From the sequence record PV636259.1: a DNA stretch of 50,255 bases, one strand, 5' to 3'. Positions 1 through 50,255 of this stretch are shown here, piece by piece (positions within the stretch are counted from its first letter, which is position 1; each line of letters starts with the position of its first letter). Origin of the DNA: a phage. The translations under genes were made by a program, and so were the position numbers. A model generated the notes under the pieces. That model did no database searches and was not told the origin of the DNA. It was given only the letters and a program-made list of their open reading frames with translations.

Positions 1-127
1 GTTGTAGCCATCAATACACATCAGCTTCATCATTACCGGGCGCTTAATCTTTCCCTTGCACCAGTAAAACCCATCCCTGCAATCAAGATAACTCTCAGTT
101 ACACAGCGTGAGCAAAACTCCTTAGAT
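1..127. repeat. Terminal duplication: identical to 50129..50255 (127 bp), consistent with circular-contig overlap
   Basis: Read directly: the first 127 nt of the window recur verbatim as the last 127 nt. 127 equals a common assembler maximum k-mer, so this is more likely an assembly overlap than a biological repeat. Confidence 0.9.
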
Positions 128-276
128 AGCGCGCTTGTAAATTCACGACGAGTCATTCCTGCGGCCTTAGCAAATCGCTCACTTTCCTTGTGGGCGTATA
201 TAAATTTCGCTATGTGCTGTCGAGTGTATTTGTCGTAACCTTCGCAGAACCTGAACAGATCTAAAAGAAGCAGCAT
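1..276 (-). CDS. Hypothetical Cys-rich protein, 5' part of an ORF that crosses the window junction (continues at 50128 down to 49997); about 135 aa in total
   Basis: ATG at 276 lies 4 nt after the stop of the 281..1849 gene. Hand translation MLLLLDLFRFCEGYDKYTRQHIAKF...CSRCVTESYLDCRDGFYWCKGK... runs in frame through position 1 and on into 50128..49997. Four Cys in CxxC/Cx6C spacing suggest a zinc ribbon. Confidence 0.45.
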   Translation of the reverse strand, partial: MLLLLDLFRFCEGYDKYTRQHIAKFIYAHKESERFAKAAGMTRREFTSALSKEFCSRCVTESYLDCRDGFYWCKGKIKRPVMMKLMCIDGYN

Positions 277-280
277 ATCA

Positions 281-1849
281 TTAACCCATCAGTCTAGGAT
301 TGATGAAAACAATATCATCAATGCGGCAAGTGTAGTTCATCTCTTCGAGCGTGATCAGCAGGCTGTCGATTCGCTCAGATACTTTCTGTTGACCGTTGAA
401 CGGCGTAACGTTCCGGCACTTTGCAACGATGCTATGAATAGGAGCGCGCCCTTTATTCTTCTTTGCGATCTCAGTGATAACATCAATCAGCTTACGAGAT
501 TCAGCCTCATCACCAGCATACCCGGCAGCGCTGGCAGACGACAGATAAGTCCTGGAAAGCTCATTAAAAATCATGATTGCTTCCTGCATCGTTTCAAGAT
601 CTATCTCACGATTGGAGCGGTTCGGAGATTCACCTTCCCAATTCTTTATCGTGTGAAGAACTGAAGCAATGCGCAATGCGTGCTTATCGAACTTACCGAG
701 ATGACCGCGTAGCATTGAGTGAGAGTATTTGCCACCTGCGGCGAAATCCGGCTCCATTGCCTGGCGCGCAAGGTTTAATTCACGCATAGCATTACGACTT
801 ACAGAAAGAACAACGTTTTCCTCCTTCATAATGTTGTGCACAAGTCGATAATATTTACTCACCAATCCTCGATCTACTTCCTTATACAGCGCATCACCAT
901 TTTCATCACAAAGAATACGAGTACCTAAAAGTGGTTCCTCACGAACTAAAAGGAAACGCTCAGATACGCCGATGCCTCGTTGGCCTGCGTCCATGATACC
1001 CTTGATTGTTTCATCCTGCGCAATAACGCAGATGGAACCGACCGGGCAAAGGGACAAGTTGTTATCCTGGTTGGAACGCGCTACCTCCATATGGTTTTTA
1101 TCCCACGCCTTAAGGATAAGCTCACTATTTGATTTCTTGTCTGAACCCCCATAAGTCAGGCCGAGCAATGTATTGATTGCTGTCGCCTCATCAGAGATTA
1201 CGGAGAAATGACCTTGAACAGCAGCTACCTTCGCAAGACCTTCAGGTGTAGGATCTGATACCGCGAAAACAATATCAGCCATCTTCTTGATCTTCTCTTC
1301 CAGTTTTTCTTTGTCTTCGTACAGCGCCGCCGTCGTGTTACCCTTCGGGTCGTTTTTAATTTCCTTCTCGACCTGACGTAGCTGACTGGTTAAGCGGATA
1401 CGCTCCTTTTTTCTCTCTTCGTTCAGTCGCTGAATTTCTGCACGCATAGGCGTAATCGCTGCGGAGTTAATCGCGGATTTACCTGTTGACGGTGGCTGGC
1501 TGATTACCATGTAAAGAGCGGTGGGTTGTTCTTCTCCGTGATATTGCACCCAAAACTTCCCGAGCATCGCGGCTGAGATGCACCCAATGAAATGAGCGTA
1601 CGCAGACGAAACAGGGAACTGTACAGACTCGGCCTTTGCTTTTGCATATTCGAATACCAGGTTATCGCCACCTAACGAAATCAGAGGGAACTTATCGTTG
1701 CCGCTATTGATATCGATCGGATCTTGCCAAAATGAAACTGAGTCACCATAGCTGTTTTCACGAATTGCGATTGCCACCGGATTAACTCCAGTGCTATTGG
1801 CGATCTCAATAATCTGTTGGTAATTCAGTTTTGGCTTAATATTAAACAT
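281..1849 (-). CDS. Large P-loop (Walker A-like PPSTGKS) protein, 522 aa; possible replication/recombination-associated NTPase
   Basis: Long ORF from the track; start moved to the ATG preceded by TAAGGAG (MFNIKPKL). Walker A-like motif and central K/E-rich coiled segment. Function not recognisable from sequence alone. Confidence 0.6.
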   Translation of the reverse strand: MFNIKPKLNYQQIIEIANSTGVNPVAIAIRENSYGDSVSFWQDPIDINSGNDKFPLISLGGDNLVFEYAKAKAESVQFPVSSAYAHFIGCISAAMLGKFWVQYHGEEQPTALYMVISQPPSTGKSAINSAAITPMRAEIQRLNEERKKERIRLTSQLRQVEKEIKNDPKGNTTAALYEDKEKLEEKIKKMADIVFAVSDPTPEGLAKVAAVQGHFSVISDEATAINTLLGLTYGGSDKKSNSELILKAWDKNHMEVARSNQDNNLSLCPVGSICVIAQDETIKGIMDAGQRGIGVSERFLLVREEPLLGTRILCDENGDALYKEVDRGLVSKYYRLVHNIMKEENVVLSVSRNAMRELNLARQAMEPDFAAGGKYSHSMLRGHLGKFDKHALRIASVLHTIKNWEGESPNRSNREIDLETMQEAIMIFNELSRTYLSSASAAGYAGDEAESRKLIDVITEIAKKNKGRAPIHSIVAKCRNVTPFNGQQKVSERIDSLLITLEEMNYTCRIDDIVFINPRLMG

Positions 1850-1903
1850 CACAATAAACTCCTTAGTTGACGGTGTAAATGATACACCGCCAATGGTACA
1901 CGC

Positions 1904-1921
1904 GTTTTGCAAAAAGTGCTA
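1904..1921 (-). promoter_or_regulatory. Operator/promoter motif copy (minus orientation; AATAGCACTTTTTGCAAAAC)
   Basis: Member of the TAGCA-N5-TGCTA family; followed on the minus strand by a hairpin and TAAGGAG RBS of the 281..1849 gene. Confidence 0.5.
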
Positions 1922-1925
1922 TTGG

Positions 1926-2342
1926 TTATAAGTATTTGGCCTCAAAGGTTGTGCCGTCAGCTATGCTAAAACCGATCTCTTCGCGAAATAATGTCCAACG
2001 GCAACCATCATCATCAAAAATATAACCAGCTACGCCGCCGAGAGCGCGACCGCTTTCCACTTGGTAACGCTTGCCAAGTTTGAATGATTTTTTCATCGGA
2101 TTTCGATGATCAAGTCCGGTGCACTTTAGCGTCTTTGTTTTCAACTCAGTGAACTTAGCGAAGAAGATTTCATCAGATCCGTGAATTTGTAATTCATCAT
2201 GCTTTTCAAGTTTTAAATACTTCCCGCATTTTAATTTTACTTCGCGAGTGCCATCGAAACGCTCTCGACCTTTGTATAGGTTGTTAACTTCAAATCCTGT
2301 GATTTTATCAGCGTAAGTACATTTCAGTTTGATTGATTTCAT
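1926..2342 (-). CDS. Hypothetical protein (138 aa)
   Basis: Track ORF; preceded (minus strand) by the ACCAATCAGGAG translation-initiation element. Confidence 0.55.
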   Translation of the reverse strand: MKSIKLKCTYADKITGFEVNNLYKGRERFDGTREVKLKCGKYLKLEKHDELQIHGSDEIFFAKFTELKTKTLKCTGLDHRNPMKKSFKLGKRYQVESGRALGGVAGYIFDDDGCRWTLFREEIGFSIADGTTFEAKYL

Positions 2343-2405
2343 CGCATTAACTCCTGATTGGTTATCTTGAATAAGGTCACTTTATCAAATGACCTTACGG
2401 CAATA

Positions 2406-2425
2406 TTAACAAATCGTGCTATTTA
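2406..2425 (-). promoter_or_regulatory. Operator/promoter motif copy (minus orientation; AATAGCACGATTTGTTAATA) overlapping the stop of 2423..2632
   Basis: TAGCA-N5-TGTTA palindrome followed by hairpin AAGGTCA...TGACCTT and the ACCAATCAGGAG leader. Confidence 0.5.
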
Positions 2426-2632
2426 CCAGGGAATATAATCGTCGTCGTCCTCATCAATATCATCGCCAGGTAACTCGAAGTTTGGATTATATTCGCTTTC
2501 TGCGTCCATATCCATATTCCCTAGCGCGTCATCAAGTGTGATTTCTTTATATGCAACCTTGATACACCATTCCGCACTAAGCCCGGCATCAAGAGCGGCA
2601 AAATAACGAGTCCAGAAATTATCCCGTTCCAT
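2423..2632 (-). CDS. Hypothetical acidic protein (69 aa; C-terminal DDIDEDDDDYIPW)
   Basis: Track ORF; start set to the ATG (second codon of the track ORF). Highly acidic C-terminus. Confidence 0.5.
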   Translation of the reverse strand: MERDNFWTRYFAALDAGLSAEWCIKVAYKEITLDDALGNMDMDAESEYNPNFELPGDDIDEDDDDYIPW

Positions 2633-2635
2633 CAA

Positions 2636-2860
2636 TTAACTCCATGAATTAATGTAAATTGAGTTAGCCTCAAGCGTAGCGCGCACATCAGCATCTGTTG
2701 CATTTACTAAGCGCGAGCCTGGCGTGCTGCCGATAACGTTATTACCGTTACGAGTCTTAGTTACCGTCATTGAAATAAAACCGGAAGACTTATCCATTTT
2801 GATAACTACACGGCCTTTCGCGTTCAGGTGCTTGATGATATTCTCAACTTTAATGCTCAT
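2636..2860 (-). CDS. Hypothetical protein (74 aa)
   Basis: Track ORF with AAGGAATTAAAAATG-type RBS on the minus strand. Confidence 0.5.
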   Translation of the reverse strand: MSIKVENIIKHLNAKGRVVIKMDKSSGFISMTVTKTRNGNNVIGSTPGSRLVNATDADVRATLEANSIYINSWS

Positions 2861-2919
2861 TTTTAATTCCTTTGTTTGTTTGGTGTGGGAGTAATATACC
2901 TTACTCCCTGCTGATTGTC

Positions 2920-2939
2920 TTTAGCTATTCGTGCTATCA
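2920..2939 (-). promoter_or_regulatory. Operator/promoter motif copy (minus orientation; TGATAGCACGAATAGCTAAAG)
   Basis: Motif then hairpin GGGAGTAAGG...TTACTCCC then RBS of the 2636..2860 gene. Confidence 0.5.
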
Positions 2940-3080
2940 GTACTCAGAAATTACTTTGCACTCTTTGATTGTGCCGCCTAGAACTACTTTCTGCATCATT
3001 GCTTTTTGATGGCTATCGTAAACGCGAACATTTTTTACGCTGTTAAATTTGCCAGTATAGAAAGTGTGAATATAAATCAT
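2937..3080 (-). CDS. Possible small protein (47 aa), translationally coupled (ATGA overlap with the 3077..3400 stop)
   Basis: Hand-translated MIYIHTFYTGKFNSVKNVRVYDSHQKAMMQKVVLGGTIKECKVISEY; below the track size cutoff; its stop TGA abuts the motif. Confidence 0.3.
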   Translation of the reverse strand: MIYIHTFYTGKFNSVKNVRVYDSHQKAMMQKVVLGGTIKECKVISEY

Positions 3081-3400
3081 TTTTTACCGTCCCAAGTTTG
3101 ATACGCCGTCACCAGGTTGATGCTATGATCGAACTCATCAATGCTTAGCGATCCGATTCGAACCAATTCTTTTTCATGCTTGATATCAATCATCCTGCTA
3201 TATGGATGACCTGGAACGTATTTGAACAGTCGCTTGCTGTCGGCAATGTCGGCATTGATCCCGTAGAATCTACCTACCGCCGCCTTCACGCGCTCCATGA
3301 TATTTTTTTCGTGAATTGCCGCCGCGTTATTCAGTGCCGCAACCGTGCTTGCGTTAATCTTCGGTGACTTCGTTGTGATTTTGTAAGTGTGGTTCATCAT
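3077..3400 (-). CDS. Hypothetical protein (107 aa)
   Basis: Track ORF; G-rich RBS (AAGGGGGG) before ATGATG. Confidence 0.55.
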   Translation of the reverse strand: MMNHTYKITTKSPKINASTVAALNNAAAIHEKNIMERVKAAVGRFYGINADIADSKRLFKYVPGHPYSRMIDIKHEKELVRIGSLSIDEFDHSINLVTAYQTWDGKK

Positions 3401-3414
3401 CCCCCCTTAACCAG

Positions 3415-3615
3415 TCAGGATAGTTTTCTCGCTTCATCAATGATAACAGGCTCGAGGCGCTCAAGTCGAACGCGGAACGTGTTCATAAATCCCTCGTTGT
3501 TCTTCAATAATTCGAAGGCATCCGTAGCTTCAATGGCGCTACTACCCATGTAAGCGATCACGCTCTTCTGAGTCTTGCGTGAGATCGCAACTACGCGGTA
3601 AATATTATCACTCAT
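3415..3615 (-). CDS. Hypothetical protein (66 aa)
   Basis: Track ORF 3415..3699 trimmed to the internal ATG preceded by GGAGG, which removes the overlap with 3608..3979. Confidence 0.45.
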   Translation of the reverse strand: MSDNIYRVVAISRKTQKSVIAYMGSSAIEATDAFELLKNNEGFMNTFRVRLERLEPVIIDEARKLS

Positions 3616-3979
3616 ACAATGCCTCCTTAACGCGATCTGCAATGCATGAGTTGACGGTGATTGAATAGTTAGCCACACCCCATAATGCAATATTGCCAAG
3701 CTCGGTCCGCATTGATGGGTTGTTAAGCTGGATTATTGTCTCTCCAGTATCATTATCAATGAAGCGAGACACGCCTAAATGGTCCATGGCGCGGGTTACT
3801 CGGTTCACGCACTCCATTGCATCACTTACGCCGTAATAAGCGCTTAGAGCGGCTCTCACTGCCTTCTCTTGCTTGTTGTAAATCTTTCGCGCAATGTTCT
3901 CGATCGCTACGTTCTCTTTCTCGTCAGTCTGGATTGCTGTGCTTGCTGAGAAGTCCAGGTCTACGAATTGTTTAAACAT
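3608..3979 (-). CDS. Hypothetical protein (123 aa)
   Basis: Track ORF; RBS GAGGTAATCACC before the ATG on the minus strand. Confidence 0.55.
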   Translation of the reverse strand: MFKQFVDLDFSASTAIQTDEKENVAIENIARKIYNKQEKAVRAALSAYYGVSDAMECVNRVTRAMDHLGVSRFIDNDTGETIIQLNNPSMRTELGNIALWGVANYSITVNSCIADRVKEALYE

Positions 3980-4035
3980 GGTGATTACCTCGTTTTCTGT
4001 TGATGGGAGAACTATAGCAGCCCTCCCGCATTTTC

Positions 4036-4054
4036 GTTTAGCAGAAAGTGCTAT
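4036..4054 (-). promoter_or_regulatory. Operator/promoter motif copy (minus orientation; AATAGCACTTTCTGCTAAAC) with downstream TATAGT and CATCAACAG leader
   Basis: Palindrome TAGCA-N5-TGCTA, then TATAGTTCTCCCATCAACAGAAAACGAGG, then the ATG of 3608..3979. Confidence 0.55.
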
Positions 4055-4240
4055 TTAGAATTTTACATCTTCAACAAGCTCAACCATTTTGTAACCAAGT
4101 CGATAGGAGTCCCCGAACAACAATAACCCCATAAATTCATCTTTGGTTATTGACTCCTTGCCAACAGTTTTAAGCTCTCCGTTGTGAATCACAGTATCGC
4201 CGATCTTGATTTCTGATTTGTGCACTAATTTCGTTTTCAT
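4055..4240 (-). CDS. Hypothetical small protein (61 aa)
   Basis: Track ORF. Confidence 0.45.
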   Translation of the reverse strand: MKTKLVHKSEIKIGDTVIHNGELKTVGKESITKDEFMGLLLFGDSYRLGYKMVELVEDVKF

Positions 4241-4255
4241 TTGTTAGCCTGTTAA

Positions 4256-4456
4256 TTAAAAGAATGCTACATAGTTTGCAATACCTTTAGCGTCGTCGTT
4301 AGGCATTGCCTTGACAGCCAAGTCATAACCAGCCTCTACCTTCTTCTTTGCTGACTCTTCGTTGTATCCCCAAATAACCAGGATTTTAACTACGTTTTCT
4401 TTGTTCAGGACTTTAAGTTCTTTAGTGATGCGACGTGCCATTTTGTTTTTCCTCAA
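4256..4456 (-). CDS. Hypothetical small basic protein (66 aa)
   Basis: Track ORF; preceded by a motif cassette with CATAAT -10 and CTCATCGAAACGAG leader. Confidence 0.5.
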   Translation of the reverse strand: MRKNKMARRITKELKVLNKENVVKILVIWGYNEESAKKKVEAGYDLAVKAMPNDDAKGIANYVAFF

Positions 4457-4498
4457 TCTCGTTTCGATGAGGTAATTATGCCAAATCGCACCGATCGA

Positions 4499-4519
4499 GT
4501 TTTAACAAAAAGTGCTATT
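4499..4519 (-). promoter_or_regulatory. Operator/promoter motif copy (minus orientation; GAATAGCACTTTTTGTTAAAAC) overlapping the stop of 4502..5206
   Basis: Full-consensus motif read as reverse complement; followed by CATAAT and the conserved leader. Confidence 0.55.
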
Positions 4520-5206
4520 CGCGATTGCTTTGAAAAATCCCCTTGGCGACAGAGATCGTATCAGTTTTGTTTTGGCAGACTTGCCGCCTAGCTTGCTGTG
4601 CTGTGCAGAGTACCCGTCAGGCAGTCTTACAGGTTTTCTTTCAGGCATGACAAAATCGTCAGAGGTCCACAGACAAGTTTTCTTCGGGTAAGCATCGCGC
4701 GGCGCAATATACATCGGGAACCAGGGGTGTGCGTCATTCTCTGGAAGATAGCCACCATACTCCCAGGGATTGAAGGAGTGATTTGGTTTTCTCCACGCAG
4801 AAGACAGGACGCTTACCGGATTCTCAATGATGTAAGTCACGCCCAGGCTATCGCCAATGTTCGCAGCAATCCGGGCGGTGGCAACAGCCTTCTCCTGGAA
4901 TAACGGATCGCGCTCACGCTTTCTGGCGAAGTGAGCAGCACCACTAACAGCCAGGTCAGTGCACGGCGGGAAGGCCATAATGAAATCAGGCTTGCCATAC
5001 ACGCCAGCGATAGCATCACGCTCGAACGCTGCGTCAATGAACACGTTCACATACTCAATGTTCGGATGCTCCACTCTGGCATTGTACTTTGCGTAATCTC
5101 CGTGATCGGCTCCGTCAAAGTTGAAGCACATCACCTTATGACCTTGCTTTGCCAGTTCATGACCAGCAAGCCCGGAACCGTCGAATAGTGACCAAATTAA
5201 TTTCAT
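4502..5206 (-). CDS. Short SAM-methyltransferase-like protein resembling the catalytic core of DNA cytosine-5 methyltransferases (234 aa)
   Basis: Order and spacing of FDGSG (motif I-like), FPPC (motif IV-like, Pro-Cys) and IENPV (motif VI-like ENV) match C5-MTase architecture; no target-recognition domain or motifs IX/X evident. First gene of the leftward early operon. Confidence 0.5.
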   Translation of the reverse strand: MKLIWSLFDGSGLAGHELAKQGHKVMCFNFDGADHGDYAKYNARVEHPNIEYVNVFIDAAFERDAIAGVYGKPDFIMAFPPCTDLAVSGAAHFARKRERDPLFQEKAVATARIAANIGDSLGVTYIIENPVSVLSSAWRKPNHSFNPWEYGGYLPENDAHPWFPMYIAPRDAYPKKTCLWTSDDFVMPERKPVRLPDGYSAQHSKLGGKSAKTKLIRSLSPRGFFKAIANSTFC

Positions 5207-5268
5207 CGTGACTTCCTCTTCTGATTGGTTTATGAGCTGGACTATACACGATCTACCCGACCGAGTCG

Positions 5269-5286
5269 TTAGCGAAAAATGCTATT
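5269..5286 (-). promoter_or_regulatory. Operator/promoter motif copy (minus orientation; AATAGCATTTTTCGCTAA) upstream of the MTase-like gene
   Basis: Followed on the minus strand by TATAGT and ACCAATCAGAAGAGGAAG RBS region, then the ATG at 5206. Confidence 0.5.
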
Positions 5287-5471
5287 CCAATAATTGCTCA
5301 TTATTCCATCAATACTGGAATATCTGGAATAATTACGATCATGATTGATCTCGAATGATGAAATGTGATTGTTGCATGGTGTGCAACAGTTGGTTGATTT
5401 GTTGCTTAGATTGCAATGATTGTGAGAGGGTGGATTTGGTGTTACCCGGTTCGCCTGGTGGTCATCTCCAT

Positions 5472-5490
5472 TTTTAGCAAAACGTGCTAT
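5472..5490 (-). promoter_or_regulatory. Operator/promoter motif copy (minus orientation; ATAGCACGTTTTGCTAAAA)
   Basis: Second copy in the control region, about 200 bp upstream of the first in the minus direction. Confidence 0.45.
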
Positions 5491-5893
5491 CGATTACACT
5501 TTAACTTGTCACGATTGTAATATTTGTCTAGAATCGCACTTGTGACAAAATTACGCACTGTGACGCCCCACAATAGACATATGGATATATGTATATATAT
5601 AATATATATAGTGTTTTTTTATTTATATATATAGATAATTATATTGTAATAGTTGTGTATAGCCGTCTTACATTGTCTAGCGTACTGTTGGCATATTTCT
5701 ATCTGCATGTTTATATATACAGTACTTTTTTGAGAGTCATATATTTCTATGTGTACTCTAGACAGCTAGACAAATGTTACACAGCTTAAAATTGGCTCGC
5801 AGGCATTGACGGCCCTGCATTGCGCTGTCACAATGGCAATTGTTGACATGTTATGACACCATTTACACATCAATAGACAAATGAGGATGGATT

Positions 5894-6409
5894 ATGAGCA
5901 ATACCAATCAGGAATTAAAAATCACCGATATGATTCGACTAACCTGCGATGCAATGTACCGCGACAAAGGCATGAATGAGTTCTCTTTCGTAGCTGATGA
6001 TATGGCCCTCGAAGCAGCGCGATTCTACTTTCGGGGCCAGGAAGTAAGCGATAGCGTTCTTGAATCTGCCGCTGCCGGATGGGTGGACCAGAATCAGGGT
6101 GAGGTGGAGAAGCGATTCAAGTCTGCTTTCATTACGCCAATCATTACCAGGCACTTTTGCAAGTATGGCAAGGTGGCAAAGGTGAAGGTGGGCCGGAATG
6201 ACGCCGCAATCACAATGATAACCGTTATCGTTACAGACGAAGAGGTTCCGGTGAAGAAACGCCGCAGCCGGAAAAAAGTTAGCCTGGCCGACTGCCTGGA
6301 TTCGTTTGATGTTGATGTTAGCAAACTATCCGATAGCGAGTTAATGGTTCGTGATGTGAATGAGATCGTGCGCCAGATGAAAGCACATATTGAAAAGTGT
6401 GGACTGTAA
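5894..6409 (+). CDS. Hypothetical protein (171 aa), first gene of the rightward early operon
   Basis: Track ORF; RBS GAGGATGG before ATG. Confidence 0.6.
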   Translation: MSNTNQELKITDMIRLTCDAMYRDKGMNEFSFVADDMALEAARFYFRGQEVSDSVLESAAAGWVDQNQGEVEKRFKSAFITPIITRHFCKYGKVAKVKVGRNDAAITMITVIVTDEEVPVKKRRSRKKVSLADCLDSFDVDVSKLSDSELMVRDVNEIVRQMKAHIEKCGL

Positions 6410-6415
6410 GGAGAG

Positions 6416-6682
6416 ATGAGTATGAGCAAGATTAAGCATGACGCCCTGAAAGGTATCTTGATGCGACTAAACCCAGGCGAAGCATTCCAGCTTAACCCCG
6501 AGACATTCGGGTTCGTCGGCTTCTATAGACTTGGCCTACAGATGAGTTCGCCAGCCGATGAGCTGGTCCGGTATGTGCGAAAGCAGTTCGGCGTCGAGAT
6601 GATTAGTCTCGGAAAGGTGCAAGGCATCCAGACATTCATCTTTAAGCCAAATGAGATTCGTTGCTTCACGCTGATGAAATAG
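6416..6682 (+). CDS. Hypothetical protein (88 aa)
   Basis: Track ORF; its stop TAG is the first three bases of a motif copy. Confidence 0.55.
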   Translation: MSMSKIKHDALKGILMRLNPGEAFQLNPETFGFVGFYRLGLQMSSPADELVRYVRKQFGVEMISLGKVQGIQTFIFKPNEIRCFTLMK

Positions 6683-6698
6683 CACTTTTTGTTAAAAC
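6680..6698 (+). promoter_or_regulatory. Operator/promoter motif copy (TAGCACTTTTTGTTAAAAC) + hairpin + TATTAT + CATCGACAC leader
   Basis: Read directly; the stop codon of 6416..6682 is embedded in the motif. Confidence 0.6.
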
Positions 6699-6754
6699 CC
6701 GACCGAGCGGATCGGGTATTATCTTCTCATCGACACGATACAGAGGAAGCGAAG

Positions 6755-6949
6755 ATGGAAACGCAAATTGACGTAGTGGTTGTTCAGCGCGACTCAACTC
6801 ATGAAAAGGGTCTGTTCAAGAAAGGAACCGAAATCACGATCGACCTTGAGGATATGGTTGCATATCACTCTGGCCTTACCTGGAACGTGGTGCGCGTAGG
6901 CAGCGACTACAAACTCAAAGGCTTTAACACTTACTTTGCGGAGGTTTAA
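6755..6949 (+). CDS. Hypothetical protein (64 aa)
   Basis: Track ORF 6689..6949 trimmed to the ATG preceded by GAGGAAG; the upstream part overlaps the regulatory cassette. Confidence 0.5.
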   Translation: METQIDVVVVQRDSTHEKGLFKKGTEITIDLEDMVAYHSGLTWNVVRVGSDYKLKGFNTYFAEV

Positions 6950-6951
6950 TC

Positions 6952-7419
6952 ATGGCGACAATTACCGTATTCCTGGCTAAAGATGAGATTGATGGCGAAA
7001 TGTCATTCTTCGCGTTTGAGCACAAAACCGGATCGCACTGGCACATGTACAGTCACTACACGGTTATTGATATCAACTCATACCGCGCAGGCTCACTTAC
7101 TGAAAAGCTGGGTTGCTTCATTGGAGCTATCAAGGCGAACAATGGCTGCGATTGTGAAGATGAGCAAGAGCGTCGCATGTGCGATATGATTAACCCGGTC
7201 TATCTTGAGTCTTTCGATCTTGATTCTGATGTGACCATTAAGGTGAGAAAGTCGGGTGAGTTGTTGCCAGGGATGCGTGTGCTGACTGGTTACTCGGGCC
7301 GTAAGGTGTGGCGCACTGTATCCAAGATTCGCCAGCGTTCGGCAACATGCTATAGCGTATTCTTTAATGATGGCTGGAATGAGGTTGCTGGCAGTAACGT
7401 GAAGTATCTTACCAAATAG
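6952..7419 (+). CDS. Hypothetical protein (155 aa)
   Basis: Track ORF; stop TAG embedded in the next motif. Confidence 0.55.
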   Translation: MATITVFLAKDEIDGEMSFFAFEHKTGSHWHMYSHYTVIDINSYRAGSLTEKLGCFIGAIKANNGCDCEDEQERRMCDMINPVYLESFDLDSDVTIKVRKSGELLPGMRVLTGYSGRKVWRTVSKIRQRSATCYSVFFNDGWNEVAGSNVKYLTK

Positions 7420-7435
7420 CACGAATTGTTAAAAC
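7417..7435 (+). promoter_or_regulatory. Operator/promoter motif copy (TAGCACGAATTGTTAAAAC) + TGCTATAGT extended -10 + CCATCGAAACG leader
   Basis: Read directly. Confidence 0.6.
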
Positions 7436-7493
7436 AGGATCGTGGTATCTTGCTATAGTTACCCCATCGAAACGCTTCTTGGCAAACCCAAAA

Positions 7494-7600
7494 GAAGGAA
7501 GCGGCAAACGTAGAACGGAGCCGCGAAAACCTCGAAGCAAAATTGACCTGGAAAAACCCATCAGGAAGGAAGCGGCAAACGTAGACCGGAGTCGCGAAAC
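7494..7600 (+). repeat. Two tandem copies of a ~36-bp element GAAGGAAGCGGCAAACGTAGA(A/C)CGGAG(C/T)CGCGAAAAC (7494..7530 and 7565..7600) in a 220-bp untranslated leader
   Basis: Read directly; each copy can fold GCGGC...GCCGC/GTCGC and carries an AGGAAG Shine-Dalgarno-like sequence with no ORF. Confidence 0.6.
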
Positions 7601-7638
7601 CCCAGGTTAAAAATTACACACCAATCAGAGGATTCACC

Positions 7639-7869
7639 ATGTCAATCATCAAGAACCAACAAGCCATCGACTCAACCAGCCACAACTGCTTTGCTATTTT
7701 CATCACTCGCGACAACAAGCGATTTGCTGTCAGGGCTGTACCGGGTGGATACAAAACCTATATGGAAAATAACGGAAAATGGGTATGCTGCGACAACCTG
7801 GCCAACTTCCTGGTATGGAACGCAGACCTGCAAGGATTCGACGATATCAGCACTTTAATTGAGGAATAA
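7639..7869 (+). CDS. Hypothetical protein (76 aa)
   Basis: Track ORF; preceded by ACACCAATCAGAGGA initiation element. Confidence 0.55.
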   Translation: MSIIKNQQAIDSTSHNCFAIFITRDNKRFAVRAVPGGYKTYMENNGKWVCCDNLANFLVWNADLQGFDDISTLIEE

Positions 7870-7875
7870 ATAATC

Positions 7876-8103
7876 ATGCCACGTTACAGCAACCTAACCA
7901 AACTAATCCGCGTCAACGGGCACATGATCCCGTCTAAATCTACTCACTGCGCGAAAGGCGCAAAGCACGGATTATATTTCAAGTGGCGCGGTCAATGGAA
8001 CTTCACGGCGGTGAGCAATTTTTACATGCGCGTTCCTGGTGACGATCCGCAATCGGTAGTAGAAAACTCAATCGGCGACAACAAGATCGAGGTGCTAAAA
8101 TGA
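7876..8103 (+). CDS. Hypothetical protein (75 aa)
   Basis: Track ORF. Confidence 0.5.
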   Translation: MPRYSNLTKLIRVNGHMIPSKSTHCAKGAKHGLYFKWRGQWNFTAVSNFYMRVPGDDPQSVVENSIGDNKIEVLK

Positions 8104-8206
8104 ACTTTAATACAGTAGCGCTATGGTCTGCCGTCTGGTTCTTCTGCATGGGTCACGTTATGGTCGGCATCGTTGTAATGCTTCTCCTGTGTGCGGGGGC
8201 GTTCGA

Positions 8207-8380
8207 ATGATGCGTATATTTATTTGCATGATGGCGTCGGTCGCCCTGGCTATCCTGGTAGTGTCCGGCTGTGGCGAGGTCAAAGAGCGATGCCATGAAA
8301 CCGGGAACCAGGTTACTACATTCGTGATGGTTGGCAATGTTTTACTACCAATCACATCAAATGAAATCACTTGCGAATAG
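8207..8380 (+). CDS. Small putative lipoprotein (57 aa; signal peptide with VSGC lipobox)
   Basis: MMRIFICMMASVALAILVVSGCGEV...; start set to the ATG after GGGGGCG. Stop TAG embedded in the next motif. Confidence 0.45.
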   Translation: MMRIFICMMASVALAILVVSGCGEVKERCHETGNQVTTFVMVGNVLLPITSNEITCE

Positions 8381-8396
8381 CACTTTTTGTTAAAAC
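8378..8396 (+). promoter_or_regulatory. Operator/promoter motif copy (TAGCACTTTTTGTTAAAAC) + hairpin enclosing GATATAGT + CATCGACAACG leader
   Basis: Read directly. Confidence 0.6.
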
Positions 8397-8451
8397 GCGA
8401 TCATGTGGTTGCGATATAGTAACCACATCGACAACGAACGAGGACGAGAAC

Positions 8452-8940
8452 ATGAAAATTAAATTACTTTGCACTGGCGGTTACAAAGGCTTTACTCGCG
8501 ACCTAGAAGCCGATCCTATTATCGTTGACGCCGTGAAGTGCGATGATAGCATTGGCGGCTACAGAGTCAAGGTCGATGACCTGGTTAAAGCTGGCGTGTA
8601 CGATCTTGATTACGGCCTATCGGTTAGTCCGGCATTTGGCCCGGCTGACTTCAACGAGAAGGACGGAACGATGTTCTTTTTTGAATGGGAAGTCCAGGCA
8701 AACATCAAGCCGCGCAAGGTTCGACTTCTCAACAATGGCGGGTATCCTATGCGCCCTGGTTATGAGAATCGCACGTTCCCGGTTATTGTTGACTTTGAAG
8801 AAATCACTAACAACTTGGTATACGTTAGCCATGAGCACCTGCGAGCCGTTGGATTCGTTGGCGGTATGCATAAAGAAGCACTATGCTTCGTTCGCGAGGA
8901 AATGCACGGTTACTATTCTGAGTGTGAGTTAGTTTACTAA
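8452..8940 (+). CDS. Hypothetical protein (162 aa)
   Basis: Track ORF 8371..8940 trimmed to the ATG after GAGGACGAG. Confidence 0.55.
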   Translation: MKIKLLCTGGYKGFTRDLEADPIIVDAVKCDDSIGGYRVKVDDLVKAGVYDLDYGLSVSPAFGPADFNEKDGTMFFFEWEVQANIKPRKVRLLNNGGYPMRPGYENRTFPVIVDFEEITNNLVYVSHEHLRAVGFVGGMHKEALCFVREEMHGYYSECELVY

Positions 8941-8955
8941 GCACGAATTGTTAAA
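8938..8955 (+). promoter_or_regulatory. Operator/promoter motif copy (variant TAAGCACGAATTGTTAAA) + hairpin + TGGTACAAT
   Basis: Read directly; stop TAA of 8452..8940 embedded. Confidence 0.5.
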
Positions 8956-9011
8956 TGGGGATTCATCCTGACTGGTACAATCCCCACATCAACCACTAAG
9001 AGGAAATCATT

Positions 9012-9518
9012 ATGTTGAAATTAGAAGATGTTAAATTCCCGATCAAATTTATCAGCATGGGATGTGGTGAAATTACGTTCACCGATAAAGATAAGGGTAC
9101 ATGGGCCACTAATGAGGTGTCGCAGCTTAAGCTGGAGTGGTTTATTGCCAGACATAACGAAGTGAATAAAGAAAACTCACCAAATAAGGACTACCACTAC
9201 ATTATGAGTGACGGTAATAATGCTTACAGCTTGTATGATAGCTGGAAGATTGAAGGCTCAATCTTCAAAGCTGCAAAGCCAGAAATCAAGCCATCGTTAC
9301 AGTGCTCTCAGATCGAGAACATGCCACTTAGAGCGACTTTAAAGGGTGTCCAGCTTGATAGCGAATCATGGTTCGAGATTACCGCCACACCTAAAACTAT
9401 TGAGGTACATGATGATGTGGTTATTCTCCTGTTGCATTACGGCAGCTTTAAGCACAGAACGGTATCAGGAGAAATCAGCATTAAGCGCGGAACGCTCGTC
9501 CGCTATGAGGTGAAATAA
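9012..9518 (+). CDS. Hypothetical protein (168 aa)
   Basis: Track ORF; RBS AAGAGGAAATC before ATG. Confidence 0.55.
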   Translation: MLKLEDVKFPIKFISMGCGEITFTDKDKGTWATNEVSQLKLEWFIARHNEVNKENSPNKDYHYIMSDGNNAYSLYDSWKIEGSIFKAAKPEIKPSLQCSQIENMPLRATLKGVQLDSESWFEITATPKTIEVHDDVVILLLHYGSFKHRTVSGEISIKRGTLVRYEVK

Positions 9519-9667
9519 TGGCTGCATGGGTATTGATTATCTTGATGAGCACCGGGCCGGATCACGTATACATGGAAAGTCAGCAAGCATGTAACAAGGC
9601 TCGGGAAGTAATTGCAGAAAACAAGCCGTTCGGATATGAAGTAAAAACAATGTGCGTTAAAAGATAG
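9518..9667 (+). CDS. Possible small membrane protein (49 aa)
   Basis: Hand-found ORF MAAWVLIILMSTGPDHVYMES... with ATG overlapping the upstream stop (TAATG); its stop TAG starts the next motif. Below track cutoff. Confidence 0.35.
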   Translation: MAAWVLIILMSTGPDHVYMESQQACNKAREVIAENKPFGYEVKTMCVKR

Positions 9668-9683
9668 CACGAATTGCTAAACC
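9665..9683 (+). promoter_or_regulatory. Operator/promoter motif copy (TAGCACGAATTGCTAAACC); hairpin GGCCA...TGGCC encloses TGTTATAGT
   Basis: Read directly. Confidence 0.55.
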
Positions 9684-9774
9684 TTCCGCAAGGCCATTTG
9701 TTATAGTGGCCTTATTGAAGCACGGCAACCAACCAATCAGGCTGAATGCAGGATAATTTAATGAGGTTTTATCT

Positions 9775-10008
9775 ATGATTATCGTCAACAAAGAAACTGG
9801 AGAGGTAATGGAGAATTGCATCATCATAGAAGAGTCGCCAAAGTCAAAGCACAAGCATGGTACTTACAGAAAGGTCACTTGCAAGGCTCCGGGGTGTGGT
9901 AATACATACGATGCAAAAGTGTCCGATCTGAATCGCGGATGGGGATTAACTTGCAGCAAGTCATGTGCCGCCGTCGTTCGTGAATTAAAGAAGAAAGGGA
10001 ATATATAA
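9775..10008 (+). CDS. Small Cys-rich (zinc-binding-like) protein (77 aa)
   Basis: Track ORF; CKAPGCGN...CSKSC spacing suggests a Zn ribbon. Confidence 0.5.
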   Translation: MIIVNKETGEVMENCIIIEESPKSKHKHGTYRKVTCKAPGCGNTYDAKVSDLNRGWGLTCSKSCAAVVRELKKKGNI

Positions 10009-10214
10009 TGGCTACACGACTCACTCAATGGCAGATTTACGACAAGGCCTCACGCCTTCGTGAATCACTTCGCGGACTGACGTCAAATGATCGCATGGAA
10101 ATCATCGGTCATGCATTGCACGAACTAACGCCGCATGACGTAACCTATCATTCTTGCGGCAATAAATTTTGGAACGTAACATTCGAGGTGAATGAAGATG
10201 AGCAAAACTCATAA
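10008..10214 (+). CDS. Hypothetical protein (68 aa)
   Basis: Track ORF; ATG overlaps the upstream stop (TAATG). Confidence 0.5.
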   Translation: MATRLTQWQIYDKASRLRESLRGLTSNDRMEIIGHALHELTPHDVTYHSCGNKFWNVTFEVNEDEQNS

Positions 10215-10485
10215 ATTAAAAATCGCCCCGGTACATTTCATTGGAGTAATGAACGGAACAAAAACGGCAGAGTTCCGCATCAATGACCGCAACTTCCAGC
10301 CTGGCGATATCCTGGAGCTATGCGAGTTCGATCGTGACGAGTTTACCGGGTGGGAAGTTCACGCCAGGGTGTCCGATGTTACAGACGTGACGCCATACAT
10401 CAATCGCGGGTATGACGATCAGGAATGCGACTTCACGCAATACGTGATGTTATCAATCAAACCTTACAGGAAGGTTAGACCATGA
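10198..10485 (+). CDS. ASCH/PUA-like small protein (DUF3850-like), 95 aa
   Basis: N-terminal KLKIAPVHFIGVMNGTKTAEFRINDRNFQPGDIL resembles ASCH-type PUA-fold domains as I recall them; start set to the ATG after GAGGTGAATGAAG. Similarity not verified by search. Confidence 0.45.
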   Translation: MSKTHKLKIAPVHFIGVMNGTKTAEFRINDRNFQPGDILELCEFDRDEFTGWEVHARVSDVTDVTPYINRGYDDQECDFTQYVMLSIKPYRKVRP

Positions 10486-11120
10486 AATTTGAATGCGTAT
10501 CAAGTGACGGAACGGGCTTTAAGTGGGGAAAAATCTACGAGGGCGTTCTCGTCAATGACGACAGCTTCGTTGTCGTGGATGAGCACGGTAGCAATGTGAA
10601 CATCATCCGTCGTCACGAATACCAAGAAATTTTCCTGCCGTATGGCGGTAGTTCAAAATATATCTTCCATCGAATCGTGGATGGTGTTAAATTTAACGAC
10701 GTAATCGAAGCAATCAACCAACTGCATAATAAAGAGGTAAAATTTATGAAATTTGAATGTATCAGTGATAACACCAAAAAATTTACTGTTGGCAAAATCT
10801 ACGACGTTCCTACTGAGCACGCAAAGCACACTGTAGCGCTTACTGACGACACGGGCCGTCACCGCATTGCTACCGTAACGCATAATGGCGAAGGTCTGCG
10901 ATGGAATAGCGGCGGCACTAAGTTTGCAACGTTCGGCAAGAAGCGTAAGCGCACTTTCTGCGTTAAAGGCAAGGTTGCAGCAAACAAGATCCACAACGTC
11001 AAGCCGTCGGAAGTTGACAGCAAGCCAGCGACGAAGTTTGAAGAGAAAGCAGATTTGTCTGGTCTGGCTATCGCTCTTGTTCTCCTGGTCGCTTCTATTT
11101 CGCTGATGTTCATCATGTAA
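10482..11120 (+). CDS. Membrane-anchored protein with two tandem paralogous domains (MKFEC(V/I)S...GKIY...) and a C-terminal transmembrane helix, 212 aa
   Basis: Internal duplication visible directly (residues 1-50 versus about 86-135); C-terminal LSGLAIALVLLVASISLMFIM hydrophobic segment. Confidence 0.55.
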   Translation: MKFECVSSDGTGFKWGKIYEGVLVNDDSFVVVDEHGSNVNIIRRHEYQEIFLPYGGSSKYIFHRIVDGVKFNDVIEAINQLHNKEVKFMKFECISDNTKKFTVGKIYDVPTEHAKHTVALTDDTGRHRIATVTHNGEGLRWNSGGTKFATFGKKRKRTFCVKGKVAANKIHNVKPSEVDSKPATKFEEKADLSGLAIALVLLVASISLMFIM

Positions 11121-11126
11121 TGTTAA

Positions 11127-11162
11127 CGGGGAATCGGCTCTGAACGGTTCCCCTTTCTTTTG
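11127..11162 (+). terminator. Rho-independent terminator (GGGGAA...TTCCCC + T-run)
   Basis: Hairpin followed by TTTCTTTTGG directly after the 10482..11120 stop. Confidence 0.6.
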
Positions 11163-11268
11163 GAGAAAATTCTATGCCAGACTTTGATAACTGGAAAAAC
11201 GAGCCGCCATCATTTCAGGAGTTGCTATTCTGCCTCCTGGTTCTGACAATATCTCTTAAGGGTGTTTT

Positions 11269-11487
11269 ATGGCTACTATCATGACAGCGGAAGATGCAGC
11301 GCGTGAAGCAGTGGAAGGGATGCGCCCAAATACCTCCAGAATCGCACACTACTACAATTTTGACGTGTCGGCAGTGCAGCTGGTCCATGAAATTTTAAGG
11401 CTCCCACAAGTTGATTCAGTGCGCGTGGTGACGTGCTTAAAAAATTATTTTTGCATCACTATTAAAATGAATAGCACGAATTGCTAA
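11269..11487 (+). CDS. Hypothetical protein (72 aa); last five codons (N-S-T-N-C-stop) are encoded by the motif itself
   Basis: Track ORF; ...AATAGCACGAATTGCTAA read in frame. Confidence 0.5.
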   Translation: MATIMTAEDAAREAVEGMRPNTSRIAHYYNFDVSAVQLVHEILRLPQVDSVRVVTCLKNYFCITIKMNSTNC

Positions 11488-11490
11488 AAC
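11472..11490 (+). promoter_or_regulatory. Operator/promoter motif copy (TAGCACGAATTGCTAAAAC); hairpin GGGGAAT...ATTCCCC encloses GCTATGAT
   Basis: Read directly. Confidence 0.6.
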
Positions 11491-11544
11491 CTATCAAGGG
11501 GAATGCGCTATGATTCCCCTACACCAAAAAACGAGGGAACACTC

Positions 11545-11991
11545 ATGAAACATTTGATTTGCATTGACACACCTAACAATGAATACACCCTATACGAAAT
11601 TGGAATGTTCAAAGGCCACTACATGACAGCAAGCATTTATGATGCGCGTCGAGGCGATGGCGATCTGATTATTACGTCAAAAGACGTTAATCCGTACATT
11701 ATGCAGAATCTTGGCAATAATGAATATATGGCTTACGGCTGCAACGCGGTGTACAAACATGTCAAGATCCGTAAGCGTATTGTTCGAGCGTTTAAGAAAA
11801 TCGCCATGAAGCACTGGAAGATGAGCAAGAAGGAGGCTGGGCGCTGGGCGCGTAACGTTGCTGATTCATACTTCTATCGTAACGGTGAGTCGTGCTGCTT
11901 CCTGATCGATGAAATGATGGAAAATTATAGCGGCACATTCTGCCAAAGTGATTTTGACGCTTGGGCTGACTACGAGGTAGATTGCTGGTAA
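11545..11991 (+). CDS. Hypothetical protein (148 aa)
   Basis: Track ORF 11503..11991 trimmed to the ATG after GAGGGAACAC. Confidence 0.55.
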   Translation: MKHLICIDTPNNEYTLYEIGMFKGHYMTASIYDARRGDGDLIITSKDVNPYIMQNLGNNEYMAYGCNAVYKHVKIRKRIVRAFKKIAMKHWKMSKKEAGRWARNVADSYFYRNGESCCFLIDEMMENYSGTFCQSDFDAWADYEVDCW

Positions 11992-12010
11992 TAGCACTAA
12001 TTGCTAAAAC
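11992..12010 (+). promoter_or_regulatory. Operator/promoter motif copy (TAGCACTAATTGCTAAAAC); hairpin AAGGGCA...TGCCCTT encloses GGTAGAAT
   Basis: Read directly; abuts the TAA stop of 11545..11991. Confidence 0.6.
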
Positions 12011-12073
12011 TTGCTCAAGGGCATTTGGTAGAATGCCCTTCGTTGAGTTAAGCAACCAATCAGAGGAATCACT

Positions 12074-12277
12074 ATGAAAACTATTACCGGAATGAGCAAC
12101 GAAACGAGAACGCAGATCGTTAACATGCTAATCGGCATGGCTGACGATATTCAGAATAGCCAGGTCGTTATTGATTCATGCAATCAGACTCGTGAGAGTA
12201 AATTTGAATCATCCGGCTACAAAATTGTTGAAGAAGAATTAACCATCAAAATCATTCGCGTACAGGAGAAAGCATAA
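12074..12277 (+). CDS. Hypothetical protein (67 aa)
   Basis: Track ORF; preceded by ACCAATCAGAGGAATCACT initiation element. Confidence 0.5.
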   Translation: MKTITGMSNETRTQIVNMLIGMADDIQNSQVVIDSCNQTRESKFESSGYKIVEEELTIKIIRVQEKA

Positions 12278-12810
12278 TGGATAAAATTACAATTTGGGGT
12301 CAAACTATCAACCTGTTTCTCGGTCCGCGCCGCGTCGCAATCTTTGACTTTGACGGAACACTGAGTGACGGATCAAAGCGCCTTCACCTGTTGCCAACAA
12401 AGGATTTGCACTTAACTGAAAGCTGGTCTGAGTTTAACCGAGCGGCAATATTTGATAACCCAATCCAGAGCACGATTGAGGTTATGAACTCTATGTTTGC
12501 TGCCGGGTATCACGTAATAGTTTTAACCGGGCGAAGTGATGAGGTTCGTTACGCATCTGAGTTATGGCTTAAGCATCACGGTGCGAGATATGATTACTTA
12601 GTCATGCGACCGCACACAGACAACAGGAAAGACACGGTGATGAAAGAAGAAGCGGTGCGAGCGATCGGTATTGAAAACATCCTGGCAGCTTGGGATGACT
12701 CACCGCAAATTATTCCATTATTCCGGTCGCTTGGAATAACAACATATGCGGTAGTTGACTATGGCGATAACATTCACGATCATTTAAAATCGCACGGGGT
12801 AGAGAAATGA
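12277..12810 (+). CDS. HAD-superfamily phosphatase (177 aa)
   Basis: HAD motif I FDFDGTL, motif II VLTGR, and a C-terminal WDDSPQ acidic motif; ATG overlaps the upstream stop (TAATG). Either polynucleotide 3'-phosphatase-like or nucleotide phosphatase; cannot distinguish without a search. Confidence 0.6.
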   Translation: MDKITIWGQTINLFLGPRRVAIFDFDGTLSDGSKRLHLLPTKDLHLTESWSEFNRAAIFDNPIQSTIEVMNSMFAAGYHVIVLTGRSDEVRYASELWLKHHGARYDYLVMRPHTDNRKDTVMKEEAVRAIGIENILAAWDDSPQIIPLFRSLGITTYAVVDYGDNIHDHLKSHGVEK

Positions 12811-12918
12811 ACCTATACGAATTTATTGCAGCACATCCGGTATTGACGGTTATCATCCTGCTAATCATAAATCACACTATCATCAATATGGCAAAATTAT
12901 TTTTAGGGAGATACTGAT

Positions 12919-13491
12919 ATGAAAACAGCTATCATTTTAAACGGCGCTCCTGGAGCAGGCAAGGACACTATCGGATGCATCCTGGCTGACACTTACGATC
13001 ATGTAGCTTTGCGCAGCTTCAAAGCACCAATGTTTGAGATTGCTCGGGCAATCCTGGGTGAGGCTAACTACGAGTATTTCATGTTCTTGTATGAGGATCG
13101 TCGTTACAAAGAAGAGCCAGCGTCAATCCTGAACGGTAAAAGCCCGCGCCAGTTTATGATCTGGATTAGCGAGGAAGTAATCAAGCCGCAGTTCGGAAAT
13201 CGCTTCTTCGGTATGCGAGCGGAAAGCAAGGTCAAAGAGTCATATTCTCTGTCAGTATTTACTGATGGTGGATTCAAAGATGAGGTATTGCAGATGATTG
13301 AAGGTGATATCCAGGTCAAGCTATGCCGAATCCACCGCAAGGGCGGCAACTTTGACAACGACAGTCGTGATTATATTTACCTGGAAGATATGATCGGGGT
13401 TAATGGTTATCAGGAGTGTGATTTCTTCTCTGTCGAAGGTCATCCAGAAATTACCGCTCAGCACATAGCCGCTACGTTCATCAACAAATAG
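12919..13491 (+). CDS. P-loop kinase (190 aa): polynucleotide-kinase-like or dNMP-kinase-like
   Basis: N-terminal Walker A LNGAPGAGKDT. GAPGAGK resembles polynucleotide kinase P-loops and SGKDT resembles phage dNMP kinases; adjacent to the HAD phosphatase. Confidence 0.55.
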   Translation: MKTAIILNGAPGAGKDTIGCILADTYDHVALRSFKAPMFEIARAILGEANYEYFMFLYEDRRYKEEPASILNGKSPRQFMIWISEEVIKPQFGNRFFGMRAESKVKESYSLSVFTDGGFKDEVLQMIEGDIQVKLCRIHRKGGNFDNDSRDYIYLEDMIGVNGYQECDFFSVEGHPEITAQHIAATFINK

Positions 13492-13507
13492 CACGAATTG
13501 CTAAAAC
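13489..13507 (+). promoter_or_regulatory. Operator/promoter motif copy (TAGCACGAATTGCTAAAAC) + TGATATAGT extended -10 + CTCATCGACAAC leader
   Basis: Read directly; TAG stop of the kinase gene embedded. Confidence 0.6.
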
Positions 13508-13563
13508 GTCGGTGGGGTGATTTGATATAGTTACCTCATCGACAACAAAGAGAGAAAATCGAA

Positions 13564-13773
13564 ATGATGTTATATGCTGGCAAGTTGTTTAAATGCAATA
13601 AAACTTCTGAAGTATTCGAACTTATTGAAACTGATGATGGTGACTTCATGCATGACGGTTGCGACGTTTTTATCGAGGTGAAAGAAAGCGACTATGACGA
13701 CGGAGTTTATTATAACCCGGCAGTGAATACTCAGTTTTTTACACCGATCGAAGATGATGGAGAAGAGGCATGA
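13564..13773 (+). CDS. Hypothetical acidic protein (69 aa)
   Basis: Track ORF. Confidence 0.5.
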   Translation: MMLYAGKLFKCNKTSEVFELIETDDGDFMHDGCDVFIEVKESDYDDGVYYNPAVNTQFFTPIEDDGEEA

Positions 13774-14114
13774 TTACGATTAACCTATCAGAGAAGCAAG
13801 CTCGTGAAATCCTTGATGCGATCGGCGACCAATTGCACGTAAAAGGAGCAACTGCCGAGTTGCTCAACCAGATCGAAAATCAACTTACTCCTGTTTCAAC
13901 GAATCAAGCTGAGTTTGCAGCCTGGAAGAGCGAGCGCATCCTGCCAAATATCATCAAGGCATGGAAGCGCAAGCATAAAAAAGAAATCAATGTTGATGAC
14001 TTATTTTCTGATGAATTAAGTCCTTCAAAGGTTGCTCAATATCAGTTGCGATACATGGAATCAGTTTGCAATCAGGTCTTAAATGTCAACTTTTCATTCG
14101 GGAGTGGTAAATAA
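13770..14114 (+). CDS. Hypothetical protein (114 aa)
   Basis: Track ORF; start overlaps the upstream stop. Confidence 0.5.
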   Translation: MITINLSEKQAREILDAIGDQLHVKGATAELLNQIENQLTPVSTNQAEFAAWKSERILPNIIKAWKRKHKKEINVDDLFSDELSPSKVAQYQLRYMESVCNQVLNVNFSFGSGK

Positions 14115-14344
14115 TGTTTGGTTTAAGTGAAGCGGAATGGAACGTGGTAAAGCGCGCGGCGAAGGAATTGAATAAATTTGTTAGCGGAATGAAGAAGGAA
14201 GATCGCAAAAACGAAAAGATTATGATTGATGTGATCTCAACTCATCACAAAAAGGTTGAGCTACTCATCGACCGCTACAAGTTTGTATGGACCGCCGGAT
14301 ATATTGCAGGGCGCGTAGGTAACAAAGAGGGTGATTACGAATAA
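14114..14344 (+). CDS. Hypothetical protein (76 aa)
   Basis: Track ORF; TAATG overlap with upstream gene. Confidence 0.5.
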   Translation: MFGLSEAEWNVVKRAAKELNKFVSGMKKEDRKNEKIMIDVISTHHKKVELLIDRYKFVWTAGYIAGRVGNKEGDYE

Positions 14345-14547
14345 TGGCTAACTTACCGAAGAAAGGCGATCAGGTTCGATGTGTTACATCACGCAATGGT
14401 GATGCTTTCTCAGCGGGATGCTTGTATGACGTTGAAAAAGTAAGTAAAGCAAAGAGACTTGTATTTGTATACGGAGACGATGGAAATATTCATGAGATTG
14501 ACTACCCGCAGGATATTGCTAAGGGCCAATTTGAAATTAATGATTGA
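14344..14547 (+). CDS. Hypothetical small protein (67 aa)
   Basis: Track ORF; TAATG overlap. Confidence 0.5.
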   Translation: MANLPKKGDQVRCVTSRNGDAFSAGCLYDVEKVSKAKRLVFVYGDDGNIHEIDYPQDIAKGQFEIND

Positions 14548-14711
14548 CCTGAATCTCTGAGCGGTGATAGTATTAATCCCGTAGACAGACGAGGCGCAAA
14601 TAAGCGCAACGCGTGAGACGATTCTCACACTTCCAGCTAACAAGCTCGGTTGCATAGTGGTTAAGCAACGCCGCAGACCCGTAAGCGGCAACAATTCAAG
14701 AGGATTGCGTA

Positions 14712-14873
14712 ATGCAAAATATCAAAAACGAATCAGTCAAAATCGAAATTAAAGTAACTCGCAACGGCAAAACAACTCGTTATAAAAAGCGGTTAAATCC
14801 TGGGGAGGCTGTTATTGGTCGCATCGATGGCGTTATGATTAAGGCGCAAGAAGATGAAGCGATTCAAAGTTAA
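14712..14873 (+). CDS. Possible small basic protein (53 aa)
   Basis: Hand-found ORF MQNIKNESVKIEIKVTRNGKTTRYKKRLNPGE... with AGAGGA RBS; below track cutoff. Confidence 0.35.
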   Translation: MQNIKNESVKIEIKVTRNGKTTRYKKRLNPGEAVIGRIDGVMIKAQEDEAIQS

Positions 14874-15039
14874 ATTGATCATTCGAAAGATGGGGATGCT
14901 TTGCCAATCATGCAAACAATCTTTCGAGACTGAATTATCGGCAACCAGTCAGGCAGAAGCCATCGCGAAAGCAAAAAAACTTTCCGGCGCTAACCTTGAC
15001 ACTCACAAAATAAATATTGAATTAATAAAGGAGATTTAA
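14854..15039 (+). CDS. Hypothetical protein (61 aa); start uncertain
   Basis: Track ORF overlapping the end of the previous small ORF; CQSC motif. Confidence 0.35.
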   Translation: MKRFKVKLIIRKMGMLCQSCKQSFETELSATSQAEAIAKAKKLSGANLDTHKINIELIKEI

Positions 15040-15040
15040 C

Positions 15041-15268
15041 ATGACAATTTTTTTATTGATTATCGCTGGTGTCATTATTTTTGGTGCTGGTTTGTTTGCT
15101 GGCTTCGCACTTGTGGCGGCAGCAATTGCGATGGACGCGAAAGATAAAACTGGTGTATGGCTGACCTACTCGCCTAAGAAGGATCAATGGGAAATGACTG
15201 GCGACCTTGCTCACTGCTACTCTAAAGCTCAGACCCACCCTAAAGGCATTAAACGACGATTATCGTGA
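15041..15268 (+). CDS. Small membrane protein (75 aa, N-terminal transmembrane helix)
   Basis: MTIFLLIIAGVIIFGAGLFAGFALVAAAIAM hydrophobic N-terminus. Confidence 0.5.
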   Translation: MTIFLLIIAGVIIFGAGLFAGFALVAAAIAMDAKDKTGVWLTYSPKKDQWEMTGDLAHCYSKAQTHPKGIKRRLS

Positions 15269-15276
15269 TAAATACT

Positions 15277-15300
15277 AACCCGCTTCGGCGGGTTTTTTTA
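15277..15300 (+). terminator. Rho-independent terminator (AACCCGCTTCGGCGGGTT + T7) closing the rightward early operon
   Basis: GC hairpin with GCTTCGGC tetraloop-like centre followed by TTTTTTT. Confidence 0.7.
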
Positions 15301-15319
15301 TGCCTGCAATATGGTAAAA

Positions 15320-15337
15320 TAGCACTAAATGTTAAAC
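15320..15337 (+). promoter_or_regulatory. Operator/promoter motif copy (variant TAGCACTAAATGTTAAAC) immediately upstream of terS
   Basis: Read directly; no hairpin between it and the terS RBS. Confidence 0.45.
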
Positions 15338-15352
15338 AAAGAGGATTGATTT

Positions 15353-15877
15353 ATGAGTGAACCTAAGAACGCCCCCGTAGTCCAGGGAGGTAATTTCAAA
15401 GAGCTATACAAGAAAAAGTTCGGCACTGTTCTTGCTAAAAACCGGGCAATGACGCCTGAGCAACTATTCGATCTGTCAGTTAAGTATTTCGAATGGGCTG
15501 AGGACAACGCAATCAAGGCGTCAGAATCAGCCAGCTTTCAGGGTGGCGTTTATGAATCGCTAGTTCATAAGCCGCGAGTCTTCACCTGGACCGGATACCG
15601 ACTATTCATCGGTGCAAGCGAGGCCGCAATCATTAAGTGGAAGCGAGAGGAAGAATACAGTGAGGTTATGGAGTTTGTGGAATCGGTAATCAACGAGCAA
15701 AAATTCCAGCTTGCCGCCAACGGTGTTATTAATGCCTCCTTTATCGGTAAGGATCTCGGAATCGATAAGCCAGCCTCAATCAATATCGAAAACTCGTCAG
15801 CTTCCGCATCGACAGTAGTCGCCACTACTGAGGATGCAATGAAAGAGGCAGTAAATAGCATTCTTGACATGCTTTAA
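15353..15877 (+). CDS. terS: Terminase small subunit (174 aa)
   Basis: Position immediately upstream of the large terminase; size; basic N-terminal region. Positional inference. Confidence 0.55.
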   Translation: MSEPKNAPVVQGGNFKELYKKKFGTVLAKNRAMTPEQLFDLSVKYFEWAEDNAIKASESASFQGGVYESLVHKPRVFTWTGYRLFIGASEAAIIKWKREEEYSEVMEFVESVINEQKFQLAANGVINASFIGKDLGIDKPASINIENSSASASTVVATTEDAMKEAVNSILDML

Positions 15878-15901
15878 CGTTACGGGCGCGCTAGCGCCCA
15901 C

Positions 15902-17485
15902 ATGGGAGACTTAATCATGATTCAATGGGAAGACCTTAACGCAACGCAGAAGTTAGCGATCAAGAAAATGAGCGAGGCCAATTTCGAAAAAATGATTCGG
16001 ATCTGGTTCCAGCTTATGCAGGCGCAGCAGTTCCAGCCTAACTGGCATCACCTTTACCTATGTCACGAAGTGGAGGAAATAATTGCAGGTCGACGCGGGA
16101 ACACTATCTTTAACGTCACGCCAGGTTCGGGTAAAACCGAGGTGTTCTCAATTCACCTTCCTGTTTACGCAATGCTCAAGTGCAAGAAGGTACGAAACCT
16201 TAACGTTTCATTTGCAGATAGCCTTGTAAAGCGTAACAGTAAGCGAGTTCGTGAGATTATCAGCAGCAAAGAGTTCCAAGAGTTGTGGCCCTGTAAGTTC
16301 GGCACATCGAAAGATGAAGAGATGCAAGTTCTTAACGAAGATGGCAAGGTCTGGTTCGAGCTAATATCCGCAGCAGCCGGAGGTCGAATCACAGGTTCGC
16401 GTGGTGGCTATATGATGCCGGGATTCTCCGGGATGGTAATGCTCGACGATATAGACAAGCCTGACGATATGTTCTCAAAGGTTAAGCGTGAGCGTACTCA
16501 CATGCTATTGAAGAACACCATACGATCCCGTCGTATGCACAACGAGACGCCGATTATCGCAATCCAGCAGCGACTGCACGCGCAGGATTCAACTTGGTTT
16601 ATGATGAATGGAGGTATGGGTATTGAGTTTGACCAGATCTCGATCCCGGCGCTGGTCACGGAAGAATACGGAAAGACGCTTCCTGACTGGTTACAACCTT
16701 ACTTCGAGCGCGACGTTTTATCGTCTGAGTATGTCGAACTTGATGGCGTCAAGCATTACTCGTTCTGGCCCAGTAAGGAAAGTGTACATGACCTGTTAGC
16801 GCTTCGCGAAGCTGACCAGTACACCTTTGACTCTCAGTATCAGCAGAAGCCGATCGCGCTTGGTGGCTCCGTGTTTAACTCGGAATGGTGGACTTATTAC
16901 GGCAGCAGCCTTGACGCTGACGAACCAGATCCGGGTAAGTACGACTACCGTTTCATCACTGCCGATACCGCTCAGAAGACAGGCGAGCTAAACGACTACA
17001 CAGTCTTTTGCTTGTGGGGTAAGAAGAACGATAAGGTTTACTTTATTGACGGCATTCGCGGTAAGTGGGAAGCGCCGGATATGGAGAAACAATTTACCGC
17101 TTTCGTTAATCAGGCATGGAGACACAATAAATCAATGGGCGTGCTTCGAAAAATCTACGTGGAAGATAAAGCGAGCGGTACGGGCCTTATACAGAACCTC
17201 AGGAAAAAGACTCCGATCTCTATCACTCCGTTGCAGCGTAACAAAGACAAAGTTACCCGCGCTATGGATGCTCAGCCAGTTATTAAAGCCGGGCGTGTGG
17301 TTCTGCCAGAAGAGCACCCCATGCTTGCTGAAATTATCGCTGAACACAGCGCCTTCACTTACGATGACACCCATCCGCATGATGATATCGTCGATAACTT
17401 CATGGATGCGGCGAACATCGAATTGCTGACCATTGATGATCCTATCGAGAGAATGAAGCGGCTCGCCGGGATGGTTAAGCGGTAA
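15902..17485 (+). CDS. terL: Terminase large subunit (527 aa)
   Basis: Size and position before portal; ATPase-like N-terminal region (GSGKT) and acidic nuclease-like C-terminal half. Confidence 0.8.
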   Translation: MGDLIMIQWEDLNATQKLAIKKMSEANFEKMIRIWFQLMQAQQFQPNWHHLYLCHEVEEIIAGRRGNTIFNVTPGSGKTEVFSIHLPVYAMLKCKKVRNLNVSFADSLVKRNSKRVREIISSKEFQELWPCKFGTSKDEEMQVLNEDGKVWFELISAAAGGRITGSRGGYMMPGFSGMVMLDDIDKPDDMFSKVKRERTHMLLKNTIRSRRMHNETPIIAIQQRLHAQDSTWFMMNGGMGIEFDQISIPALVTEEYGKTLPDWLQPYFERDVLSSEYVELDGVKHYSFWPSKESVHDLLALREADQYTFDSQYQQKPIALGGSVFNSEWWTYYGSSLDADEPDPGKYDYRFITADTAQKTGELNDYTVFCLWGKKNDKVYFIDGIRGKWEAPDMEKQFTAFVNQAWRHNKSMGVLRKIYVEDKASGTGLIQNLRKKTPISITPLQRNKDKVTRAMDAQPVIKAGRVVLPEEHPMLAEIIAEHSAFTYDDTHPHDDIVDNFMDAANIELLTIDDPIERMKRLAGMVKR

Positions 17486-17503
17486 TAAATGAGATATAAT
17501 CAA

Positions 17504-17528
17504 GGCTGTCAATTGACGGCCTTTTTTA
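17504..17528 (+). terminator. Intrinsic terminator-like hairpin (GGCTGTCAATTGACGGCC + T-run) between terL and portal
   Basis: Read directly. Confidence 0.5.
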
Positions 17529-17539
17529 TTGGAGGAAAC

Positions 17540-18823
17540 ATGAAAATTGTTAAGCATGATGGATATAACGATATCTTTAACGGCGGTGCAGACGGATCGC
17601 CTAAGCCATTCTTTATGTCTGATGCATCATATCACGTAGGATCTTTCTACAACGACAACGCAACCGCGAAGCGAATTGTGGATGTTATCCCGGAAGAGAT
17701 GGTGACGGCTGGATTTAAAATGTCAGGCGTCAAGGATGAAAAAGAGTTCAAGTCTCTGTGGGATAGTTACAAAATTGATTCTAGCTTGGTTGACGTTCTT
17801 TGCTGGGCGAGACTATACGGTGGGGCTGCTATTGTGGCAATCATCAAAGACAACAGAATGCTAACCAGCCCCGTTAAACCTGGCGCTAAACTTGAGGGCG
17901 TGCGTGTTTACGATCGATTTGCAATCACCGTTGAAAAGAGAGTAACCAATGCTCGATCGCCTCGCTATGGTGAGCCTGAGATATACAAGGTATCTCCTGG
18001 CGATAATCTTCAACCTTACTTAATCCACCACACAAGAATTTTTATTGCTGATGGTGAGCGAGTAACCCCTCAGATTCGCAAGCAGAATCAGGGGTGGGGT
18101 GCTTCAGTTTTGAATAAGTCACTGATTGATGCAATCTGCGACTACGACTATTGCGAATCACTTGCGACTCAGATCCTGCGGCGTAAGCAACAGGCGGTAT
18201 GGAAGGTCAAAGGTCTTGCCGAAATGTGCGATGATGACGATGCTCAGTATGCTGCGCGCCTGCGACTTGCTCAGGTTGATGACAACTCCGGAGTAGGCCG
18301 TGCGATCGGTATCGATGCTGAGACGGAAGAATACGATGTTCTAAACTCTGATATCAGCGGAGTGCCTGAGTTCTTATCGAGCAAGATGGATCGTATTGTT
18401 TCCCTTTCAGGGATTCATGAGATTATCATCAAAAATAAGAACGTAGGCGGCGTATCAGCGAGCCAAAACACAGCGCTTGAGACTTTCTATAAGCTGGTAG
18501 ATCGTAAGCGTGAGGAAGATTACAGGCCTCTTCTTGAGTTCTTGCTGCCGTTCATTGTTGACGAGCAAGAGTGGTCGATCGAGTTTGAGCCTTTGTCTGT
18601 TCCGAGTAAGAAAGAGGAATCAGAGATCACGAAGAATAACGTTGAGTCAGTCACGAAAGCTATCACTGAGCAAATCATCGATCTGGAAGAAGCTCGAGAC
18701 ACGTTGCGATCCATTGCCCCTGAGTTCAAACTCAAGGATGGTAATAACATCAACATTCGCGAACAGGAAGAAACAACCGAACCGGAACCGGGATTAGGGG
18801 AGAAGTTAGAAGATGAAAATTAA
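17540..18823 (+). CDS. Portal protein (427 aa)
   Basis: Track ORF trimmed to the ATG after GGAGGAAACA; size and position after terL; acidic C-terminal tail. Confidence 0.75.
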   Translation: MKIVKHDGYNDIFNGGADGSPKPFFMSDASYHVGSFYNDNATAKRIVDVIPEEMVTAGFKMSGVKDEKEFKSLWDSYKIDSSLVDVLCWARLYGGAAIVAIIKDNRMLTSPVKPGAKLEGVRVYDRFAITVEKRVTNARSPRYGEPEIYKVSPGDNLQPYLIHHTRIFIADGERVTPQIRKQNQGWGASVLNKSLIDAICDYDYCESLATQILRRKQQAVWKVKGLAEMCDDDDAQYAARLRLAQVDDNSGVGRAIGIDAETEEYDVLNSDISGVPEFLSSKMDRIVSLSGIHEIIIKNKNVGGVSASQNTALETFYKLVDRKREEDYRPLLEFLLPFIVDEQEWSIEFEPLSVPSKKEESEITKNNVESVTKAITEQIIDLEEARDTLRSIAPEFKLKDGNNINIREQEETTEPEPGLGEKLEDEN

Positions 18824-19574
18824 TGGCGTTGCAACACAGTGGCGCTATCCTGAAATGAGCGAGCGCGCAATGTCGCGCTCCCTACAGGATGTTGCAGCCA
18901 AACTAACTGAAAAAATGCGTGACGAATTAAAGCCGATGAAATTTGATGCTACCGACGAAGAGATAGATCAGACAGAAAGGTCATTGCTTGATTACGTTGA
19001 ATCACTCATCGCTCCGATTATTGGTTCTCTATCATCCGTTGCGCTCACGATCTATAAATTCAACTCTAAGCAGTGGCTGCGTATCGCTCGCAATGCTGGA
19101 GGTAAGAAGAATCAAGCCGTGATGCTACTTGCCCTGATTGGTCCTGCCGCTGCCGAAAGCTGGTACTCAGGACAATATAATCTGTGGCGATCGCAGGTGA
19201 CTACTTCTATCAGGAAATTTGCTGCCAACATGGTTACTGATTTCACTGATAAACTTCGTGCTGCATCCGGTCAGGGTAAAAGCAAGGATTTTGTTGTTGA
19301 ACTTGCTAATGAGCGATTTGGTGTTTACCGGAATTGGGCCAAAAATAGAGCGTCGGGAATTGTTGGAACCTGGAACAGTAGACTAATGCGTCAGCGCATA
19401 AAAGACGCTGGAGTCTCTTACTATTTCTGGCGTGGGGTGATGGATTTACGTGAACGTGAAAAACATGTAAGATGGGAAGGTAAGCGCATAGCGGTAGATT
19501 CCGATCACGTATTCCCGGGTGAGGAATACAATTGCCGCTGTTGGGCTGTTCCAGACTTTTCTACAGGAGATTAA
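18813..19574 (+). CDS. Minor head / head morphogenesis protein (253 aa)
   Basis: Position directly after portal with overlapping start; typical siphophage gene order. Confidence 0.55.
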   Translation: MKINGVATQWRYPEMSERAMSRSLQDVAAKLTEKMRDELKPMKFDATDEEIDQTERSLLDYVESLIAPIIGSLSSVALTIYKFNSKQWLRIARNAGGKKNQAVMLLALIGPAAAESWYSGQYNLWRSQVTTSIRKFAANMVTDFTDKLRAASGQGKSKDFVVELANERFGVYRNWAKNRASGIVGTWNSRLMRQRIKDAGVSYYFWRGVMDLREREKHVRWEGKRIAVDSDHVFPGEEYNCRCWAVPDFSTGD

Positions 19575-19576
19575 AA

Positions 19577-20689
19577 ATGAAGGCAAAGCAAAGATTCGAT
19601 TCAGTAAAAATCAAGGCGCACTTTGATGATAACGGTTTTTTAGTTGACCGCCCAATAGTGGCGCGAATCGGCGCTCAGGTTTACAAAACGCCGCACGGCG
19701 ATCGAGTTGAGTTCCGTCCGGCGTCCGAAGTTTTCAAGCAAGATTCCTTGCAAAGTTTTGCAGGCAAGCCGATCACAGTCGGTCACGTAACGGTGACTCC
19801 CCAAAATGCTAAGGACGTTGTTGTAGGTTCGTGCGCTGGCGCTGGTATTGCTTCAGGTGTTGGAGTTGAAGTCCCTTTAAGCATTTACAGCGACTACGCG
19901 ATCAGCAAGGCTAAAGCAAAAGAAGCTGGTGAATTATCTGTTGGCTACACGTCAGTAGATATTGATAAACCGGGATGGGGTTCAAATGAGACTGGAGAAT
20001 ATATCTTCGAAGAGGATATGAAACAGGACGAAGCGCCACCTGAAGGCTGGGTGAAATTTGACGCGGTACAGACTAATATCAAGGTCAACCATATCGCACT
20101 TGTTTTCAAAGGTCGCGCGGGAATTGCTAAATTAAATCTTGATGCCGAACAGGAGTTCCCGTATGATAATAACGTTCAATTAACTAACGAGGACAAGCAA
20201 ATGAAAAAAATTAAGATCGACTCAGTTGATGTGGAAGTAACCGAAGACGTTGCGAACCATATCGAAAAATTAACCGCGCAGATTGCAACCATTCAGGGGA
20301 AAGCTGATGGCTTCGAAGCTGAGCGCGATGCGCTGAAGGTTAAGGTTGACTCTCTGCCGGAACTTGTGAAGGCTGAAGTAGAGAAGCAAAAAGCTGATGC
20401 CGCCGCACGCGCAGAAGTTACCGCAGTAGCAGAAACCGCAGGCGTCAAACATGATGGTCTTGATATCAAAGACGTCAAGATTGCCGTAGTTAAAGCCATG
20501 CTTGATAAAGATGTTAGTGAAAAATCAGACGCATATATCGACGCTATGTTTGATGTTGCTAAAGATTCTGATATCATGGCTATTCAGCGTAAAGCAGTAA
20601 AAGGCGACTCTATCGAAGGCGGTAAGCCGGAAGAGAAAAACGACGCCGCGCCTGTTACGCCAAATTCACGTTTAAGCAAAGTAATGTAA
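19577..20689 (+). CDS. Head scaffolding (possibly protease-scaffold) protein (370 aa)
   Basis: Position between minor head and capsid genes; long Ala/Lys/Glu-rich coiled-coil C-terminal half. Confidence 0.5.
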   Translation: MKAKQRFDSVKIKAHFDDNGFLVDRPIVARIGAQVYKTPHGDRVEFRPASEVFKQDSLQSFAGKPITVGHVTVTPQNAKDVVVGSCAGAGIASGVGVEVPLSIYSDYAISKAKAKEAGELSVGYTSVDIDKPGWGSNETGEYIFEEDMKQDEAPPEGWVKFDAVQTNIKVNHIALVFKGRAGIAKLNLDAEQEFPYDNNVQLTNEDKQMKKIKIDSVDVEVTEDVANHIEKLTAQIATIQGKADGFEAERDALKVKVDSLPELVKAEVEKQKADAAARAEVTAVAETAGVKHDGLDIKDVKIAVVKAMLDKDVSEKSDAYIDAMFDVAKDSDIMAIQRKAVKGDSIEGGKPEEKNDAAPVTPNSRLSKVM

Positions 20690-20700
20690 GGGGAAATATC

Positions 20701-21177
20701 ATGGCACAAATTAATGCATCTTATCAGCGAGATATGGCGATTGCGCTTCCGGGTATGGTTGCGGATACTTCAAAGTACAATATTGACGGCGCTTGTGTCG
20801 TTAATGAAGGTGATGTTCTTGTTGGCGCTGCCGTACAAGTTGTTCAAGCTCAGGCGGTTGATGGTCATAAGTTGGTTAAGGCTCTTACTACCGGAACCAC
20901 TCCTTACGGCGTGGCAATCCGTTCTCACTGGCAGACTGTTAACGCTCAAAATCAGATGATTTACGAAGATGGCGGCGCTATCAACGTGATGACTTCAGGT
21001 CGAGTATGGATGCTTTCCAAATCCACCGAAGCACCAACTTTCGGCTCTGCCGTTAAACTTGATGTTGATGGTCAGGAAAAATCTGATGGCACGATCGAAA
21101 CAACCTGGACCTACGCTGGCGGTTGGACTAAATACAAAGATATTCAGCTTGTTGAGGTTCAGTTGCATCAACTGTAA
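20701..21177 (+). CDS. Capsid decoration-like protein, paralog A (158 aa)
   Basis: N-terminal region paralogous to 21240..22007 (shared DTSxYNIDGACV...GAAVQVV...TPYG(V/I)A(I/F)RS); followed by its own terminator. Confidence 0.5.
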   Translation: MAQINASYQRDMAIALPGMVADTSKYNIDGACVVNEGDVLVGAAVQVVQAQAVDGHKLVKALTTGTTPYGVAIRSHWQTVNAQNQMIYEDGGAINVMTSGRVWMLSKSTEAPTFGSAVKLDVDGQEKSDGTIETTWTYAGGWTKYKDIQLVEVQLHQL

Positions 21178-21192
21178 TTAGCGTTTAATATG

Positions 21193-21227
21193 GGGACTAT
21201 CCTTTTTTTGGATAGTCCTTTTTTTAT
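21193..21227 (+). terminator. Rho-independent terminator (GGACTATCC-T7-GGATAGTCC-T7)
   Basis: Perfect 9-bp stem with T-run loop and T-run tail. Confidence 0.7.
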
Positions 21228-21239
21228 GGAGAAATCATT

Positions 21240-22007
21240 ATGGCTTACGAAAATTTAATGTTGCGCCCGGCGTGTCCGGGAAATCTTTCTGATACTTCAA
21301 CCTACAATATTGATGGCGCTTGTGTGGCTCAAGGTGACATTGAGTTCGGCGCGGCGGTTCAGGTTGTCGGCATCGTTGATGGTGTGAAAGTCGTCAAAGT
21401 ACTTTCTGATGGCGGGACTCCTTACGGTATCGCTTTCCGTTCTCAATATGAACACCTGAGCGGTAAAATCTTAGACGGCGAAGTGTGCAACGTAGTTTCT
21501 CACGGTCGCATGTGGACGCTTACTTCTCTTGATGAGGCTCCCGACTTATTCTCAAAGTTGCAATTTGGATCTGGTGGCGTTGTTACTGGTGGATCTGGTT
21601 CCGCAGGTTGGACCTTCGCTGGTGGATTTGTTAAGCATGAAGACGGCTACATCATTGAGGTTCAGGTGAAACAAAATGCTTTCATCGTCCCACCGCCGCC
21701 ACCTCCAGTTGTTCTTGTTGAATCAGCTACGATCACTACCGACAAGGAAAGTCCTCAGCCGAACAATGTTACGATTCAGTGCGTAGCTAATGTTCTTCCT
21801 GTGAACGCTGATGATAAAACTGGCAAGTGGTCAATTGACGCCACCAACATCGCTACTATCGATCCTGACTCAGGTCTTGTAACTCCTGCTGGTGGAGAAT
21901 CGGTCGGTGATTTCAATATCACATGGACGGCTAACGATGCCAGCAAGACGACGGCAACCATTGCTTATCGCGTAGAAGCAGTGCCAGAGCCAGAGGTTGA
22001 TGCATAA
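21240..22007 (+). CDS. Capsid decoration-like protein, paralog B, with Pro-rich linker and C-terminal Ig-like (Big_2-type) domain (255 aa)
   Basis: N-terminal domain paralogous to 20701..21177; PPPPPPVVLV linker; C-terminal region with Big_2-like pattern (NVLPVNADDKTGKWSIDATNIATIDPDSGLVTPAGGESVGDFNITWTANDASKTTATIAYRV). Confidence 0.55.
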   Translation: MAYENLMLRPACPGNLSDTSTYNIDGACVAQGDIEFGAAVQVVGIVDGVKVVKVLSDGGTPYGIAFRSQYEHLSGKILDGEVCNVVSHGRMWTLTSLDEAPDLFSKLQFGSGGVVTGGSGSAGWTFAGGFVKHEDGYIIEVQVKQNAFIVPPPPPPVVLVESATITTDKESPQPNNVTIQCVANVLPVNADDKTGKWSIDATNIATIDPDSGLVTPAGGESVGDFNITWTANDASKTTATIAYRVEAVPEPEVDA

Positions 22008-22026
22008 CATAAAAACACTTTGACGC

Positions 22027-22045
22027 TTTAACAAAAAGTGCTATT
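22027..22045 (-). promoter_or_regulatory. Operator motif copy in reverse orientation (AATAGCACTTTTTGTTAAA) inside the late structural operon
   Basis: Read as reverse complement of TTTAACAAAAAGTGCTATT; lies between the decoration gene and a terminator. Confidence 0.5.
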
Positions 22046-22051
22046 ATTGAA

Positions 22052-22077
22052 GCCGTGAACATAATCACGGCTTTTTT
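22052..22077 (+). terminator. Rho-independent terminator (GCCGTGAACATAATCACGGC + T6)
   Basis: Read directly; precedes the major capsid gene RBS. Confidence 0.7.
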
Positions 22078-22098
22078 ATTAACTACGGAGAAGTAATC

Positions 22099-23058
22099 AT
22101 GACTACTAAAAAATTTGATGAAGCAGATAAAAGCAATGTTGAAATGTATCTGATCCAGGCTGGCGTAAAACAGGATGCAGCCGCAACAATGGGTATCTGG
22201 ACCGCTCAGGAACTACACCGCATTAAAAGCCAGTCCTATGAAGAAGACTACCCGGTCGGCTCCGCTCTACGCGTATTCCCGGTTACAACCGATCTTTCTC
22301 CGACTGATAAGACGTTCGAATACATGACCTTTGATAAGGTTGGCACGGCTCAGATTATCGCGGACTACACCGACGACCTGCCGCTTGTTGATGCCCTGGG
22401 TACTTCTGAGTTCGGTAAAGTGTTCCGTTTGGGTAACGCGTATCTGATCTCAATCGACGAAATCAAAGCGGGTCAGGCAACTGGTCGCCCACTGTCAACT
22501 CGTAAGGCAAGTGCATGTCAGTTAGCGCATGACCAACTGGTTAACCGTCTGGTGTTCAAAGGTTCCGCGCCGCACAAGATCGTGTCCGTGTTCAATCATC
22601 CGAACATCACCAAAATTACCTCCGGTAAGTGGATGGATGGCGCAACTCAGAAACCGGAAACGGCAGAAGCTGAATTGACTCAGGCAATCGAAACCATCGA
22701 GACGATTACTCGCGGTCAGCATCGTGCAACCAACATTCTGATCCCGCCGTCCATGCGTAAGGTATTGGCTATTCGTATGCCTGAAACCACCATGTCTTAC
22801 CTGGACTATTTCAAGTCTCAGAATGCTGGTATCGAGATCGACTCTATCGCAGAGCTTGAAGATATCGACGGCGCGGGTACTAAAGGTGTACTGGTTTACG
22901 AAAAGAACCCGATGAACATGTCCATCGAGATCCCGGAAGCATTCAACATGCTGCCAGCGCAGCCGAAAGACTTGCACTTTAAAGTGCCTTGCACCTCTAA
23001 GTGCACTGGTCTTACAATTTATCGCCCGATGACTATTGTCTTAATCACTGGCGTGTAA
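22099..23058 (+). CDS. Major capsid protein (319 aa)
   Basis: Size, position and flanking terminators; strong RBS GGAGAAG. Confidence 0.8.
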   Translation: MTTKKFDEADKSNVEMYLIQAGVKQDAAATMGIWTAQELHRIKSQSYEEDYPVGSALRVFPVTTDLSPTDKTFEYMTFDKVGTAQIIADYTDDLPLVDALGTSEFGKVFRLGNAYLISIDEIKAGQATGRPLSTRKASACQLAHDQLVNRLVFKGSAPHKIVSVFNHPNITKITSGKWMDGATQKPETAEAELTQAIETIETITRGQHRATNILIPPSMRKVLAIRMPETTMSYLDYFKSQNAGIEIDSIAELEDIDGAGTKGVLVYEKNPMNMSIEIPEAFNMLPAQPKDLHFKVPCTSKCTGLTIYRPMTIVLITGV

Positions 23059-23065
23059 TATTATA

Positions 23066-23092
23066 GGGGCTAACTTAGTTAGTCCCTTTTTT
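23066..23092 (+). terminator. Rho-independent terminator after the major capsid gene
   Basis: GGGGCTAACTTAGTTAGTCCC + TTTTTT. Confidence 0.65.
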
Positions 23093-23108
23093 ATTGGAGA
23101 AAATCAAA

Positions 23109-23396
23109 ATGGCTAAAGAAAAAACCGTTGTTATCGTAAACGTTGGTGTAGCTCTTCAGATGTTCCGTCTTGAAGATGGTTCCTTTGCTAAAGTCCTTCC
23201 AGATGAAGAGGTCACGCTTCCTGCATCCGTTCTTGATTTGCCCGGCCTGCGTTGCTTAATTGCTCGCGAAGAAATCGAAGTTAAAGACGATAGTGCAACT
23301 AACCGCAAAATCCGTGCTGAAATGGCAAAAATCACCAAGCCAGATCCGTGGGATAGCAAAAGCGTAAAAGAGCTTGAGGACGGCGGCGAATATTAA
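23109..23396 (+). CDS. Small head-associated protein (95 aa), flanked by terminators
   Basis: Track ORF trimmed to the ATG after GGAG; position between capsid and connector genes. Confidence 0.5.
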   Translation: MAKEKTVVIVNVGVALQMFRLEDGSFAKVLPDEEVTLPASVLDLPGLRCLIAREEIEVKDDSATNRKIRAEMAKITKPDPWDSKSVKELEDGGEY

Positions 23397-23402
23397 TCAT
23401 CA

Positions 23403-23427
23403 AGGCGCTCATGTAGCGCCTTTTTTT
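23403..23427 (+). terminator. Rho-independent terminator (GGCGCTCATGTAGCGCC + T7)
   Basis: Read directly. Confidence 0.65.
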
Positions 23428-23440
23428 ATGGGGGTAATTT

Positions 23441-23851
23441 ATGAATCAAGAAACTTTAATTGCAGTTGTTGAGCAAATGCGAAAGCTGGTTCCGGCACTT
23501 CGTAAGGTTCCAGATGAAACGCTTTATGCGTGGGTAGAAATGGCTGAGATTTTTGTATGCCAGAAGACCTTTAAAGACGCATACGTCAAAGCGCTCGCTC
23601 TTTATGCATTGCACCTTGCTTTCCTTGACGGGGCGCTAAAAGGTGAAGATGAGGATCTGGAATCGTACTCACGACGAGTTACGTCATTCTCCCTGAGCGG
23701 TGAATTTAGCCAGACTTTCGGAGAGGTTACAAAGAACCAGTCAGGGAACATGATGCTTTCGACGCCGTGGGGTAAGATGTTCGAACAGCTTAAAGCGCGA
23801 CGCCGTGGTCGATTCGCATTAATGACAGGACTCCGTGGAGGATGCCACTAA
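23441..23851 (+). CDS. Head-tail adaptor-like protein (136 aa)
   Basis: First of four small genes between capsid and major tail genes (adaptor, closure, completion, terminator by position). Confidence 0.45.
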   Translation: MNQETLIAVVEQMRKLVPALRKVPDETLYAWVEMAEIFVCQKTFKDAYVKALALYALHLAFLDGALKGEDEDLESYSRRVTSFSLSGEFSQTFGEVTKNQSGNMMLSTPWGKMFEQLKARRRGRFALMTGLRGGCH

Positions 23852-24222
23852 TGAACTACTCACAGATTGAAAGGATGGCTCGCAAAGGTGTGGCTTTCTT
23901 CACCGATCCGTCAAGACCTATGAACCTGATAAAGCAAGGTGAATACGGATATGATGAAAACGGATTCGAGATCCCACCGATGGAACAGGTTATTCCAATA
24001 TCCGGCGCGACGCGAAGACCGAACGCGCGTGAGATTGACGGGGAAACCATCCGCGCCTCAGATATTTTGGGGATCTTCAATAATGATCATGAAATAAACG
24101 AAGGTGACTATATAGAGATTGATGGCATTCGTCATGTTGTCGTTGATGCTCGCCCGGTTCAGGCGTCACTGGAACCAGTTGCCTATCGTCCAGTATTGCG
24201 GAGGGTATCAGTCGGTGGCTAA
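23851..24222 (+). CDS. Head closure-like protein (123 aa)
   Basis: Track ORF trimmed to the ATG overlapping the upstream stop, with GGAGGA RBS. Confidence 0.45.
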   Translation: MNYSQIERMARKGVAFFTDPSRPMNLIKQGEYGYDENGFEIPPMEQVIPISGATRRPNAREIDGETIRASDILGIFNNDHEINEGDYIEIDGIRHVVVDARPVQASLEPVAYRPVLRRVSVGG

Positions 24223-24658
24223 TTATCAGATTCGTAGATTTCAAGGCGAGATTGATGCGTGGATTAAGGCCGCTGAAAGCACGTTAGAACATGCCATTGA
24301 AATATTCGTAAGGGATGTTCACGACGCTCTTGTTAGCCGCTCCCCTGTTGATACAGGTCGATTCAAGGGTAACTGGCAGATAACTTTTAACGAAATCCCT
24401 AACCACGCATTAAACCGATACGATAAAACTGGCGGTGTCGTCAGAGGTGAGGAGCAGGCCAAAACTTATGGCATGTTCAGCCGTGGAGGTGCGATAACAT
24501 CAGTTCACTTTTCAAACATGTTGATTTATGCAAACGCTCTTGAGTACGGTCATTCACAGCAAGCGCCGAGCGGCGTTGTCGGTCTTGTGGCGTTAAGGCT
24601 GAGATCATATATGGCTGACGCAATCAAGCAGGCAAGGAGACAGCAAAATGCACTATGA
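24215..24658 (+). CDS. Tail completion-like protein (147 aa); GTG start inferred
   Basis: Track ORF 24119..24658 trimmed to the in-frame GTG 10 nt after GGAGGG; no in-frame ATG near the upstream stop. Confidence 0.4.
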   Translation: MANYQIRRFQGEIDAWIKAAESTLEHAIEIFVRDVHDALVSRSPVDTGRFKGNWQITFNEIPNHALNRYDKTGGVVRGEEQAKTYGMFSRGGAITSVHFSNMLIYANALEYGHSQQAPSGVVGLVALRLRSYMADAIKQARRQQNAL

Positions 24659-25046
24659 GTTATCAGCGGCGGCGCGAGCCGCTTTTCTATCAAAGTACAG
24701 AGACTTTCCTCACTACATGGAAAACAGAAATTTCACACCGCCGAAGGATGGCGGGATGTGGCTGAGGTTCAACTACATTGAAGGGGATACGCTTTATCTA
24801 TCCATTGACAGAAAGTGTAAATCTTACATCGCAATCGTTCAGATCGGCGTAGTGTTCCCTCCAGGCTCCGGCGTTGACGAAGCAAGATTGAAAGCAAAAG
24901 AGATTGCTGATTTTTTCAAAGATGGTAAAATGCTTAACGTTGGTTATATTTTCGAGGGTGCAATCGTGCATCAAATTGTTAAACATGAAAGCGGGTGGAT
25001 GATTCCGGTTCGCTTTACAGTACGAGTAGACACAAAGGAGACTTAA
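24648..25046 (+). CDS. Tail terminator-like protein (132 aa)
   Basis: Position immediately upstream of the major tail gene. Confidence 0.45.
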   Translation: MHYELSAAARAAFLSKYRDFPHYMENRNFTPPKDGGMWLRFNYIEGDTLYLSIDRKCKSYIAIVQIGVVFPPGSGVDEARLKAKEIADFFKDGKMLNVGYIFEGAIVHQIVKHESGWMIPVRFTVRVDTKET

Positions 25047-25048
25047 TT

Positions 25049-25717
25049 ATGCACTTACCAAATGGCGCACAAATTTTCGTGGAAACCTCTCGAGGGGTAG
25101 AGGTTGAGGCAACCGCTGTCACTAACGCAGAAAATCCTGTTGCTACAGTTGCATCTAAGGGTGACTTGGCAAAAGGTGATTACGTTATTGTAACTCAGTC
25201 AACTTGGGCAAAGATGGTTAGTCGAGTGCTAATTGTTACTGACGCTCAGGAAACAAGCATCACTCTTGCTGGAATTGACACCTCTGATACTCTTGTTTTC
25301 CCGGCTGGCGGCACAATGAGCTTCGCAAAAATTACTGGATGGACTGAGATCCCTTGCGTACAGGAGATTGGTCAGGACGGCGGTGAGCAGCAGTATTACA
25401 CTTATCAGTGTTTGTCCGACGATAAAGAGCAGCAGATCCCAACGTTTAAATCTGCGATCTCGCTAACGTACACTTTCGCGCACGAATTTGATAACCCGAT
25501 CTACCCTATTCTGCGTAAGCTGGATTCTTCCGGTCAGGTAACTGCGGTTCGGATGTATGTTCCAAAAGCGAACGAGATGCGCATGTGGGCTGGCATCTTG
25601 TCTTTTAACGACATTCCATCTACGCAAGTAAACGAAATGGAAACGGTACAACTCGCCGTATCCCTGAAAGGTGATTTTACTTTCGTCTCATCCACTCTGG
25701 CATCTCCAGATGCCTAA
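25049..25717 (+). CDS. Major tail (tube) protein (222 aa)
   Basis: Track ORF trimmed to the ATG after AAGGAG; position before chaperone and tape measure. Confidence 0.65.
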   Translation: MHLPNGAQIFVETSRGVEVEATAVTNAENPVATVASKGDLAKGDYVIVTQSTWAKMVSRVLIVTDAQETSITLAGIDTSDTLVFPAGGTMSFAKITGWTEIPCVQEIGQDGGEQQYYTYQCLSDDKEQQIPTFKSAISLTYTFAHEFDNPIYPILRKLDSSGQVTAVRMYVPKANEMRMWAGILSFNDIPSTQVNEMETVQLAVSLKGDFTFVSSTLASPDA

Positions 25718-25791
25718 ATCATATCCGCATGGGGGCTTGCGCCCCCTTCTTCATTTCTGTAAAATCATCGTATCAACTTTGCGCTCTTTGC

Positions 25792-25811
25792 TTTTAACAA
25801 AAAGTGCTATT
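25792..25811 (-). promoter_or_regulatory. Operator motif copy in reverse orientation (AATAGCACTTTTTGTTAAAA) directly upstream of the chaperone RBS
   Basis: Read as reverse complement of TTTTAACAAAAAGTGCTATT; followed on the plus strand by ACCAATCAGGAG and ATG. Confidence 0.5.
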
Positions 25812-25831
25812 AACCAATCAGGAGAAACATC

Positions 25832-26149
25832 ATGGCTAAATTCAATTTCGTGTTGGGCCAGCTTCCAGACTTCAAACTTCCGGTGACGTTCACCATGCCA
25901 AACGGCGAGGATGCAACTATTATTTTTACAGTGCGCCACCTTTCCAGTAAAGAAGTGCAAGATATGTATGCGAAGCAGGGCGAAATGAATGATAGCGATT
26001 TCATCACTAAGATCGCGTCAGGCTGGAATCTGGAAGAAGAATTTAACGAAGAGAATACGCGTAAACTGGTACAGTATTATCCTTCCGCAGCGTACAACCT
26101 GACGGCAACTTACATCAAGGCGCTTGCCGGACACCGCGCAAAAAACTAA
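25832..26149 (+). CDS. Tail assembly chaperone (G-like, 105 aa)
   Basis: Position immediately upstream of the tape measure; ends ...GCA AAA AAC TAA at a slippery heptamer. Confidence 0.7.
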   Translation: MAKFNFVLGQLPDFKLPVTFTMPNGEDATIIFTVRHLSSKEVQDMYAKQGEMNDSDFITKIASGWNLEEEFNEENTRKLVQYYPSAAYNLTATYIKALAGHRAKN

Positions 26150-26466
26150 AAAGGGCGGTTTATCTGTTATATCAGAAACCGCCGACAGAAGAGCAATTAC
26201 GATCGGTTGGCCTCAGTCTTTCTGACTATGAAGACGAGGAACCGGAAACGATAATCGGCGATACTGAAATGGTGAAGGCGTGGAATGTTTTTACGTCAAT
26301 GCTCACTCAGTGGAGAAGTTCAGGCGCTGGAGCTTATGGTCTTGACTATAATGTTTTGCCTATGTTGTTCAAAATCTATAAAATAGAAGATGAAGAACTG
26401 GCATTGCAGGACGTTAGAATCATGGAAGCGAAAGCGCTTGAAATGATTGCTAAGCAAAACAACTAA
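25832..26466 (+). CDS. Tail assembly chaperone GT-like fusion via programmed -1 ribosomal frameshift at A_AAA_AAC (26140..26146)
   Basis: The -1 frame is open from the slippery site through 26466 with no in-frame start codon before 26269, as in lambda G/GT. Confidence 0.55.
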
Positions 26467-26488
26467 GCCGCCGTTTGGCGGTTTTTTC
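26467..26488 (+). terminator. Terminator-like hairpin (GCCGCC GTTT GGCGG + T6) between chaperone and tape measure
   Basis: Read directly. Confidence 0.5.
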
Positions 26489-26504
26489 GTATATAGGGGG
26501 TTAT

Positions 26505-29378
26505 ATGGTTGATAAGGTAGCAGGTCTGTCGCTTGACGTTGATGTGTCAACAGTGCAGCGCGCCGTCAAGTCACTGAAAGAGTTTTCAAAGGCCAACGAC
26601 CAGGCCGCTGATTCTATGGGTTCTTTAATCAATGAGTCAGAGGTTGCAAAACAGAAGGCCAAAGAACACGCTGAACAACTCAGGCGCCAGAGAAAAGAGT
26701 ATGAGGCCGTGGAGAAGGCAATCGATCCTACAGTATCAAAAATGGAAAGGTTGAAGATTGCATCTCAGCAGCTTGATAAACTCTGGCAGCAGGGAGTCGT
26801 TCCAGATGAGACGTTTTTCCGTTTGGGTGAAATGCTGGATCTGCAAAACGCAAAACTTGCTCGCAGCCGGGCTATGCTTACGGAAGAAGGTCAGGCGGCA
26901 TTGCAGGAAGCGAAAGCAAAAGAGCAGGCGGCAGCACGAAGCAAGGCGTTCATGGATGCCCTGAATGGTCAAGTTAACGCGATCGGCAAGACTCATGCTG
27001 AATTGATGGAACTGAAAGCGGCTGAGCTTGGTTTATCGAAAGAAGCAGCACCACTAATCGCAAAACTTAAAGATCAAGGCCGGGCTATGAATGCAGCAGG
27101 TATTAGCGCCGGGGAATACAGGCAAGCAATGCGAATGCTTCCTGCACAGATTACCGACGTCGTTACATCTCTTGCGTCCGGCATGCCAGTTTGGATGGTT
27201 GCCATCCAGCAAGGCGGTCAAATCAAGGACTCGTTCGGCGGGATTGGTAATACGTTTAAAGTGTTGCTGAGTTATATTAATCCAGTCACAGCAGGTATTG
27301 GCGTTCTTGTTGGTTCGTTAGGTCTTCTGGCGAAAGCTGGTTATGACTCTTACAAGTCAATAACTGATATTCAGAATGCGCTTATTGAGACTGGCGGTTA
27401 TGCAGGTGTTACGGCTGAAGATCTTGATTCAGTGTCTAAAAAGATCGCGCAGACAAGTAACTCAACCATTGGGAGTATTCGCGATATTGTAACGGAGTTG
27501 GCGAGTTCTGGTAAGTACACCCGCGAGCAGATCCAGAACATCACTAAGGCTACCGCAGAGTGGTCAGCGTCAACAGGAAAATCAGCAAGTCAAATTATTT
27601 CTGAGTTCGACAAAATCGCAAGCGATCCGGTAAAAGGCCTGAAGAAGTTAAACGAGCAATATAATTTCCTTGAAAAAGGGCAGCTTACCTATATCGATAC
27701 ATTAAGCCGGACGAAAGGAGAAACTGAGGCTGTATCAGAGGCTACCAAACTATTCGCAGACGTAATGGAAAAGCGAATGAAGTCGATCGCGGATAACGCT
27801 ACTCCTCTGGAAAAGATGTGGAGCGATATTAAACAATGGGCTTCGGACGCGTGGGGATGGGTGGGTGATCATACACTCGGGGCGCTAAACCTGATTATCG
27901 ACGTTGTTCAGGGTACAGTGATTCAGGTTAAAATGATTCTTGCTAAGGGTGATGAGTATATCTCAAACTTTATCGCCTCAGCCATAAAGGCAACTCAGTC
28001 ACTGCCTGGAATGAGTAATTTCGGCGCTGATGTACTGAAGGAGCAGGAGAATATTGTAAAAAGTTCTCGCGACAACTACGATCAGTTAGCTTCAGAGCTT
28101 GACGCTATTAACGCTCGTGTAGAAAAAGGAGAGATGGGATACATTGAAGCAATGAGGCAGCGTCGCACTCTTGAAAAGCAGTACAGCGAGGAAACTAAGG
28201 AGGCAATAAGGAAAGAAGCAGAAGAGATCGAGAAGCGAAACCGAGAACGAAATAAGCAGTCGAAAATTGTACGCTCACCGACAGAGCAATTCGACAAGGA
28301 GTTAATTTCACTCAAGGCTCAACTTAAGGTATTGCAGGAGCACAAGGAGATCGGGCAAAAACTTTCCGCACAGAGAAAGGCGTTGTTTACAACTGAGGCT
28401 ACGATCGCTGTTCTTCGCGAAGCCAGCTCTAAGCGTCAGTTGTCTGCGGAAGAAAAAGCGTTGCTGGCAAGTCAGGAGAGAGTTATTGAGCTTGCAAAAC
28501 AGAAGGCCGAGATTGGCGATCAGATTGTTAAGCAACAACAGTTGAATGATCTTACCGATAAATCTCTGAAGTTTGTCAATGAGATGACAGCGGCGACAGA
28601 ACAGCTTAACGCGTCACGCGGTCTTAGCACGCGCGAAATGGAACGACAAGCGGAACTGGCTAAAATAACCACTGATTACATCAACTCTGGAGGTAGTGAG
28701 GGAGACGAAAAACTACAGAACATGATCAAGGCACAAAATGATTACTATGCTGCGGAAGATGCCAAGCGCGCTGACTGGTTAGCTGGTGCTGAAAGCGCAT
28801 TTGCAGATTACGGCGATTCTGCAATGGATATGTACGGCAACGTGTATGATATCGCGTCAAGTTCACTTAACGGAATGAGTGATATGATGACCCAATTCCT
28901 TACTACAGGTAAGGCAAATTTTGAGGACTTTGCGAAAAATATCATTAGCATGATTATCAAGATGATTGCTCAGATGGTAATCTTCAATACGATCTCAGGC
29001 ATGACGGGAGGTAAGACATGGAGTTTTGCAAGTGGATTGACCTCTAGCGCTTCTGCGGCATCACAGGCAACTCCTACGCCTGCCGTCTCTGGTTTTAGGT
29101 CTTTATCTTCAGGCGTTGCCGTTACCTCGCTTGCTGCCGCTGCGGGTAGTGTTGCAACCTCTGGATTTAACGCATCTAAATCCGCACCGAAGGCAGCGAA
29201 CCAGTCAGCAGGCGGGACGGTCGTTGATGTTAGGGGTATGGAGGTTAAAGTTGACAACGGTTCAGATCCGAGAGGGATTTCTCAGGGCGTAGAAATGATG
29301 TTCAAAAAAATGATTCGAGAGTCTTGTTCGCAGGGCGGTGAGGTTTACAATTACATTCAGGAAAAAACAGGAGGCTAA
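26505..29378 (+). CDS. Tail tape measure protein (957 aa)
   Basis: Length, coiled-coil-rich composition, hydrophobic Gly/Ala/Ser-rich C-terminal third; start set to the ATG after AGGGGG. Confidence 0.85.
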
Positions 29379-29380
29379 TA

Positions 29381-29734
29381 ATGGCGGCACTTGATACTTT
29401 CAGTTGGTGTACGCAGGTTCAAGGGGGCGGCGGCTCCCTTACCACTACCAACAATGACAGATCCATACAGTTTGGTAACGGATACATGCAGCTTGCATCT
29501 TCTGGATTTAACACCACTCGGCGCGAGTATTCAGTTGTCTATGCTGGGGAAGATTTCATGGCTGTTTACGACTTCTGCGATTCTCACCGCATCAAGCCGT
29601 TCGCATGGACGCCTCCAGACGGGAAGGTCGGGATATGGGTAGTTAAGCCAAATAGTTTGGGAGCGAAACCAGTATCACGCGACGTGATGGAAATTAATGT
29701 AACGTTTATGGAGCAGTTTACATCTATGGAATAG
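29381..29734 (+). CDS. Minor tail protein (lambda M-like, 117 aa)
   Basis: Size and position immediately after tape measure. Confidence 0.6.
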   Translation: MAALDTFSWCTQVQGGGGSLTTTNNDRSIQFGNGYMQLASSGFNTTRREYSVVYAGEDFMAVYDFCDSHRIKPFAWTPPDGKVGIWVVKPNSLGAKPVSRDVMEINVTFMEQFTSME

Positions 29735-29747
29735 CACTTCATGACAA

Positions 29748-29772
29748 AAGCCCGCCTTGCGCGGGTTTTTTT
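29748..29772 (+). terminator. Rho-independent terminator (CCCGCCTTGCGCGGG + T7); stem identical to the one at 31928
   Basis: Read directly. Confidence 0.7.
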
Positions 29773-29813
29773 GTAGCTGTAGAATGGTTGCAACTAAACA
29801 AGAGGAAAAGACA

Positions 29814-30596
29814 ATGAGCGAAAACAAAAAACTTTATGATGAAGAAAGCGGGAAGAGCCTGTTTCACAACTGCCTTCAATCACTATACCCTGGAGAGATA
29901 ATCACCCTTATTGAAGTTGATGGTAGCAAGTTCGGCGCTCAGGTGTATCGATTCCACGGAGAGAACATCCAGTACACTCCAGAGGAAATCATGCAGGCCC
30001 AGCAAACTGGAACGCTGCCGCCGAAAGAAATTACATTCCGTGGGGAGCAATATGGAGCGCGCCCGTTCGGCATATCCGGGATCTCATTTGATAGTTCCGG
30101 AAAGGCAACAAAACCACAGTTGACGGTGGCGAACATTGATAGCAGAGTATCTGCAATGATTCGATCATATAACGGATTGATGCAAGCTAAGGTGACAATC
30201 TGGATCACTCAAAAGGACTTAATTCAACCTGACGGCTCAATAGCTGACGGAGCTTACCGCAAACTGGTATACTATATCGAACGCCCGAGCTATGTCGATA
30301 AGAGCGTCGCCCGATTCGATCTCACGTCGCCGTATGATATGGATGGCATCATGATCCCGTCTCGACTAACGCAAAGCGTTTGCTATTGGGCGCAGCGGGG
30401 ATGGTATAAAACCGGGAAAGGCTGCGGATACAACGGGCAAAACGGTTATTTTGACAAAGACAATAATCCGGTAGACGATCCTGCTTTGGATTTCTGCCCA
30501 GGTACGGTAACGGCCTGCCGCCTGCGATTCGGCGCAAACAATGAACTGGATTTTGGCGGCTGCGCGGTTGCTTCACTACAGAGGAAAAATCAATGA
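29814..30596 (+). CDS. Minor tail protein (lambda L-like, 260 aa)
   Basis: Track ORF trimmed to the ATG after AGAGGAAAAG; position in the M-L-K-I-J order. Confidence 0.6.
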   Translation: MSENKKLYDEESGKSLFHNCLQSLYPGEIITLIEVDGSKFGAQVYRFHGENIQYTPEEIMQAQQTGTLPPKEITFRGEQYGARPFGISGISFDSSGKATKPQLTVANIDSRVSAMIRSYNGLMQAKVTIWITQKDLIQPDGSIADGAYRKLVYYIERPSYVDKSVARFDLTSPYDMDGIMIPSRLTQSVCYWAQRGWYKTGKGCGYNGQNGYFDKDNNPVDDPALDFCPGTVTACRLRFGANNELDFGGCAVASLQRKNQ

Positions 30597-31327
30597 TTAA
30601 TGCAAAAATTAAACTTGAAATCATGACTCACGCTCAAGAAGAATACCCCCGCGAATGCTGCGGGGTAGTTACCCAAAAAGGACGCGTGCAAAAATACCAT
30701 CGCATTGATAACGTGCATCGCGATCCTGAGAATCATTTCATGATGGACGCAGTGCAATACGCATGTATTGAGGATGACGCAGACTCAACCACGATTGCGA
30801 TCGTTCACAGCCACACAGGGGACGGGGCTACAACTCTTCCCAGTGCGCACGATACATGCATGTGCAACGAGATGGAAGTTACATGGATTATTGTTAGCGT
30901 ACCGGAAGGAGATATGCGTTTTGTTAAGCCTGAGAAATTACCTCTGATTGGTCGACCGTGGTCTTTAGGCTCATTTGACTGTTACGGGCTAGTAATGGCG
31001 TGGCACAAAGAGCACGGCGTAGAGTTACGCGATCGCCGATTGAATTTTGAATGGTGGAAACCTGAGTACGGAATTAATCTCTATCAGGATTATTACAAGA
31101 AAGATGGATTCGTTGAGATTCCAGATCAGAATAACCCATCATTCGGGGATATGGTAATCATGCAGATAGGGCAAAATGTTCCGGTATGGAACCACGCAGG
31201 GATTTACCTTGGTGATAATCAGATCTTGCATCACGCCTTTGGCAAACTTTCGCGACGTGATATATATTCCGGCTGGTATCAGGATCATACTGTTTTAATT
31301 GTTCGCCATAAGGATCTTAAATTATGA
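30593..31327 (+). CDS. Tail assembly protein (lambda K-like; JAB/MPN + NlpC/P60-like), 244 aa
   Basis: HSHTGDGATTLPSAHD matches the JAB/MPN HxHx7Sx2D metal site; C-terminal Cys/His region; position. Confidence 0.7.
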   Translation: MINAKIKLEIMTHAQEEYPRECCGVVTQKGRVQKYHRIDNVHRDPENHFMMDAVQYACIEDDADSTTIAIVHSHTGDGATTLPSAHDTCMCNEMEVTWIIVSVPEGDMRFVKPEKLPLIGRPWSLGSFDCYGLVMAWHKEHGVELRDRRLNFEWWKPEYGINLYQDYYKKDGFVEIPDQNNPSFGDMVIMQIGQNVPVWNHAGIYLGDNQILHHAFGKLSRRDIYSGWYQDHTVLIVRHKDLKL

Positions 31328-31923
31328 ATGATGTAAAAGTAATCAAATTATCCGGTTCACTTGGAAGGCGCTTCGGCGTCTTTCACAGATTCGCCGTTGA
31401 CTCTTACCCGGAAGCTATCCGGGCGCTATCCAGTCAGGTGGATGGATTCAAAGAATATATGCAAAGTGAGGTCGGATCACGTAGCAAGTTTGCAATATTT
31501 GTGGATGGCGTTAACGTTGGACACCATGAAGAGGAAAAATTCAAGTGTGCCAAAGAGATAAGGATTGTCCCGATCCCGACTGGTTCTAAGTCAGGCGGTC
31601 TATTCCAGGTTGTATTGGGTGCGGCAATAATGGTTGCGGCGTTCTATACTGGCGGCGCATCTCTGGCGTTAATGGGAACAATGTCCTCGTCTCTGTTTAT
31701 GATGGGCGGCGCTATGGTGCTGGGCGGCGTGATGCAGATGATTTCACCGCAGCCGGGTGGCGCAAACTTTGAAGTTCAATCAAGCAAGAATAAACCTTCG
31801 TACGCGTTCGGCGGCGCTGTCAATACGACGGCGGCGGGATACCCTCTCCCGGTCCCGTATGGATATCGCGCCGGAGGTGGCGCAACTTTCTCAGCAGGTT
31901 CTTATGCCGAGGATATGAGTTAA
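31324..31923 (+). CDS. Tail assembly protein (lambda I-like, 199 aa)
   Basis: Position after K; Gly/Ala-rich hydrophobic C-terminal half. Confidence 0.6.
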   Translation: MNDVKVIKLSGSLGRRFGVFHRFAVDSYPEAIRALSSQVDGFKEYMQSEVGSRSKFAIFVDGVNVGHHEEEKFKCAKEIRIVPIPTGSKSGGLFQVVLGAAIMVAAFYTGGASLALMGTMSSSLFMMGGAMVLGGVMQMISPQPGGANFEVQSSKNKPSYAFGGAVNTTAAGYPLPVPYGYRAGGGATFSAGSYAEDMS

Positions 31924-31927
31924 AATT

Positions 31928-31952
31928 AACCCGCCTTGCGCGGGTTTTTTTT
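31928..31952 (+). terminator. Rho-independent terminator (CCCGCCTTGCGCGGG + T8), followed by TGTATAATG extended -10
   Basis: Read directly. Confidence 0.7.
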
Positions 31953-32000
31953 CGCCTGTATAATGAGTCCACCAATAAATAGCACAAAAAGGTAAACATC

Positions 32001-35000
32001 ATGATTCAAAAAGTGATAAGCGGATCTAAAGGTGGGTCACAGAAGCCTCATAATCCAGTTGAGATGGAGGACAATCTAATCTCAATCAACAAAATCAAGA
32101 TCCTGTTAGCTGTATCTGATGGTGAAATTGACGAAACATTCAGCCTAAAGCAGTTGATGTTTAACTCAGTCCCGGTGCAAAACGAGGATGGCTCATTTAA
32201 CTTCGAGGGAGTAAAGGCTGAGTTCAGGCCGGGAACTCAGACGCAGGAATACATCAAGGGCATGGAAGATAGTTCCAGTGAGGTAACTGTAAATCGTGAG
32301 GTTACTACCGATAACCCATACACGATCTCAGTGACCAATAAAACACTATCGGCAATACGCATAAAAATGTTTATGCCTCGCGGCGTACGAATTGAAAGTA
32401 ACGGTGACAAAAACGGCGTTCGCGTTGAGTACGAGGTGCAACAAGCTGTTGATGGTGGCTCGTTTGAGACGGTGCTCACCGATGTAATCGAAGGCAAAAC
32501 AATGTCAGGTTACGATCGAAGCCGTCGCGTAAACCTTCCGAACTTCAACAATCAGGTAATATTCAGAGTTGTTCGAAAGACTCCAGACTCTAACGACTCT
32601 AACGTTGTTGATGCGATCCAGGTAAAGAGCTATGCCGAGGTGATTGATGCCAAATTCCGTTACCCTCTGACAGGTCTTCTTTTCGTCGAGTTCGACTCGA
32701 AGATGTTCCCAAACCAGTTACCTACGATCTCAATTCGTAAGCGCTGGAAGATTGTAAACGTTCCATCAAACTACGATCCGGAATCACGAACCTACAACGG
32801 CAATTGGGATGGGACTTTCAAGAAGGCGTGGACTAACAACCCTGCATGGGTTCTATACGATCTGATGATTAATCAGCGCTACGGGCTGGATCAGAAGGAG
32901 CTTGGAATCTCCGTCGATAAATGGGCGCTCTACGAGGCCGCGCAATATTGCGATCAGATGGTTCCTGATGGGAAGGGCGGGACGGAGCCTCGATACCTTT
33001 GCGACGTGATAATTCAGTCACAGACTGATGCGTACAAGGTGATTCGAGATATTTGCTCAATATTCCGTGGTATGAGCTTCTGGAATGGTGAAAGCATCTC
33101 GGTAATCATCGACAGACCGCGTGAGCCTGCGTACATCTTCACTAACGACAACGTTGTTAATGGTGACTTCTCCTATACGTTCGCAAGCGAAAAGAGTATG
33201 TACACGACGTGTAACGTGATGTTTGACGACGAACAAAACATGTATCAACAGGACGTTGAGCCAGTATTCGATCGTGAGGCGACTCTGCGGTTCGGTAATA
33301 ACGTAACCAGCATTACAGCGATAGGTTGCACGCGTCGAAGCGAGGCTAACCGACGAGGGCGATGGATTCTGAAGACCAACCTTCGCAGCACTACGGTAAA
33401 CTTCGCGACCGGACTGGAAGGGATGATCCCGACGATCGGGGATGTTGTGGCAATAGCTGATAACTTCTGGTCAAGTAACTTGACGATGAACCTATCAGGG
33501 CGCTTGCTCGAAGTGTCTGGAAGCCAGATTTTCTTGCCGTTCCGAGTGGATGCGCGCGCAGGTGACTTTATTATCGTAAATAAGCCCGATGGCAAGCCCG
33601 TGAAGCGCACAATCTCAAGTGTTAGTGCGGATGGTAAGACTATAGAGATTAACATAGGCTTTGGCTTTCCTGTGAAGCCTAACACGGTATTCGCTATCGA
33701 CCGCACAGACATTGCGTTACAGCAGTACGTCGTGACAAAAATCGATAAGGGTGATGACGATGAGGAATTTACCTACAAGATTACTGCGGTTGAATACGAT
33801 CCTAACAAGTACGATGAGATTGATTACGGTGTAAACATCGACGACCGACCGACAAGTATCGTTGAACCAGACCAGATCCCTAGACCGGAAAACGTGCAAG
33901 TGTCATCTGAGTCACGAATCGTCCAGGGGATGAGCGTAGAAACTATGATTGTTAGCTGGGATAAAGTTCCGTACGCAGTTTTCTATGATGTGCAGTGGAG
34001 AAAGGATAATGGCAACTGGCAAAACGTTCCTCAGACGGCAAACAAAGAGGTTTACGTTGAGGGTATTTACGCTGGCAACTATCAGGTTCGCGTTCGCTCC
34101 GTCGCTGGTTCCGGTACGACTTCAGGATGGTCAAATATCGTAGCTGCTACGCTGACTGGTAAACAAGGTGAGCCTGGTCGACCGATTAACCTTACAGCTA
34201 CGGATGATGTTGTTTTTGGTATCCGTACAAAATGGGGGTTCTCTGATGGTTCTGGAGATACGGCATATACGGAGTTGCAACAGTCACCGGATGGAACAGT
34301 GGATAACGCAAGTTTGCTTTCTTTGATTCCGTACCCGCAGCATGAGTATTATCACTCACCGATGCCGGGTGGGAATATTGTGTGGTATCGGGTAAGGACG
34401 GTTGACAGGATCGGTAACGTTTCTCAGTGGACTGATTTCGTAAGGGGCATGGCATCGACCAACGTAGACGATATCATCGGAGAGATTTCTGTTGATATCG
34501 AAAACTCTCCGGGCTACGAGTGGCTTGTTGATAACGCAACCGACAACGCGGCGCAGAACGCAGCTAACGCAGAGGCAGCAATAGAAAACGCTCTCGCCAA
34601 TGACAAAGACGCGATCTACATGAAGAAGGAGAACGGAAAACGAAAAGCTGAGTACACGAAATCACTGAAACTTATTGCTGATGAGACGCAGGCACGAGTG
34701 ACGGCGATCGAGCAATTGAAGGCGAGTTTTGGCGATCAGATTAGCGCTAGCAACAGCGAATTGCGTGAAGTTATCGCAACTGAGACTGGAGCGCTATCGC
34801 GTGAAATTGACCAACTCAGGGCAGAGATTGGTGATGATATCCAGGCAAGTTTGACTGATATCAGAGAGGCTATAGCAAACGAGACTGAGGCTAGAACGCA
34901 AGCTGACTTGTCGTTAAGCGCGAGGCTTGGGAATAATGAGGCGGCACTTTCTCAAAAACTTGATTCGTGGAGCAATGCGGATTCGACTGGTGCAATGTAC

Positions 35001-35450
35001 GGAGTCAAGCTCGGTCTGAAGTATAACGGACAAGAATACAGTGCAGGCATGGCTATGTCTCTGATTGGTTCCGGAGCTGCGGTTAAGGCGCAGATTTTGT
35101 TTGAGGCATCACGATTTGCCATCATGACTGGAATGAATGGTCAGACTCAGTACCCATTCGTTGTTGAGAATGGCCAGGTCATTCTAAGTAGCGCGATCAT
35201 CAAGGATGGATTTATTACTAACGCCATGATTGGTAACGCGATTCAGTCTAACAATTGGGATGGAAATCAAGGGTGGCATATTAACAAGAATGGTGCAGCT
35301 TACTTCATGAACGCAACCGTAAGGGGTGCTTTGTATGCAAATAACGGATCGTTTGCATTCAACGGGACAAACAATACGGTTCAGATAAACAATAACGGGA
35401 TCACGGTTAACCTACCTAACGGGGGCCGAGTGGTTGTTGGTGTCTGGTAA
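32001..35450 (+). CDS. Central tail fiber / host specificity protein (lambda J-like, 1149 aa)
   Basis: Size and position after I; internal fibronectin-III-like segments; C-terminal coiled-coil and beta-rich tip. Confidence 0.8.
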   Translation: MIQKVISGSKGGSQKPHNPVEMEDNLISINKIKILLAVSDGEIDETFSLKQLMFNSVPVQNEDGSFNFEGVKAEFRPGTQTQEYIKGMEDSSSEVTVNREVTTDNPYTISVTNKTLSAIRIKMFMPRGVRIESNGDKNGVRVEYEVQQAVDGGSFETVLTDVIEGKTMSGYDRSRRVNLPNFNNQVIFRVVRKTPDSNDSNVVDAIQVKSYAEVIDAKFRYPLTGLLFVEFDSKMFPNQLPTISIRKRWKIVNVPSNYDPESRTYNGNWDGTFKKAWTNNPAWVLYDLMINQRYGLDQKELGISVDKWALYEAAQYCDQMVPDGKGGTEPRYLCDVIIQSQTDAYKVIRDICSIFRGMSFWNGESISVIIDRPREPAYIFTNDNVVNGDFSYTFASEKSMYTTCNVMFDDEQNMYQQDVEPVFDREATLRFGNNVTSITAIGCTRRSEANRRGRWILKTNLRSTTVNFATGLEGMIPTIGDVVAIADNFWSSNLTMNLSGRLLEVSGSQIFLPFRVDARAGDFIIVNKPDGKPVKRTISSVSADGKTIEINIGFGFPVKPNTVFAIDRTDIALQQYVVTKIDKGDDDEEFTYKITAVEYDPNKYDEIDYGVNIDDRPTSIVEPDQIPRPENVQVSSESRIVQGMSVETMIVSWDKVPYAVFYDVQWRKDNGNWQNVPQTANKEVYVEGIYAGNYQVRVRSVAGSGTTSGWSNIVAATLTGKQGEPGRPINLTATDDVVFGIRTKWGFSDGSGDTAYTELQQSPDGTVDNASLLSLIPYPQHEYYHSPMPGGNIVWYRVRTVDRIGNVSQWTDFVRGMASTNVDDIIGEISVDIENSPGYEWLVDNATDNAAQNAANAEAAIENALANDKDAIYMKKENGKRKAEYTKSLKLIADETQARVTAIEQLKASFGDQISASNSELREVIATETGALSREIDQLRAEIGDDIQASLTDIREAIANETEARTQADLSLSARLGNNEAALSQKLDSWSNADSTGAMYGVKLGLKYNGQEYSAGMAMSLIGSGAAVKAQILFEASRFAIMTGMNGQTQYPFVVENGQVILSSAIIKDGFITNAMIGNAIQSNNWDGNQGWHINKNGAAYFMNATVRGALYANNGSFAFNGTNNTVQINNNGITVNLPNGGRVVVGVW

Positions 35451-35453
35451 CAG

Positions 35454-35482
35454 AAAGGGGCCGATTGGCCCCTTTTTTTAAT
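35454..35482. terminator. Bidirectional rho-independent terminator (GGGGCCGATTGGCCCC flanked by A- and T-runs)
   Basis: Sits between convergent J (plus) and receptor-binding (minus) genes. Confidence 0.7.
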
Positions 35483-36443
35483 ACATGTTTGGAGTGAAAG
35501 GAATTGGCATTGAAATGTTTATATTGAAGGGAAATTGAGCGCCGCTCTGAGTAGAATAGTTACCCACCCTTGTTCCGGGTGCGCTTCTCACGTTACCGCC
35601 GCTCATGCAAACTCCCTTGTATCGAATGTTATTATATCCACCCGTAACTCTGCATATCGTACCTGTTCTCAGTATTGGGAAAAATCCACCGCACCACTGC
35701 CAACCATCATTTATCGCCATAGTCCCGCCAAGAACGAATGGGCGTCTAACGCTTGAGAAAACGATCTGACCAGCAGGGTTACTCATAGTTATTCCTAGCC
35801 CAGGAGGTGGTGGAGTGTTATTAAATATTACGAGTTGCACGTATACGCTAGCGCCAACGTCATCAATCCCGTTATAGTTTGCATCCCTGCACCATATTGT
35901 ATTGCCGTCAGATTCAAGTGTTACGTTTGGATTATCCCACATACCGAAAGGAACGCCCTGTACTGGCAACTGAGCCTGACCGTTAACCTGAATCCCCCCA
36001 ACAAATGCAGCGCTCATCAATCTGGCGTTATTCGGTATAGCTGCGAAGTTCGTTGAATCGTTAACAAGTATCCCCTGATTTCCAGCTTGAGCGGGGAGGA
36101 TTTCGTAGCAGTTTCCATAAAATCTCATCCTCCTTCCACCGTGCCCGTTAAAATTACCTACCGTTATTCGTCCGGTTGAATCATTTACCTTCTGAAAACT
36201 AGTCAAATAATACACCTCCGGGATGTAATCCATATCGTCTATGTAGATAGCCTGAGATGGAAGGCAAAAAGCAGTAGACCCTGGACTCATTTGCAAACCA
36301 AAATCAAACACCGATCCAGATGAATCAACCCCGTCAGCCTGTATGGGTCCGCACCATGACGGTGCGCGAAGACCCGAAGTTATCTCCATTGCCGGGCGAC
36401 CGTCGTTTAGGTTTATATATATTCCTTGTCCCATAATTACCAC
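35478..36443 (-). CDS. Putative receptor-binding protein (321 aa)
   Basis: Gly/Asn-rich beta-type composition; encoded with a Cor-like lipoprotein gene, opposite to the tail operon. Positional inference. Confidence 0.5.
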   Translation of the reverse strand: MVIMGQGIYINLNDGRPAMEITSGLRAPSWCGPIQADGVDSSGSVFDFGLQMSPGSTAFCLPSQAIYIDDMDYIPEVYYLTSFQKVNDSTGRITVGNFNGHGGRRMRFYGNCYEILPAQAGNQGILVNDSTNFAAIPNNARLMSAAFVGGIQVNGQAQLPVQGVPFGMWDNPNVTLESDGNTIWCRDANYNGIDDVGASVYVQLVIFNNTPPPPGLGITMSNPAGQIVFSSVRRPFVLGGTMAINDGWQWCGGFFPILRTGTICRVTGGYNNIRYKGVCMSGGNVRSAPGTRVGNYSTQSGAQFPFNINISMPIPFTPNMY

Positions 36444-36667
36444 TCTTTAGTTTTGATTGACACCTTGCCGCTAAAGTTGCCCTGATCGTCGTCGGATGAC
36501 AGACCCTTGAATCGCATATCGATTTCGCCAGCAGGCACTTTCTGACCGTCAACGAATCGCATCATGCAAGATCCGTAAGCGTAAGTAACACAGTCGCCAT
36601 TCTTAAGATTCTGAGCGCAACCAGTCAGGATGAACGCGGCGGCGATAATGGTGATTAACTTTTTCAT
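36437..36667 (-). CDS. cor: Cor-like superinfection-exclusion outer-membrane lipoprotein (76 aa)
   Basis: MKKLITIIAAAFILTGCAQN: signal peptide with LTGC lipobox; small size; location beside the receptor-binding gene. Confidence 0.6.
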   Translation of the reverse strand: MKKLITIIAAAFILTGCAQNLKNGDCVTYAYGSCMMRFVDGQKVPAGEIDMRFKGLSSDDDQGNFSGKVSIKTKEW

Positions 36668-37193
36668 TCGTGTGTCCTCGTCTTTAGTGTGATTGCATTG
36701 TATGTCGCATTTACTTTTATTGCAATAGTTCGATTACAATTTTTTCGTGTAACAGGTGTCTATTTTTGTAACCGGGAGGTGTGTTACAAAATCGACCTCA
36801 TTCGACCGCAGGGAGATATGATAAAAACTCTATATAATATATATAGATAGATAATATTTAATTTTAGCTTTATATATATAATTATTGTTGTGTAACAGTT
36901 GTATATCGTGTAACAGGTGATTTGATTGATTCGTCAAATTTCTATCATATTTGTTCAAAATATAATCAATCTTGATTCTATTCATGGATATCTGTGTATT
37001 TCTAAGAAAAAGCGGTTACAAGTATTACGAAATAGACACCACATAAAAACAGGATTAAGCCATTGATTCTGTTGATGCTGATTGTAACTTGAGCGATATA
37101 GACACGCTATTACACACCAATTACATGTATCCGATTGACTAAACGCTGTTAATGGCTATAATGGATTCATCGTAAACGAAGGAGATAAGCGCA
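36668..37193. promoter_or_regulatory. Second AT-rich divergent control region (upstream of cor/receptor-binding genes leftward and the recombination operon rightward)
   Basis: No ORFs; GTGTAACAG repeats at 36746..36758, 36889..36898 and 36907..36919 plus inverted TGTTACAC at 36781..36788; 16-bp TATATAATATATATAG (36831..36846) identical to 5596..5611. Confidence 0.6.
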
Positions 37194-38258
37194 ATGTTCC
37201 AGGTATTCACATCAAGTCAGCTTTCTAATGACGAGTATCATAGCAACGAAGGTTGGGCGGCAGAGTATGTAAGCGGATCGAGCCTTGCAGAAATTTATCA
37301 AACTTGCCCGGCTAACTGGCGATTCAAGAAGAACGAGACTACTAAAGCGCTGGAGTTCGGTACTCAGTCGCACACTAACTTTGAGAGTCGAGATCTGTTT
37401 ACTGCAACGTATGCGCGTTGTCCTGCTCCGTCAGAGTTTAAAGATCTTATTACTTCGCAAACGGCACTGGCAGCAAAATTAAAATCTTTTGGCCTGAAAG
37501 GTACATCCGGTAAGCAGTACCCTGACCTCATCAAAATGATGGTTGATTGCGGTGAAGATCTCAATGTTCAATATCTTATTGAACTGATTGCTGAAGCTGA
37601 GGCGCGCGCTGAAGGAAAGCAACTGGTTGACGCTGATAAATATGATGCCTGTATGAAGATGAGGGCCATTCTTGAGCAAAATCCCGATCATGAAGCGTGC
37701 ATCAATAGCGAAACTGCGCAGCGTGAGATCTCAATCTTCGGTGAGATATCCGGCGTAAAGGTTAAGGTTAGACTTGACCATCTGGACTACAAAGAGAATG
37801 TACCAGGTCGTGTGCTGACTGGTTATGATGAGAATGGAGATCCGGTATTCGAAGACGTTATTTTCCCGGAAGCACTGATTATCACCGACTTCAAAACAAC
37901 GATGAGCGCAAATCCGTTGGAGTTCCCGCGCCTTGCATATAATCACGGGTATTATCTGAAAATGGCCTTGCAGCATGATCTGCTACGACGCGCAATCCAG
38001 GCTGGCGCTTTTGAAGGCAACTTCCCTGAAGATATCCCGATCGTAGTTAGATTGCTTGCGCAGGAGAAAAAAGAGCCTTATATCGCACTGGCTTACCGTA
38101 TGACTATGGAGCAAATCAGGATCGGTCGTAACCAGTACATTAGCGTAGTCCACACTTACAAGGCTTGCTCTGAAATGGATATTTGGCCTGGGTACGCTGG
38201 CGACGCAAGCGAGATCGAACTTGAAACGCCATCATGGGTGCGTTACCAAAATAAGTAA
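37194..38258 (+). CDS. PD-(D/E)xK-type exonuclease (354 aa)
   Basis: IITDFKTT matches the D-x-K-T nuclease motif; followed by Erf and SSB. Confidence 0.6.
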   Translation: MFQVFTSSQLSNDEYHSNEGWAAEYVSGSSLAEIYQTCPANWRFKKNETTKALEFGTQSHTNFESRDLFTATYARCPAPSEFKDLITSQTALAAKLKSFGLKGTSGKQYPDLIKMMVDCGEDLNVQYLIELIAEAEARAEGKQLVDADKYDACMKMRAILEQNPDHEACINSETAQREISIFGEISGVKVKVRLDHLDYKENVPGRVLTGYDENGDPVFEDVIFPEALIITDFKTTMSANPLEFPRLAYNHGYYLKMALQHDLLRRAIQAGAFEGNFPEDIPIVVRLLAQEKKEPYIALAYRMTMEQIRIGRNQYISVVHTYKACSEMDIWPGYAGDASEIELETPSWVRYQNK

Positions 38259-38332
38259 ACGGCACAAATAGCTAAACAAATAATTAATGAGGTGTTATAA
38301 TGCACCTCATACACCAATCAGGAGAAGTTAAT

Positions 38333-38980
38333 ATGCAATTATCACCAGAAACAAACGAAATCCTTCCTGCACTGTTCAATGCTCGCAACAAATTCGCGAA
38401 AGCAAAGAAGGACGCTAAAAACAATCACCTGAAAAACTCATACGCAACTCTTGATGCAATGATGGCGGCAGTAAGCCCAGCACTAACCGATAACGATATT
38501 ATGATCCTGCAATCAATGCTGGATACCAGTACTGAAACAACTTTCCATCTTGAAACGATGCTTATTCACAAATCCGGGCAGTGGGCCAAATTCTTCATGA
38601 TGATGCCGATTGCAAAGCGCGATCCGCAAGGCGTAGGTTCCGCAATGACGTATGCTCGACGTTACTCATTAGCCGCAGCGCTGGGGATTAGCCAGAGTGA
38701 TGACGATGCTCAGCTTGCAGTAAAATCTGTCAAGGACTGGAAGAAAGAACTTGATGCGTGTGAAGATATCGAATCACTGAAAGAGGTATGGGCTAACGCT
38801 TACCGACAGACGGACACGGCAAGCAAGTCAATCATTCAGGATCACTACAACGCACTTAAGGCTAAGTTTGAGATCGGTAAAGCTCGCGGTATTCGCCCGG
38901 CACAACCGGAACAGAAAAAACAGGTTGAAGCAACGAGCGCGAAGCCTGTACAATCTCAATCAATCACCAACTTCGAATAA
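38333..38980 (+). CDS. erf: Erf-family single-strand annealing protein (215 aa)
   Basis: KNSYATLDAMM and AMTYARRYSLAAALG motifs; start trimmed to the ATG after ACCAATCAGGAG. Confidence 0.7.
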   Translation: MQLSPETNEILPALFNARNKFAKAKKDAKNNHLKNSYATLDAMMAAVSPALTDNDIMILQSMLDTSTETTFHLETMLIHKSGQWAKFFMMMPIAKRDPQGVGSAMTYARRYSLAAALGISQSDDDAQLAVKSVKDWKKELDACEDIESLKEVWANAYRQTDTASKSIIQDHYNALKAKFEIGKARGIRPAQPEQKKQVEATSAKPVQSQSITNFE

Positions 38981-39026
38981 TCATCAGGGCGGCTTCGGTC
39001 GCCCATAAATTTTAGGAGAGAAAAAC

Positions 39027-39443
39027 ATGCATATTATCACTGGCGAGATCCGCAAAGAACCTAAGATTATGGAGCGTAACGGCGGCAATACTTATATCAT
39101 CGAACTGGCAGAGAGCTATAAACCTCGTGATGGCGATCGAGAATACACCAACTACACATTCTTTTTTAGTGATGGTGGAAAGCCTGGCCTTGCTGACTGG
39201 TATCGTGAAGCGTTCCAGGTTGGTCGAGTTATATCTGTATCATGCGAAACGTTGAAGATCTCATCCCGTGAGCACAACGGAACGGTTTACAATTCATTGC
39301 AGGCCGCTGATTTTCCTAAGCTGGTATTCAGTCAACGAGGACAAAGCAATCAACAACAGCGATCGCCTCAGCAACAACAGCGAACTCAACAACAACCACA
39401 ACCGAACCCTCAGTCAACATTTGACGATGATATCCCATTCTGA
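39027..39443 (+). CDS. ssb: Single-stranded DNA-binding protein (138 aa)
   Basis: Gln/Pro-rich linker and acidic C-terminal tail ending DDDIPF. Confidence 0.75.
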   Translation: MHIITGEIRKEPKIMERNGGNTYIIELAESYKPRDGDREYTNYTFFFSDGGKPGLADWYREAFQVGRVISVSCETLKISSREHNGTVYNSLQAADFPKLVFSQRGQSNQQQRSPQQQQRTQQQPQPNPQSTFDDDIPF

Positions 39444-39447
39444 TAAG

Positions 39448-39475
39448 AAAGCCCCGCAATGCGGGGCTTTTCTTT
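39448..39475. terminator. Bidirectional rho-independent terminator (AAAGCCCCGCAATGCGGGGCTTTT)
   Basis: Between convergent ssb (plus) and tail fiber (minus). Confidence 0.7.
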
Positions 39476-41321
39476 ATGATTGTTTAAGTGATTTTATTTC
39501 TTCTTTTAGAGAAGATACTTGCTTTGAAAGCTCCTGTATCGAAGCTATAGCGTCAAGCAAAAGAACATTCTCATCCAGTGATAGCGTGTAATCTTCTCCA
39601 TTCATATTTCCGTACTTTCTAACGTACTGACTATCTATGCTCATAAGTTGTTGAGCTATGAACCCTCTCCTTACAGTTTTCTCCTTGTCATAATTGTATG
39701 TGAATGATCGGTATTTCATTTTCATCAAATTGTCAAGCGCCAATCTTGTTTCAATATCCTTTATGTCGCTTTTAAGTCTCTCATCTGACACTGGAGACTT
39801 GGAAAATATATAGTTGACAGTACCTGAGTTATTCCCAAACGTTATGTCGTAACTCTCAGCGTTGAACGATGTATTCCTTACAATGTCACCGTTTGGCTGA
39901 TTACCTGAAGCTATATCATAATCGTACACCTGAGATATTACCGCGTGAGGGTGAGAACCATCTGGAAAAATAAGCGAACCAAGAGAGATAAAATTCCTCC
40001 AACCGCCGTTGGATACACCAACGCCGCCACCAACTAGACCAATATAACCGCTGTACTGAGAACTCATCCATGTGTTAGCCAATGTCAAATAGGTATTACC
40101 TGGAGCATATCCAGTTCCATTTGGTACTAGACCCTTGTTAAAAATCAACTTTCCGTCCAGTTTGAAATCCCACGTTGCCGCGCCCTGCTTATATCTGTCA
40201 TTGATTGTTGTTATCCTTGTCCATATATCTATTTCATTACCTCCCTGCAATTCGAAAGAGGATCTGTACTTATCAACTTCACCAACCTTGAATTTTGAAT
40301 CAATCCTGCCGCCTGAAGAATCGGAACCTCTTGGCGGCTCAGAGTCTACATTTTTATAAATAGACCAGTCGTTTACTTTTAGGCCTTTCTCAACCCAACC
40401 CTTAGTAGTTGCGTCCATGTTGCCTTCAGGATCTTTAAGTAACTCTAATGGGGCGTCTGGCCTCAAGTTTTTCCATGATTCTAATTTATCCACAAGACCA
40501 GCTAGATTTCCATCCTTAGTTAAAAGGTTTTCAGCATTAACGCTATTTACTGCGTCTTTCGCTTCCTGAGCACTTACCGCCGCCGCATTTTTTGCGCTTA
40601 CCGCATTGTCACGCGCTACCTGAGCGTCATTTTTTGCAGAGGTCGCAGTTTGTGCTGCCGTTTGAGCGTCATTAACGTAACCAGATAAATCACCTTTCGC
40701 GTCATTAATGGCCTGAATCGCTGCCGCCTCTTCAGTGTCAATGTGAGTGATGACAGATGATTCCTTAGATCCTATATCAGTAATAGCCTGATCCTTTGCT
40801 GCATTAATACTACCTACAGCACCGTCAACAATTTGTTGAGTCTGGTTCTTGATTGAGTTAGTTTCATCTCGTGCAGCGTTGGCTGCGTCACGCGCTAATT
40901 CAGCCTGATTTTGCGCAGCTTGAGAATCAGATTTCGCCTGATTCACCTCAGCAACTATTTGCTCAAGTTTATCCATATCAAGCTGATTGATGATATCAAG
41001 AGCCGCAGCAATCTCAGTTTCTTTGCTCTGGTAGTATCGCAGCGTTTCAGCAACGTTTTGAGCTAAGCCATTTACAGTCAGTGAATCGTTAAGCAGGATC
41101 ACATACTTACCGTCAGCAGCAGTCTGACCATCCGTAGAGATAGCCTTTAACTCAGTGTCGCTCACGATATCGCTGATTACAGCCAGCTTAATTGGTTGCT
41201 CTAGGAATACGATAGTTGCACCTACTCGAATCAGAGCAAGCTGATCCTTCCATTTTGTATCGGTTCCGAGAACCGTTCCATCCGCATCCATTGATGCTGT
41301 ACCGCGTCTATATAAAGCCAT
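39474..41321 (-). CDS. Tail fiber protein with C-terminal intramolecular chaperone (peptidase S74-like) domain, 615 aa
   Basis: N-terminal virion-attachment-like region, long Ala/Gln-rich coiled coil, Gly-rich beta region, C-terminal SDERLKSDIKDIE...RRGFIAQQL... segment typical of autoproteolytic chaperone domains. Confidence 0.65.
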   Translation of the reverse strand: MALYRRGTASMDADGTVLGTDTKWKDQLALIRVGATIVFLEQPIKLAVISDIVSDTELKAISTDGQTAADGKYVILLNDSLTVNGLAQNVAETLRYYQSKETEIAAALDIINQLDMDKLEQIVAEVNQAKSDSQAAQNQAELARDAANAARDETNSIKNQTQQIVDGAVGSINAAKDQAITDIGSKESSVITHIDTEEAAAIQAINDAKGDLSGYVNDAQTAAQTATSAKNDAQVARDNAVSAKNAAAVSAQEAKDAVNSVNAENLLTKDGNLAGLVDKLESWKNLRPDAPLELLKDPEGNMDATTKGWVEKGLKVNDWSIYKNVDSEPPRGSDSSGGRIDSKFKVGEVDKYRSSFELQGGNEIDIWTRITTINDRYKQGAATWDFKLDGKLIFNKGLVPNGTGYAPGNTYLTLANTWMSSQYSGYIGLVGGGVGVSNGGWRNFISLGSLIFPDGSHPHAVISQVYDYDIASGNQPNGDIVRNTSFNAESYDITFGNNSGTVNYIFSKSPVSDERLKSDIKDIETRLALDNLMKMKYRSFTYNYDKEKTVRRGFIAQQLMSIDSQYVRKYGNMNGEDYTLSLDENVLLLDAIASIQELSKQVSSLKEEIKSLKQS

Positions 41322-41342
41322 AGTATAAACTCCTTAAGTAAA

Positions 41343-41360
41343 TAGCACGAATTGCTAAAC
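41343..41360 (+). promoter_or_regulatory. Operator motif copy (TAGCACGAATTGCTAAAC) in plus orientation between two minus-strand genes
   Basis: Read directly; orientation opposite to the flanking genes. Confidence 0.5.
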
Positions 41361-41401
41361 GCTGATTTTATCATTGTGCTATCCGACTTGCAATGGACAA
41401 T

Positions 41402-41424
41402 AAAAAACCGCCAGAAGGCGGTCA
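41402..41424 (-). terminator. Rho-independent terminator downstream of primase (minus strand: ACCGCCTTCTGGCGGT + T6)
   Basis: Plus strand shows AAAAAACCGCCAGAAGGCGGT; primase stop lies in the 3' arm. Confidence 0.65.
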
Positions 41425-42357
41425 GAGTAGGTCACTTGCTGAGAATAACTTGGCTTGCATTCCTGAGCGGTATCCTCCAGGATTTGGGATGATTATTTTT
41501 AATTGTCGGTCGTCTGCCATGTATAAAGTCTCCTTGTCTGAAGGTTCGCACGCAACCCTTACTTCTCGATCCCCTTTATATCTGTATGCAACCATTTCCA
41601 GATTCTCAGGAGTGAAGCAGGCCCATACCTCTTGCTTTGTGTGAAATGCAATATGCTGAGCATCAATCCAATTAAGGCATAAGTAGATCGCTTTTTCTGT
41701 TTTACCAGTCACGGCAACCGAGCAACTTGTGTATTTCTTAGCGTAAAATGACTCCCTACCCTCCTCATCAATAATCAAAATATTACAAAACTCATCATCA
41801 AGACCGTCCTCGTGTACAAGTTGACATGGTATGGTGTGAAATACGCTCTCGCCGCCATCCTCGCGACGTTTTACGCCAACGTCGAATGATTCAGTAGGTA
41901 GAGATTCAAACATGCTTAGAGGTGTGTTTACGCGCTTCTCTGTACGCTCCATGACTTTCATCACCGCTTCATGATCTGCCATCATGACATTGACACCAGA
42001 TACCGGAGTTCGGCGCGCTTTCTTGTTTGCCTTGACGATGTATTCCTGCGGAACTTTTCCGAGAAATCTTCCCAGGATATTTATGCATTCGCTATACGGC
42101 ATACCAGTTAATTTCATTAGCCACCCGATCCCGGAGTCGTTACCGCATGAGTTGCAGATCGCACCTCCGTCGCCCGGAGTGTTCAGGTTATCAGTCCAGC
42201 GAAAGCGGTCTTTACCTCCGCAGTTAGGGCAAGGTTGGTGCTTCTTATTAAAAACATCATTCGGCAATCCGCAGATTGATTGGAAAGCCTCGCGCCATAA
42301 CCCCTTCATGTACGGCAAAACGTCCTCTTTCTGAAACATCATAAATTCTTCGTTCAC
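41422..42357 (-). CDS. DNA primase (zinc-binding + TOPRIM-like), 311 aa
   Basis: CPNCGG...CNSCGN zinc motif near the N-terminus; acidic IIIDEEGRES segment; position next to the helicase. Confidence 0.6.
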   Translation of the reverse strand: MNEEFMMFQKEDVLPYMKGLWREAFQSICGLPNDVFNKKHQPCPNCGGKDRFRWTDNLNTPGDGGAICNSCGNDSGIGWLMKLTGMPYSECINILGRFLGKVPQEYIVKANKKARRTPVSGVNVMMADHEAVMKVMERTEKRVNTPLSMFESLPTESFDVGVKRREDGGESVFHTIPCQLVHEDGLDDEFCNILIIDEEGRESFYAKKYTSCSVAVTGKTEKAIYLCLNWIDAQHIAFHTKQEVWACFTPENLEMVAYRYKGDREVRVACEPSDKETLYMADDRQLKIIIPNPGGYRSGMQAKLFSASDLL

Positions 42358-42370
42358 TTCCAGATCTCCA

Positions 42371-42415
42371 AAATAAAAAACGCGTAGAAGGATGTTAACC
42401 CGCTACGCGTCGTTT
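42371..42415. terminator. Hairpin ACGCGTAG...CTACGCGT flanked by A-run and T-rich tail (bidirectional terminator-like)
   Basis: Read directly between the HTH gene and primase. Confidence 0.5.
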
Positions 42416-42416
42416 G

Positions 42417-42436
42417 TTTTAACTAAAAATGCTATT
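42417..42436 (-). promoter_or_regulatory. Operator motif copy (minus orientation; AATAGCATTTTTAGTTAAAAC) forming the last six codons of the HTH gene
   Basis: N-S-I-F-S-stop is encoded by AATAGCATTTTTAGTTAA. Confidence 0.5.
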
Positions 42437-42871
42437 GGTCGTTCCGATATCTTCCTTCTTCACGACGCGCATAAATTTCTTGTTCTTGCATCGCTTCTCA
42501 AGGCACTTGCCGTTACCGTCAAACTTCAGGTCGAATCGCAACCATGCGGCACGAAATCCTTTGCACCCCTGTCGGCGGTAAGCGCGATGCGCAGCTTCAG
42601 CGCCTTGCCATGAAATCATATTTCGATCTTTCCAGCCTTGCACCGTCTGATTGCTAACTTTTAGAGCCTTTGCGCAGGCCGCAGGGCCGCCGTAATATTC
42701 GATAAGAGCATCAAGTCGCGCTCGCAGTCCGGCGCGTGTTTCTTCTTTATGAATATAGAACCCGCAACGCTGTCGAGGCTTTTTATCTTTACCGCGCCGT
42801 GTTCCGTTGTTACCATTGATGTGACGTTTATCGATTTCACCAGTTGACTCTGCGATACGTTGAATACTCAT
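42419..42871 (-). CDS. Putative DNA-binding protein with helix-turn-helix segment (150 aa)
   Basis: AKALKVSNQTVQGWKDRNMISWQGAEAA resembles Cro/CI-type HTH; basic N-terminus. Confidence 0.5.
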   Translation of the reverse strand: MSIQRIAESTGEIDKRHINGNNGTRRGKDKKPRQRCGFYIHKEETRAGLRARLDALIEYYGGPAACAKALKVSNQTVQGWKDRNMISWQGAEAAHRAYRRQGCKGFRAAWLRFDLKFDGNGKCLEKRCKNKKFMRVVKKEDIGTTNSIFS

Positions 42872-42884
42872 CTTGATTCTCCTA

Positions 42885-42904
42885 TAGCACTTTTTGCTAA
42901 AAAC
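42885..42904 (+). promoter_or_regulatory. Operator/promoter motif copy (TAGCACTTTTTGCTAAAAAC) upstream of the helicase
   Basis: Read directly in the 93-bp divergent gap. Confidence 0.55.
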
Positions 42905-42964
42905 GTTTACTTTATGCCGTGTATTATAGCGTAAACGTTACAACGATTCAAAGGATTAATAGCC

Positions 42965-44983
42965 GTGACAATAAACATTAAAAAACAGATTGCATTACTT
43001 GGCGAGGACTACATAAAGCGAACTCAGGAGCGATTTACTGTTGGTGAGGTTGTTCCTTATCCGTACCAGGTTGTTGCTTATGCCGAGATCGCGAAACGCC
43101 TGTCAAATTACGAGCATCCATTCTTTGTTAAAGCGTCAGTATCTGCTGGTAAGACCATCATTTTTGCTATGGTTGCAAAGCAGTGTCAGAAAATGGGCTT
43201 AAAAATGCTCGTTCTGGCTCGCCAGGGTGAGATTGTCGATCAGGATAGCGAGGAGATTGACAACTTCGGGGTAACTAACTCCATATTCTCAGCCTCATTA
43301 GGTATTAAGTCCTGCTACTTCCCGATCGTGGTTGGCTCTGAGGGTACGGTTGCAAATGGCCTCGACAATGAGTTAGCTGATTTCGTCCCGCATGTAATTG
43401 GGATCGACGAATGTCACCAGGTGGATTGGGAAGACCTTGCGCAAGCCATTGAGGGCAAGGAAACAATGGAACAAATGAGGGGCGAGAAGGGGAAAATCAT
43501 CATGGACGGAGATATTCCTCTGATTGGTAATGATGGAAAACCTATTCTTGGAACCAAGCGAAGCCAGTACACGATCGTAATCATGGAGATGATGCGTCGC
43601 TGTAAAGAGGTTCACGGGCATGATCTCAGAATTTTTGGAATGACGGGGTCTGAATTTCGCGGCGTTGTTCCGATTCTTGTTGAGAATCCAAAGGCGTTAG
43701 GATTCTGGCGTGAGCGCGTTACTGATATCGACACTAATTATCTTATTGAGTTTGGCTCTGTCGTTCCGACGATATTCGGCTCAACAGACGGAGTTCACTA
43801 CGATCTTGATAAGTTCAAGGCGTCTAGCGAGGACGGCGTACAGGACTTTACAGAGAAAGATATGAAGGCAATGGAAGATGAGATACTTCATGATAAATCT
43901 CTGACTCAGCGAATCATGCAAATGGTCGCAAAAAAGGCCGAAGAGCGTAACGCGGTACTGATTACATGCGCAGGGGTGCGTCACTGCAAAGAGGCGGCGG
44001 CGGCGCTTCCACCAGGAAGCACCTATGCAATCATCACTGGCGACACAGACACCAAAACGCGCAAGAAAATCTTGGACGATGTGAGGGCTGGGAAAATTAA
44101 ATACACCTTTCAGGTAATGGCGCTCACTACTGGCGTTAATGTTCCAAATTGGGATTTCAGTGTCATACTCCGCAAGATAGGCTCGCTCACTCTGTTGATT
44201 CAACTTTTGGGTAGGGGTATGCGACTGCTTAAATCCTGGCAGGTTGCTGAAGGAATGGTTAAGCAGGACCATCTGGTATGGGATTTTGCAGGTACGATGG
44301 ATGAGTTGGGCCAGCTTTATTTCGATCCGATACTTGAGCAGGCGCAATTCCAAAAGCGTTTTGAAAATGGCAAAGATCCGAAAAAATGTCCGAAATGCGG
44401 TTGCGTAAATAGCTTCTATGCTCGACGATGCGTTAATGTCATTGATGGTGAACGTTGCGATCATTTCTGGACTTCTCAGATTTGTGAGGACCAGGTTGAC
44501 GAGCGCACCGGTAAAATCCTTGTTAAAGGATGCGGTGCAGAGAATGACGTTGTGGCCCGAGTCTGTCGTTGTTGTGATGTCTCACTTGTCGATCCGAACC
44601 TGAAGTTGTCCGGTAAGGCGTACACTAAGAATGACTGGTACGAGGTAAAGAATTTTGAAGTTACGCTAACCAAAAACCAGAAAGGCATAATATACAAATA
44701 CACGCTGATTAACGACGATGGTGATGAGTTCAAGGCGTATGAAAAATTCTTCCCCGAGTCTGACTCTAAGATTTGCGGTACGCTATGGAAAACTAAAGGT
44801 GTACTTCCTCATGTGTCAGATCCTAAAATGCGTCGCTACTTTATCGGAATGAAGAACGCCATCAAGATCGTGCAGTACGCACATCATATCGCTCACCCGG
44901 TACGCGTAACTCATCGTCGCAACCAGAAGAAAGAAGATATTATCTCACGTAAAGACTTCGGTATGGAGGATATCCCGGAATGA
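42965..44983 (+). CDS. Superfamily-2 DNA helicase with C-terminal zinc-finger region (672 aa); GTG start
   Basis: Walker A SAGKTIIFAM, DEAH-like GIDECHQV, C-terminal KKCPKCGC...CRCCDVS Cys clusters. Confidence 0.75.
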   Translation: MTINIKKQIALLGEDYIKRTQERFTVGEVVPYPYQVVAYAEIAKRLSNYEHPFFVKASVSAGKTIIFAMVAKQCQKMGLKMLVLARQGEIVDQDSEEIDNFGVTNSIFSASLGIKSCYFPIVVGSEGTVANGLDNELADFVPHVIGIDECHQVDWEDLAQAIEGKETMEQMRGEKGKIIMDGDIPLIGNDGKPILGTKRSQYTIVIMEMMRRCKEVHGHDLRIFGMTGSEFRGVVPILVENPKALGFWRERVTDIDTNYLIEFGSVVPTIFGSTDGVHYDLDKFKASSEDGVQDFTEKDMKAMEDEILHDKSLTQRIMQMVAKKAEERNAVLITCAGVRHCKEAAAALPPGSTYAIITGDTDTKTRKKILDDVRAGKIKYTFQVMALTTGVNVPNWDFSVILRKIGSLTLLIQLLGRGMRLLKSWQVAEGMVKQDHLVWDFAGTMDELGQLYFDPILEQAQFQKRFENGKDPKKCPKCGCVNSFYARRCVNVIDGERCDHFWTSQICEDQVDERTGKILVKGCGAENDVVARVCRCCDVSLVDPNLKLSGKAYTKNDWYEVKNFEVTLTKNQKGIIYKYTLINDDGDEFKAYEKFFPESDSKICGTLWKTKGVLPHVSDPKMRRYFIGMKNAIKIVQYAHHIAHPVRVTHRRNQKKEDIISRKDFGMEDIPE

Positions 44984-45396
44984 TTACAGATAAAGGCGAT
45001 TACTTAGAGTTTTACGAGCGAGATCCTAGCGACACTAGAAAGGAGGACGCTCATCAGGTAGATTGCGTTTCCTGGCTGAAATACAACTTCCCACACCTTC
45101 TATTTTGGCACACTGTAAATGAAGGTGAAAAAACAATCACTTCAGCACTCAGGGATGAGCAGGCTGGATTACTTAAAGGTGTGTCAGATTTCGTTATCCT
45201 GATTGGTGTAAACTCACGTTACCCGTTCGCAGCTATCGAACTCAAACGGGTTAATAAGTCCGGCAAGGGAAAGGCGTCACCAGTCAGCGATAAGCAAAGG
45301 GAGTTTCTCAAAAAGGTTCGGGATCGCGGTGGATTCTCTGCCGTTGCATACGGATTTGAGCAATTCAAGATCGCAATATACGAAATGATGAAATAG
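44980..45396 (+). CDS. VRR-NUC-type nuclease (138 aa)
   Basis: GVSDFVIL...AAIELKRVNKSGKGKASPVSDKQREFLKKV pattern; ATGA overlap with helicase stop. Confidence 0.55.
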   Translation: MITDKGDYLEFYERDPSDTRKEDAHQVDCVSWLKYNFPHLLFWHTVNEGEKTITSALRDEQAGLLKGVSDFVILIGVNSRYPFAAIELKRVNKSGKGKASPVSDKQREFLKKVRDRGGFSAVAYGFEQFKIAIYEMMK

Positions 45397-45411
45397 CACT
45401 TTTTGCTAAAC
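45394..45411 (+). promoter_or_regulatory. Operator/promoter motif copy (TAGCACTTTTTGCTAAAC) + hairpin + CATTAT + CTCACCAAAACGAGAGG leader
   Basis: Read directly; TAG stop of the nuclease gene embedded. Confidence 0.6.
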
Positions 45412-45463
45412 ATGCCGGAATGGAATCTGGCATTATTACCTCACCAAAACGAGAGGAATAAAA

Positions 45464-46177
45464 ATGAAAGACTTTAATGATATCGAAACCATAGACTTTG
45501 CAGATACTGGGTGCTCATTCACTCGTGAAGCAATAGCATCAGGCGGTTATTATCAGGCACTGAAAACGCCGACCTGCAAAGAGATTTCAGGTCGTAGATA
45601 CAAGGGAACCAATACACCTGACGCCGTTCGTGATTTATGGTCAACTCCACGCGAGGTTATTGCATACCTTGAAGGGCGTTATGGGAAATATGATCTCGAC
45701 GCTGCTGCAAGCGAGGAAAATAAAGTTTGCGATAAGTTTTATTCCCAGGAAACAAACTGCTTGAAGCGTTGGTGGGGAAAGAATAAGCACGTTTGGTTAA
45801 ATCCTCCTTATAGCCGACCTGATATATTCGTCAAGAAGGCCATTGAGCAAATGGAGCACAACAATCAGATCGATATTCTTTTACCCGCAGATAACTCTAC
45901 GGCGTGGTTTACTGAGGCGCGGCAGAACGCAGCTGAAATCATCTGGATTGAAGCGGACTTGACTGAGGATGTTGACGGAAATGAATACGCACGATCCGGT
46001 CGCCTGGCTTTCATATCCGGTGAAACTGGAAAGGCCGTAGACGGCAATAACAAAGGTTCGGTAATTTTTATTATGCGCGAACTTAAAGAAGGTGAGGTGC
46101 AACAGACTCACTACATCCCAATCACAAGCATTTGCCCTTCGGTGAAAAACAAACGAGCAAAGGTGAGGAAAGTATGA
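45464..46177 (+). CDS. dam: DNA N6-adenine methyltransferase (Dam-type), 237 aa
   Basis: WLNPPYS (NPPY catalytic motif). Confidence 0.7.
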   Translation: MKDFNDIETIDFADTGCSFTREAIASGGYYQALKTPTCKEISGRRYKGTNTPDAVRDLWSTPREVIAYLEGRYGKYDLDAAASEENKVCDKFYSQETNCLKRWWGKNKHVWLNPPYSRPDIFVKKAIEQMEHNNQIDILLPADNSTAWFTEARQNAAEIIWIEADLTEDVDGNEYARSGRLAFISGETGKAVDGNNKGSVIFIMRELKEGEVQQTHYIPITSICPSVKNKRAKVRKV

Positions 46178-46425
46178 TGAGCGAAAAAATGGTTCCTGTT
46201 AAATTAACTGAGCAAGGTTTATGGCTTCTTTATCGCGCTACGTGCTGCGAGATTATGGAACGAAACGGATTGAATCAGGATGTTATTGGTTGCGATCTGT
46301 GGGAGTTCACTAGTTCTCTTGATATGTCTTTCGATGAGATAAAAAATGAATACATAGAGAATTGGCCTTCAATCATACAGAAAGACGTGGAAGAACTTAA
46401 AGCTGACACGATCTTACAGCACTAA
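46174..46425 (+). CDS. Hypothetical protein (83 aa)
   Basis: Track ORF 46132..46425 trimmed to the ATG overlapping the dam stop; stop TAA lies inside the next motif. Confidence 0.5.
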   Translation: MMSEKMVPVKLTEQGLWLLYRATCCEIMERNGLNQDVIGCDLWEFTSSLDMSFDEIKNEYIENWPSIIQKDVEELKADTILQH

Positions 46426-46435
46426 TTGCTAAAAC
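46418..46435 (+). promoter_or_regulatory. Operator/promoter motif copy (AGCACTAATTGCTAAAAC) + hairpin ACCCGGCGAAAGTCGGGT + ATAGTT + CATCAAAACGAAATGAGG leader
   Basis: Read directly. Confidence 0.6.
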
Positions 46436-46491
46436 TACCCGGCGAAAGTCGGGTATAGTTATTTCATCAAAACGAAATGAGGAATAAGAAG

Positions 46492-46701
46492 ATGGCACGC
46501 ATTAACGCAAACTTTTTCAATATCGCTCAACAGTCCGCAAAAATGGCTGTTCATATCACTGACAAGAAAGGCGGTAACTTTGATTGGGATATTGCTATGA
46601 ACTTCCTTAAAATGGCTTATTACCTCTGCTCAGTCAAAGATGTTGAGTGTTTTATTGAAAGCGTGGAGAAACTAACCAATGCTGATAAAAAAACAAGGTA
46701 A
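46492..46701 (+). CDS. Hypothetical protein (69 aa)
   Basis: Track ORF trimmed to the ATG after GAGGAATAAGAAG. Confidence 0.5.
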   Translation: MARINANFFNIAQQSAKMAVHITDKKGGNFDWDIAMNFLKMAYYLCSVKDVECFIESVEKLTNADKKTR

Positions 46702-46951
46702 ACGAGAGGTTTGGGAGCACGCGAAGGAATGCGGAATCTCAGACGATATAGCACTAATAGCGAAATATTTCGATATAAAGGATGTTAGCATTATCTCAAA
46801 TGGCAAGATTTCATTTATGGAAGATATGCCGAGAAAAATGCATAGAGTGCCAGCAACTCCGTCACTTGAGTTTTATCGTGAAGAGGGAAAGAGAATTGAG
46901 AGAGAACGAAAAGCAGCAAAGAACAACAAGCCTTCCAGGCTTAAACATTAA
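46679..46951 (+). CDS. Hypothetical protein (90 aa)
   Basis: Track ORF; overlaps the previous gene by 23 nt across an A7 run. Confidence 0.45.
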   Translation: MLIKKQGKREVWEHAKECGISDDIALIAKYFDIKDVSIISNGKISFMEDMPRKMHRVPATPSLEFYREEGKRIERERKAAKNNKPSRLKH

Positions 46952-47183
46952 CGAAGACGATTACCAGACCATATGGATCGGAAAGAAACAAGTTAAGAAA
47001 ATCCCTTTCTCTGATTGGTTGCCTCCTGACTTCGTTAACGTGCTTTGCACTATTGGGATCGAGCAAGAGTTGCATATAGGTTATTACTCACCAGGTAGAA
47101 ACAGCATGATGCTTGAGGTTGATGGAAAACTGGTTGAGTTTAAATCTTCAGATCTAGGATTCTGGTTAAAGGCTGTGGCATGA
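46782..47183 (+). CDS. Hypothetical protein (up to 133 aa); true start unresolved
   Basis: Track ORF overlapping 46679..46951 by 170 nt in the +1 frame; the downstream part looks protein-like. Confidence 0.35.
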   Translation: MLALSQMARFHLWKICREKCIECQQLRHLSFIVKRERELRENEKQQRTTSLPGLNINEDDYQTIWIGKKQVKKIPFSDWLPPDFVNVLCTIGIEQELHIGYYSPGRNSMMLEVDGKLVEFKSSDLGFWLKAVA

Positions 47184-47261
47184 GACTTTATTTTGCTGTA
47201 GTATTAACACCGCTAATTTCATTTTCAGTAATGTATTTCATTATCATGTAAGGATTAAAAT

Positions 47262-48413
47262 ATGTCACAAGCTAAAATCACTACCGAGCAACTTATCGAA
47301 GAGCGCATGAGCGGCCTTACACTTCGCGAGATTGCGGAAAAGTACGGTATGCACATCCGCACAGTTGAAGCGCGTCACGCAAAACTTGCAAAAGAAGGCC
47401 ACTTCCACGGCAACGAGCATGTTGCTAAAAACGTTCCAGAAGGATTCATGGTAAAAGGTACATCTACTATGATTCGCGGTGATGGGACGGAAGTTGTTCG
47501 ATGGGTTAAGACCGATCAGGACCGTGAGAAGATTGCGGCAATGATGGAAGCGGCGCGTATTGCATTCTGTGAAGACCTGCCGCGAGCAAAGCCAACTGAG
47601 CTACTAACCTCACAAGGTCTTACAACAGCGATTGGTAAGCTGGCACTCTATCCGGTATTCGATCTTCATATCGGTGCGCTTGCTCATAAGCATGAATGCG
47701 GAGAGAACTATTCCACCGACGTAGCGGAAAAAGTGCTTAGCGACTTCTTTAATTACGCGATCGATATTGCTCCGAACGCAGAGAAGGCAGTTCTTTTAAT
47801 CGGCGGTGACTTCCTTCACTCGGACGGTCTTGATGCTGTTACCCCTGCAAGTGGTCACGTTCTGGATCAGGATTCACGATATGCAAAATTGGTGCATGTA
47901 GCTATTAGATCTGTTCGTCGCGCTATCGACAAAATGCTACTGAAACACAAGGAAGTCGAAGTCCAGGTTATCGAAGGGAACCACGACCAGGCAGGGATGA
48001 TTTGGCTACGCGCTGCAATGTCGGCATATTATGAAGACGAGCCGCGAGTATTCGTTGACGTTAGTCCTATGATTCTGCATAAGACCCGCTGGGGAAATAC
48101 CTTGTTGGGATACACTCACGGTCACACGATGAAAAAGGCAGACACGCGACTTGCAGCGATGGCGGCAGACTTCCGTGCAGACTTCGGTGAAAGCAAATAC
48201 GTGTATACTCACAGCGGACACTGGCATCATCAAACAATCACAGAGCACTCGCTTGGTATTGATGAAGTGCACGGTCAGTTAGGCGCGAAAGATGCATACG
48301 CAGCACGCGGAGGGTGGCGCTCATATCGCCAGGCGGCTGTAATTGTTTACGATAAGCAGTTTGGGGAAATAGGTCGCTTCATCTATCGTCCAGAAATGAC
48401 AGGATCGCACTAA
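47262..48413 (+). CDS. Calcineurin-like metallophosphoesterase with N-terminal helix-turn-helix segment (383 aa)
   Basis: Phosphoesterase motifs DLHIG, GGDFLHSDG, EGNHD, YTHGH, THSGHWHH; N-terminal LTLREIAEKYGMHIRTVEARHAKL HTH-like segment. Confidence 0.65.
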   Translation: MSQAKITTEQLIEERMSGLTLREIAEKYGMHIRTVEARHAKLAKEGHFHGNEHVAKNVPEGFMVKGTSTMIRGDGTEVVRWVKTDQDREKIAAMMEAARIAFCEDLPRAKPTELLTSQGLTTAIGKLALYPVFDLHIGALAHKHECGENYSTDVAEKVLSDFFNYAIDIAPNAEKAVLLIGGDFLHSDGLDAVTPASGHVLDQDSRYAKLVHVAIRSVRRAIDKMLLKHKEVEVQVIEGNHDQAGMIWLRAAMSAYYEDEPRVFVDVSPMILHKTRWGNTLLGYTHGHTMKKADTRLAAMAADFRADFGESKYVYTHSGHWHHQTITEHSLGIDEVHGQLGAKDAYAARGGWRSYRQAAVIVYDKQFGEIGRFIYRPEMTGSH

Positions 48414-48424
48414 TTGATAAAAAC
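48406..48424 (+). promoter_or_regulatory. Operator/promoter motif copy (variant CGCACTAATTGATAAAAAC) + hairpin GCCCGAAGGGATTCGGGC + ATAGTA + CACATCGAAAC leader
   Basis: Read directly. Confidence 0.5.
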
Positions 48425-48475
48425 GCCCGAAGGGATTCGGGCATAGTAACCACATCGAAACAAAGAGGCTATATC

Positions 48476-48652
48476 ATGAAGCTAGTTAAGTGCATCCGAA
48501 ATGACTCCAAGACACTTCCATTCCGTGTAAATCAGATCTATAGTGTTGGTTATGATTTCTGTGGGGGATTATTTGAGATTTACGACGGGCGAGGTTCAGC
48601 AATCCAAGCGCCTCTGAACGGTCACTACCTAGAATTTATTGCGATAGATTAA
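48476..48652 (+). CDS. Small protein (58 aa)
   Basis: Hand-found ORF MKLVKCIRNDSKTLPFRVNQIYSVGYDFCGGLFEIYDGRGS... after AGAGGCTATATC RBS; below track cutoff. Confidence 0.4.
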   Translation: MKLVKCIRNDSKTLPFRVNQIYSVGYDFCGGLFEIYDGRGSAIQAPLNGHYLEFIAID

Positions 48653-48770
48653 CAATATCATTCATCACCTTACAGGCTGGCATGATTTACATGCTGGCCT
48701 TTTTGCGTTGTATCAAATAAATTTGAAGGTTAAAATCGACTCACTTGTTCAAAAAATATATGGTGAGATT

Positions 48771-48986
48771 ATGAAAGAATTTTTAACAGCTGCGACGTCC
48801 AGCACGGGCGGCGCTTCATTAGTCGGGGCCGCTACCGGGCAACTTTACATTGCTGGCGCTACATTCATTTGCTTTCTGCTTTTTGGCGCTTGGGGAGCAT
48901 ACTGGAAGTATCGTGATAGTAAGGCGATTCAGGAAGCGTTAAACGATGGCGATCTAAATAAGGCGCTTAAGATCAGGGGGAGATAA
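48771..48986 (+). CDS. Holin (71 aa)
   Basis: Small hydrophobic protein ([21 protein letters not shown]) with charged C-terminus, immediately upstream of the endolysin with overlapping stop/start. Confidence 0.6.
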
Positions 48987-49474
48987 TGAGCTTAAAAAAT
49001 AACGTTATAGGCGCATCGATCGGGGCCGCTTTGACGTTGACACCTACACTACTGGAACGAATCGAAGGGATAGAATACGAGGTGTATTACGATATAGCCG
49101 GAGTCCCTACAGTATGCAGCGGAATAACCGGGCCGGACGTCATACCTGGCAAGAAGTACACTAAGCGAGAATGCGATGCATTGCTGATAAAACATATCGG
49201 AGTCGCTCAGAGATACGTTGACAAAAAGGTGAATGTTGATATTCCGGTAACGATGCGCGCGTCACTGTACAGTTTCACTTTCAACGTCGGTACTGGCGCG
49301 TTCGGATCTTCTACAATGCTTAAGCTAATAAATCAGAGTAAGCACAAGGAAGCGTGCAATCAGTTATGGCGATGGGTATACTACTACAACCCAAAAACCA
49401 AAAAGCGCGAAGTGTCTAGAGGACTAAAGAACCGACGCGCTGAAGAATACGCGTATTGCGTTAAGGAATTATGA
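48986..49474 (+). CDS. Endolysin (phage lysozyme, glycoside hydrolase family 24-like), 162 aa
   Basis: N-terminal E...D...T catalytic-type pattern ([26 protein letters not shown]) and overall T4/P22-lysozyme-like layout. Confidence 0.7.
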
Positions 49475-49875
49475 TGAAACTGAAGAAAACGTGCATTGCG
49501 ATTGCAGTGGCTGTTGGCGTTATTTCCCTATCCGGTTGTTCGACGGCATCTGCCCTGAGCGGTTTAATCGGATCTAAACCGGAAGTTACAGCACAAATCG
49601 GAGAGGAGAACACAAAGCAATTAGCAGGAGTAACCGCAAAATCCGAAGATAAGCGAGATGTTAAAGTTGAGAAGTCCAATGTAGGAAAGATTGACTCTTC
49701 CTTGAAGAAGTCAATTGAAGTGTCAACCATTAAGGCTAACACGGTTAACGCTGAAAGCATCACAGTAACAAAACCGGAAAACTGGTATGATGCTATCGTT
49801 GGCTGGATTCTCGTTTTTATCGGTCTATTGCTGGTTTATTTTTCACTTCGTAAGGACGAAAAAAAGGAGGCTTAG
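49471..49875 (+). CDS. Unimolecular spanin (134 aa)
   Basis: N-terminal lipoprotein signal (LSGC lipobox) plus C-terminal transmembrane helix ([20 protein letters not shown]), directly after the endolysin. Confidence 0.65.
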
Positions 49876-49890
49876 CCTCCTTTGTTATTT
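49861..49890. terminator. Bidirectional rho-independent terminator (AGGAGGCTTAGCCTCCT flanked by A-run and T-rich tail)
   Basis: Separates the rightward lysis cassette from the end of the leftward early operon. Confidence 0.7.
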
Positions 49891-49996
49891 GTACCTTTTT
49901 ACGTTAAGTAGTAACTCCCCCTCCTGGTCGCAAAGATTATGCTCGCTTTCGTTACTGGCCCTCATTGAAGTGAGCAACAGACTCAACAACCCTTGC

Positions 49997-50255
49997 TCAA
50001 ATTCTTCTTTCGTAAGCTGGAGCCTTGCGCACAATTCGACGTTCCGATCTATCAATGTTTCTACGTTCGCCAAACAAATCCTCATCACTCATCTCTCCAA
50101 TGTGCATCATTTCCCACGTATACCGATTGTTGTAGCCATCAATACACATCAGCTTCATCATTACCGGGCGCTTAATCTTTCCCTTGCACCAGTAAAACCC
50201 ATCCCTGCAATCAAGATAACTCTCAGTTACACAGCGTGAGCAAAACTCCTTAGAT
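49997..50255 (-). CDS. 3' part of the junction-spanning Cys-rich ORF (same gene as 1..276; 50129..50255 duplicates 1..127)
   Basis: Hand translation ...CIDGYNNRYTWEMMHIGEMSDEDLFGERRNIDRSERRIVRKAPAYERRI-stop, with the stop at 49997..49999 on the minus strand. Confidence 0.4.
   Translation of the reverse strand, partial: SKEFCSRCVTESYLDCRDGFYWCKGKIKRPVMMKLMCIDGYNNRYTWEMMHIGEMSDEDLFGERRNIDRSERRIVRKAPAYERRI
50129..50255. repeat. Terminal duplication: identical to 1..127
   Basis: Read directly. Confidence 0.9.

Follow-up and report, generated by a model that had tools for sequence, protein, structure and literature searches.

A predicted LptD-type host-recognition cassette in the genome of a T1-like Tunavirus phage

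Which receptor does a T1-like phage use when the tip of its J protein and the genes that follow it are not those of T1? The question is raised by sequence record PV636259.1, a Tunavirus genome of 50,255 nt (this whole stretch is referred to here as the window) that is collinear with T1 in blastn comparisons, at ~85–94% identity across most of its length. Directly behind its J-like tail-tip gene lie two ORFs on the opposite strand, which an original prediction made from the DNA letters described as a Gly/Asn-rich receptor-binding protein (RBP) of 321 aa overlapping a "Cor-like" lipoprotein of 76 aa, a pairing of the T1/T5 type whose receptor was said not to be inferable from sequence. T1 and Bas13, both of which use FhuA, are the only Tunavirus phages whose receptor has been measured. 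The features of the locus, in window coordinates, are as follows.

32001..35450, plus strand: J-like tail-tip gene, 1149 aa
35255..35450, plus strand: J-like C-terminal tip, last ~65 codons, of the LptD-module type; presumed RBP docking site
35454..35477: terminator-like hairpin GGGGCC-AATC-GGCCCC flanked by an A-run and a T-run, between convergent stop codons
35478..36434, minus strand: predicted RBP, 318 aa, DUF6453 / Rtp44 / Oekolampad-RBP family
36437..36667, minus strand: predicted superinfection-exclusion lipoprotein, 76 aa, PF24052 / Rtp45 family
36440..36616, minus strand: mature part of the lipoprotein
36617..36667, minus strand: lipoprotein signal peptide with lipobox
36697..36725, minus strand: sigma-70-like promoter candidate TTGCAA-17-TACAAT, upstream of the lipoprotein-RBP pair

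Two minus-strand genes behind the J-like gene

Both ORFs are present directly after the J-like gene as first described, at 35478..36443(-) and 36437..36667(-), and the composition of the larger product (13.2% Gly, 8.8% Asn) bears out the description of it as Gly/Asn-rich. Its length needs correcting. The long form of 321 aa begins with a GTG, whereas an in-frame ATG at 36434 occupies the start position of all the homologues compared, whose N-termini align there (MGQGIY in the window, MGAGIL in 9RPT chain C, MPQGIL in OzMSK, MAQGIY in Rtp44), and this ATG is preceded, at a distance of 9 nt, by an AAGAG. A length of 318 aa rather than 321 is accordingly the most probable. Since this start sits 2 nt past the lipoprotein TAA (36439..36437), the two genes are probably adjacent and translationally coupled, not overlapping as had been proposed.

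The RBP ORF lies 27 nt past the stop of the J-like gene, and with its 957 bp and a lipoprotein gene directly upstream it conforms to a published layout rule, in which gpJ is followed at once, on the other strand, by an ORF of 930–960 bp, itself preceded by a small lipoprotein gene. Among the loci compared, the layout J / RBP / lipoprotein is common to the window, Oekolampad, Rtp, OzMSK and JeanPiccard. A tblastn search with the RBP found homologues in 337 phage records and, together with the Pfam E-values given below, this shows that the two ORFs are real genes and not products of chance. Closer to home, a megablast search with the locus matched 67 phage records, all of them Escherichia or Shigella T1-like phages, and whole-locus DNA identity reaches 92–98% in Sfin-1, ISF002, DELF2, pSf-2, SH6 and others. 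The near-identical loci of Sfin-1, ISF002, DELF2, pSf-2, SH6 and Shfl1 differ from the window by few substitutions, and their records label the two genes "hypothetical", "membrane protein" or "lipoprotein".

The family of the 318-aa protein can be taken as settled by its full-length match to a solved structure (E 1e-66). It scores 418.7 bits against Pfam PF20051 (DUF6453; cut-off 25, E 1.6e-125, residues 4–295 of 318) and matches PDB chain 9rpt_C end to end, residues 1–318 on 1–321, with an E-value of 9.6e-67; chain C of 9RPW and of 9RQI is matched as well. Aligned over its full length, it shares 67.9% of residues with OzMSK_038, 43.3% with the Oekolampad RBP, 40.5% with Rtp44 and 38.5% with JeanPiccard Bas02_0024, and identity rises to 98.4% for the SH6 protein and 99.7% for those of Sfin-1, ISF002 and DELF2. 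A 2026 receptor-prediction preprint draws the boundary of a family at >30% identity with >99% coverage, values that the RBP exceeds with every member of the LptD family tested. Conversely, no similarity was found to the ST32 and ST31 proteins of the T1 FhuA module, to the YncD-cassette proteins of IsaakIselin / Bas10 or to T5 pb5, no pb5 chain appeared in the PDB search at E<=1, and an NCBIfam search returned no match.

The conserved N-terminus reads MxQGIxIxLNDGRPxMEIT..., and in the alignment with 9rpt_C, inspected by hand for this one contact residue, Gln299 of the Oekolampad RBP, a published LptDE contact, appears to face a Gln in the window protein. A single-sequence AlphaFold2 model had a mean pLDDT of 32.6, too low to use, and the predicted fold, a pair of lectin-like beta-sandwiches bearing distal loops, is drawn from full-length homology to 9RPT. 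The annotations that this family carries, "membrane protein" in RefSeq and "moron, auxiliary metabolic gene and host takeover" in PHROG 1265, look wrong because the protein is without a hydrophobic segment and is homologous to a soluble protein of the tail tip. The RefSeq label in particular was rejected on hydropathy, the highest Kyte-Doolittle mean being 0.99 over 19 aa.

The 76-aa product begins with a signal peptide and a lipobox (N-terminus MKKLITIIAAAFILTGC) in which L-T-G is followed by Cys17 and Ala18, so that residue +2 is Ala and not Asp. The +2 rule for sorting lipoproteins to the outer membrane is well established, and Ala is compatible with it. The protein scores 87 bits against Pfam PF24052 ("Phage lipoprotein family"; cut-off 27, E 8.6e-25), compared with 128 for Rtp45, 129.8 for OzMSK_039 and 76.3 for the Oekolampad protein, and it matches Rtp45 in the PDB (9rps_D) with an E-value of 1.1e-9. 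Over the mature part, identity is 72.9% to Oekolampad bas18_0026, 40.7% each to Rtp and JeanPiccard (Bas02) and 39.0% to OzMSK. Cys26 and Cys34 fall where Rtp45 has its disulfide Cys30-Cys38, and the motifs VPAGE(I/V)D(I/V/M)R(F/Y) and KEW occur in every one of the five lipoprotein sequences compared.

What, then, of the likeness to Cor, the lipoprotein by which T1, phi80, N15 and HK022 block FhuA? T1 Cor has exactly the same 17-aa signal peptide, and to this extent the earlier description stands, but the mature domain bears no relation to Cor (blastp E 2.3), its family being that of Rtp45 and the Oekolampad exclusion protein. Whole-protein blastp gives 45% identity to T1 Cor over 53 aa (E 3e-9), the SH6 paper quotes the same 45% for the SH6 lipoprotein, and PHROG 1119 (Cor) matches residues 1–33 only (E 5.5e-6); the shared signal peptide explains both the figure quoted for SH6 and the PHROG match. 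In an NCBIfam search the one match, below threshold, was likewise to the signal peptide. T1 Cor itself reaches 17.7 bits against PF24052, under the cut-off of 27, and no T5 Llp chain appeared in the PDB search at E<=1. The label "Cor-like" was thus discarded on the mature-domain comparison, the export signal being all that the protein has in common with Cor.

Boundaries of the cassette in the T1-like backbone

How this gene pair came to lie in a Tunavirus genome is suggested by where the likeness to T1 ends and resumes. Similarity of about 93% over 22 kb stops at window position 35254, within the last ~65 codons of the J-like gene, and resumes at 36617, inside the signal-peptide codons of the lipoprotein gene (blastn). 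From there, window 36617–39471 is 92% identical to T1 29800–32660, while T1 positions 28395–29800 have no counterpart in the window. At this position T1 carries two plus-strand genes, ST32 and ST31, followed by cor on the minus strand; homologues of ST32 and ST31 are absent from the window. The T1 arrangement that had been invoked for the pair thus fails to apply, T1 having two unrelated plus-strand genes before cor and the RBP being unlike either these or T5 pb5.

The J-like protein is itself divided along the same line. Its last ~45 aa (LYANNGSFAFNGTNNTVQINNNGITVNLPNGGRVVVGVW) are unlike T1 J, being 96–100% identical to the C-terminus of OzMSK J and about 90% identical to those of Rtp and JeanPiccard, whereas the remainder is 93–100% identical to T1 and about 60% identical to OzMSK, Rtp and JeanPiccard. 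Break-points in T1 homology that bracket the J tip, the RBP gene and the mature lipoprotein point to a cassette swap, in which the exchanged unit, as delimited by these comparisons, is the J tip, the terminator, the RBP gene and the mature lipoprotein, placed in the slot of T1's FhuA module. The inclusion of the J tip agrees with the idea, published in the 2026 preprint, that the tip must match the binding protein encoded at the locus; LptD-specific J tips are reported there. The recombination junction falls within the signal-peptide codons (36617–36667) and leaves a chimeric gene with the T1 upstream region and export signal and an Rtp45-like rest.

The nearest relatives also differ within the cassette, the RBP being OzMSK/Rogue1-like and the lipoprotein Oekolampad-like. 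In figures, RBP identity is 68% to OzMSK and 43% to Oekolampad, whereas for the mature lipoprotein it is 73% to Oekolampad and 39% to OzMSK, a crosswise pattern that suggests independent reassortment of the RBP and lipoprotein genes within LptD-type cassettes. One could go further and suppose that LptD-type lipoproteins protect against every LptD-type RBP and that the two genes can therefore reassort freely, the RBPs of Tunavirus and Shigella phages perhaps using another set of LptD loops, or another conformational state, than that of Oekolampad; we consider this extension unlikely.

The signals around the pair are less distinctive. The hairpin between the two convergent stop codons folds at -16.8 kcal/mol (z = -3.78, with 0/200 shuffles as stable) and could terminate transcription both ways. 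A consensus terminator scan did not flag it, probably because the A and T flanks pair and lengthen the stem. The promoter candidate at 36697..36725 scored 9/12 in a consensus scan, a score at which such sites are no commoner in the region than in shuffles, and it lies within sequence that is common to the region upstream of T1 cor. The stretch 36668–37193 is an AT-rich divergent intergenic region, at whose other side a second promoter-like site, TTGACT-16-TATAAT at 37135..37162 (+), scores 11/12 ahead of an exonuclease VIII-like gene starting at 37194.

Likeness to T1 is interrupted elsewhere in the genome as well. The lateral tail fibre gene (39474–41321, minus strand) encodes 615 aa, with a Peptidase_S74 chaperone domain at the C-terminus, and T1 similarity is missing over 39471–40493, where the distal ~340 aa form a second swapped host-range module. 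The early small-ORF region has no blastn match to T1 at 4008–5371, 5729–6236, 6414–7620 and 9733–10734. The T1 HNH homing-endonuclease genes ST8, ST63 and ST15 are without counterpart, leaving blastn gaps at window 1923/1928, 12763/12919 and 48398/48440, and the same absence has been reported for SH6 and pSf-2.

LptD as the predicted receptor

For the family to which both proteins belong, the molecular basis of receptor recognition and blocking has been described. Dunbar et al. (PNAS 2025, PMC12685063) solved the Oekolampad RBP on Shigella flexneri LptDE (9RPT, 9RPW and 9RQI), with the RBP of 9RPT inserted in the extracellular face of the open translocon, and Rtp45 bound on the periplasmic side of LptD (9RPS), where it displaces extracellular loop 4 outward, by as much as 20 Å, such that the RBP is unable to engage. 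Of the lipoproteins of this family, Rtp45 is the one whose binding to LptD has been demonstrated by structure. Published AF3 models of both kinds of complex were inaccurate. In Oekolampad (Bas18), the corresponding genes bas18_0025 and bas18_0026 follow gpJ in the same order and orientation as in the window and belong to the same Pfam families; the differences are that Oekolampad is a Dhillonvirus and the window a Tunavirus, that the RBP loops differ and that the J tip is only about 60% alike. The locus type was first described as rtp44/rtp45 in Rtp, and the window lipoprotein keeps the lipobox, the Cys pair, VPAGE-D-R and the C-terminal KEW of Rtp45, but not its signal peptide, which in the window is of the T1-Cor type and unrelated.

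The functional half of the original prediction, an RBP paired with a receptor-blocking lipoprotein, is thus supported by full-length homologues of solved complexes, while its assignment to the T1/T5 type gives way to the rtp44/rtp45 type. ST32/ST31 with Cor in T1 and pb5 with Llp in T5 follow the same logic, a tip protein plus a periplasm-facing lipoprotein that blocks the receptor, but their receptor is FhuA and they are without sequence similarity to the window RBP or the mature lipoprotein. T1 uses the same genomic slot as the window cassette, although its binding-protein candidates are on the plus strand. Llp is reported to act by long-range allostery and not by physical displacement of a loop, and pb5/Llp-type structures are reported as deposited under 8A8C and 8A60.

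Several lines of published genetic work connect this kind of RBP to LptD. Spontaneous resistance to phages with a DUF6453-family RBP maps to lptD, and Oekolampad, AugustePiccard and JeanPiccard have been assigned to LptD through resistance mutations. A genetic screen of 255 phages in the 2026 preprint recognised four mutually unrelated families at this locus, specific to FhuA, BtuB, LptD and YncD. The view that the receptor is beyond inference from sequence is out of date now that the DUF6453 family has been tied specifically to LptD. Of the phages with an experimentally measured receptor, OzMSK has the closest RBP (67.9%); it failed to infect two lptD loop-deletion mutants (PMC13035648), it shares the layout of the locus, and the last ~45 aa of its J protein are nearly identical to those of the window, while its lipoprotein is of the Rtp45 subtype (39% mature identity to that of the window) and its backbone is Rtp-like, not T1-like. 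The same paper already names SH6 among the Tunavirinae phages expected to depend on LptD, and gives an AlphaFold2 model that matches (PMC13035648).

Taken together, the observed homology, gene order, cassette boundaries and conserved motifs lead us to infer, with a probability of roughly 0.85, that the window carries an LptD-type host-recognition cassette in a Tunavirus backbone, with an RBP that is predicted to be part of the virion and to act on LptDE and a lipoprotein, presumably transcribed with it, that would exclude superinfecting phages by blocking LptD.

The most serious doubt concerns the receptor and not the module. The architecture could be the same and this divergent RBP clade could have shifted to another outer-membrane receptor or need a co-receptor, given that conservation within the family is lowest in the distal loops, for which three groupings have been proposed (PMC13035648), that dual-receptor relatives exist (Bas01, for example, uses LptD and NupG through a J domain), and that our literature search found no receptor experiment, plating on lptD mutants included, for Sfin-1, SH6, pSf-2 or any other Tunavirus with the cassette. 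In a published alignment of 16 such RBPs, the invariant residues are at the base and not in the LptD-contacting loops (PMC13035648), and since the window RBP is 43% identical to that of Oekolampad, its binding mode could differ. We nevertheless consider a changed receptor improbable, because RBPs of the DUF6453 family correlate with LptD in every tested case, because LptD is required by OzMSK, whose RBP (68% identity) is the closest among tested phages, and because the partner lipoprotein, which shares 73% of its residues with its counterpart in LptD-dependent Oekolampad, would be rendered useless by a switch of receptor.

Two further readings would place host recognition elsewhere. If the 318-aa protein were a non-structural membrane or moron protein, as the RefSeq and PHROG 1265 categories have it, host range would be set by J alone or by an O-antigen-binding lateral fibre; the homologue is not listed among the virion proteins identified by LC-MS/MS in SH6 (11 proteins) and Sfin-1 (22 proteins), and Sfin-1 adsorption, insensitive to proteinase K and sensitive to periodate, points to LPS and was read by its authors as indicating an O-antigen receptor. 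The two proteomes are of low coverage and an RBP is expected in very few copies per virion, such that its absence from them is a weak negative, and dependence on O-antigen fits the family model of initial, reversible binding by the lateral fibre. The protein also lacks the hydrophobic segment that a membrane location calls for, its homologue is soluble and binds the extracellular face of LptDE in vitro, resistance to phages with this RBP family maps to lptD, and the J tip co-varies with the RBP, all of which makes a membrane or moron role very improbable. A FhuA system of T1 type, with the lipoprotein acting as Cor on FhuA, would suit the Tunavirus backbone and the Cor matches in PHROG 1119 and blastp, with which the SH6 paper concurs. 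It is hardly credible in view of the restriction of that likeness to 17 identical signal-peptide residues, of the PF24052 scores that separate the window lipoprotein (87 bits) from T1 Cor, and of the missing ST32 and ST31, whose counterparts accompany cor in FhuA-dependent phages.

With LptD as the preferred receptor, a sequence of events may be envisioned in which the lateral fibre (39474..41321, minus strand) would begin adsorption by binding O-antigen reversibly, a step already proposed for phages of this family and in keeping with the periodate sensitivity of Sfin-1 adsorption. The RBP, whose conserved N-terminal base (the docking end proposed by Black et al.) would attach it to the cassette-specific tip at the C-terminus of J, would then insert its distal loops into the extracellular face of LptDE, making adsorption irreversible and triggering DNA ejection. 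In the infected cell, both genes appear to be read as one transcript that starts with the lipoprotein gene, from the same promoter region as cor in T1. After export and attachment of lipid at Cys17, the 76-aa lipoprotein would be directed to the outer membrane, on whose inner leaflet it may bind the periplasmic side of LptD and fix extracellular loop 4 in a conformation that the RBP cannot engage. Such a block of LptD would prevent superinfection and the loss of progeny on cell debris.

Implications for annotation and host range

It is important to stress that the type of locus, the mechanism and near-identical copies of the genes are already in the literature and databases, and that no new biological principle is claimed here. 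The practical gain lies in annotation, as genes now recorded as "membrane protein" and "lipoprotein/Cor" can be renamed as an LptD-type RBP and its exclusion factor, and a receptor becomes predictable for a group of Tunavirus phages of Shigella and E. coli. Overall, the cassette is the likely determinant of the terminal receptor and would thereby contribute to host range. The predicted receptor, LptD, is essential and conserved, and for this reason such phages are of interest for therapy and lyse laboratory strains that are resistant to T1 through fhuA.

Follow-up and report, generated by a model that had tools for sequence, protein, structure and literature searches.

A paired AT-rich module between two host-type promoters is a candidate replication origin of T1-like phages

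The region at 36668-37193 (r2) of the window (the whole stretch of DNA that was analysed, 50,255 nt, which is the complete 50-kb genome of a Tunavirus, or T1-like, coliphage) is a compound control region, in which host-type promoters lie at the edges and a separate, more strongly conserved module lies between them. It is composed of two sigma-70-type promoters (P_cor and P_exo) and a conserved block of ~120 bp with an AT-rich core and short repeats. The module, which has a sister copy in another control region of the same genome (r1), is at present the strongest candidate for a replication origin in T1-like phages, a purely transcriptional role being nearly as likely. T1 belongs to the seven classical T phages, and to our knowledge its replication origin and early transcription signals have never been mapped. 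A literature search for a T1 origin, transcription map or replication intermediates found nothing, nor did it find transcript-mapping data for T1-like phages, and two recent genome papers report that no origin was found (PMC11447400, PMC7718038). The search for the T1 origin and early signals is narrowed here to two modules of ~300 bp, with specific bases and proteins named.

On its left, r2 is bounded by the leftward lipoprotein gene cor (36437-36667, minus strand), and on its right by a rightward operon for a RecE-like exonuclease, an ERF recombinase and SSB, which agrees with the recombination operon proposed in the initial annotation. Recombination genes adjoin r2 in every genome examined. 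The description of the region as free of ORFs holds for real genes, but mechanical ORFs exist at 36689-36850 (plus strand), 36830-36985 (minus strand) and 36926-37066 (plus strand). P_exo (37135-37162, plus strand; TTGACT-16-TATAAT, 11/12) is the predicted near-consensus sigma-70 promoter of the exonuclease-ERF-SSB operon and is followed by a Shine-Dalgarno sequence, AGGAG (37180-37184), and by the ATG at 37194. P_cor (36697-36725, minus strand; TTGCAA-17-TACAAT, 9/12 consensus match) is the predicted sigma-70-type promoter of cor. Both have sigma-70 hexamers with a spacer of 16-18 bp that are conserved in relatives. Among 17 Tunavirus sequences, the P_cor block (36677-36736) was well conserved and the variable-site fraction of P_exo was 0.10-0.13. 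Promoters are annotated at the position equivalent to P_cor in OL960578 and at the place equivalent to P_exo in T1, SA32RD and Chapo, and TLS also has a promoter equivalent to P_exo. Only two sigma-70 matches of at least 11/12 were found in the window, one in the r1 core (5574-5603) and the other being P_exo. The suggestion that the two regions are promoters is reasonable, since both of these sites lie in them.

TLS and T1-like phages carry 21-nt intergenic repeats (aaATAGCACnnnTTGnTAAAA) (PMC11447400). The consensus ATAGCACNNNTTGNTAAAA was present in ~25 copies in the window, one of them in r1 (5490-5472, minus strand), and no copy was found within 36668-37193. Operons other than those linked to r1 and r2 use this 21-nt ATAGCAC...TAAAA repeat with a spacer of about 21-22 bp, which is too long for the host polymerase alone. 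The 21-nt repeats resemble r2 in that they are found in the same phages, are intergenic and are conserved, and P_exo resembles a 21-nt repeat cassette in ..TTGACTAAAC.. plus a downstream CATCGTAAAC. On the other hand, the repeats of r2 are 6-9 nt long and lie in both orientations around an AT core, whereas the 21-nt repeats occur one per operon.

The AT-rich core (36816-36887, plus strand) is about 70 bp long with ~12% GC. It contains ATATGATAAAAA, the 16-mer TATATAATATATATAG (36831-36846), inside which TATAAT is found (36833-36838), and TTTATATATATAATTATTG (36869-36887). The 80-bp GC minimum of r2 was 0.125, at 36800-36931, and the r1 and r2 cores were the two deepest AT troughs in each genome scanned whole (the window, T1, TLS and Rtp). 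The fraction of variable sites in 17 Tunavirus sequences was 0.03-0.07 in the core, compared with 0.2-0.3 in the exonuclease gene, and the ~120-bp block formed by the core and the inner repeats was conserved more than the neighbouring genes. At the DNA level r2 was restricted to 65 Tunavirus records and could not be aligned to other genera, and no copies were found in E. coli genomes or plasmids, as might be carried by satellites borrowing an origin. The layout of the core was the same in T1, TLS, Rtp and Rogue1. The cores of most genera retained TATAAT or a close match to it, with a purine-rich AG(A/T)G(T) 6-8 nt further on, and (TA)n and (ATT)n tracts were found after TATAAT in both regions and in other genera. 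In most of 46 related loci, the module centre lay 304-360 bp from the exonuclease ATG.

The core is flanked by short repeats on both sides. The 50-kb window has exactly three copies of GTGTAACAG (36747-36755, 36890-36898 and 36908-36916), all of which the initial annotation had reported, with each coordinate one base low. Of the inverted copy that it placed at 36781, the 7-bp core TGTTACA is present at 36782-36788, but just 7 of the 9 bases match the reverse complement. TGTAAC/GTTACA hexamers were observed 7 times in r2, against 0.27 expected, and 7 copies of any hexamer were reached in 0 of 300 shuffles. TGTNACA was enriched (Poisson P about 1e-7), with 7 of the 11 sites in the window falling within r1 and r2. 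Enrichment of the exact hexamer was not significant in several TLS-like lineages. Apart from the small corrections given here, shuffles and motif counts showed that the repeats, and the 16-mer shared with r1, are real and above chance. Three hexamers lie to the left of the core (orientations +,+,-) and four to the right (+,+,-,+), so that both orientations are found on each side, and three TAGACA motifs are likewise distributed on both sides.

These motifs are arranged in three groups. The left repeat cluster (36747-36791) contains GTGTAACAG at 36747, TGTCTAT at 36757, which is the reverse complement of ATAGACA, TGTAAC at 36767 and TGTTACAAAA at 36782. Its motifs were invariant in 12 Tunavirus sequences while the intervening 8-22 bp were variable, and its counterparts in r1, judged by position, lie at 5505-5550. 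The right inner block (36888-36950) was near-invariant across Tunavirus and holds two GTGTAACAG copies 18 bp apart (36890 and 36908), the palindrome ATTTGA-N8-TCAAAT and TTTCTATCATAT, the inverted partner of 36816-36827. It also includes ATTTCTATC, which is common to r1 and lies at a similar distance from the 16-mer (107 vs 99 bp). The right outer repeat cluster (37013-37121) comprises GTTACA at 37015, ATAGACA at 37032 and 37098, TGTAAC at 37083 and CTATTACACACCAAT at 37107-37121, again with conserved motifs and variable spacers in Tunavirus.

An outer interrupted inverted repeat brackets the core (36755-37040), in which GGTGTCTATTTTTGTAACCG (36755-36774) is matched by CGGTTACAA...AAATAGACACC (37013-37040), 238 bp apart. 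This was the sole long-range pairing retained in the centroid of the single-stranded DNA fold. Analogous pairs were found in r1 (5516-5531 with 5766-5781, 234 bp apart) and in TLS r2 (221-239 bp apart). In T1, the left TAGAC copy is lost with no compensating change, and for this reason the outer inverted repeats look like binding motifs rather than base-paired structure. A large single-stranded DNA hairpin or cruciform across r2 was rejected on the same loss and on a folding z of only -2.2. When inverted pairs bracketing the core were compared across lineages, the score was marginal (6.7 vs 5.9 nt in shuffles), and direct repeats scored higher in the same test (7.5). A strictly symmetric architecture is not claimed because of this marginal result.

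The sister module r1 (5500-5800, plus strand) lies in the first control region (5207-5893) and has TGTCAC/TGTGACA sites, an AT core and TAGACA repeats. Exact copies of the 16-mer TATATAATATATATAG lie at 5596-5611 and 36831-36846, and similar ATTATTGTTGTGTA-type sequence flanks them in both regions, as had been noted from the start. Five matches to TATATAATATATATAG with at most two mismatches were reached in 0 of 100 whole-window shuffles (mean 0.03). Shuffles confined to the two AT-rich cores (GC 15-18%) produced a common word of at least 16 in 7 of 2000 trials, which makes the 16-mer match unlikely even at this composition. The initial annotation had allowed that the 16-mer might be shared by chance and lack conservation in relatives; the rarity in both kinds of shuffle and the conservation of the module in relatives speak against this. 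Moreover, r1 and r2 were collinear over ~300 bp, with local alignment z values of 15 in the window, 15 in T1, 18 in TLS and 41 in Rtp, and the same module pair was present in T1, TLS, Rtp and Rogue1, which represent four Drexlerviridae subfamilies. The view of the two regions as a pair is thus upheld. Equivalent modules of different genera gave z values of only 4-6, compared with 15-41 for sisters within a genome. Such closer likeness of the sister copies is expected if both serve one lineage-specific factor.

The repeats of r2 had been assigned to a different family from the TGTCAC repeats of r1, which is not accurate, for TGTCAC/TGTGACA in r1 aligns opposite TGTAACA/TGTTACA in r2. Distinct regulators acting through different flanking repeats are not supported: the two sets correspond in position as variants of a single TGTnACA theme, and TAGACA is found in both. 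Divergent flanking genes are not a defining property either, as the TLS module sits between two rightward genes. That the layout persists in TLS without divergent genes was counted, together with the steady distance of the centre from the exonuclease ATG, as evidence for a module in its own right.

The anatomy, conservation, pairing and repeat enrichment of the module and the predicted fold of a phage helicase are results of this analysis, and protein binding, melting and origin activity are inferred. The suggestion in the initial annotation that the two regions may be origins is plausible, given the anatomy and the MCM-like helicase of the phage. Our tentative preference, which we hold with less than even confidence, is that r2 may be a melting element flanked by iteron-like sites, a candidate origin that is possibly transcription-aided. 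On this model, the hexamers to the left and right of the core would be sites for a phage DNA-binding protein, the prime candidate being the winged-helix tail of the MCM-like gp9 and the alternative being the Cro-like gp23 (42419-42871, minus strand). The bound core would then melt, possibly aided by transcription from the TATAAT at its left edge, as in T4 and T7 origins, and the helicase would enter with the phage primase. The core is not needed as the promoter of the operon, because P_exo sits about 300 bp downstream of it. No DnaA boxes were found in r1 or r2; the only two exact TTWTNCACA matches in the window are both elsewhere. The GATC-free stretches that hold r1 and r2 are 1017 and 706 bp long. 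GC skew was discarded as an origin marker since it follows gene orientation and is uninformative.

The putative helicase gp9 (284-1849, minus strand) was assigned as MCM-like (DUF3987, SF6) with a C-terminal winged helix on the basis of Pfam, PHROG and its predicted fold (literature for the assignment: PMC4889955, PMC11724360). It matched Pfam DUF3987 at 3e-42 and the PHROG category 'DNA helicase'. Its AlphaFold model (pLDDT 89.6) had MCM subunits as the best PDB fold matches, and its residues 447-516 form the winged helix. Neither gp9 nor its profile gave a match among PDB sequences, and only the fold search was informative. gp9 is a candidate for the protein acting at the modules. On the circular map its gene is ~3.3 kb from r1 and ~14 kb from r2. 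gp22, whose gene carries the annotation 'DNA helicase', is a RadD-like, repair-type helicase. Identity in the C-terminal domain of gp9 was 77% for a lineage that shares the hexamer and 64% for one with GATTAC, compared with 83-84% in both for the rest of the protein, a weak hint from two lineages only that this domain may co-vary with the repeat type. A comparison of T1 with the window leaves no room for the repeat type to co-vary with gp9, gp23 or primase: the flanking repeats of r1 are of two cassette types (window type and T1 type), while these three proteins are 96-99% identical between phages of the two types. It follows that not all repeats can be specific gp9 sites.

The module was compared with known origins. 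In SaPI origins, a central AT-rich region is flanked on either side by iterons of five or six bases in both orientations, 6-12 in all, and SaPI Rep is a self-loading AAA+ helicase with a C-terminal winged helix and no separate loader (PMC9371898). r2 resembles them in its central AT-rich region (GC minimum 0.125) with at least six short repeats on the two sides (the 7 TGTAAC/GTTACA hexamers), and the T1-like phage resembles SaPIs in its lineage-specific repeat sequence and in encoding its own predicted AAA+ initiator-helicase with a C-terminal winged helix, gp9, and no separate loader. In contrast, the helicase is DUF3987/MCM-like here and Rep there, there are two modules per genome, and TAGACA occurs among the hexamers as a second, interleaved motif. 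The SaPI origin is immediately beside the rep gene whereas the gp9 gene is kilobases off, and this lack of adjacency was counted against an origin.

T4 oriF and oriG and the T7 primary origin, in work from the Kreuzer and Richardson laboratories, reportedly consist of a promoter followed by a DNA unwinding element. r2 is like them in having a -10-like TATAAT directly upstream of a very AT-rich tract, more than one site per genome and no DnaA boxes, and the T1-like phage, like T4 and T7, is virulent and uses host RNA polymerase. Unlike these origins, r2 has no recognisable -35 or activator box, and we know of no flanking iteron-like hexamers in T4 or T7 origins. oriL and oriR of SPP1, and ori and crr of P4, are paired origin-type elements that share initiator sites. 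Like these pairs, r1 and r2 are distant non-coding elements with common short repeats near AT-rich DNA that evolve together, and the TLS-type repeat GTGAACA may resemble the P4 octamer; there is, however, no sequence homology to the SPP1 or P4 elements, and the initiators come from different families. r1 and r2 also share with oriC/DnaA and lambda-type iteron origins an AT-rich unwinding element beside repeated sites. They differ from the former in having no DnaA box and no GATC cluster, and from the latter in that neither is inside a gene, the lambda-type origin being within a replication gene.

A purely transcriptional role is a possible alternative, to which we give a sizeable minority of our confidence. 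r1 and r2 would then be immediate-early promoter regions for unmodified host RNA polymerase, the core TATAAT serving as the -10 hexamer of an early promoter whose initial transcribed region is rich in AT. Cro-like gp23 or gp7/gp10 would bind the TGTnACA and TAGACA repeats as operators, and would in this way set the timing of the recombination operon, cor and the early genes or turn them off. The phage does encode such helix-turn-helix regulators (gp23 and the helix-turn-helix proteins gp7/gp10), and the only two sigma-70 sites of at least 11/12 in the genome fall in r1 and r2. The use of the 21-nt element by all other operons fits early versus delayed promoter classes. In r1, TAGACA-18-TATAAT (5574-5603) makes the core a near-consensus promoter and is the best sigma-70 match in the genome, and the Chapo annotators predicted a promoter that ends at the core TATAAT. 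However, a -35 for the core TATAAT exists in r1 only; in r2 the corresponding bases are CAGGGA, part of a stretch that varies, and a TG extension is absent. The operon is already served by P_exo. The putative 350-nt leader had no excess RNA structure (z -0.08), so that a structured leader RNA was rejected, and it had no Rfam match. Furthermore, near-invariance over ~120 bp and repeats that extend over 350 bp to the left and right are more than a promoter alone would need, and the 7-bp TGTnACA is short for the operator of a helix-turn-helix dimer. In favour of a promoter are also the purine-rich AG(A/T)G(T) that follows TATAAT in most genera and the agreement in direction between both cores and the genes downstream of them. 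A further observation was counted against an origin: the conservation of TATAAT and the unvarying rightward direction of the core, seen in both regions and in every genus, suit a promoter at least as well.

Going beyond the candidate origin at r2, a fuller model would have two co-evolving T1-like origins, each with an AT melting element, lineage-specific repeats and a promoter, at which an MCM-like helicase loads itself through its winged-helix tail. We consider this model less likely than not. If true, it would be the first origin to be defined in a bacterial virus for an MCM-type (DUF3987) helicase, and it would settle at which place classical phage T1 begins replication. Modules that are origins would offer a bacterial-virus model of origin recognition by an MCM-like helicase, and modules that are early promoters with operators would define the start of the T1 gene-expression programme. 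Either way, they are landmarks for annotating and engineering the T1-like phages of therapy collections.

That r2 is an element of DNA architecture or packaging, whether bent or bound by IHF, Fis or H-NS, terminase/pac-like, or an entry point of the exonuclease and ERF for recombination-dependent replication, is improbable. The sister r1 does lie beside the DNA packaging start, ~200 bp from that mapped in TLS, whose record starts at the pac position assigned 5876 bp away from the first HindIII site, and several Tunavirus records begin at window positions 5371-5440. Nevertheless, the pac assignment falls outside the shared module, r2 is without the left part specific to r1, and reported packaging starts are one per genome for these phages. 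One IHF-consensus match is present in r2 (37056-37068, minus strand, within the right outer cluster), but IHF-like matches in the whole window were at chance level (4 found vs 3.1 expected). The constant position of r2 beside recombination genes would suit such an entry point, while the lineage-specific repeats argue for a phage-encoded binder over a host one.

It is very improbable that r2 encodes a product, either a small RNA or the 46-aa protein annotated as CPTT1_049 in the T1 record, whose homologue here is a 46-codon TTG ORF (36926-37066, plus strand). This ORF was open in 17 of 17 Tunavirus sequences, with GGTG upstream of the TTG start. However, variable sites numbered 9/18/12 at codon positions 1/2/3. 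A protein under selection would not vary most at position 2, and the ORF was rejected as a gene and judged non-coding. About 10 of the 46 residues differ between the peptide in the window and that in T1, at about 93% identity in the DNA of the region. In other genera the region does not align at the DNA level, so that the ORF could not be traced there. For RNA, Rfam gave no match at gathering score across the whole window, and a scan of r2 at a permissive E-value gave only a chance miRNA match (E 0.15). Least credible is a chance likeness between AT-rich spacers with no specific function beyond housing promoters: low-complexity (TA)n does inflate word matches, and a shared word of at least 12 arose in about 15% of core-only shuffles, but this reading is already contradicted by the conservation data, given the rarity of shared words of at least 16, the collinearity of r1 and r2, a block near-invariant across 17 genomes and the same pairing in four subfamilies, with about 130 bp shared between the two modules in Rtp.

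The phage is T1-like and belongs to the genus Tunavirus of the family Drexlerviridae, and its genome is complete. Positions 1-127 recur at 50129-50255 as an exact 127-bp direct repeat, giving a unique genome length of 50128 bp; this terminal repeat is the overlap of a circular assembly, which closes the genome and splits the gp10 homologue. The region under study (r2, 36668-37193) lies between cor, which encodes a lipoprotein (Pfam Phage_lipoprotein; minus strand, 36437-36667), and the RecE-like exonuclease gene on the plus strand (37194-38258), which opens a plus-strand recombination operon continuing with an ERF recombinase and SSB. The first control region (r1, 5207-5893) is the divergence point of the leftward and rightward early genes and coincides with the record ends in the GenBank entries for T1, TLS and Rtp. 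GATC-free stretches at 5347-6364 (the longest in the genome) and 36570-37276 (the fourth-longest) span the r1 core and the whole of r2; GATC occurs on average every ~197 bp in this genome, which has a Dam methylase gene.

Predicted sigma-70-type promoters occupy both edges of r2. The one for cor (36725-36697, minus strand; TTGCAA-17-TACAAT) is a host-type match, and the one for the recombination operon (37135-37162, plus strand; TTGACT-16-TATAAT) is followed by AGGAG and ATG. The latter and a site in the r1 core are the only two 11/12 matches to the sigma-70 consensus in the genome. The AT-rich r2 core (36816-36887, 12% GC) holds a 16-mer with TATAAT inside it and a second block, TTTATATATATAATTATTG. 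Around the core, TGTAAC/GTTACA hexamers were found seven times (36748, 36767, 36783, 36891, 36909, 37015 and 37083), versus 0.27 predicted from the rest of the genome, and 0 of 300 shuffles reached seven. The initial annotation had described three direct copies and one inverted copy of a longer repeat here. The three copies of GTGTAACAG were recovered as the only ones in the window, starting at 36747, 36890 and 36908, one base above the positions first assigned, while the inverted copy was reduced to TGTTACA at 36782-36788, 7 of 9 bases. ATAGACA occurs three times in r2 (36757 on the minus strand, 37032, 37098), and five of its seven copies in the window fall in r1 or r2. Inverted pairs are nested around the core: 36816-27 matches 36939-50, TGTTACAAAA matches TTGTGTAACA, and further out 36755-74 and 37013-40 form an interrupted pair separated by 238 bp.

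Conservation in relatives, a check proposed at the outset, was observed: variable sites make up 3-17% of the block 36827-36946 across 17 Tunavirus genomes, versus 20-30% of the exonuclease gene. In a 12-sequence alignment the motifs are invariant and the short spacers between them variable. Other readings of r2 were discarded: the annotated 46-aa ORF as a protein was ruled out by its codon-position pattern (9/18/12), a structured RNA was rejected, and so was an oriC-like origin, no DnaA box being present in r1 or r2.

The proposed pairing of r1 and r2 was borne out, as the two align collinearly over ~300 bp. The shared order is a TGTnACA pair, AAAAT, ATATG(G)ATA, the 16-mer and TTTATATATATA, followed by TAATTAT..TTGTGTA and, ~100 bp rightward, ATTTCTATC. 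Exact copies of the 16-mer TATATAATATATATAG start at 5596 and 36831 as reported, and AT-richness, raised at the outset as a possible refutation, does not readily account for the match: even under a strict null in which shuffling was confined to the two cores (GC 15-18%), only 7 of 2000 trials produced a shared word of at least 16. The r1 repeats had been assigned to a different family, which the alignment contradicts, since TGTCAC/TGTGACA in r1 stands opposite TGTAACA/TGTTACA in r2 and the central base differs. The outer inverted pair of r1 (5516-31 with 5766-81) is 234 bp apart. In r1 the core TATAAT follows a -35-like TAGACA after a spacer of 18 bp, which gives the 11/12 promoter match, whereas r2 has a variable CAGGGA in its place.

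The pair extends across the family. r1 and r2 are the two deepest AT troughs genome-wide in the window, T1, TLS and Rtp, and both modules (core plus flanking repeats) are also present in Rogue1. All cores share one layout, C/T-TATA(T)AAT, ~20-25 bp with TTAGAGT or AGTGT, (ATT)n(AT)n and a TG-rich stretch, and all point rightward. The within-genome r1-r2 alignment gave z of 15 in the window, 15 in T1, 18 in TLS and 41 in Rtp (~130 bp shared in Rtp), far above the 4-6 of between-genus r2-r2 alignments, indicating that the two copies evolve together. Chance similarity of r1 and r2 is rejected on the strength of the core shuffles, the conservation and these z values. The flanking hexamer varies by lineage: GTTACA in Tunavirus, Rogue1 and the related loci L017 and L045, GATTAC in L016, and (A)GAACA or GAAACA in TLS-like phages, with weak enrichment in some TLS-like lineages. 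Tested across lineages, the inverted pairs gave a marginal result. TLS has its r2 between the tail fibre gene and recE, both rightward, yet the layout is retained and the members of an outer inverted pair are separated by 221-239 bp, so the module is more than a side effect of divergent promoters. In most of 46 related loci the module is centred 304-360 bp ahead of the exonuclease ATG. In Rogue1 (L056 518-1147) and Rtp (L051 28260-28658), the r2 module is separated from the exonuclease gene by extra inserted genes encoding a pRha-domain protein and rtp46-like proteins.

T4 and T7 origins combine a promoter with an unwinding element, and the core TATAAT immediately upstream of an AT tract would resemble this arrangement. 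Repeats around an AT-rich core also recall the origins of self-loading helicases; SaPI origins have 6-12 iterons of five or six bases around a central AT-rich region, oppositely oriented on each side and recognised by the winged helix of the helicase (PMC9371898). Because of these likenesses, a candidate origin in two copies, possibly transcription-assisted, is tentatively ranked first. In the reading ranked a close second, r1 and r2 would act in transcription only, as immediate-early control regions. Consistent with that, the core TATAAT is conserved, core orientation is constant, r1 and r2 contain the genome's two best host-type promoters, and all other operons have a distinct 21-nt-repeat cassette with a spacer too long for host polymerase alone. 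The origin and transcription readings are not mutually exclusive. Two papers on T1-like phage genomes report that they found no replication origin (PMC11447400, PMC7718038), and the accessible literature describes neither the module pair nor any origin for these phages. Either kind of element is already known; what is new is this instance and its paired, co-evolving nature in a classical phage, which is directly testable.

A candidate protein acting at the modules is gp9 (284-1849, minus strand), a DUF3987 protein annotated as 'putative ATPase'. Its AlphaFold model (pLDDT 89.6) best matched MCM subunits (Foldseek E 4.5e-5) and has a predicted winged helix at the C-terminal end (residues 447-516); helicase activity was demonstrated for one member of its family (PMC11724360). 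The annotated 'DNA helicase' gp22 (42965-44983, plus strand) is RadD-like, a repair-type SF2 helicase, and current annotations have probably assigned the replicative role to gp22 rather than to MCM-like gp9. A DnaG-type primase is also encoded, and the gene for gp23, a Cro-like helix-turn-helix protein, lies between primase and gp22. Several results weaken the origin reading: T1 and the window have nearly identical replication proteins but unlike r1 repeats, and the hexamer enrichment in some TLS-like lineages and the cross-lineage result for inverted pairs are weak or marginal, as noted above. Identity in the gp9 C-terminal domain is 77% versus 64%, and 83-84% in the remainder, a hint from two lineages that this domain may co-vary with hexamer type.

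Within Tunavirus, r1 has two cassette types (window 5207-5893, loci L062-L069, T1 record ends): the window type with TGTCAC and TAGACA repeats, and the T1 type with GATTAACAC and ATTACGCC repeats plus r2-like GTGTTAACAGTTGTCTAC. Each cassette type goes with its own version of the first rightward gene (5894-6409); the two versions share 52% identity and have diverged in the N-terminal half, and L065 appears to be a hybrid. In TLS, mapping placed the packaging start ~5.88 kb from a HindIII site; as the TLS record has its first HindIII site at 5876, it begins at the assigned pac, a point ~200 bp to the left of the r1 core. A 12-pair hairpin at 5366-5392 (TGATTGTTGCATGGTGTGCAACAGTTG) coincides with the T1 record start, and other Tunavirus records start at it or up to ~70 bp right (5371-5440); given the equivalent TLS assignment, it may mark the packaging start.

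Minus-strand 21-nt repeats of the TLS type also occur in r1. This repeat, ATAGCACNNNTTGNTAAAA, has ~25 sites in the window, for example 6679-6697, 8377-8395, 11471-11489 and 42884-42902 on the plus strand and 5490-5472 and 4518-4500 on the minus strand. About 18 nt after each copy stands a -10-like TATAGT, placed in either the loop or the 3' arm of a hairpin that varies in sequence but keeps its symmetry, and then come CATCGAAAC, a ribosome-binding site and ATG. With ~21-22 bp between TTGNTA and TATAGT, the spacer exceeds what host sigma-70 alone would accept, so the cassette may be a promoter class dependent on a phage factor. In Rogue1 it serves the first inserted gene instead of a TTGACT-type promoter. 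Two repeats (25810-25792 and 22044-22026, minus strand) lie antisense inside the rightward late block of head and tail genes.

Follow-up and report, generated by a model that had tools for sequence, protein, structure and literature searches.

Does the open reading frame of 615 amino acids that lies between the recombination genes and the primase of this phage encode a side tail fibre with a self-cleaving C-terminal chaperone, as the original prediction had it, and is its position one where host-range cassettes are exchanged? The window, which is the whole stretch of DNA analysed here, has 50,255 bp and a GC content of 45.5%. Over the first 25 kb it matches numerous Tunavirus genomes at ~92% and, judged from its sequence, the window has the character of a complete genome of a Tunavirus (T1-like, Drexlerviridae).

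The reading frame is real: it extends over positions 39474..41321 of the minus strand, starts with ATG and encodes a 66.8-kDa precursor, and a ribosome binding site (AAGGAG, 41335-41330) is present 8 nucleotides 5' of the start codon. The protein matches PHROG tail fibre families (phrog_1980, E=8.6e-84) and the gene is, over its full length, 97.5% identical at the DNA level to genes annotated as 'tail fiber protein' in the Escherichia phages JMPW1 (gp52), phi2013 and IME167, which confirms that it codes for a tail fibre. The DNA identity to the DELF2 counterpart is 94%; the Sf11 phage has no fibre of this kind. The gene is of an already known kind and stands in its usual place, and near-identical copies have been deposited and annotated. 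It has the same locus, the same N-terminus and the same S74 end as the lateral fibres of other Drexlerviridae (JMPW1 gp52, Shfl1 p56, LeonhardEuler; PMC8594841), from which it does not differ in kind; in its distal 330 residues it follows JMPW1 and not Shfl1. We consider it very probable that the protein serves a T1-like siphophage as its lateral tail fibre, is processed by an S74 chaperone and carries a glycan-binding tip.

The C-terminal chaperone domain

The protein ends in a Peptidase_S74 intramolecular chaperone domain of 12.1 kDa with predicted auto-processing activity (aa 512-615; 39477..39788, minus strand; Pfam PF13884 / IPR030392). The Pfam profile is matched at the extreme C-terminus by aa 512-567 with 46.7 bits (E=4e-12), above the gathering score of 22 bits that serves as the curated cut-off, and 117 of the 120 best homologues contain the same domain. 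The last 130 residues also match the C-termini of fibres in the PDB (8jov_1, E=1.4e-4; DT57C LtfA 8hqz_d, E=9e-4), with VSDERLK of the fibre aligned to ASDERLK of 8jov_1. All AF2 models in this study are of monomers only. The model of aa 287-615 has a mean pLDDT of 75.7, with values of 88-96 in the chaperone part, and shows the order of elements that is typical of the S74 fold, namely a mixed alpha/beta body and, after it, a long helix at the C-terminus (model residues 298-328), the element with which this fold builds its trimeric coiled coil. When it was compared with the PDB using Foldseek, the chaperone part matched the intramolecular chaperone domain (ICA) of MyRF (7dc3, E=1.4e-5, TMt 0.67) and the chaperone of the K1F endosialidase endoNF (3gw6, prob 0.99). 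A search of BFVD returned 241 matches at E<=0.001, DT57C LtfA among them; of the matches within the top 50 that have a name, most are S74 or long tail fibre proteins. Profile, PDB sequence matches and predicted fold, together with the conserved residues described below, bear out the prediction of a C-terminal S74 chaperone. The K1F endosialidase (3GW6) and MyRF (7DC3) share the domain family PF13884 and the predicted fold with the fibre, at sequence identities of 9-20%, but their chaperones have other upstream passengers: that of K1F is a sialidase beta-propeller and stalk, that of MyRF a transcription factor.

The domain starts with Ser512-Asp-Glu-Arg-Leu-Lys517 (39771..39788, minus strand), which contains the predicted catalytic dyad, Ser512 and Lys517, and the predicted scissile bond is Val511|Ser512. 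Serine and lysine are five residues apart, the same spacing as between Ser1264 and Lys1269 of T5 pb1. The dyad of T5 pb1 cuts after Thr1263, cleavage is blocked by the mutation S1264A, and the processed fragment alone competes with the phage for the receptor (PMC4690869). By homology, cleavage at Val511|Ser512 would yield a mature fibre of 511 amino acids and 54.7 kDa and a chaperone of 12.1 kDa. The literature searched yielded neither virion proteomics nor a cleavage experiment for any T1-like fibre.

An alternative is that the S74 domain has degenerated into a remnant, that the virion contains the uncleaved full-length chain and that the C-terminal coiled coil serves as a mere trimerisation tag. 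The domain is indeed short, with 104 amino acids in comparison to 133 in T5 pb1, and the DNA that encodes it has an unusually low GC content (35.3%). However, in an alignment of 41 homologues with tips that are down to ~20% identical, the only invariant columns are Ser512, Lys517 and Gly553, and the local motif S-D-x-x-x-K is present in all 41 proteins; an invariant dyad in proteins whose tips have diverged this far points to selection on catalysis. Moreover, the match to Pfam spans the whole model (positions 1-57 of 58), and the confidently predicted fold resembles that of active ICA domains. A degenerate remnant is thus very unlikely, and we continue with the reading of a functional, self-processing chaperone.

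Close parallels are T5 pb1 and DT57C LtfA (4UW7/4UW8, 8HQZ), which are likewise side fibres of siphophages with a C-terminal S74 domain and a Ser-x4-Lys dyad, and in which the receptor-binding tip stays masked by the chaperone until cleavage removes the latter. Sequence similarity to these proteins is weak and restricted to the stalk and the chaperone. They are also much longer (1396 amino acids for T5 pb1, 1076 for DT57C LtfA) and have a different N-terminal anchor. Sequence similarity between their tips and the tip of the fibre was not detected, and the Foldseek search of the PDB with the monomer model returned no match to 4uw7 or 4uw8.

Anchor, stalk and distal tip

The N-terminal 76 amino acids (aa 1-76; 41094..41321, minus strand) are modelled by AF2 as a small beta-barrel with six strands at residues 4-76. 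This barrel is the presumed virion-attachment domain, which would anchor the fibre to the virion. Our comparison of homologues shows that the N-terminal part is conserved across Drexlerviridae fibres, in agreement with the report that the fibre gene of this family is conserved solely at its 5' end (PMC8594841). Many Tunavirus fibres align over exactly aa 1-286 with 88-91% identity and then diverge into other tips. Similarity extends to Klebsiella Webervirus depolymerases: aa 1-177 match the N-termini of DpK2 (7lzj) and Depo32 (7vyv/7vz3) with E~1e-42, and the identity over aa 1-105 is ~70%. The entries 7lzj and 7vyv were considered as a solved structure of the anchor and rejected, as residues 1-190 of DpK2 are unmodelled in 7lzj. 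Foldseek searches of the PDB with the N-terminal model gave no phage structural match, just generic small barrels (N-terminal barrels of ATPase and Uba1, E~1e-2), and the literature searches turned up no T1-like tail structure that includes the fibres.

The barrel is followed by an alpha-helical stalk (aa 84-259; 40545..41072, minus strand) that is rich in Asn and Gln and contains 21% Ala. AF2 predicts two helices, 84-113 and 116-259, with pLDDT values of 84-92, and the stalk, about 175 residues long, is presumably a trimeric coiled coil, as far as can be judged from a monomer model. It is weakly similar to residues 477-579 of DT57C LtfA (E=7e-7). No tandem repeats were found in the DNA that encodes it.

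Between stalk and tip lies a conserved junction (aa 260-286, SVNAENLLTKDGNLAGLVDKLESWKNL; 40464..40544, minus strand), in which L267, N272 and L273 are invariant in the homologue alignment. The similarity to most Tunavirus fibres stops here, and on sequence evidence the junction is a recombination joint. A linker (aa 287-318), which has low confidence in the AF2 model, connects it to the distal tip, the predicted receptor-binding domain (aa 319-511; 39789..40367, minus strand). The tip is beta-rich and rich in Gly and Ser; in the model it is all-beta, with pLDDT values mostly of 70-86. The Foldseek search of the PDB with the C-terminal model returned matches to the chaperone only (7dc3, 3gw6) and nothing credible for the tip, which is to be expected because the model is the monomer of what is presumably an intertwined trimer.

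Homologues of the tip are found in the T-shaped fibres of the Gordonclarkvirinae, podoviruses with genomes of 77 kb (ECBP2_0013, MN05; AnnaHegner Gp10, PMC11990801). The C-terminal ~290 residues of the ECBP2 and MN05 fibres are 73-76% identical to aa 319-609 at the protein level, and the tip itself is homologous to their residues ~438-630. The matched region sits downstream of the Collar (gp12-like) domain of these fibres, which is why tip and chaperone correspond to the region described as 'T5-like RBD2' plus IMC of T-shaped fibres (Humolli et al., PMC11990801). The Gordonclarkvirinae fibres have the gp12-like Collar domain (RBD1) in addition and attach via a separate proximal fibre, whereas in the protein described here just one distal domain is carried by an anchor and stalk of the T1 type.

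The N-terminal match to DpK2 and Depo32, which are solved depolymerases, raises the question of whether the protein could be an enzymatic tailspike that degrades capsule or O-antigen, rather than a binding fibre; a few proteins that share its N-terminus do carry a pectate-lyase-like or another C-terminal domain in place of S74 (P0115, the pectate-lyase-like case, and P0120). But the match to the depolymerases ends at residue ~177, ahead of their beta-helix (residues 317-642 in DpK2), and the Pfam search of the protein found no profile of a hydrolase or lyase. The distal domain comprises only ~190 residues, which are predicted to form short antiparallel sheets; neither the Pfam search nor the model shows a central right-handed parallel beta-helix with a catalytic site, and the homologues of the tip are non-enzymatic fibre tips. 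We therefore regard a depolymerase as most improbable and the protein as a binding fibre.

The locus and the exchanged distal cassette

In the window, the fibre gene is preceded by genes for a PDDEXK exonuclease (37194-38258), Erf (38300-38980) and an SSB-like protein (39027-39443), all on the plus strand. The latter has 138 amino acids with a Gln/Pro-rich tail that ends in DDDIPF, and our reading of it as SSB is based on this C-terminal motif. On the downstream side of the fibre gene are the primase (41422-42357, minus strand) and, beyond it, a Cro-like regulator (42419-42871, minus strand) and a helicase (42965-44983, plus strand). The tail operon, with the genes of the tape measure (26475-29378, plus strand) and of a gpJ-like tip protein with a Phage_Tail_Tip domain (32001-35450, plus strand), ends ~4 kb from the fibre gene and is encoded on the opposite strand; the gene is thus, as predicted, encoded away from the tail operon. 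Downstream of the gpJ-like gene is a locus of the receptor-binding protein (RBP) type that consists of the genes for a DUF6453 protein (35478-36443) and a lipoprotein (36437-36667). In Drexlerviridae, the BASEL study matched RBP-type loci of this kind to outer-membrane protein receptors (PMC8594841).

The location between recombination genes and primase had been taken as characteristic of horizontally exchanged host-range cassettes. It is not special to this phage, because JMPW1 and Shfl1 have the same gene arrangement around the fibre and because in all Drexlerviridae the lateral tail fibre locus lies between conserved recombination and primase/helicase genes (BASEL, PMC8594841, S1C Fig). The position is a conserved trait of the family, and it is neither unusual nor a sign of recent insertion. 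Exchange did take place, but what is exchanged is the 3' 330 codons and not the gene.

The evidence for this exchange comes from a mosaic map, for which the protein was compared with 122 homologues by BLASTP; the main set was obtained with the full-length query, as a search with the C-terminal 324 amino acids alone returned 8 proteins. The exchanged distal cassette (39474..40463, minus strand) comprises aa 287-615, that is linker, receptor-binding domain and chaperone, plus the stop codon. Shfl1 is 91% identical to the window at the DNA level up to position 39471, where a hairpin ends, and again from the breakpoint at 40468, and no DNA similarity to Shfl1 was found between 39472 and 40467. With similarity absent in this interval and high in both flanks, the swapped unit corresponds exactly to codons ~286-615; its limits are the conserved junction at one end and the stop codon and terminator at the other. 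JMPW1 contains the cassette with 98.9% identity. Outside the Tunaviruses, and in addition to the podoviruses ECBP2 and MN05, the distal part has protein identities of 70% to RCIP0319 (an unclassified phage of 69.5 kb), 61% to the Dhillonvirus TH13 and 43% to the Tequintavirus EC100, and the mosaicism with fibres of unrelated phages that had been anticipated is therefore present. The GC content of the cassette is 40.4%, in comparison to 45.5% for the genome. The exchange with podoviruses is old rather than recent, since the DNA identity of the cassette to the ECBP2 fibre is just 68%. We are evenly divided on whether receptor-binding domain and chaperone together are a portable, self-sufficient host-range unit, which forms the sole tip in this phage, acts as the second of two receptor-binding domains in the T-shaped fibres of Gordonclarkvirinae and passes from siphoviruses to podoviruses or back at a joint that is always the same; this joint would consist of the motif at aa 260-286 at one end and of the stop codon and terminator at the other.

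The left edge of the swapped cassette coincides with a GC-rich hairpin (39447-39471), which separates the SSB-like gene from the convergent fibre gene. The folding energy of this hairpin is -19.7 kcal/mol on both strands (z -3.9 and -4.3). Since a U-rich run comes after the stem whichever strand is read, the hairpin is plausibly a bidirectional terminator. Bidirectional terminators had been proposed for both ends of the fibre gene, and this does not hold for the 5' end. The hairpin at this end (41406-41423) begins at the stop codon of the primase gene and has a U-tract (UUUUUUAUU after the stem) on the minus strand only, which identifies it as a predicted intrinsic, one-way terminator of the primase gene. 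It is followed by a putative sigma-70-like promoter for the fibre (41393..41365, minus strand; TTGCAA, 17 nt, TG-n-TAAAAT), predicted by consensus match only. Because a one-way primase terminator and then a promoter precede it, both recognised by consensus, the fibre gene is probably its own transcription unit.

No other long gene of fibre type lies outside the tail operon, and the tip is variable; the gene could in principle encode the terminal receptor-binding protein, a central fibre that triggers DNA ejection. This is the least probable of all alternatives, as a gpJ-like tip protein and a separate RBP-type locus are present in the genome, and this locus varies independently of the fibre tip: in the window it is of the Shfl1 type and not of the JMPW1 type, while the fibre tip is JMPW1-like.

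Proposed mechanism and implications for T1-like phages

For the lateral fibre with a self-processing chaperone, the following sequence of events can be proposed. Trimerisation, cleavage, unmasking and the nature of the ligand are deduced from T5 pb1 and K1F endoNF; domain identities, conservation of the dyad, predicted fold, synteny and mosaic boundaries were established in this analysis. Three precursors of 615 amino acids would assemble, with the S74 chaperone of 104 residues trimerising and acting as a template on which the beta-rich tip next to it folds. Correct folding of the tip would bring Ser512 and Lys517 into position; the lysine would activate the serine, the bond Val511|Ser512 would be cut by it and the chaperone would leave. 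The mature fibre of 511 amino acids would sit on the tail tip with its N-terminal barrel and project from it via the helical stalk. The unmasked tip (aa 319-511) would then make a reversible first contact with a variable surface glycan, for which O-antigen or LPS is the most likely candidate, and irreversible binding would be the job of the separate gpJ/RBP module (gpJ-like protein, DUF6453 protein and lipoprotein). According to the authors of BASEL, the use of O-antigen by lateral fibres of Drexlerviridae has never been directly demonstrated (PMC8594841). Host range would change through swaps of the 3' 330 codons, with the junction at aa 260-286 and the terminator/SSB region serving as homologous flanks.

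Beyond the correct annotation of the gene, the significance of these data is small. The map of modules (anchor 1-76, stalk 84-259, junction 260-286, cassette 287-615, predicted cut at 511|512) provides exact joints for the engineering of host range in T1-like phages, and it suggests that the tip should be produced as a recombinant protein that still carries its chaperone and be left to process itself. The BASEL authors could not link the 'T5-like RBD2' to host-range data. The single-domain context of the fibre described here could help to assign a ligand to this domain of the T-shaped fibres and, if the tip and its chaperone are indeed a portable module, phages like this one could reveal what the 'RBD2' binds.

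Exchanged domains and possible recombination joints in the lateral tail fibre

Among homologues of the lateral tail fibre (615 aa; 39474-41321, minus strand), similarity ends at a few recurring positions, at residues ~279-295 and ~323-337, and this suggests preferred recombination joints around the conserved motif NLLTKDGNLAGL...NL (residues 260-286, window 40464-40544). The segment encoding the C-terminal Peptidase_S74 chaperone (39477-39788) has the lowest GC content within the gene, only 35%, compared with 45.5% for the genome. Some relatives (the homologues P0115 and P0120) share this N-terminal part, a T1-type anchor with its stalk, but carry a pectate-lyase-like (PF12708) or a Phage_tail_C_2 (PF25670) domain in place of an S74-ending tip; one anchor thus serves fibres and spikes alike.

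A putative SSB protein next to the fibre gene

The 138-aa protein encoded before the fibre gene (39027-39443, plus strand) has no Pfam match and is annotated as 'hypothetical' in the T1-like phages JMPW1 and Shfl1. Its tail is rich in Gln and Pro and its last residues are DDDIPF; an acidic C-terminal tip of this kind is typical for bacterial SSB proteins. The protein is probably the SSB of this phage.

The locus downstream of the gpJ-like gene and its relatives

[quoted passage not shown] The AT-rich ~530 bp that separate the lipoprotein gene from the exonuclease gene (36668-37193) contain no convincing ORF, only ORFs of 46-53 aa.

The locus is unlike that of JMPW1, which has cor and two plus strand membrane proteins at this position, but matches Shfl1 with ~91%. 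The opposite is true for the lateral fibre tip, which is of the JMPW1 type and not of the Shfl1 type, so that the phage's two modules for host recognition do not have the same nearest relatives.

Follow-up and report, generated by a model that had tools for sequence, protein, structure and literature searches.

The pir Gene of a T1-Like Phage Is Flanked by Oriented Repeats That Probably Act as Marbox-Like Promoter Elements Rather Than as Pir Operators

Results

The pir Locus

The DNA analyzed here (the window, i.e., the whole stretch of 50,255 nt in sequence record PV636259.1) is a complete genome of a T1-like phage (Tunavirus, Drexlerviridae). The 4-kb stretch around the gene under study, pir, is 93–95% identical to phages JMPW1, T1 and their relatives, and the 127 nt at positions 1–127 recur exactly at 50129–50255, inside the Orf10 gene, a duplication that is probably the assembly overlap of a circularly permuted, headful-packaged genome. 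The pir gene lies on the minus strand between the primase gene and a divergent helicase gene, in the primase-pir-helicase order of T1, and KP36 and Motto are arranged alike. The features of the locus are collected in Table 1. A preliminary description had reported the divergent arrangement, which we can confirm, with the helicase gene starting at a GTG at 42965, and a 150-aa minus-strand protein, which stands as an ORF with an ATG start at 42419..42871, although the boundary of 42417 given for it is 2 nt off. The operator copies that it had placed at the 3′-end of pir and upstream of the helicase gene are also genuine as copies of a repeat: the latter contains the exact palindrome at 42885–42899, and the former, taken with its flanks on the minus strand, scores 22.9 bits against a shuffle maximum of 15.5, using a PWM built without that copy.

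Table 1. Features of the pir locus, with positions in the window.
Feature	Position	Strand	Basis
Rho-independent terminator hairpin after pir (ACGCGTAG…CTACGCGT, then T run)	42370..42420	-	Inverted repeat
-10 hexamer TAACAT of the primase promoter (predicted), 22 nt after the repeat, in the pir terminator loop	42392..42397	-	5.5 bits; hairpin z -4.4
Marbox-like repeat ATAGCATTTTTAGTTAAAAC, over pir codons 146–150 and stop, toward the primase gene	42416..42435	-	PWM, 1 mismatch to GCAHWWWWTGYYAAA
pir gene (T1 Orf23/Pir orthologue by sequence), Cro-like HTH regulator, 150 aa	42419..42871	-	ORF list, tblastn, phrog_2856
Helix-turn-helix segment, residues 61–84 (GGPAACAKALKVSNQTVQGWKDRN); recognition helix residues 74–83	42620..42691	-	
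N-terminal basic arm, residues 7–35 (STGEIDKRxINGNNGTRRGKDKKPRxR), predicted disordered	42767..42853	-	Alignment and pLDDT
Marbox-like repeat ATAGCACTTTTTGCTAAAAA, putative class II element for the helicase promoter; inverted in the pir 5′UTR, 13 nt upstream of the ATG	42884..42903	+	Exact match
Inverted repeat AACGTTTACTTTAT / ATAGCGTAAACGTT flanking both overlapping -10s	42902..42939	.	Repeat search; weak candidate Pir operator
-10 hexamer TATTAT of the helicase promoter (predicted), overlaps the opposite-strand pir -10	42922..42927	+	Offset 22, 6.7 bits
pir promoter TTGAAT, 17 nt, TATAAT; close to the sigma-70 consensus, without an upstream marbox	42923..42951	-	Promoter scan, 10/12 matches

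Pir Is a Cro-Type Protein With an Invariant Arm

Sequence comparison identifies the product of the gene as an orthologue of T1 Pir (Orf23), a protein that was already known. The two proteins are equal in length and 98.7% identical over 150 aa (tblastn), the match to phrog_2856 ‘transcriptional regulator’ has an E value of 2e-76, and the pir gene is annotated as a transcriptional regulator in the T1 GenBank record as well. A published T1 pir sgRNA (TAGAACCCGCAACGCTGGCG) fits the window at about 42755–42774 with 1 mismatch, and homologues of Pir are found in 825 phage records, essentially all of them from Drexlerviridae.

The Cro/CI-like helix-turn-helix (HTH) that had been proposed for this protein is borne out, as a Cro-like one, by an AlphaFold2 model and by a sub-threshold Pfam match. 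The model, a monomer built on 18 homologues, is confident for residues 36–140, places the HTH at residues 63–70 and 74–83, and has an all-alpha HTH fold that can be superimposed on solved Cro structures, with a small beta pair (residues 38–41 with 134–137) contributed by a C-terminal extension. The Pfam match is to P22_Cro (PF14549) on residues 55–82 (E 5e-5) and reaches 23.3 bits, below the gathering cut-off of 30.2; precomputed PF14549/PF15943 matches are present in several Pir homologues. The most conserved part of Pir is the N-terminal arm, in which 12 columns of the alignment are invariant across clades (G11, D14, R16, N19, G20, N21, N22, G23, R26, G27, D29, and R33), and for residues 1–26 the pLDDT is below 50. 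An arm that is both invariant and disordered suggests folding on an invariant partner, e.g., RNA polymerase, a host activator or DNA. As modeled, this regulator consists of a single Cro-type HTH domain and, ahead of it, a basic N-terminal arm that is invariant and disordered.

The Repeat Is Oriented and Asymmetric

The palindrome TAGCA-N5-TGCTA occurs in 9 exact copies in the window against 0.05 expected, the copy upstream of the helicase gene included. It lies within a longer repeat with about 25 genomic copies, whose consensus, aATAGCACnnnTTGyTAAAAc, is asymmetric and oriented with transcription. When 25 copies are aligned in this orientation, A0, A16, and A17 are 92–100% conserved and lack counterparts across the dyad, the likewise conserved C6 and T10 are never complementary, and position 13 is either C or T. 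The complementarity of paired positions amounts to 4% for 0/16, 16% for -1/17, 0% for 6/10 and 56% for 3/13, only four positions per half-site are dyad-related, and the dyad does not extend over the whole footprint. The conserved repeat is not a dyad operator.

A 21-nt direct repeat, aaATAGCACnnnTTGnTAAAA, is known from TLS, T1, Rtp, and Rogue1 (German, Misra, Kropinski et al., 2024, PMC11447400), where its function was left open; in TLS its copies run with transcription at about 76 nt before the start codons, and the options listed are stoperators, enhancer sites or UP elements, with no binding protein named. By its sequence, the repeat of the window is this Drexlerviridae repeat (the ‘DR’ of TLS): its copies have the consensus aaATAGCACnnnTTGnTAAAA, are intergenic and follow the direction of transcription. 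Seven genomes from four clades share one and the same consensus, the compared phages including KP36 (Webervirus), A134 (Tempevirinae), and 26046I (Braunvirinae). We also observe three classes of the central triplet, namely GAA (e.g., 9665, 11472, 13489, and 41343), TTT (e.g., 42885, 45394, 6680, and 8378), and TAA (11992, 46417, 48405, and 15320), and comparable groups (AAA, TTT, and GAA) are described for TLS (PMC11447400).

A -10 Hexamer at a Fixed Distance Makes the Repeat Part of a Promoter Module

The best -10-like hexamer lies exactly 22 nt after the 15-mer in 19 of the 26 repeat copies, and at this offset a hexamer of at least 4 bits is found in 17 of the 26, against 1.4% of random positions. 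These hexamers (e.g., TATAGT, TATTAT, and TACAAT) are often preceded by TGn, and the complete module reads aATAGCAC-nnn-TTGyTAAAAc, 18 nt, TAnnnT, about 6 nt, and then a conserved leader, CATCGAAAC, which is followed by a Shine-Dalgarno sequence and the start codon. Repeat and -10 hexamer together form promoter modules that have no suitably spaced -35 hexamer. Their transcription start sites are predicted from the -10 hexamers, and our search of the literature found no transcriptome or start-site data for any Drexlerviridae phage.

Two other assignments of these elements were considered and rejected. TTGCTA as a -35 hexamer would have a spacer of 22 nt to the -10, not 16–18 nt, and a sigma-54 promoter, whose TGGCAC-N5-TTGC resembles the repeat, was rejected by inspection on account of AG instead of GG, the N3 spacing and the sigma-70-type -10 downstream.

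Some further observations concern the same regions. A stable hairpin is present in the stretch from the spacer to the -10 in 16 of the 21 modules that were folded (z < -2, mean z -3.3; examples among the 21 are 9665–9720, 11472–11530, 11992–12050, 13489–13545, and 38260–38315); the stem sequences vary and the -10 is found either in the loop or immediately 3′ of the stem, which indicates that the terminator-like or 3′-end hairpin of the upstream gene is interleaved with the promoter of the next gene. A set of ‘orphan’ repeats, at 15320–15334(+), 22029–22043(-), 25795–25809(-), 31980–31994(+), and 41343–41357(+), lies directly 5′ of the Shine-Dalgarno sequences of genes with a late or structural role, namely terS, the major capsid gene, the gene at 25832, tail fibre J, and tail fibre 41321; several of these repeats run opposite to the gene and have no -10 at a suitable position, and they could be roadblocks or antisense promoters. 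Near-consensus sigma-70 promoters without the repeat are PrecE (TTGACT-16-TATAAT, window 37100–37193, corresponding to T1 30319–30377), Ppir, and a candidate, TTGTCA-17-TAGAAT, in the divergent region at about 5.5 kb (5490–5590), and these are candidates for immediate-early promoters.

The Two Copies Flanking pir

At the 3′-end of pir, the 15-mer TAACTAAAAATGCTA (42420–42434) has 2 mismatches to the symmetric palindrome, and at 2 mismatches the palindrome has 42 matches against 21 expected, so that the symmetric pattern alone is weak. The repeat covers the codons for N-S-I-F-S, the TAA stop and 3 further nt, and the final residues of Pir, in its disordered C-terminal tail, are set by it. We read this copy as a promoter element of the primase gene and not as an autoregulatory site, since it points away from pir toward the primase gene and has a -10 hexamer 22 nt downstream. 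The equivalent of the pir terminator is annotated at 35930..35969 in T1. An alternative sigma-70-like primase promoter, TTAACA-17-TATTTT at 42370–42398(-), also lies in the terminator and overlaps TAACAT. The site at the pir/primase junction has the same register in T1 and A134, with the TAA stop being T14-A15-A16 of the repeat and, in A134, with the site lying over the last four codons; in KP36 the TAG stop of pir is the TAG of aTAGCAC, in 26046I the site lies 11 nt after the stop, in A110b the copy is degenerate and Motto has no copy. Among the other clades, the register of T1 is kept only in A134.

The upstream copy lies at about +13 to +32 of the pir transcript, as counted from the predicted start. 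The layout of the pir/helicase region, including this repeat, is kept in 7/7 genomes, and equivalent -35/-10 pairs for pir are found in other clades. The inverted repeat that flanks the two -10 hexamers is neither enriched elsewhere in the window nor conserved in other clades.

Pir Does Not Track the Repeat

T1 Orf23 was named Pir, for ‘prophage induction regulator’ (Laganenka et al., 2019, PMC6737242). In that study, with plasmid-borne Pir and GFP reporters, Phol and Pdam were activated, Pir’s own promoter Ppir and PrecE were repressed, and Porf65 was independent of Pir; Orf65, a second T1 regulator, represses Ppir and activates itself, and no Pir binding site is reported (PMC6737242). We find that the T1 reporter fragments for Pdam and Porf65 carry the module, that the Ppir fragment has an inverted copy in its leader and that those for Phol and PrecE have none. 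Set against this distribution, the effects of Pir (dam up, orf65 unchanged, pir down, hol up, recE down) do not follow the repeat: Porf65 has a perfect copy and is yet reported to be Pir-independent, whereas Phol and PrecE respond to Pir without a copy. No 8–11-mer is shared among the four Pir-responsive T1 fragments. Furthermore, residues 73–82 of Pir, in the recognition helix, contain no invariant residue across clades that share the identical repeat, as illustrated by SNQTVQGWKD in T1 and CCVRLTNAYR in the Vc1/Motto clade.

The preliminary description had put Pir forward as the factor that recognizes TAGCA-N5-TGCTA. This is not supported: the site is asymmetric, the targets of Pir do not track it, the recognition helix differs between clades that share one motif, and the copy at the 3′-end of the gene is read as a primase promoter, from which we infer that Pir does not bind the repeat. 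The autoregulation suggested along with it holds in so far as T1 Pir represses its own promoter (PMC6737242), the 3′-end copy not being the site through which this occurs.

Other candidates for a Pir operator were tried and rejected. The palindrome at the pir and helicase -10s (GTAAACGTTTAC) has 2 matches against 1.7 expected, its A134 equivalent (GCCATTTGGC) has 3 against 4.6 expected, and the hexamer AACGTT, at 27 against about 12 expected, does not cluster at promoters; no Pir operator could be proposed with confidence from the palindromes, k-mers or hexamer counts tried.

The Repeat Resembles the Marbox in Sequence and Register

An older 20-mer form of the marbox, reportedly that of Martin and co-workers from 1999, is AYnGCACnnWnnRYYAAAYn; with this consensus and at most one mismatch, there are 22 matches in the window against 1.0 expected. 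The consensus GCAHWWWWTGYYAAA for MarA, SoxS, and Rob, taken from PMC6900184, has 23 matches with at most one mismatch in the window, where 1.4 would be expected, and 10 of these are exact. The enrichment recurs elsewhere, with 22 matches in T1, 16 in KP36, 18 in A134 against 2.2 expected, 16 in 26046I against 1.7 and 19 in Motto against 2.4.

MarA, SoxS, and Rob are activators of the AraC family that bind the marbox as a monomer. The cryo-EM complex of Rob on the class II promoter micF shows contacts with the non-template bases -47G and -45A and a B site overlapping the -35 element (PMC9178005), the micF soxbox is centered at -41.5 (PMC9638938), and forward-orientation sites at -36 to -55 are defined as class II (PMC12052159). 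Counted upstream from the first base of the -10 in the phage modules, the G of GCAC lies at 35 nt and the A at 33 nt, which corresponds to -47 and -45, and with the -10 at -12 to -7 GCAC occupies -47 to -44 relative to the predicted start sites, which is the class II register. As the marbox consensus holds about 22 bits and is matched in the right orientation and the right register, a chance match is very unlikely. Judging from the sequence, the repeat is likely to be a class II marbox-like promoter element and a site for the host activators MarA, SoxS or Rob. We found no paper linking MarA, SoxS or Rob to T1-type promoters, and this reading of the Drexlerviridae repeat appears to be unpublished.

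A separate observation is that records MG065663.1, MG065688.1, and ON843697.1, labeled ‘Campylobacter phage’ (UNVERIFIED) or ‘Pseudomonas phage Motto’, are ordinary Drexlerviridae with 44–45% GC and a full set of marbox-type promoters, and their host assignments are doubtful enough to be checked again.

Discussion

The explanation that accounts best for the locus as a whole, and to which we assign a probability of roughly 0.6, is that the gene encodes the orthologue of T1 Pir and that the repeats around it are marbox promoters for host activators and not operators for Pir, with the identity of the gene, the fold of the protein, the statistics of the repeat and the geometry and conservation of the modules being shown here and the effects of Pir and the consensus and register of the marbox being drawn from the literature. 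Pir would be transcribed from its own sigma-70 promoter (TTGAAT-17-TATAAT), and a host activator (Rob, MarA or SoxS, and RamA in Klebsiella) could bind each repeat as a monomer, replace the missing -35 contact and recruit E-sigma70 to the -10. In this way, the copy at the 3′-end of pir would drive the primase gene, with its -10 in the loop of the pir terminator, and the upstream copy would drive the helicase gene. As the -10s of pir and helicase overlap, we infer that occupancy of the upstream marbox favors transcription of the helicase gene at the expense of pir.

Some points speak against the marbox reading. Two of the three reporters that carry a marbox, Pdam and Ppir, respond to Pir, and the repeat is kept in Motto, which is reported on Pseudomonas aeruginosa; the Pir clade of Motto contains the Vibrio phage Vc1, along with Citrobacter and Salmonella phages. 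We know of no MarA, SoxS or Rob orthologue in the Pseudomonas and Vibrio hosts of Motto and Vc1. Counterpoints are the 45% GC content of Motto and the Citrobacter and Salmonella phages in its Pir clade. Uninduced Rob is largely inactive, and the levels of MarA and SoxS are low in the absence of stress. In the paper on a Keio screen with LL5, a T1-like phage, there is no mention of rob, marA or soxS; however, three redundant activators would mask single deletions.

A phage-encoded reader would better explain the presence of the repeat in phages reported on Pseudomonas and Vibrio. In such a case, a phage protein of an unrelated fold would act as a MarA-like class II activator, and Orf10 and Orf7, which both lie beside the ATPase Orf9, are candidates; each of the six comparison genomes has kept Orf7, Orf9, and Orf10, and Orf10 is modeled as a generic winged helix. 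The most economical candidate would be monomeric Pir, reading the repeat with its invariant arm and HTH. Against this, the genes for Orf7, Orf9, and Orf10 are themselves downstream of repeat promoters (1907 and 2407) and their products could not start the cascade, the repeat-bearing T1 reporters were assayed in E. coli free of phage (PMC6737242), and coincidence or mimicry would be needed to explain the exact marbox register. We also detected no AraC-like or two-HTH protein: among 730 stop-to-stop ORFs, the best phmmer E value with MarA and SoxS as queries was 1.8, and a Pfam search of Orf65, Orf10, Orf7, and others gave nothing. Orf65 was rejected as a universal reader of the repeat, being absent from KP36, A134, 26046I, and A110b (4 of the 6 comparison genomes). 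We regard reading of the repeats by a phage protein of unrelated fold, whether one of these or Pir as a monomer, as unlikely. If it did occur, it would be a case of convergent mimicry of both the site of a host activator and its class II geometry, it would supply about 25 host-independent promoters, and it would account for the retention of the motif by T1-like phages whose reported hosts are Pseudomonas and Vibrio.

Binding of TAGCA-N5-TGCTA by a Pir homodimer through its Cro-like HTH, with activation from about -42 and repression of pir from the copy in the 5′UTR, would agree with Pir being a Cro-type HTH protein, with half-sites 10 bp apart that suit a dimer, and with the behavior of Pdam (repeat at -42, activated) and Ppir (repeat in the 5′UTR, repressed). 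Pir and the repeat co-occur in 7/7 genomes, including Motto, and a marbox-free pir promoter of sigma-70 consensus type is what one would expect of an early master regulator. Such a dimer would have to read an element that is oriented with transcription, has its dyad at 4 positions per half-site only and leaves A0, C6, T10, A16, and A17 without partners, and it accounts neither for the Pir-independence of Porf65 and the response of Phol and PrecE nor for a recognition helix without an invariant residue across clades with an identical motif. The match of about 22 bits to the marbox, in class II register, would moreover be a coincidence, and we consider the Pir dimer quite improbable as the reader.

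A very small chance is left for the repeat being read by no protein other than RNA polymerase itself, as an intrinsic UP-like element that is contacted by alpha-CTD and boosts extended -10 promoters. This is among the options of the TLS authors (PMC11447400), and the A-rich flanks (aA…TAAAA) and the TGn before the -10 in many modules would fit it, but the invariant positions contain G and C (GCAC and TG), unlike the A/T tracts of UP elements, and the site covers -50 to -31, where class II activators sit. That the repeats are stoperator-like repressor or roadblock sites that silence transcription, as in mycobacteriophage L5, was suggested in the TLS paper as well (PMC11447400) and would suit the copies at 15320, 41343, 22029, and 25795 and in the pir 5′UTR, which have no -10 partner and sit immediately in front of a Shine-Dalgarno sequence, but 19 of the 26 copies precede genes and have a -10 at a fixed 22 nt, which is the signature of promoters, and T1 is essentially lytic with no identified immunity repressor, making this the least credible of the alternatives.

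As the Pir protein is already known, finding its gene adds little in itself, and the weight of the analysis lies on the repeat, whose function is explicitly an open question for T1-like phages in the TLS paper of 2024. If the repeats are marbox promoters for host activators, then Drexlerviridae, a large family that is in clinical use and includes the weberviruses of Klebsiella, have most of their early and middle promoters wired to host MarA, SoxS, Rob or RamA. These activators are induced by antibiotics, salicylate, oxidative stress, and bile salts, and they drive efflux-mediated multidrug resistance. Phage gene expression would then be linked to antibiotic stress, with synergy or antagonism between phage and antibiotics as the prediction, and the genome would offer about 25 natural near-consensus marbox promoters for synthetic biology.

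Compared with T1 Pir, the protein described here has the same position and length and the same promoter and 5′UTR sequence, and no functional difference can be distinguished. Compared with the all-alpha Cro proteins (Xfaso1, N15, and P22 Cro) and the N-terminal domains of the P22 c2 and 434 repressors, Pir, with its 150 aa, has in addition the invariant 35-aa basic arm and the C-terminal extension. The repeat of the window and that of TLS share consensus, orientation, the distance of about 76 nt to the start codon and central-triplet sub-classes, and what our analysis adds to the TLS paper (PMC11447400) is the match to the marbox and the fixed spacing to the -10. With class II promoters of E. 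coli such as micF, the phage modules share the same asymmetric 20-bp consensus, with a GCAC A-site and a YAAA B-site, the forward orientation, G-47 and A-45, and the overlap with the -35 region. Sites of the micF type are bound by monomeric MarA, SoxS or Rob, for which the phage repeats are candidate sites. The phage elements differ from those of E. coli in the additional conservation of T1, A2, and T10-T11 and in having the -10 in or beside a hairpin, and while chromosomal marboxes are degenerate, the phage carries about 25 near-consensus marboxes in 50 kb.

Follow-up and report, generated by a model that had tools for sequence, protein, structure and literature searches.

Two small open reading frames (ORFs) share a long stretch of DNA in the phage sequence record PV636259.1, and the question raised by this locus is whether they represent two overlapping genes, a single protein produced by a frameshift, or one gene broken by a sequencing error. 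The window, meaning the whole stretch of DNA that was analysed, is 50,255 nt in length. The two ORFs, at 46679..46951 (90 aa) and 46782..47183 (133 aa), were recovered as originally described, and their start coordinates (46679, 2 mod 3; 46782, 0 mod 3) place the second in the +1 frame of the first. Their overlap amounts to 170 nt when the second ORF is read to its furthest ATG, and the figure of 170 nt was reached because the ORF had been extended in this way. The two ORFs are referred to below as genes B and C, and the ORF that precedes them as gene A. On the basis of comparative sequence analysis, the favoured reading, to which a probability of about 0.85 was assigned, is that B and C are two separate adjacent small genes, with C translated from its own start, most likely the TTG at 46896.

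Genomic context of the locus

The window was identified as a T1-like coliphage of the genus Tunavirus (Drexlerviridae), for which the closest complete genome was that of ADB-2 (98% identity). The 901 bases around the locus presented 94-98% identity to many T1-like coliphages and Shigella phages. The local gene order was that of phage T1, namely helicase, VRR-NUC, Dam methylase, a small ORF, an intrinsic terminator, A, B, C and exonuclease, with the DNA-repair exonuclease gene (47262..48413) located directly after the A-B-C cluster. The hairpin of the intrinsic terminator, 5' of the small-gene cluster, was located by a terminator scan at 46436..46455 on the plus strand, and the records of T1 and SA30RD carry a rho-independent terminator annotation at the corresponding site.

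A 38-nt stretch at 46418-46455, composed of the terminator hairpin TACCCGGCGAAAGTCGGGTA and the 18 nt 5' of it, was 97-100% identical in nearly all of 189 matching Klebsiella phage records, whereas the proteins flanking the terminator were only ~50% identical in those phages. In the Klebsiella phages the element sits where a DNA methylase gene ends, and it is annotated as a stem_loop in KP36. For a non-coding element, its conservation across genera of the Drexlerviridae is unusually high. Genes A, B and C formed an overlap chain in every genus examined, with overlaps of 4-32 nt between A and B and of 4-56 nt between B and C, and the frame steps by +1 at both junctions in the window. The presence of this chain downstream of a conserved terminator suggests a translationally coupled mini-operon.

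Gene A and the homopolymer runs

Gene A (46492..46701, plus strand; 69 aa) matched phrog_2180 (E 1.9e-23) and is annotated in relatives. It is preceded by a Shine-Dalgarno sequence with a duplex energy of -6.3 kcal/mol and overlaps gene B by 23 nt. The A7 run reported at the boundary between A and B was found within this overlap, at 46687..46693 on the plus strand; it is not conserved, being A6G in 3 of 15 genomes, including T1. A second run in the region, A5, is located at 46834-46838.

The presence of these two runs would be compatible with a homopolymer indel error in this assembly having split one gene into two frames, as had been proposed in the initial annotation. P0017, a 132-aa metagenomic protein from a Logan contig, switches frame at exactly these two places, joining A to B at the A7 run and then leaving the B frame for that of C at the A5 run. 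Judging from its protein sequence alone, these switches would be homopolymer deletions in that assembly. Such an error in the present record is scarcely credible, as the frames are the same in 14 other independently sequenced Tunavirus genomes, with no indel across 46471-47270, and B and C are separate ORFs in distant genera as well. An alignment of 46471-47270 was built from the window and these 14 genomes, giving 15 distinct haplotypes with 89-98% identity. The two frames were considered genuine because this alignment contained zero gap columns.

Gene B

Gene B (46679..46951, plus strand; 90 aa) was supported by a PHROG match to phrog_2817 (E 2.3e-32), by coding constraint and by a Shine-Dalgarno sequence with a duplex energy of -6.4 kcal/mol. 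Residues 3-75 matched positions 2-75 of the 84 positions of the profile. The gene was detected by tblastn in 848 phage records, and 33 homologues were aligned with 16 invariant columns. All homologues were 77-99 aa in length, except for P0017, the product of an error-ridden contig. Codon variants in the B frame between 46702 and 46895 comprised 33 synonymous and 7 non-synonymous changes, a clear signal of purifying selection. The conserved core of the protein reached residue 78 (46912), and the C-terminal tail was unconstrained. Long forms of B carry a conserved tail, SRLKR/H, which is a by-product of the LPGLN codons of gene C being read in the other frame.

The structure model of gene B (pLDDT 76.7) was composed of a beta segment, two helices, a beta-hairpin and a long helix, and no significant PDB neighbour was found for it in a structure search. 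Pfam gave nothing above threshold for A, B or C; an assignment of gene B to DUF7334 was considered and rejected, the match being sub-threshold (E 0.0036; 17 bits, where 27 were required). Although B is the more widespread family, gene B is left unannotated in RefSeq for T1 (NC_005833) and ADB-2 (NC_019725).

Gene C

Gene C, read from TTG 46896 (46896..47183, plus strand; 95 aa), matched phrog_4596 (E 2e-37). When the 133-aa ORF was used, only residues 50-132 (46929 onward) matched the profile (positions 2-84 of 85). Gene C was detected in only 138 phage records (tblastn), and distant matches began at residues 40-53 of the ORF. A HMMER scan of 1.84 billion representative proteins recovered 15 C-family clusters only, all with lengths of 78-95 aa, and the clusters outside Tunavirus began 0-4 residues before the conserved LPGLN. 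For C, 14 of 15 protein clusters in a large protein database were called at 95 aa. The codons for LPGLN, the N-terminal motif conserved across alignments of the C family, occupy 46932..46946 on the plus strand, where the B frame reads SRLKH/R.

The structure model of gene C was a small all-beta domain (pLDDT 76.2), for which the N-terminal 12 residues were predicted to be disordered. Eleven residues separate the TTG from LPGLN; these were free to vary and had pLDDT values of 46-64 in the model. A Tudor/Sm/Hfq-like identity was considered for C and rejected, as only weak matches were obtained (E of at least 0.13, TM of at most 0.47), reflecting a generic small beta-barrel resemblance.

Coding constraint across the overlap

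Genes B and C were each found to be under their own coding constraint outside the overlap. Downstream of gene B, at 46952-47180, the 62 variable sites gave 9 synonymous and 66 non-synonymous changes in the B frame, against 43 synonymous and 26 non-synonymous changes in the C frame. Within 46782-46895 there were 15 variable sites, 13 of which were at B third positions; the changes were 15 synonymous and 3 non-synonymous in the B frame, against 0 synonymous and 18 non-synonymous (18 of 18) in the C frame. The upstream extension of the C frame, corresponding to the 38 codons from ATG 46782 (46782..46895, plus strand), was without coding constraint in that frame, and, from these substitution patterns, it most likely does not belong to the translated part of C.

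The change from one frame to the other was followed in a per-site substitution table. Up to 46912 only B-synonymous changes were present, and these altered residues of the C frame (R>K, R>S, N>K, K>R). Constraint on the B frame stopped at 46912 and constraint on the C frame began at 46932, leaving a hand-over zone (46913..46931, plus strand) in which neither frame was constrained. This zone had 11 variable sites in 19 nt, and the changes at 46913-46930 were scattered and altered one or both frames. All variants at 46931, 46937, 46940 and 46946 were C-synonymous, except for a C>A change at 46931 in one genome; the main variant at 46931, present in 8 genomes, was C-synonymous. Variants in 46931-46946 mostly changed B (P>S, R>W, L>I, H>Y), and the A>C change at 46937 (AGG>CGG) was synonymous in both frames. 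An earlier description of the overlap as rich in Lys, Arg and Glu in both frames held for its last ~60 nt (about 46875-46930, which is purine-rich), but not for its first 90 nt.

A perfect 6-bp inverted repeat, AAGCCT-TCC-AGGCTT, was observed at 46928-46942, over the LPGLN codons and the tail of B, and was scored as a minus-strand terminator-like site. Substitutions at 46937 and 46940 break pairs of this repeat without compensation, and the C>T change at 46931 keeps a G-U pair. The repeat is probably a coincidence of coding sequence.

Start codon of gene C

Five in-frame candidate starts were compared for their conservation among the 15 genomes and for the energy of their anti-Shine-Dalgarno duplex. 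ATG 46782 was conserved, with a duplex of +0.3 kcal/mol, which corresponds to no Shine-Dalgarno sequence; ATG 46800 was not conserved (-3.4 kcal/mol), TTG 46866 was conserved (+0.7 kcal/mol), and GTG 46878 was not conserved, with a duplex of -2.2 kcal/mol and GCG in its place in 5 of 15 genomes, including T1. TTG 46896 was invariant (15 of 15), with a duplex of -6.3 kcal/mol. This value was on par with those of three secure starts, namely those of genes A and B, given above, and that of the exonuclease gene (-5.9 kcal/mol). The initial annotation had listed the GTG at 46877, one base from its true position, and had left out two further in-frame candidates, TTG 46866 and TTG 46896.

The Shine-Dalgarno-like sequence AGAGGGA (46882..46888, plus strand), located 8 nt 5' of TTG 46896, was present in 15 of 15 genomes, in 6 of them as AGAAGGA, and was unpaired in the predicted mRNA fold. 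A start for gene C with its own Shine-Dalgarno sequence inside gene B is conserved among relatives, as would be expected of overlapping independent genes. TTG 46896 is also the annotated start of C, as a 288-nt gene, in T1, ADB-2, SA30RD and XJA18. The conservation of this TTG weighs little when taken alone, as only one of its bases is freely variable (46897, a B third position). Initiation is less efficient at TTG than at ATG. The ATT at 46947, which overlaps the stop codon of B, was considered as a re-initiation start and rejected; it would drop the conserved LPGLN, and its Shine-Dalgarno sequence is weak.

Orthologues in other genera

Outside Tunavirus, gene C has its own ATG 1-7 codons before LPGLN and overlaps gene B by 4-41 nt. 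The ATG start was found with an overlap of 4 nt (ATGA) in both NBD2 (Vilniusvirus) and phiKP26 (Rogunavirus), of 29 nt in SRT8 (Sertoctavirus) and of 32 nt in IME347 (Badaguanvirus). It was also found in L022 and L023 (B 78% identical), with an overlap of 29 nt, and in L024 (B 72% identical), with an overlap of 41 nt. These last three were the closest outgroups found, and they have the same long B tail, with C starting from ATG. At the position of the relatives' ATG, Tunavirus genomes read ...AGA ACA ACA AGC, followed by CTT CCA GGC TTA AAC (LPGLN), and the ATG is missing. The ancestral arrangement appears to have been an ATG just before LPGLN, which was kept in other genera, and in Tunavirus the TTG located 11 codons further upstream appears to stand in for the missing ATG.

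Alternative readings of the overlap

If gene C were made as a longer protein, from ATG 46782 (133 aa, with a 170-nt overlap) or from GTG 46878 (101 aa), there would be a long dual-coding stretch in gene B. The 133-aa form is annotated in the GenBank record of phage LeonhardEuler (Bas13), the 133-aa ORF aligned end to end in ~65 records (tblastn), and ATG 46782 and the open frame that follows it are present in 15 of 15 Tunavirus genomes. However, the conservation of the ATG and of the open frame is accounted for by the codons of gene B itself, as a stop in the C frame would arise from only 4 of the 69 single changes that are possible in 46782-46895 without altering B. When the long ORFs of the window are read in their +1 frame, ~12-13% of the stop-free runs are of at least 39 codons; taken together with the small number of stop-creating changes, this frequency indicates that the open stretch is no more than would be expected by chance. 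B third positions varied at 13 of 38 sites under the extended C frame and at 16 of 27 elsewhere, a difference which was not significant (Fisher p = 0.076), and this stretch is the most conserved core of B. The exclusively non-synonymous C-frame changes upstream of 46896, the lack of a Shine-Dalgarno sequence at ATG 46782, and the weak one at GTG 46878, a codon which T1 itself lacks, also argue against longer forms of C. The extension was absent from all family members outside Tunavirus, and was considered not to be conserved because the outgroups have C-frame stops before their ATG (4-8 codons 5' of it in L023, SRT8 and phiKP26). A longer C is thus very unlikely.

A programmed +1 frameshift near 46913-46931 would join B to C in a fusion of ~168 aa, made alone or beside a separate B, and its junction peptide would be, for example, ...IERERK/QQRTTSLPGLNINEDDYQTIWIGK. 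The position of C in the +1 frame of B, the absence in Tunavirus of the pre-LPGLN ATG of other genera, and the 19-nt zone over which constraint on B gives way to constraint on C would all be in keeping with such an event. In principle, tRNA-Lys could slip by +1 and re-pair at the AAA-G present here at 46910-46913. However, no part of the region varies more than 46913-46931, and the 15 genomes have no slippery motif in common there; the last base of AAA-G is T in 5 genomes, T1 among them, and A in a further 6, and there is no stop or conserved rare codon at the candidate shift site. The predicted RNA structure of 46870-46990 was not significant relative to shuffled sequences (z = -0.88), the hairpin at 46928-46942 was without covariation, and nothing was found in a Rfam scan of 46300-47300. 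The features that define a programmed +1 frameshift, namely a conserved slippery or stall site, a lack of independent initiation and a stimulatory RNA element, were not found at this locus. The closest outgroups, which have the same long B tail, start C at an ATG, most phages with B lack C, and the conserved TTG with its Shine-Dalgarno sequence makes a shift unnecessary. No natural fusion of B and C was found in three large protein searches, in one of which a synthetic B-C fusion used as query against 5.8 billion proteins gave no match spanning both halves, and a literature search on Tunavirus and frameshifting found nothing relevant. The own ATG in other genera, the differing distributions of the two families, the lack of a fusion and the variability of the shift zone count against the ~168-aa protein that had been put forward in the initial annotation, and both this protein and its junction peptide are highly improbable.

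Discussion

The arrangement favoured here is that of two separate genes, in which B would occupy 46679..46951 and C would be translated from TTG 46896, served by AGAGGGA at 46882-46888. The true overlap would then be 56 nt, in which the unconstrained C-terminal tail of B would lie over the disordered N-terminal tail of C, and the remaining 114 nt of open C frame, up to ATG 46782, would be a chance stop-free stretch inside B. Conservation of both frames without indels, membership of independent families, the positions of constraint, and conservation of the TTG and its Shine-Dalgarno sequence were all observed directly. We infer from this comparison of genomes that TTG 46896 is the codon actually used, and that translation of C may be coupled to that of B. 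The orthologue comparison which had been suggested as a check was carried out and revealed two separately conserved genes, annotated in SA30RD and XJA18 as B and C with an overlap of 56 nt. Of the explanations first offered for this locus, that of overlapping genes was retained as a category, and its start codon and length were revised, from ATG 46782 or the GTG and 170 nt to TTG 46896 and 56 nt.

Further points weigh against a start at TTG 46896. An overlap of 56 nt exceeds the usual 1-4 nt, and a pattern with B constrained to 46912 and C from 46932 would also fit a frameshift fusion; such a fusion was excluded because of the comparative data, and not because of the constraint pattern. With the loss of the ATG in Tunavirus, C may need re-initiation at TTG 46896 by ribosomes that are translating B or terminating on it, or occasional +1 slippage along the purine-rich stretch at 46910-46931 might yield a minor B-C fusion, although this proposal is very unlikely. 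If true, re-initiation or slippage would functionally link two otherwise independent small proteins.

The B/C arrangement is one of ordinary overlapping phage genes, already present in the public annotations of several relatives, and no new biology is implied by it. Its main relevance is for annotation quality, as public T1-like genomes show three versions of this locus (B omitted, C of 95 aa, C of 133 aa), and the comparative evidence favours a 90-aa B together with a TTG-initiated C of 95 aa. The locus also illustrates that a long overlap or a frameshift can be mimicked when the +1 frame of a conserved gene is rich in purines and poor in stops.

Comparison with known systems

The locus is like that of its Tunavirus relatives, with identical gene order in vB_EcoS_SA30RD (SA30RD_36/SA30RD_37), XJA18-XJ-2024 (ctg_00068/ctg_00067) and T1 (ST17). 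The annotated Tunavirus orthologues share lengths of 273 and 288 nt, the TTG start and the 56-nt overlap, with DNA identity of 89-98%. Nothing substantive differs among them, the RefSeq records of T1 and ADB-2 omitting B and the LeonhardEuler record annotating the longer C. The likeness extends to NBD2 (gp47/gp46), phiKP26 (kp_57/kp_58), IME347 and SRT8, in all of which the two families lie side by side in this order, with LPGLN at the N terminus of C and with the 3' end of B overlapped by C in the +1 frame. Unlike in Tunavirus, C in these four phages begins at an ATG 1-4 codons before LPGLN, without the extra 11 residues.

The +1 frameshift site of Escherichia coli prfB is CUU UGA C, preceded by a Shine-Dalgarno sequence with a 3-nt spacing before the shift site. 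The likeness of the present locus to this programmed +1 frameshift is limited to the +1 relation and to the presence of a Shine-Dalgarno-like sequence inside the upstream ORF; in contrast to prfB, there is no conserved slippery codon here, no stop or hungry codon at the shift site and no fusion orthologue. The Shine-Dalgarno-like element of gene C lies 8 nt before its start codon, which is the spacing of initiation, as opposed to the 3-nt spacing in prfB.

What the first reader, a model, noticed from the sequence alone, without database searches (positions are those of the whole stretch)
47262..48413. Metallophosphoesterase fused to an N-terminal HTH-like segment
The 383-aa protein carries the full set of calcineurin-like phosphoesterase motifs (DxH, GDxxD, GNHD, then His-rich motifs), preceded by about 60 residues resembling a helix-turn-helix. 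Unusually for this arm, its upstream region is AT-rich without an operator cassette. Phage phosphoesterases of this fold act as Ser/Thr/Tyr protein phosphatases, Mre11-like nucleases or cyclic-nucleotide phosphodiesterases; the last would be an anti-defence activity against cyclic-nucleotide signalling systems. The fusion to a DNA-binding-like module is not something I can assign to a described family.
Basis: partly seen in the sequence, partly recalled or inferred. Interest (0 to 1): 0.55.

Follow-up and report, generated by a model that had tools for sequence, protein, structure and literature searches.

The report
DNA-binding metallophosphoesterase nuclease of T1-like phage
This gene of a T1-like coliphage encodes a real, widely conserved but never tested phage enzyme, a DNA-binding helix-turn-helix joined to a nuclease-type metallophosphoesterase, which most likely cuts up DNA (probably the host's) to feed phage nucleotide supply; I found no support for it being an anti-defence signal-degrading enzyme.

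Summary
Window 47262-48413 (+) encodes a 383-aa protein with all metallophosphoesterase (MPE) motifs (D134-x-H136, G182-D183-FL-H186, G239-N-H-D242, H286, G319-H-W-H322). It has an N-terminal LuxR/sigma-r4-like HTH (residues 8-44). The upstream 78 nt are 25.6% GC and lack the repeated cassette found 21 times in the window.

The window is a Tunavirus (T1-like) genome. The protein is not an orphan: it matches PHROG 704 at full length (E 2e-156), RefSeq calls it "DNA repair exonuclease", and 2032 of 50,697 phage records plus many prophages carry a homologue. No characterised member was found.

The HTH, a beta-hairpin/helix segment and the MPE form an old, conserved architecture: 128 of 150 diverse cluster representatives keep the HTH. 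Fold and profile comparisons place the catalytic domain nearest the nuclease-type MPEs (PolD DP1, Mre11/SbcD), below that for cNMP phosphodiesterases, and far from PPP phosphatases. There is no Rad50 partner and no capping domain.

Its gene neighbours are repeatedly lysis genes and nucleotide-pool enzymes (dNMP kinase, dNMP phosphatase, MazG, PNK). The best analogue is phage T5 A1, the driver of host DNA degradation, whose relatives also carry an N-terminal HTH.

Most likely it is a DNA-tethered, stand-alone nuclease for DNA breakdown and nucleotide salvage. Moderate interest.

The parts
47262..48413 (+). Gene for the 383-aa HTH-metallophosphoesterase (PHROG 704; 'DNA repair exonuclease' in RefSeq relatives)
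   Evidence: ORF; PHROG 704 E 2e-156 over residues 4-380; 99% identical protein in phage DELF2
47250..47254 (+). Shine-Dalgarno-like AAGGA, 7 nt upstream of the ATG
   Evidence: Read directly from the sequence
47283..47393 (+). N-terminal three-helix HTH (residues 8-44), LuxR/GerE / sigma-70 region 4 type
   Evidence: AF2 helices 8-16, 21-27, 32-44; sub-threshold Sigma70_r4_2/HTH_23 hits; family-level GerE, Sigma70_r4, HTH_8 hits; GerE structure E 0.011; homologous segment in 128 of 150 representatives
47430..47573 (+). Conserved beta-hairpin plus helix (residues 57-104; consensus VPxGxxVKGxSTLY..DG..QWVKT) between the HTH and the catalytic domain; role unknown
   Evidence: Strands 62-71 and 77-86, helix 88-104; P59, G75 and W81 at least 90% conserved; present in 141 of 150 representatives
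47628..48395 (+). Metallophosphoesterase catalytic domain (residues 123-378) with motifs I-V: D134/H136, D183/H186, N240/H241/D242, H286, H320/H322
47184..47261 (+). AT-rich (25.6% GC) intergenic spacer without the repeated cassette and without a sigma-70-like + strand promoter match
   Evidence: Composition; promoter scan; repeat search
46749..46765 (+). Nearest upstream copy of the repeated cassette motif; inferred start of the unit that holds ORF 46896-47183 and the MPE gene
   Evidence: Motif search; family D2. Its role as a unit boundary is inference
46896..47183 (+). 95-aa ORF of unknown function directly upstream (DELF2 gp51 equivalent); probably co-transcribed
   Evidence: DELF2 annotation mapped onto the window; ORF frame. 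Co-transcription is inferred
48405..48464 (+). Downstream copy of the ~58-nt cassette (motif plus GC-rich hairpin 48423-48444); its first bases overlap the last codons and stop of the MPE gene
   Evidence: Family D1/D2; motif search; hairpin

Best explanation
The gene encodes a stand-alone, metal-dependent DNA nuclease of the Mre11/SbcD/PolD-DP1 type. An N-terminal LuxR/sigma-r4-like HTH, probably helped by the conserved beta-hairpin segment, tethers it to DNA. It works without a Rad50/SbcC ATPase. It is made from the transcription unit just upstream of the lysis genes. Its most likely job is to break down DNA that is not being packaged, chiefly the host chromosome, into oligo- and mononucleotides. 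Phage nucleotide-pool enzymes (PNK, dNMP kinase, dNMP phosphatase, MazG-type) then handle these products. This would make it the T1-group functional counterpart of phage T5 A1. Shown here: the complete active-site motifs, the fold, the conserved HTH fusion, the absence of a partner, the distribution and the gene neighbourhoods. Inferred: DNA as substrate, nuclease chemistry, host DNA as the target, timing of expression and the link to salvage.
Confidence: 0.5

Rival explanations
1. Same chemistry, different target. The enzyme is a phage DNA replication, recombination or repair nuclease that trims ends, hairpins or branched concatemer DNA before packaging. It would be a Rad50-independent Mre11/SbcD analogue.
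For: Mre11/SbcD/DP1-like fold and motifs. It lies adjacent to DNA ligase in Campylobacter phage CP39, to primase in Vibrio phage VAP7, and to a Dda-like helicase and RNase H in a T4-like contig. It lies directly upstream of the terminase genes in Dhillonvirus SECphi18. It is present in temperate phages. The RefSeq name is 'DNA repair exonuclease'.
Against: The T1-like genome already encodes a RecE-like exonuclease VIII, an Erf annealing protein and a VRR-NUC nuclease. The gene's position is not conserved relative to replication or recombination modules, but it recurs beside lysis and nucleotide-pool genes. There is no Rad50-like partner.
Confidence: 0.25
2. It is an anti-defence phosphodiesterase that destroys cyclic (oligo)nucleotide immune signals of CBASS, Pycsar, Thoeris or type III CRISPR.
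Against: The nearest folds and profile hits are nucleases. A conserved DNA-binding HTH in 128 of 150 representatives has no obvious role for a soluble-signal hydrolase. The neighbours are nucleotide-pool and DNA enzymes, not known anti-defence genes. There is no significant PADLOC hit. No paper links this family to signal degradation. The gene is persistent in 39 of 42 Tunavirus genomes, unlike typical fast-turnover anti-defence genes (PMC13164509).
Confidence: 0.07
3. It is an end-healing phosphoesterase (2',3'-cyclic phosphodiesterase or 3'-phosphatase) working with the phage polynucleotide kinase on damaged RNA or DNA ends, or it is a protein phosphatase like lambda PPase.
For: It lies directly next to PNK in Webervirus and phage AAS23 (PMC8004638). 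The bacterial PnkP phosphatase domain and lambda PPase belong to the same superfamily.
Confidence: 0.06
4. It is primarily a transcription factor, either a late-gene or host-shutoff regulator using the sigma-r4/LuxR-type HTH. The MPE domain would serve as a sensor or accessory module.
For: The HTH is of the sigma-70 region 4 / LuxR type. The gene lies just upstream of the lysis genes, as lambda Q does. T5 A1 is reported to interact with RNA polymerase.
Against: All catalytic residues are invariant over very deep divergence, which argues for selection on enzymatic activity. Short family members lack the HTH altogether, for example the Campylobacter phage protein encoded by a 954-nt (about 317-codon) gene. 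The gene's position relative to late genes varies: it is downstream of lysis in Dhillonvirus and in prophages.
Confidence: 0.05

Closest known systems
Phage T5 A1 (pre-early protein, predicted metallophosphatase; Demerecviridae)
   Different: Sequence homology is not demonstrable: hhalign probability is 19% over 61 columns and 15% with T5 A1 alone. A1 has 556 aa, with about 300 residues before motif I. A1 is expressed pre-early from first-step-transfer DNA, whereas this gene sits beside the lysis genes. T5 itself has a separate DNA-binding partner, A2, which shows no similarity to this HTH.
Mre11 / SbcD nucleases (T4 gp47, E. coli SbcD, archaeal and eukaryotic Mre11)
   Different: There is no C-terminal capping domain; the protein ends right after the MPE core. 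There is no Rad50/SbcC gene in the genome. It has an N-terminal HTH and beta-hairpin instead. Sequence identity is only 12-19%.
PolD small subunit DP1 (archaeal 3'-5' proofreading exonuclease)
   Different: There is no DP2 catalytic partner and no polymerase gene at all in the T1-like genome. Identity is 13%, and no OB domain was detected.
Mycobacteriophage A10ZJ24 Gp48 / cluster A phage MPE (PMC12287305)
   Same: It is a phage MPE with the five motifs. It has phosphodiesterase activity and disrupts host genomic DNA, which supports phage replication.
   Different: It is a short protein with motif I at residue 10, so it has no HTH or hairpin module. It is expressed early. I did not test direct homology.
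Pseudomonas putida MPE (PdeM, ligase-associated nuclease; PDB 6NVO)
   Different: It is about 200 aa, has no HTH, and is a bacterial repair-operon protein. The NCBIfam score is 11 bits against a cut-off of 150.

Membership tests
PHROG 704 ('DNA repair exonuclease') | Significant full-length match to the family HMM | tested here: met
   E 2.1e-156, 522 bits, residues 4-380 on profile positions 2-389 of 390
Calcineurin-like metallophosphoesterase superfamily | Five motifs in order: DxH, GDxx(D/H), GNH(D/E), H, GHxH | tested here: met
   DLH at 134, GDFLH at 182, GNHD at 239, H286, GHWH at 319; these are invariant across 60 relatives
Calcineurin-like metallophosphoesterase superfamily | Beta-sandwich MPE fold | tested here: met
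Calcineurin-like metallophosphoesterase superfamily | Pfam PF00149/PF12850 gathering score | tested here: not met
   15.5 and 16.3 bits against cut-offs of 21.5 and 27. Only 13 of 60 relatives hit PF00149 at E<0.01. The family is too divergent for the Pfam models
Mre11/SbcD nuclease family | Mre11-type motif I (DxHxG) and motif II (GD-hh-H) | tested here: met
   DLHIG and GDFLH; family consensus TDxHxGM and GDFLH
Mre11/SbcD nuclease family | C-terminal capping domain after the phosphodiesterase core | tested here: not met
   The model ends at residue 383, directly after the last core strands 358-375
Mre11/SbcD nuclease family | Rad50/SbcC SMC-like ATPase partner encoded in the genome | tested here: not met
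   The ten ORFs of at least 330 aa in the window correspond, by my comparison of lengths and order, to DELF2 genes annotated as two helicases, terminase, portal, protease, tape measure, tail proteins, exonuclease VIII and this gene
Mre11/SbcD nuclease family | Mn-dependent exo/endonuclease activity on DNA | not testable with these tools
   Needs purified protein
PPP Ser/Thr protein phosphatases (lambda PPase type) | GDxVDRG and GNHE signatures; close fold match | tested here: not met
Class III cyclic-nucleotide phosphodiesterases (CpdA/Rv0805/GpdQ) | Closest fold or profile relationship within the superfamily; cNMP hydrolysis | tested here: inconclusive
T5 A1 family | Detectable homology over the catalytic domain | tested here: not met
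   Profile-profile hhalign probability is 19%, with 61 columns around motif III
T5 A1 family | N-terminal HTH followed by an MPE domain (architecture) | tested here: met
   A1 relatives P0342, P0344, P0345, P0372 and P0384 have HTH_23, HTH_38, CENP-B_N or HTH_7 at residues 3-48; this protein has its HTH at 8-44
LuxR/GerE / sigma-70 region 4 HTH | Match to HTH models or structures | tested here: inconclusive
   This protein alone is sub-threshold: Sigma70_r4_2 at 14.8 bits against 25.7. Relatives reach Sigma70_r4_2 at 1.5e-9 and GerE at 2.4e-8. The family profile matches the GerE structure at E 0.011. DNA binding was not tested

The most novel reading that the evidence does not exclude
The enzyme is more than a bulk DNase. 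It would be a DNA-anchored phosphodiesterase made late and carried in the virion, which acts at the start of the next infection. There it would either shred host DNA before defence genes can respond or destroy nucleotide immune signals. A homologue was detected by mass spectrometry in purified particles of phage AAS23. This would define a widespread (about 4% of phage genomes) host-takeover or anti-defence effector class that shares its architecture with T5 A1.
Probability: 0.1. Interest if true: 0.7.

Novelty: new variant of a known kind. Interest (0 to 1): 0.4.

Why it matters
Classical work holds that phage T1 degrades host DNA (my recollection, not checked here), but I know of no gene in the T1 sequence that has been experimentally tied to it. 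This protein is the best candidate in the genome. It has a nuclease-type metallophosphoesterase core and a built-in DNA-binding domain. It belongs to a family found in about 4% of sequenced phages and in many prophages, and no member has been studied. If it is the counterpart of T5 A1, then the "HTH plus stand-alone Mre11-like nuclease" would be a general phage solution for host-DNA destruction and nucleotide salvage. That would bear on generalized transduction frequency, on host shut-off, and on defence systems that sense genome degradation, such as those that sense m6dAMP. It would also correct a generic "DNA repair exonuclease" label now propagated through thousands of phage annotations. 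If it is merely a repair or recombination accessory nuclease, the finding is ordinary.

Tried and rejected
1. Direct sequence search of the PDB with the single protein gave only a chance DsbA hit.
2. NCBIfam gave only sub-threshold sigma-70 and PdeM hits.
4. Homology to T5 A1 gave hhalign probabilities of 15% (single sequence) and 19% (profile-profile). Homology to T5 A2 gave 0.9%. Homology is therefore not claimed, only shared architecture.
5. PADLOC gave no meaningful defence-system match.
6. Nine literature searches found no paper characterising this family. The Sorek-lab escaper study has no mutation in the SECphi18 homologue in its main text. The phage Tn-seq preprint does not cover T1-like phages. 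I could not access the classical T1 genetics literature on gene 2.5 and host DNA degradation.
7. The search for related loci with the 60-sequence alignment failed because no conserved stretch was found. It worked with a 10-sequence alignment.
8. The look-up of encoding contigs on two long variants gave one uninformative 1.8-kb contig and one T4-like context, so I did not pursue it.
9. The sigma-70 promoter scan found no + strand promoter in the AT-rich spacer.
10. The T1 SH3-like protein and the conserved 115-aa downstream ORF of prophages show no similarity.
11. I considered and rejected a Rad50-dependent complex, because there is no partner gene.

Full report
**What the window is.** The region around the finding is 94.8% identical in DNA to Escherichia phage vB_EcoS-DELF2 and about 94% identical to many other Tunavirus (T1-like, Drexlerviridae) genomes. 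Gene order around the finding is helicase, VRR-NUC, Dam-type methyltransferase, three small ORFs, the gene in question, a 58-aa ORF, then holin, endolysin and spanin. The window is therefore essentially a complete T1-like phage genome.

**Checking the observation.** ORF 47262-48413 (+) is 383 codons with an ATG start, and AAGGA lies 7 nt upstream.

- The translation contains DLH (134), GDFLH (182), GNHD (239), HGH (286) and GHWH (319).
- In an alignment of 60 relatives at only 31-66% identity, D134, H136, G182, D183, N240, H241, H286 and H322 are invariant. H186, D242 and H320 are at least 90% conserved.
- An AlphaFold2 model built on that alignment has mean pLDDT 93.1 and pTM 0.83. Every motif lies at the C-terminal end of a beta strand, as expected for the metallophosphoesterase (MPE) fold.

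**The N-terminal part.**

- The N-terminus forms three helices (8-16, 21-27, 32-44).
- For this protein alone the HTH hits are sub-threshold: Sigma70_r4_2, HTH_23 and HTH_24.
- Relatives reach Sigma70_r4_2 at 1.5e-9, GerE at 2.4e-8 and HTH_8 at 8.7e-6. The family profile's best hits in the PDB are GerE/LuxR-type DNA-binding domains.
- An HMM of this segment recovers 128 of 150 cluster representatives that are mutually less than 50% identical. A second conserved segment, the beta-hairpin 62-86 plus helix 88-104, is recovered in 141 of 150.
- The non-catalytic N-terminal part is thus about 120 residues, not 60, and the fusion is ancient rather than a local accident.

**The upstream region.** The spacer 47184-47261 is 25.6% GC against 45.5% for the window. 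It lacks the repeated motif TAGCACTnnTTGCTAAA, which occurs 21 times in the window against 0.13 expected. That motif forms a ~58-nt cassette with a GC-rich hairpin. Motif copies flank the unit at 46749 and 48405, and the latter overlaps the gene's stop codon. No sigma-70-like + strand promoter was found in the spacer. The gene is therefore probably co-transcribed with the 95-aa ORF 46896-47183. That is an inference.

**Is it an undescribed family?** No.

- The protein matches PHROG 704 ("DNA repair exonuclease") at full length, E 2e-156.
- RefSeq uses that name in T1-like phages.
- tblastn finds homologues in 2032 of 50,697 phage records. These include Drexlerviridae, Jerseyvirus, Dhillonvirus, Casjensviridae, N4-like roseophages, Ackermannviridae, Campylobacter myoviruses and Vibrio phages.
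- An exhaustive HMMER search finds 4621 clusters at 50% identity.
- A scan of one genome per bacterial species returns 80 loci. By my count from the contig-length column, about 30 lie inside contigs larger than 200 kb, including complete chromosomes, so they are prophages of alpha-, beta- and gammaproteobacteria.
- What is missing is any experimental work. Nine literature searches found no study of a member. There is no Pfam or NCBIfam model that captures the family.

**Placing the catalytic domain.**

| Comparison | Result |
|---|---|
| Foldseek vs PDB | Generic MPE hits only |
| Family profile vs PDB sequences: T. maritima Mre11/SbcD | E about 0.25, motifs I-II |
| Family profile vs PDB sequences: P. 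putida nuclease MPE | E 0.44, motif III |

- At E<10 the family profile reaches no other solved MPE.
- Motif I (DxHxG) and motif II (GDFLH) are of the Mre11 type. The PPP signature GDxVDRG is absent.
- None of these lines is decisive alone, because the Z margins are modest and the E-values are not significant. All point the same way, to a nuclease-type MPE.
- The protein is not a member of the Mre11/SbcD family proper. It has no capping domain.
- The genome has no Rad50/SbcC gene. All ten ORFs of at least 330 aa match, by length and order, the annotated DELF2 genes.

**Genomic context.** The gene's position varies, but two themes recur.

*Lysis genes:*
- In Tunavirus it lies directly upstream of them.
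- In Dhillonvirus SECphi18 it lies directly downstream, just before the terminase.
- In Rhodobacter phage RcBigEagle it follows holin and endolysin.
- I clustered ORFs from the 66 bacterial loci of at least 9 kb. Forty have an endolysin cluster within a few kb, mostly upstream.

*Nucleotide-pool enzymes:*
- Of the 66 loci, 29 have one or more just downstream on the same strand. These are dNMP kinase (17 loci), HD-type dNMP 5'-phosphatase (10), nucleoside deoxyribosyltransferase-like (8) and MazG-like pyrophosphatases (6 and 5). The identities come from PHROG matches.
- Webervirus has MPE-PNK-dNMP kinase-lysis, as noted for phage AAS23 (PMC8004638).
- Ruegeria phage V11 has MPE-methyltransferase-dNMP phosphatase.
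- An N4-like roseophage places it among thymidylate synthase, dCTP deaminase and a dATP/dGTP pyrophosphohydrolase.
- A T4-like contig places it beside a Dda-like helicase, RNase H and MazG.

*Other contexts:* DNA ligase in Campylobacter phage CP39 and primase in VAP7.

*Caveat:* many prophage loci are related, so the counts are not independent events. The variety of enzyme types and phage groups still argues for a real association with DNA and nucleotide turnover.

**Closest functional precedents.**

[quoted passage not shown] It is necessary and sufficient for host chromosome degradation in vivo, and it is encoded in the same pre-early region as the dNMP phosphatase Dmp (bioRxiv 10.64898/2026.04.02.716235).
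- I tested homology with T5 A1. hhalign gives only 15-19% probability, restricted to the stretch around GNHD..WL, so homology is not shown.
- However, A1 relatives at about 46% identity, found with the word-indexed search, carry an N-terminal HTH (HTH_23, HTH_38, CENP-B_N or HTH_7) at residues 3-48. This is the same architecture as here.
- Mycobacteriophage A10ZJ24 Gp48 is a short MPE without an HTH. It has phosphodiesterase activity and disrupts host genomic DNA (PMC12287305).
- Phage MPEs that destroy host DNA are thus an emerging theme, and the T1-group protein fits it.

**Most likely mechanism.**

- *Shown:* an intact binuclear-metal active site, a nuclease-like MPE fold, a conserved DNA-binding module, no ATPase partner, and association with lysis and nucleotide-pool genes.
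- *Inferred:* the HTH, and perhaps the hairpin, anchors the enzyme on duplex DNA. The MPE domain hydrolyses DNA phosphodiester bonds as an exo- and/or endonuclease. The main target is host DNA. The products are channelled by PNK, dNMP kinase or phosphatases into or out of the phage dNTP pool. T1-like phages encode no polymerase and no nucleotide-synthesis genes in the annotation, so salvage is plausible.
- My confidence is about 0.5 for this package, and higher (about 0.65-0.7) for "acts on DNA as a nuclease".

**Rivals.**

- The chief rival keeps the chemistry but changes the target to phage replication, recombination and packaging intermediates (0.25). It is supported by the ligase, primase and terminase contexts and by presence in temperate phages. 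It is weakened because T1-like phages already have exonuclease VIII, Erf and VRR-NUC.
- A single proteomic observation, the AAS23 homologue detected in purified virions (PMC8004638), leaves open that the protein is packaged and acts at entry. This is the basis of the novel case.

**Novelty and interest.** The gene is real, conserved and already catalogued under a generic name. The window's copy is 99% identical to database proteins. What this analysis adds is fourfold:

- the HTH-hairpin-MPE architecture is family-wide;
- the family is a Rad50-independent, capping-domain-less variant of nuclease-type MPEs;
- it is linked to nucleotide-pool genes;
- it shares its architecture with the T5 A1 family.

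I rate it a new variant of a known kind, with moderate interest (0.4). It is a good, directly testable candidate for the T1 host-DNA-degradation function, but a specialist would not find it very surprising.

Noticed in passing
window, 21 sites, e.g. 11992-12008, 42885-42901, 45394-45410, 46417-46433, 48405-48421: The motif TAGCACTnnTTGCTAAA occurs 21 times (0.13 expected by chance). Its strand changes in blocks along the window. In the right arm it heads a ~58-nt intergenic cassette with a GC-rich hairpin and a conserved CAxCAAAACGA tail. It looks like a phage-specific promoter/operator or RNA-processing element ('TTGCTA' resembles a -35 box, but the hairpin fills the spacer).
   Followed up: partly
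window 48476-48652 (+): A 58-aa ORF between the MPE gene and the holin matches phrog_4788 at full length. PMC13164509 describes it as a stand-alone SH3 (DUF7244) protein proposed to assist lysis. It is separated from the holin by a strong terminator-like hairpin at 48674-48700 and from the MPE gene by a cassette copy, so which module it belongs to is open.
   Followed up: partly
window 46896-47183 (+): A 95-aa ORF of unknown function lies directly upstream of the MPE gene and is probably co-transcribed with it, since no cassette or promoter lies between them. I did not check whether it co-occurs with the MPE in other phage groups.
   Followed up: no
P0342, P0344, P0345, P0372, P0384 (relatives of T5 A1; L008:1706-3376): Relatives of the T5 host-DNA-degradation protein A1 (about 46% identity, about 530 aa) carry an N-terminal HTH at residues 3-48 that T5 A1 itself lacks by Pfam. 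T5 encodes a separate DNA-binding protein, A2, nearby. This suggests A1-type nucleases are generally DNA-tethered.
   Followed up: partly
Prophage loci, e.g. L034:7717-8064, L067:9480-9827: A conserved ORF of about 115 aa with no PHROG match lies 0.5-3.3 kb downstream of the MPE gene, on the same strand, in 15 of 66 bacterial loci. It shows no similarity to the T1 SH3-like protein.
   Followed up: partly
P0196 (L009:18-1634) and P0218 (L010:6605-8053): These are longer family variants. P0218 (482 aa, T4-like contig) has two HTH-type segments before the MPE domain. P0196 (538 aa) has a ~190-aa N-terminal extension that by eye resembles a ParB-like N-terminal domain, but it has no Pfham hit; more precisely, it has no Pfam hit.
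   Followed up: partly
L002:4759-7694 (Salmonella phage vB_SenS-Ent1): In Jerseyvirus the MPE gene sits in a small opposite-strand island inserted among tail genes. The island also holds a superinfection-immunity ORF, an HNH endonuclease and an anti-repressor, giving a moron-like context unlike that in T1-like phages. An HNH endonuclease also follows the MPE gene in Vibrio phage 98E28-3.
   Followed up: no
PMC13250531 (literature): Drexlerviridae and Demerecviridae are the phage groups most sensitive to daunorubicin, with an abortive 'mutual destruction' phenotype. For T5-like phages the paper attributes this to toxic pre-early proteins such as A1. No culprit is named for Drexlerviridae, so the HTH-MPE protein would be a candidate.
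   Followed up: no
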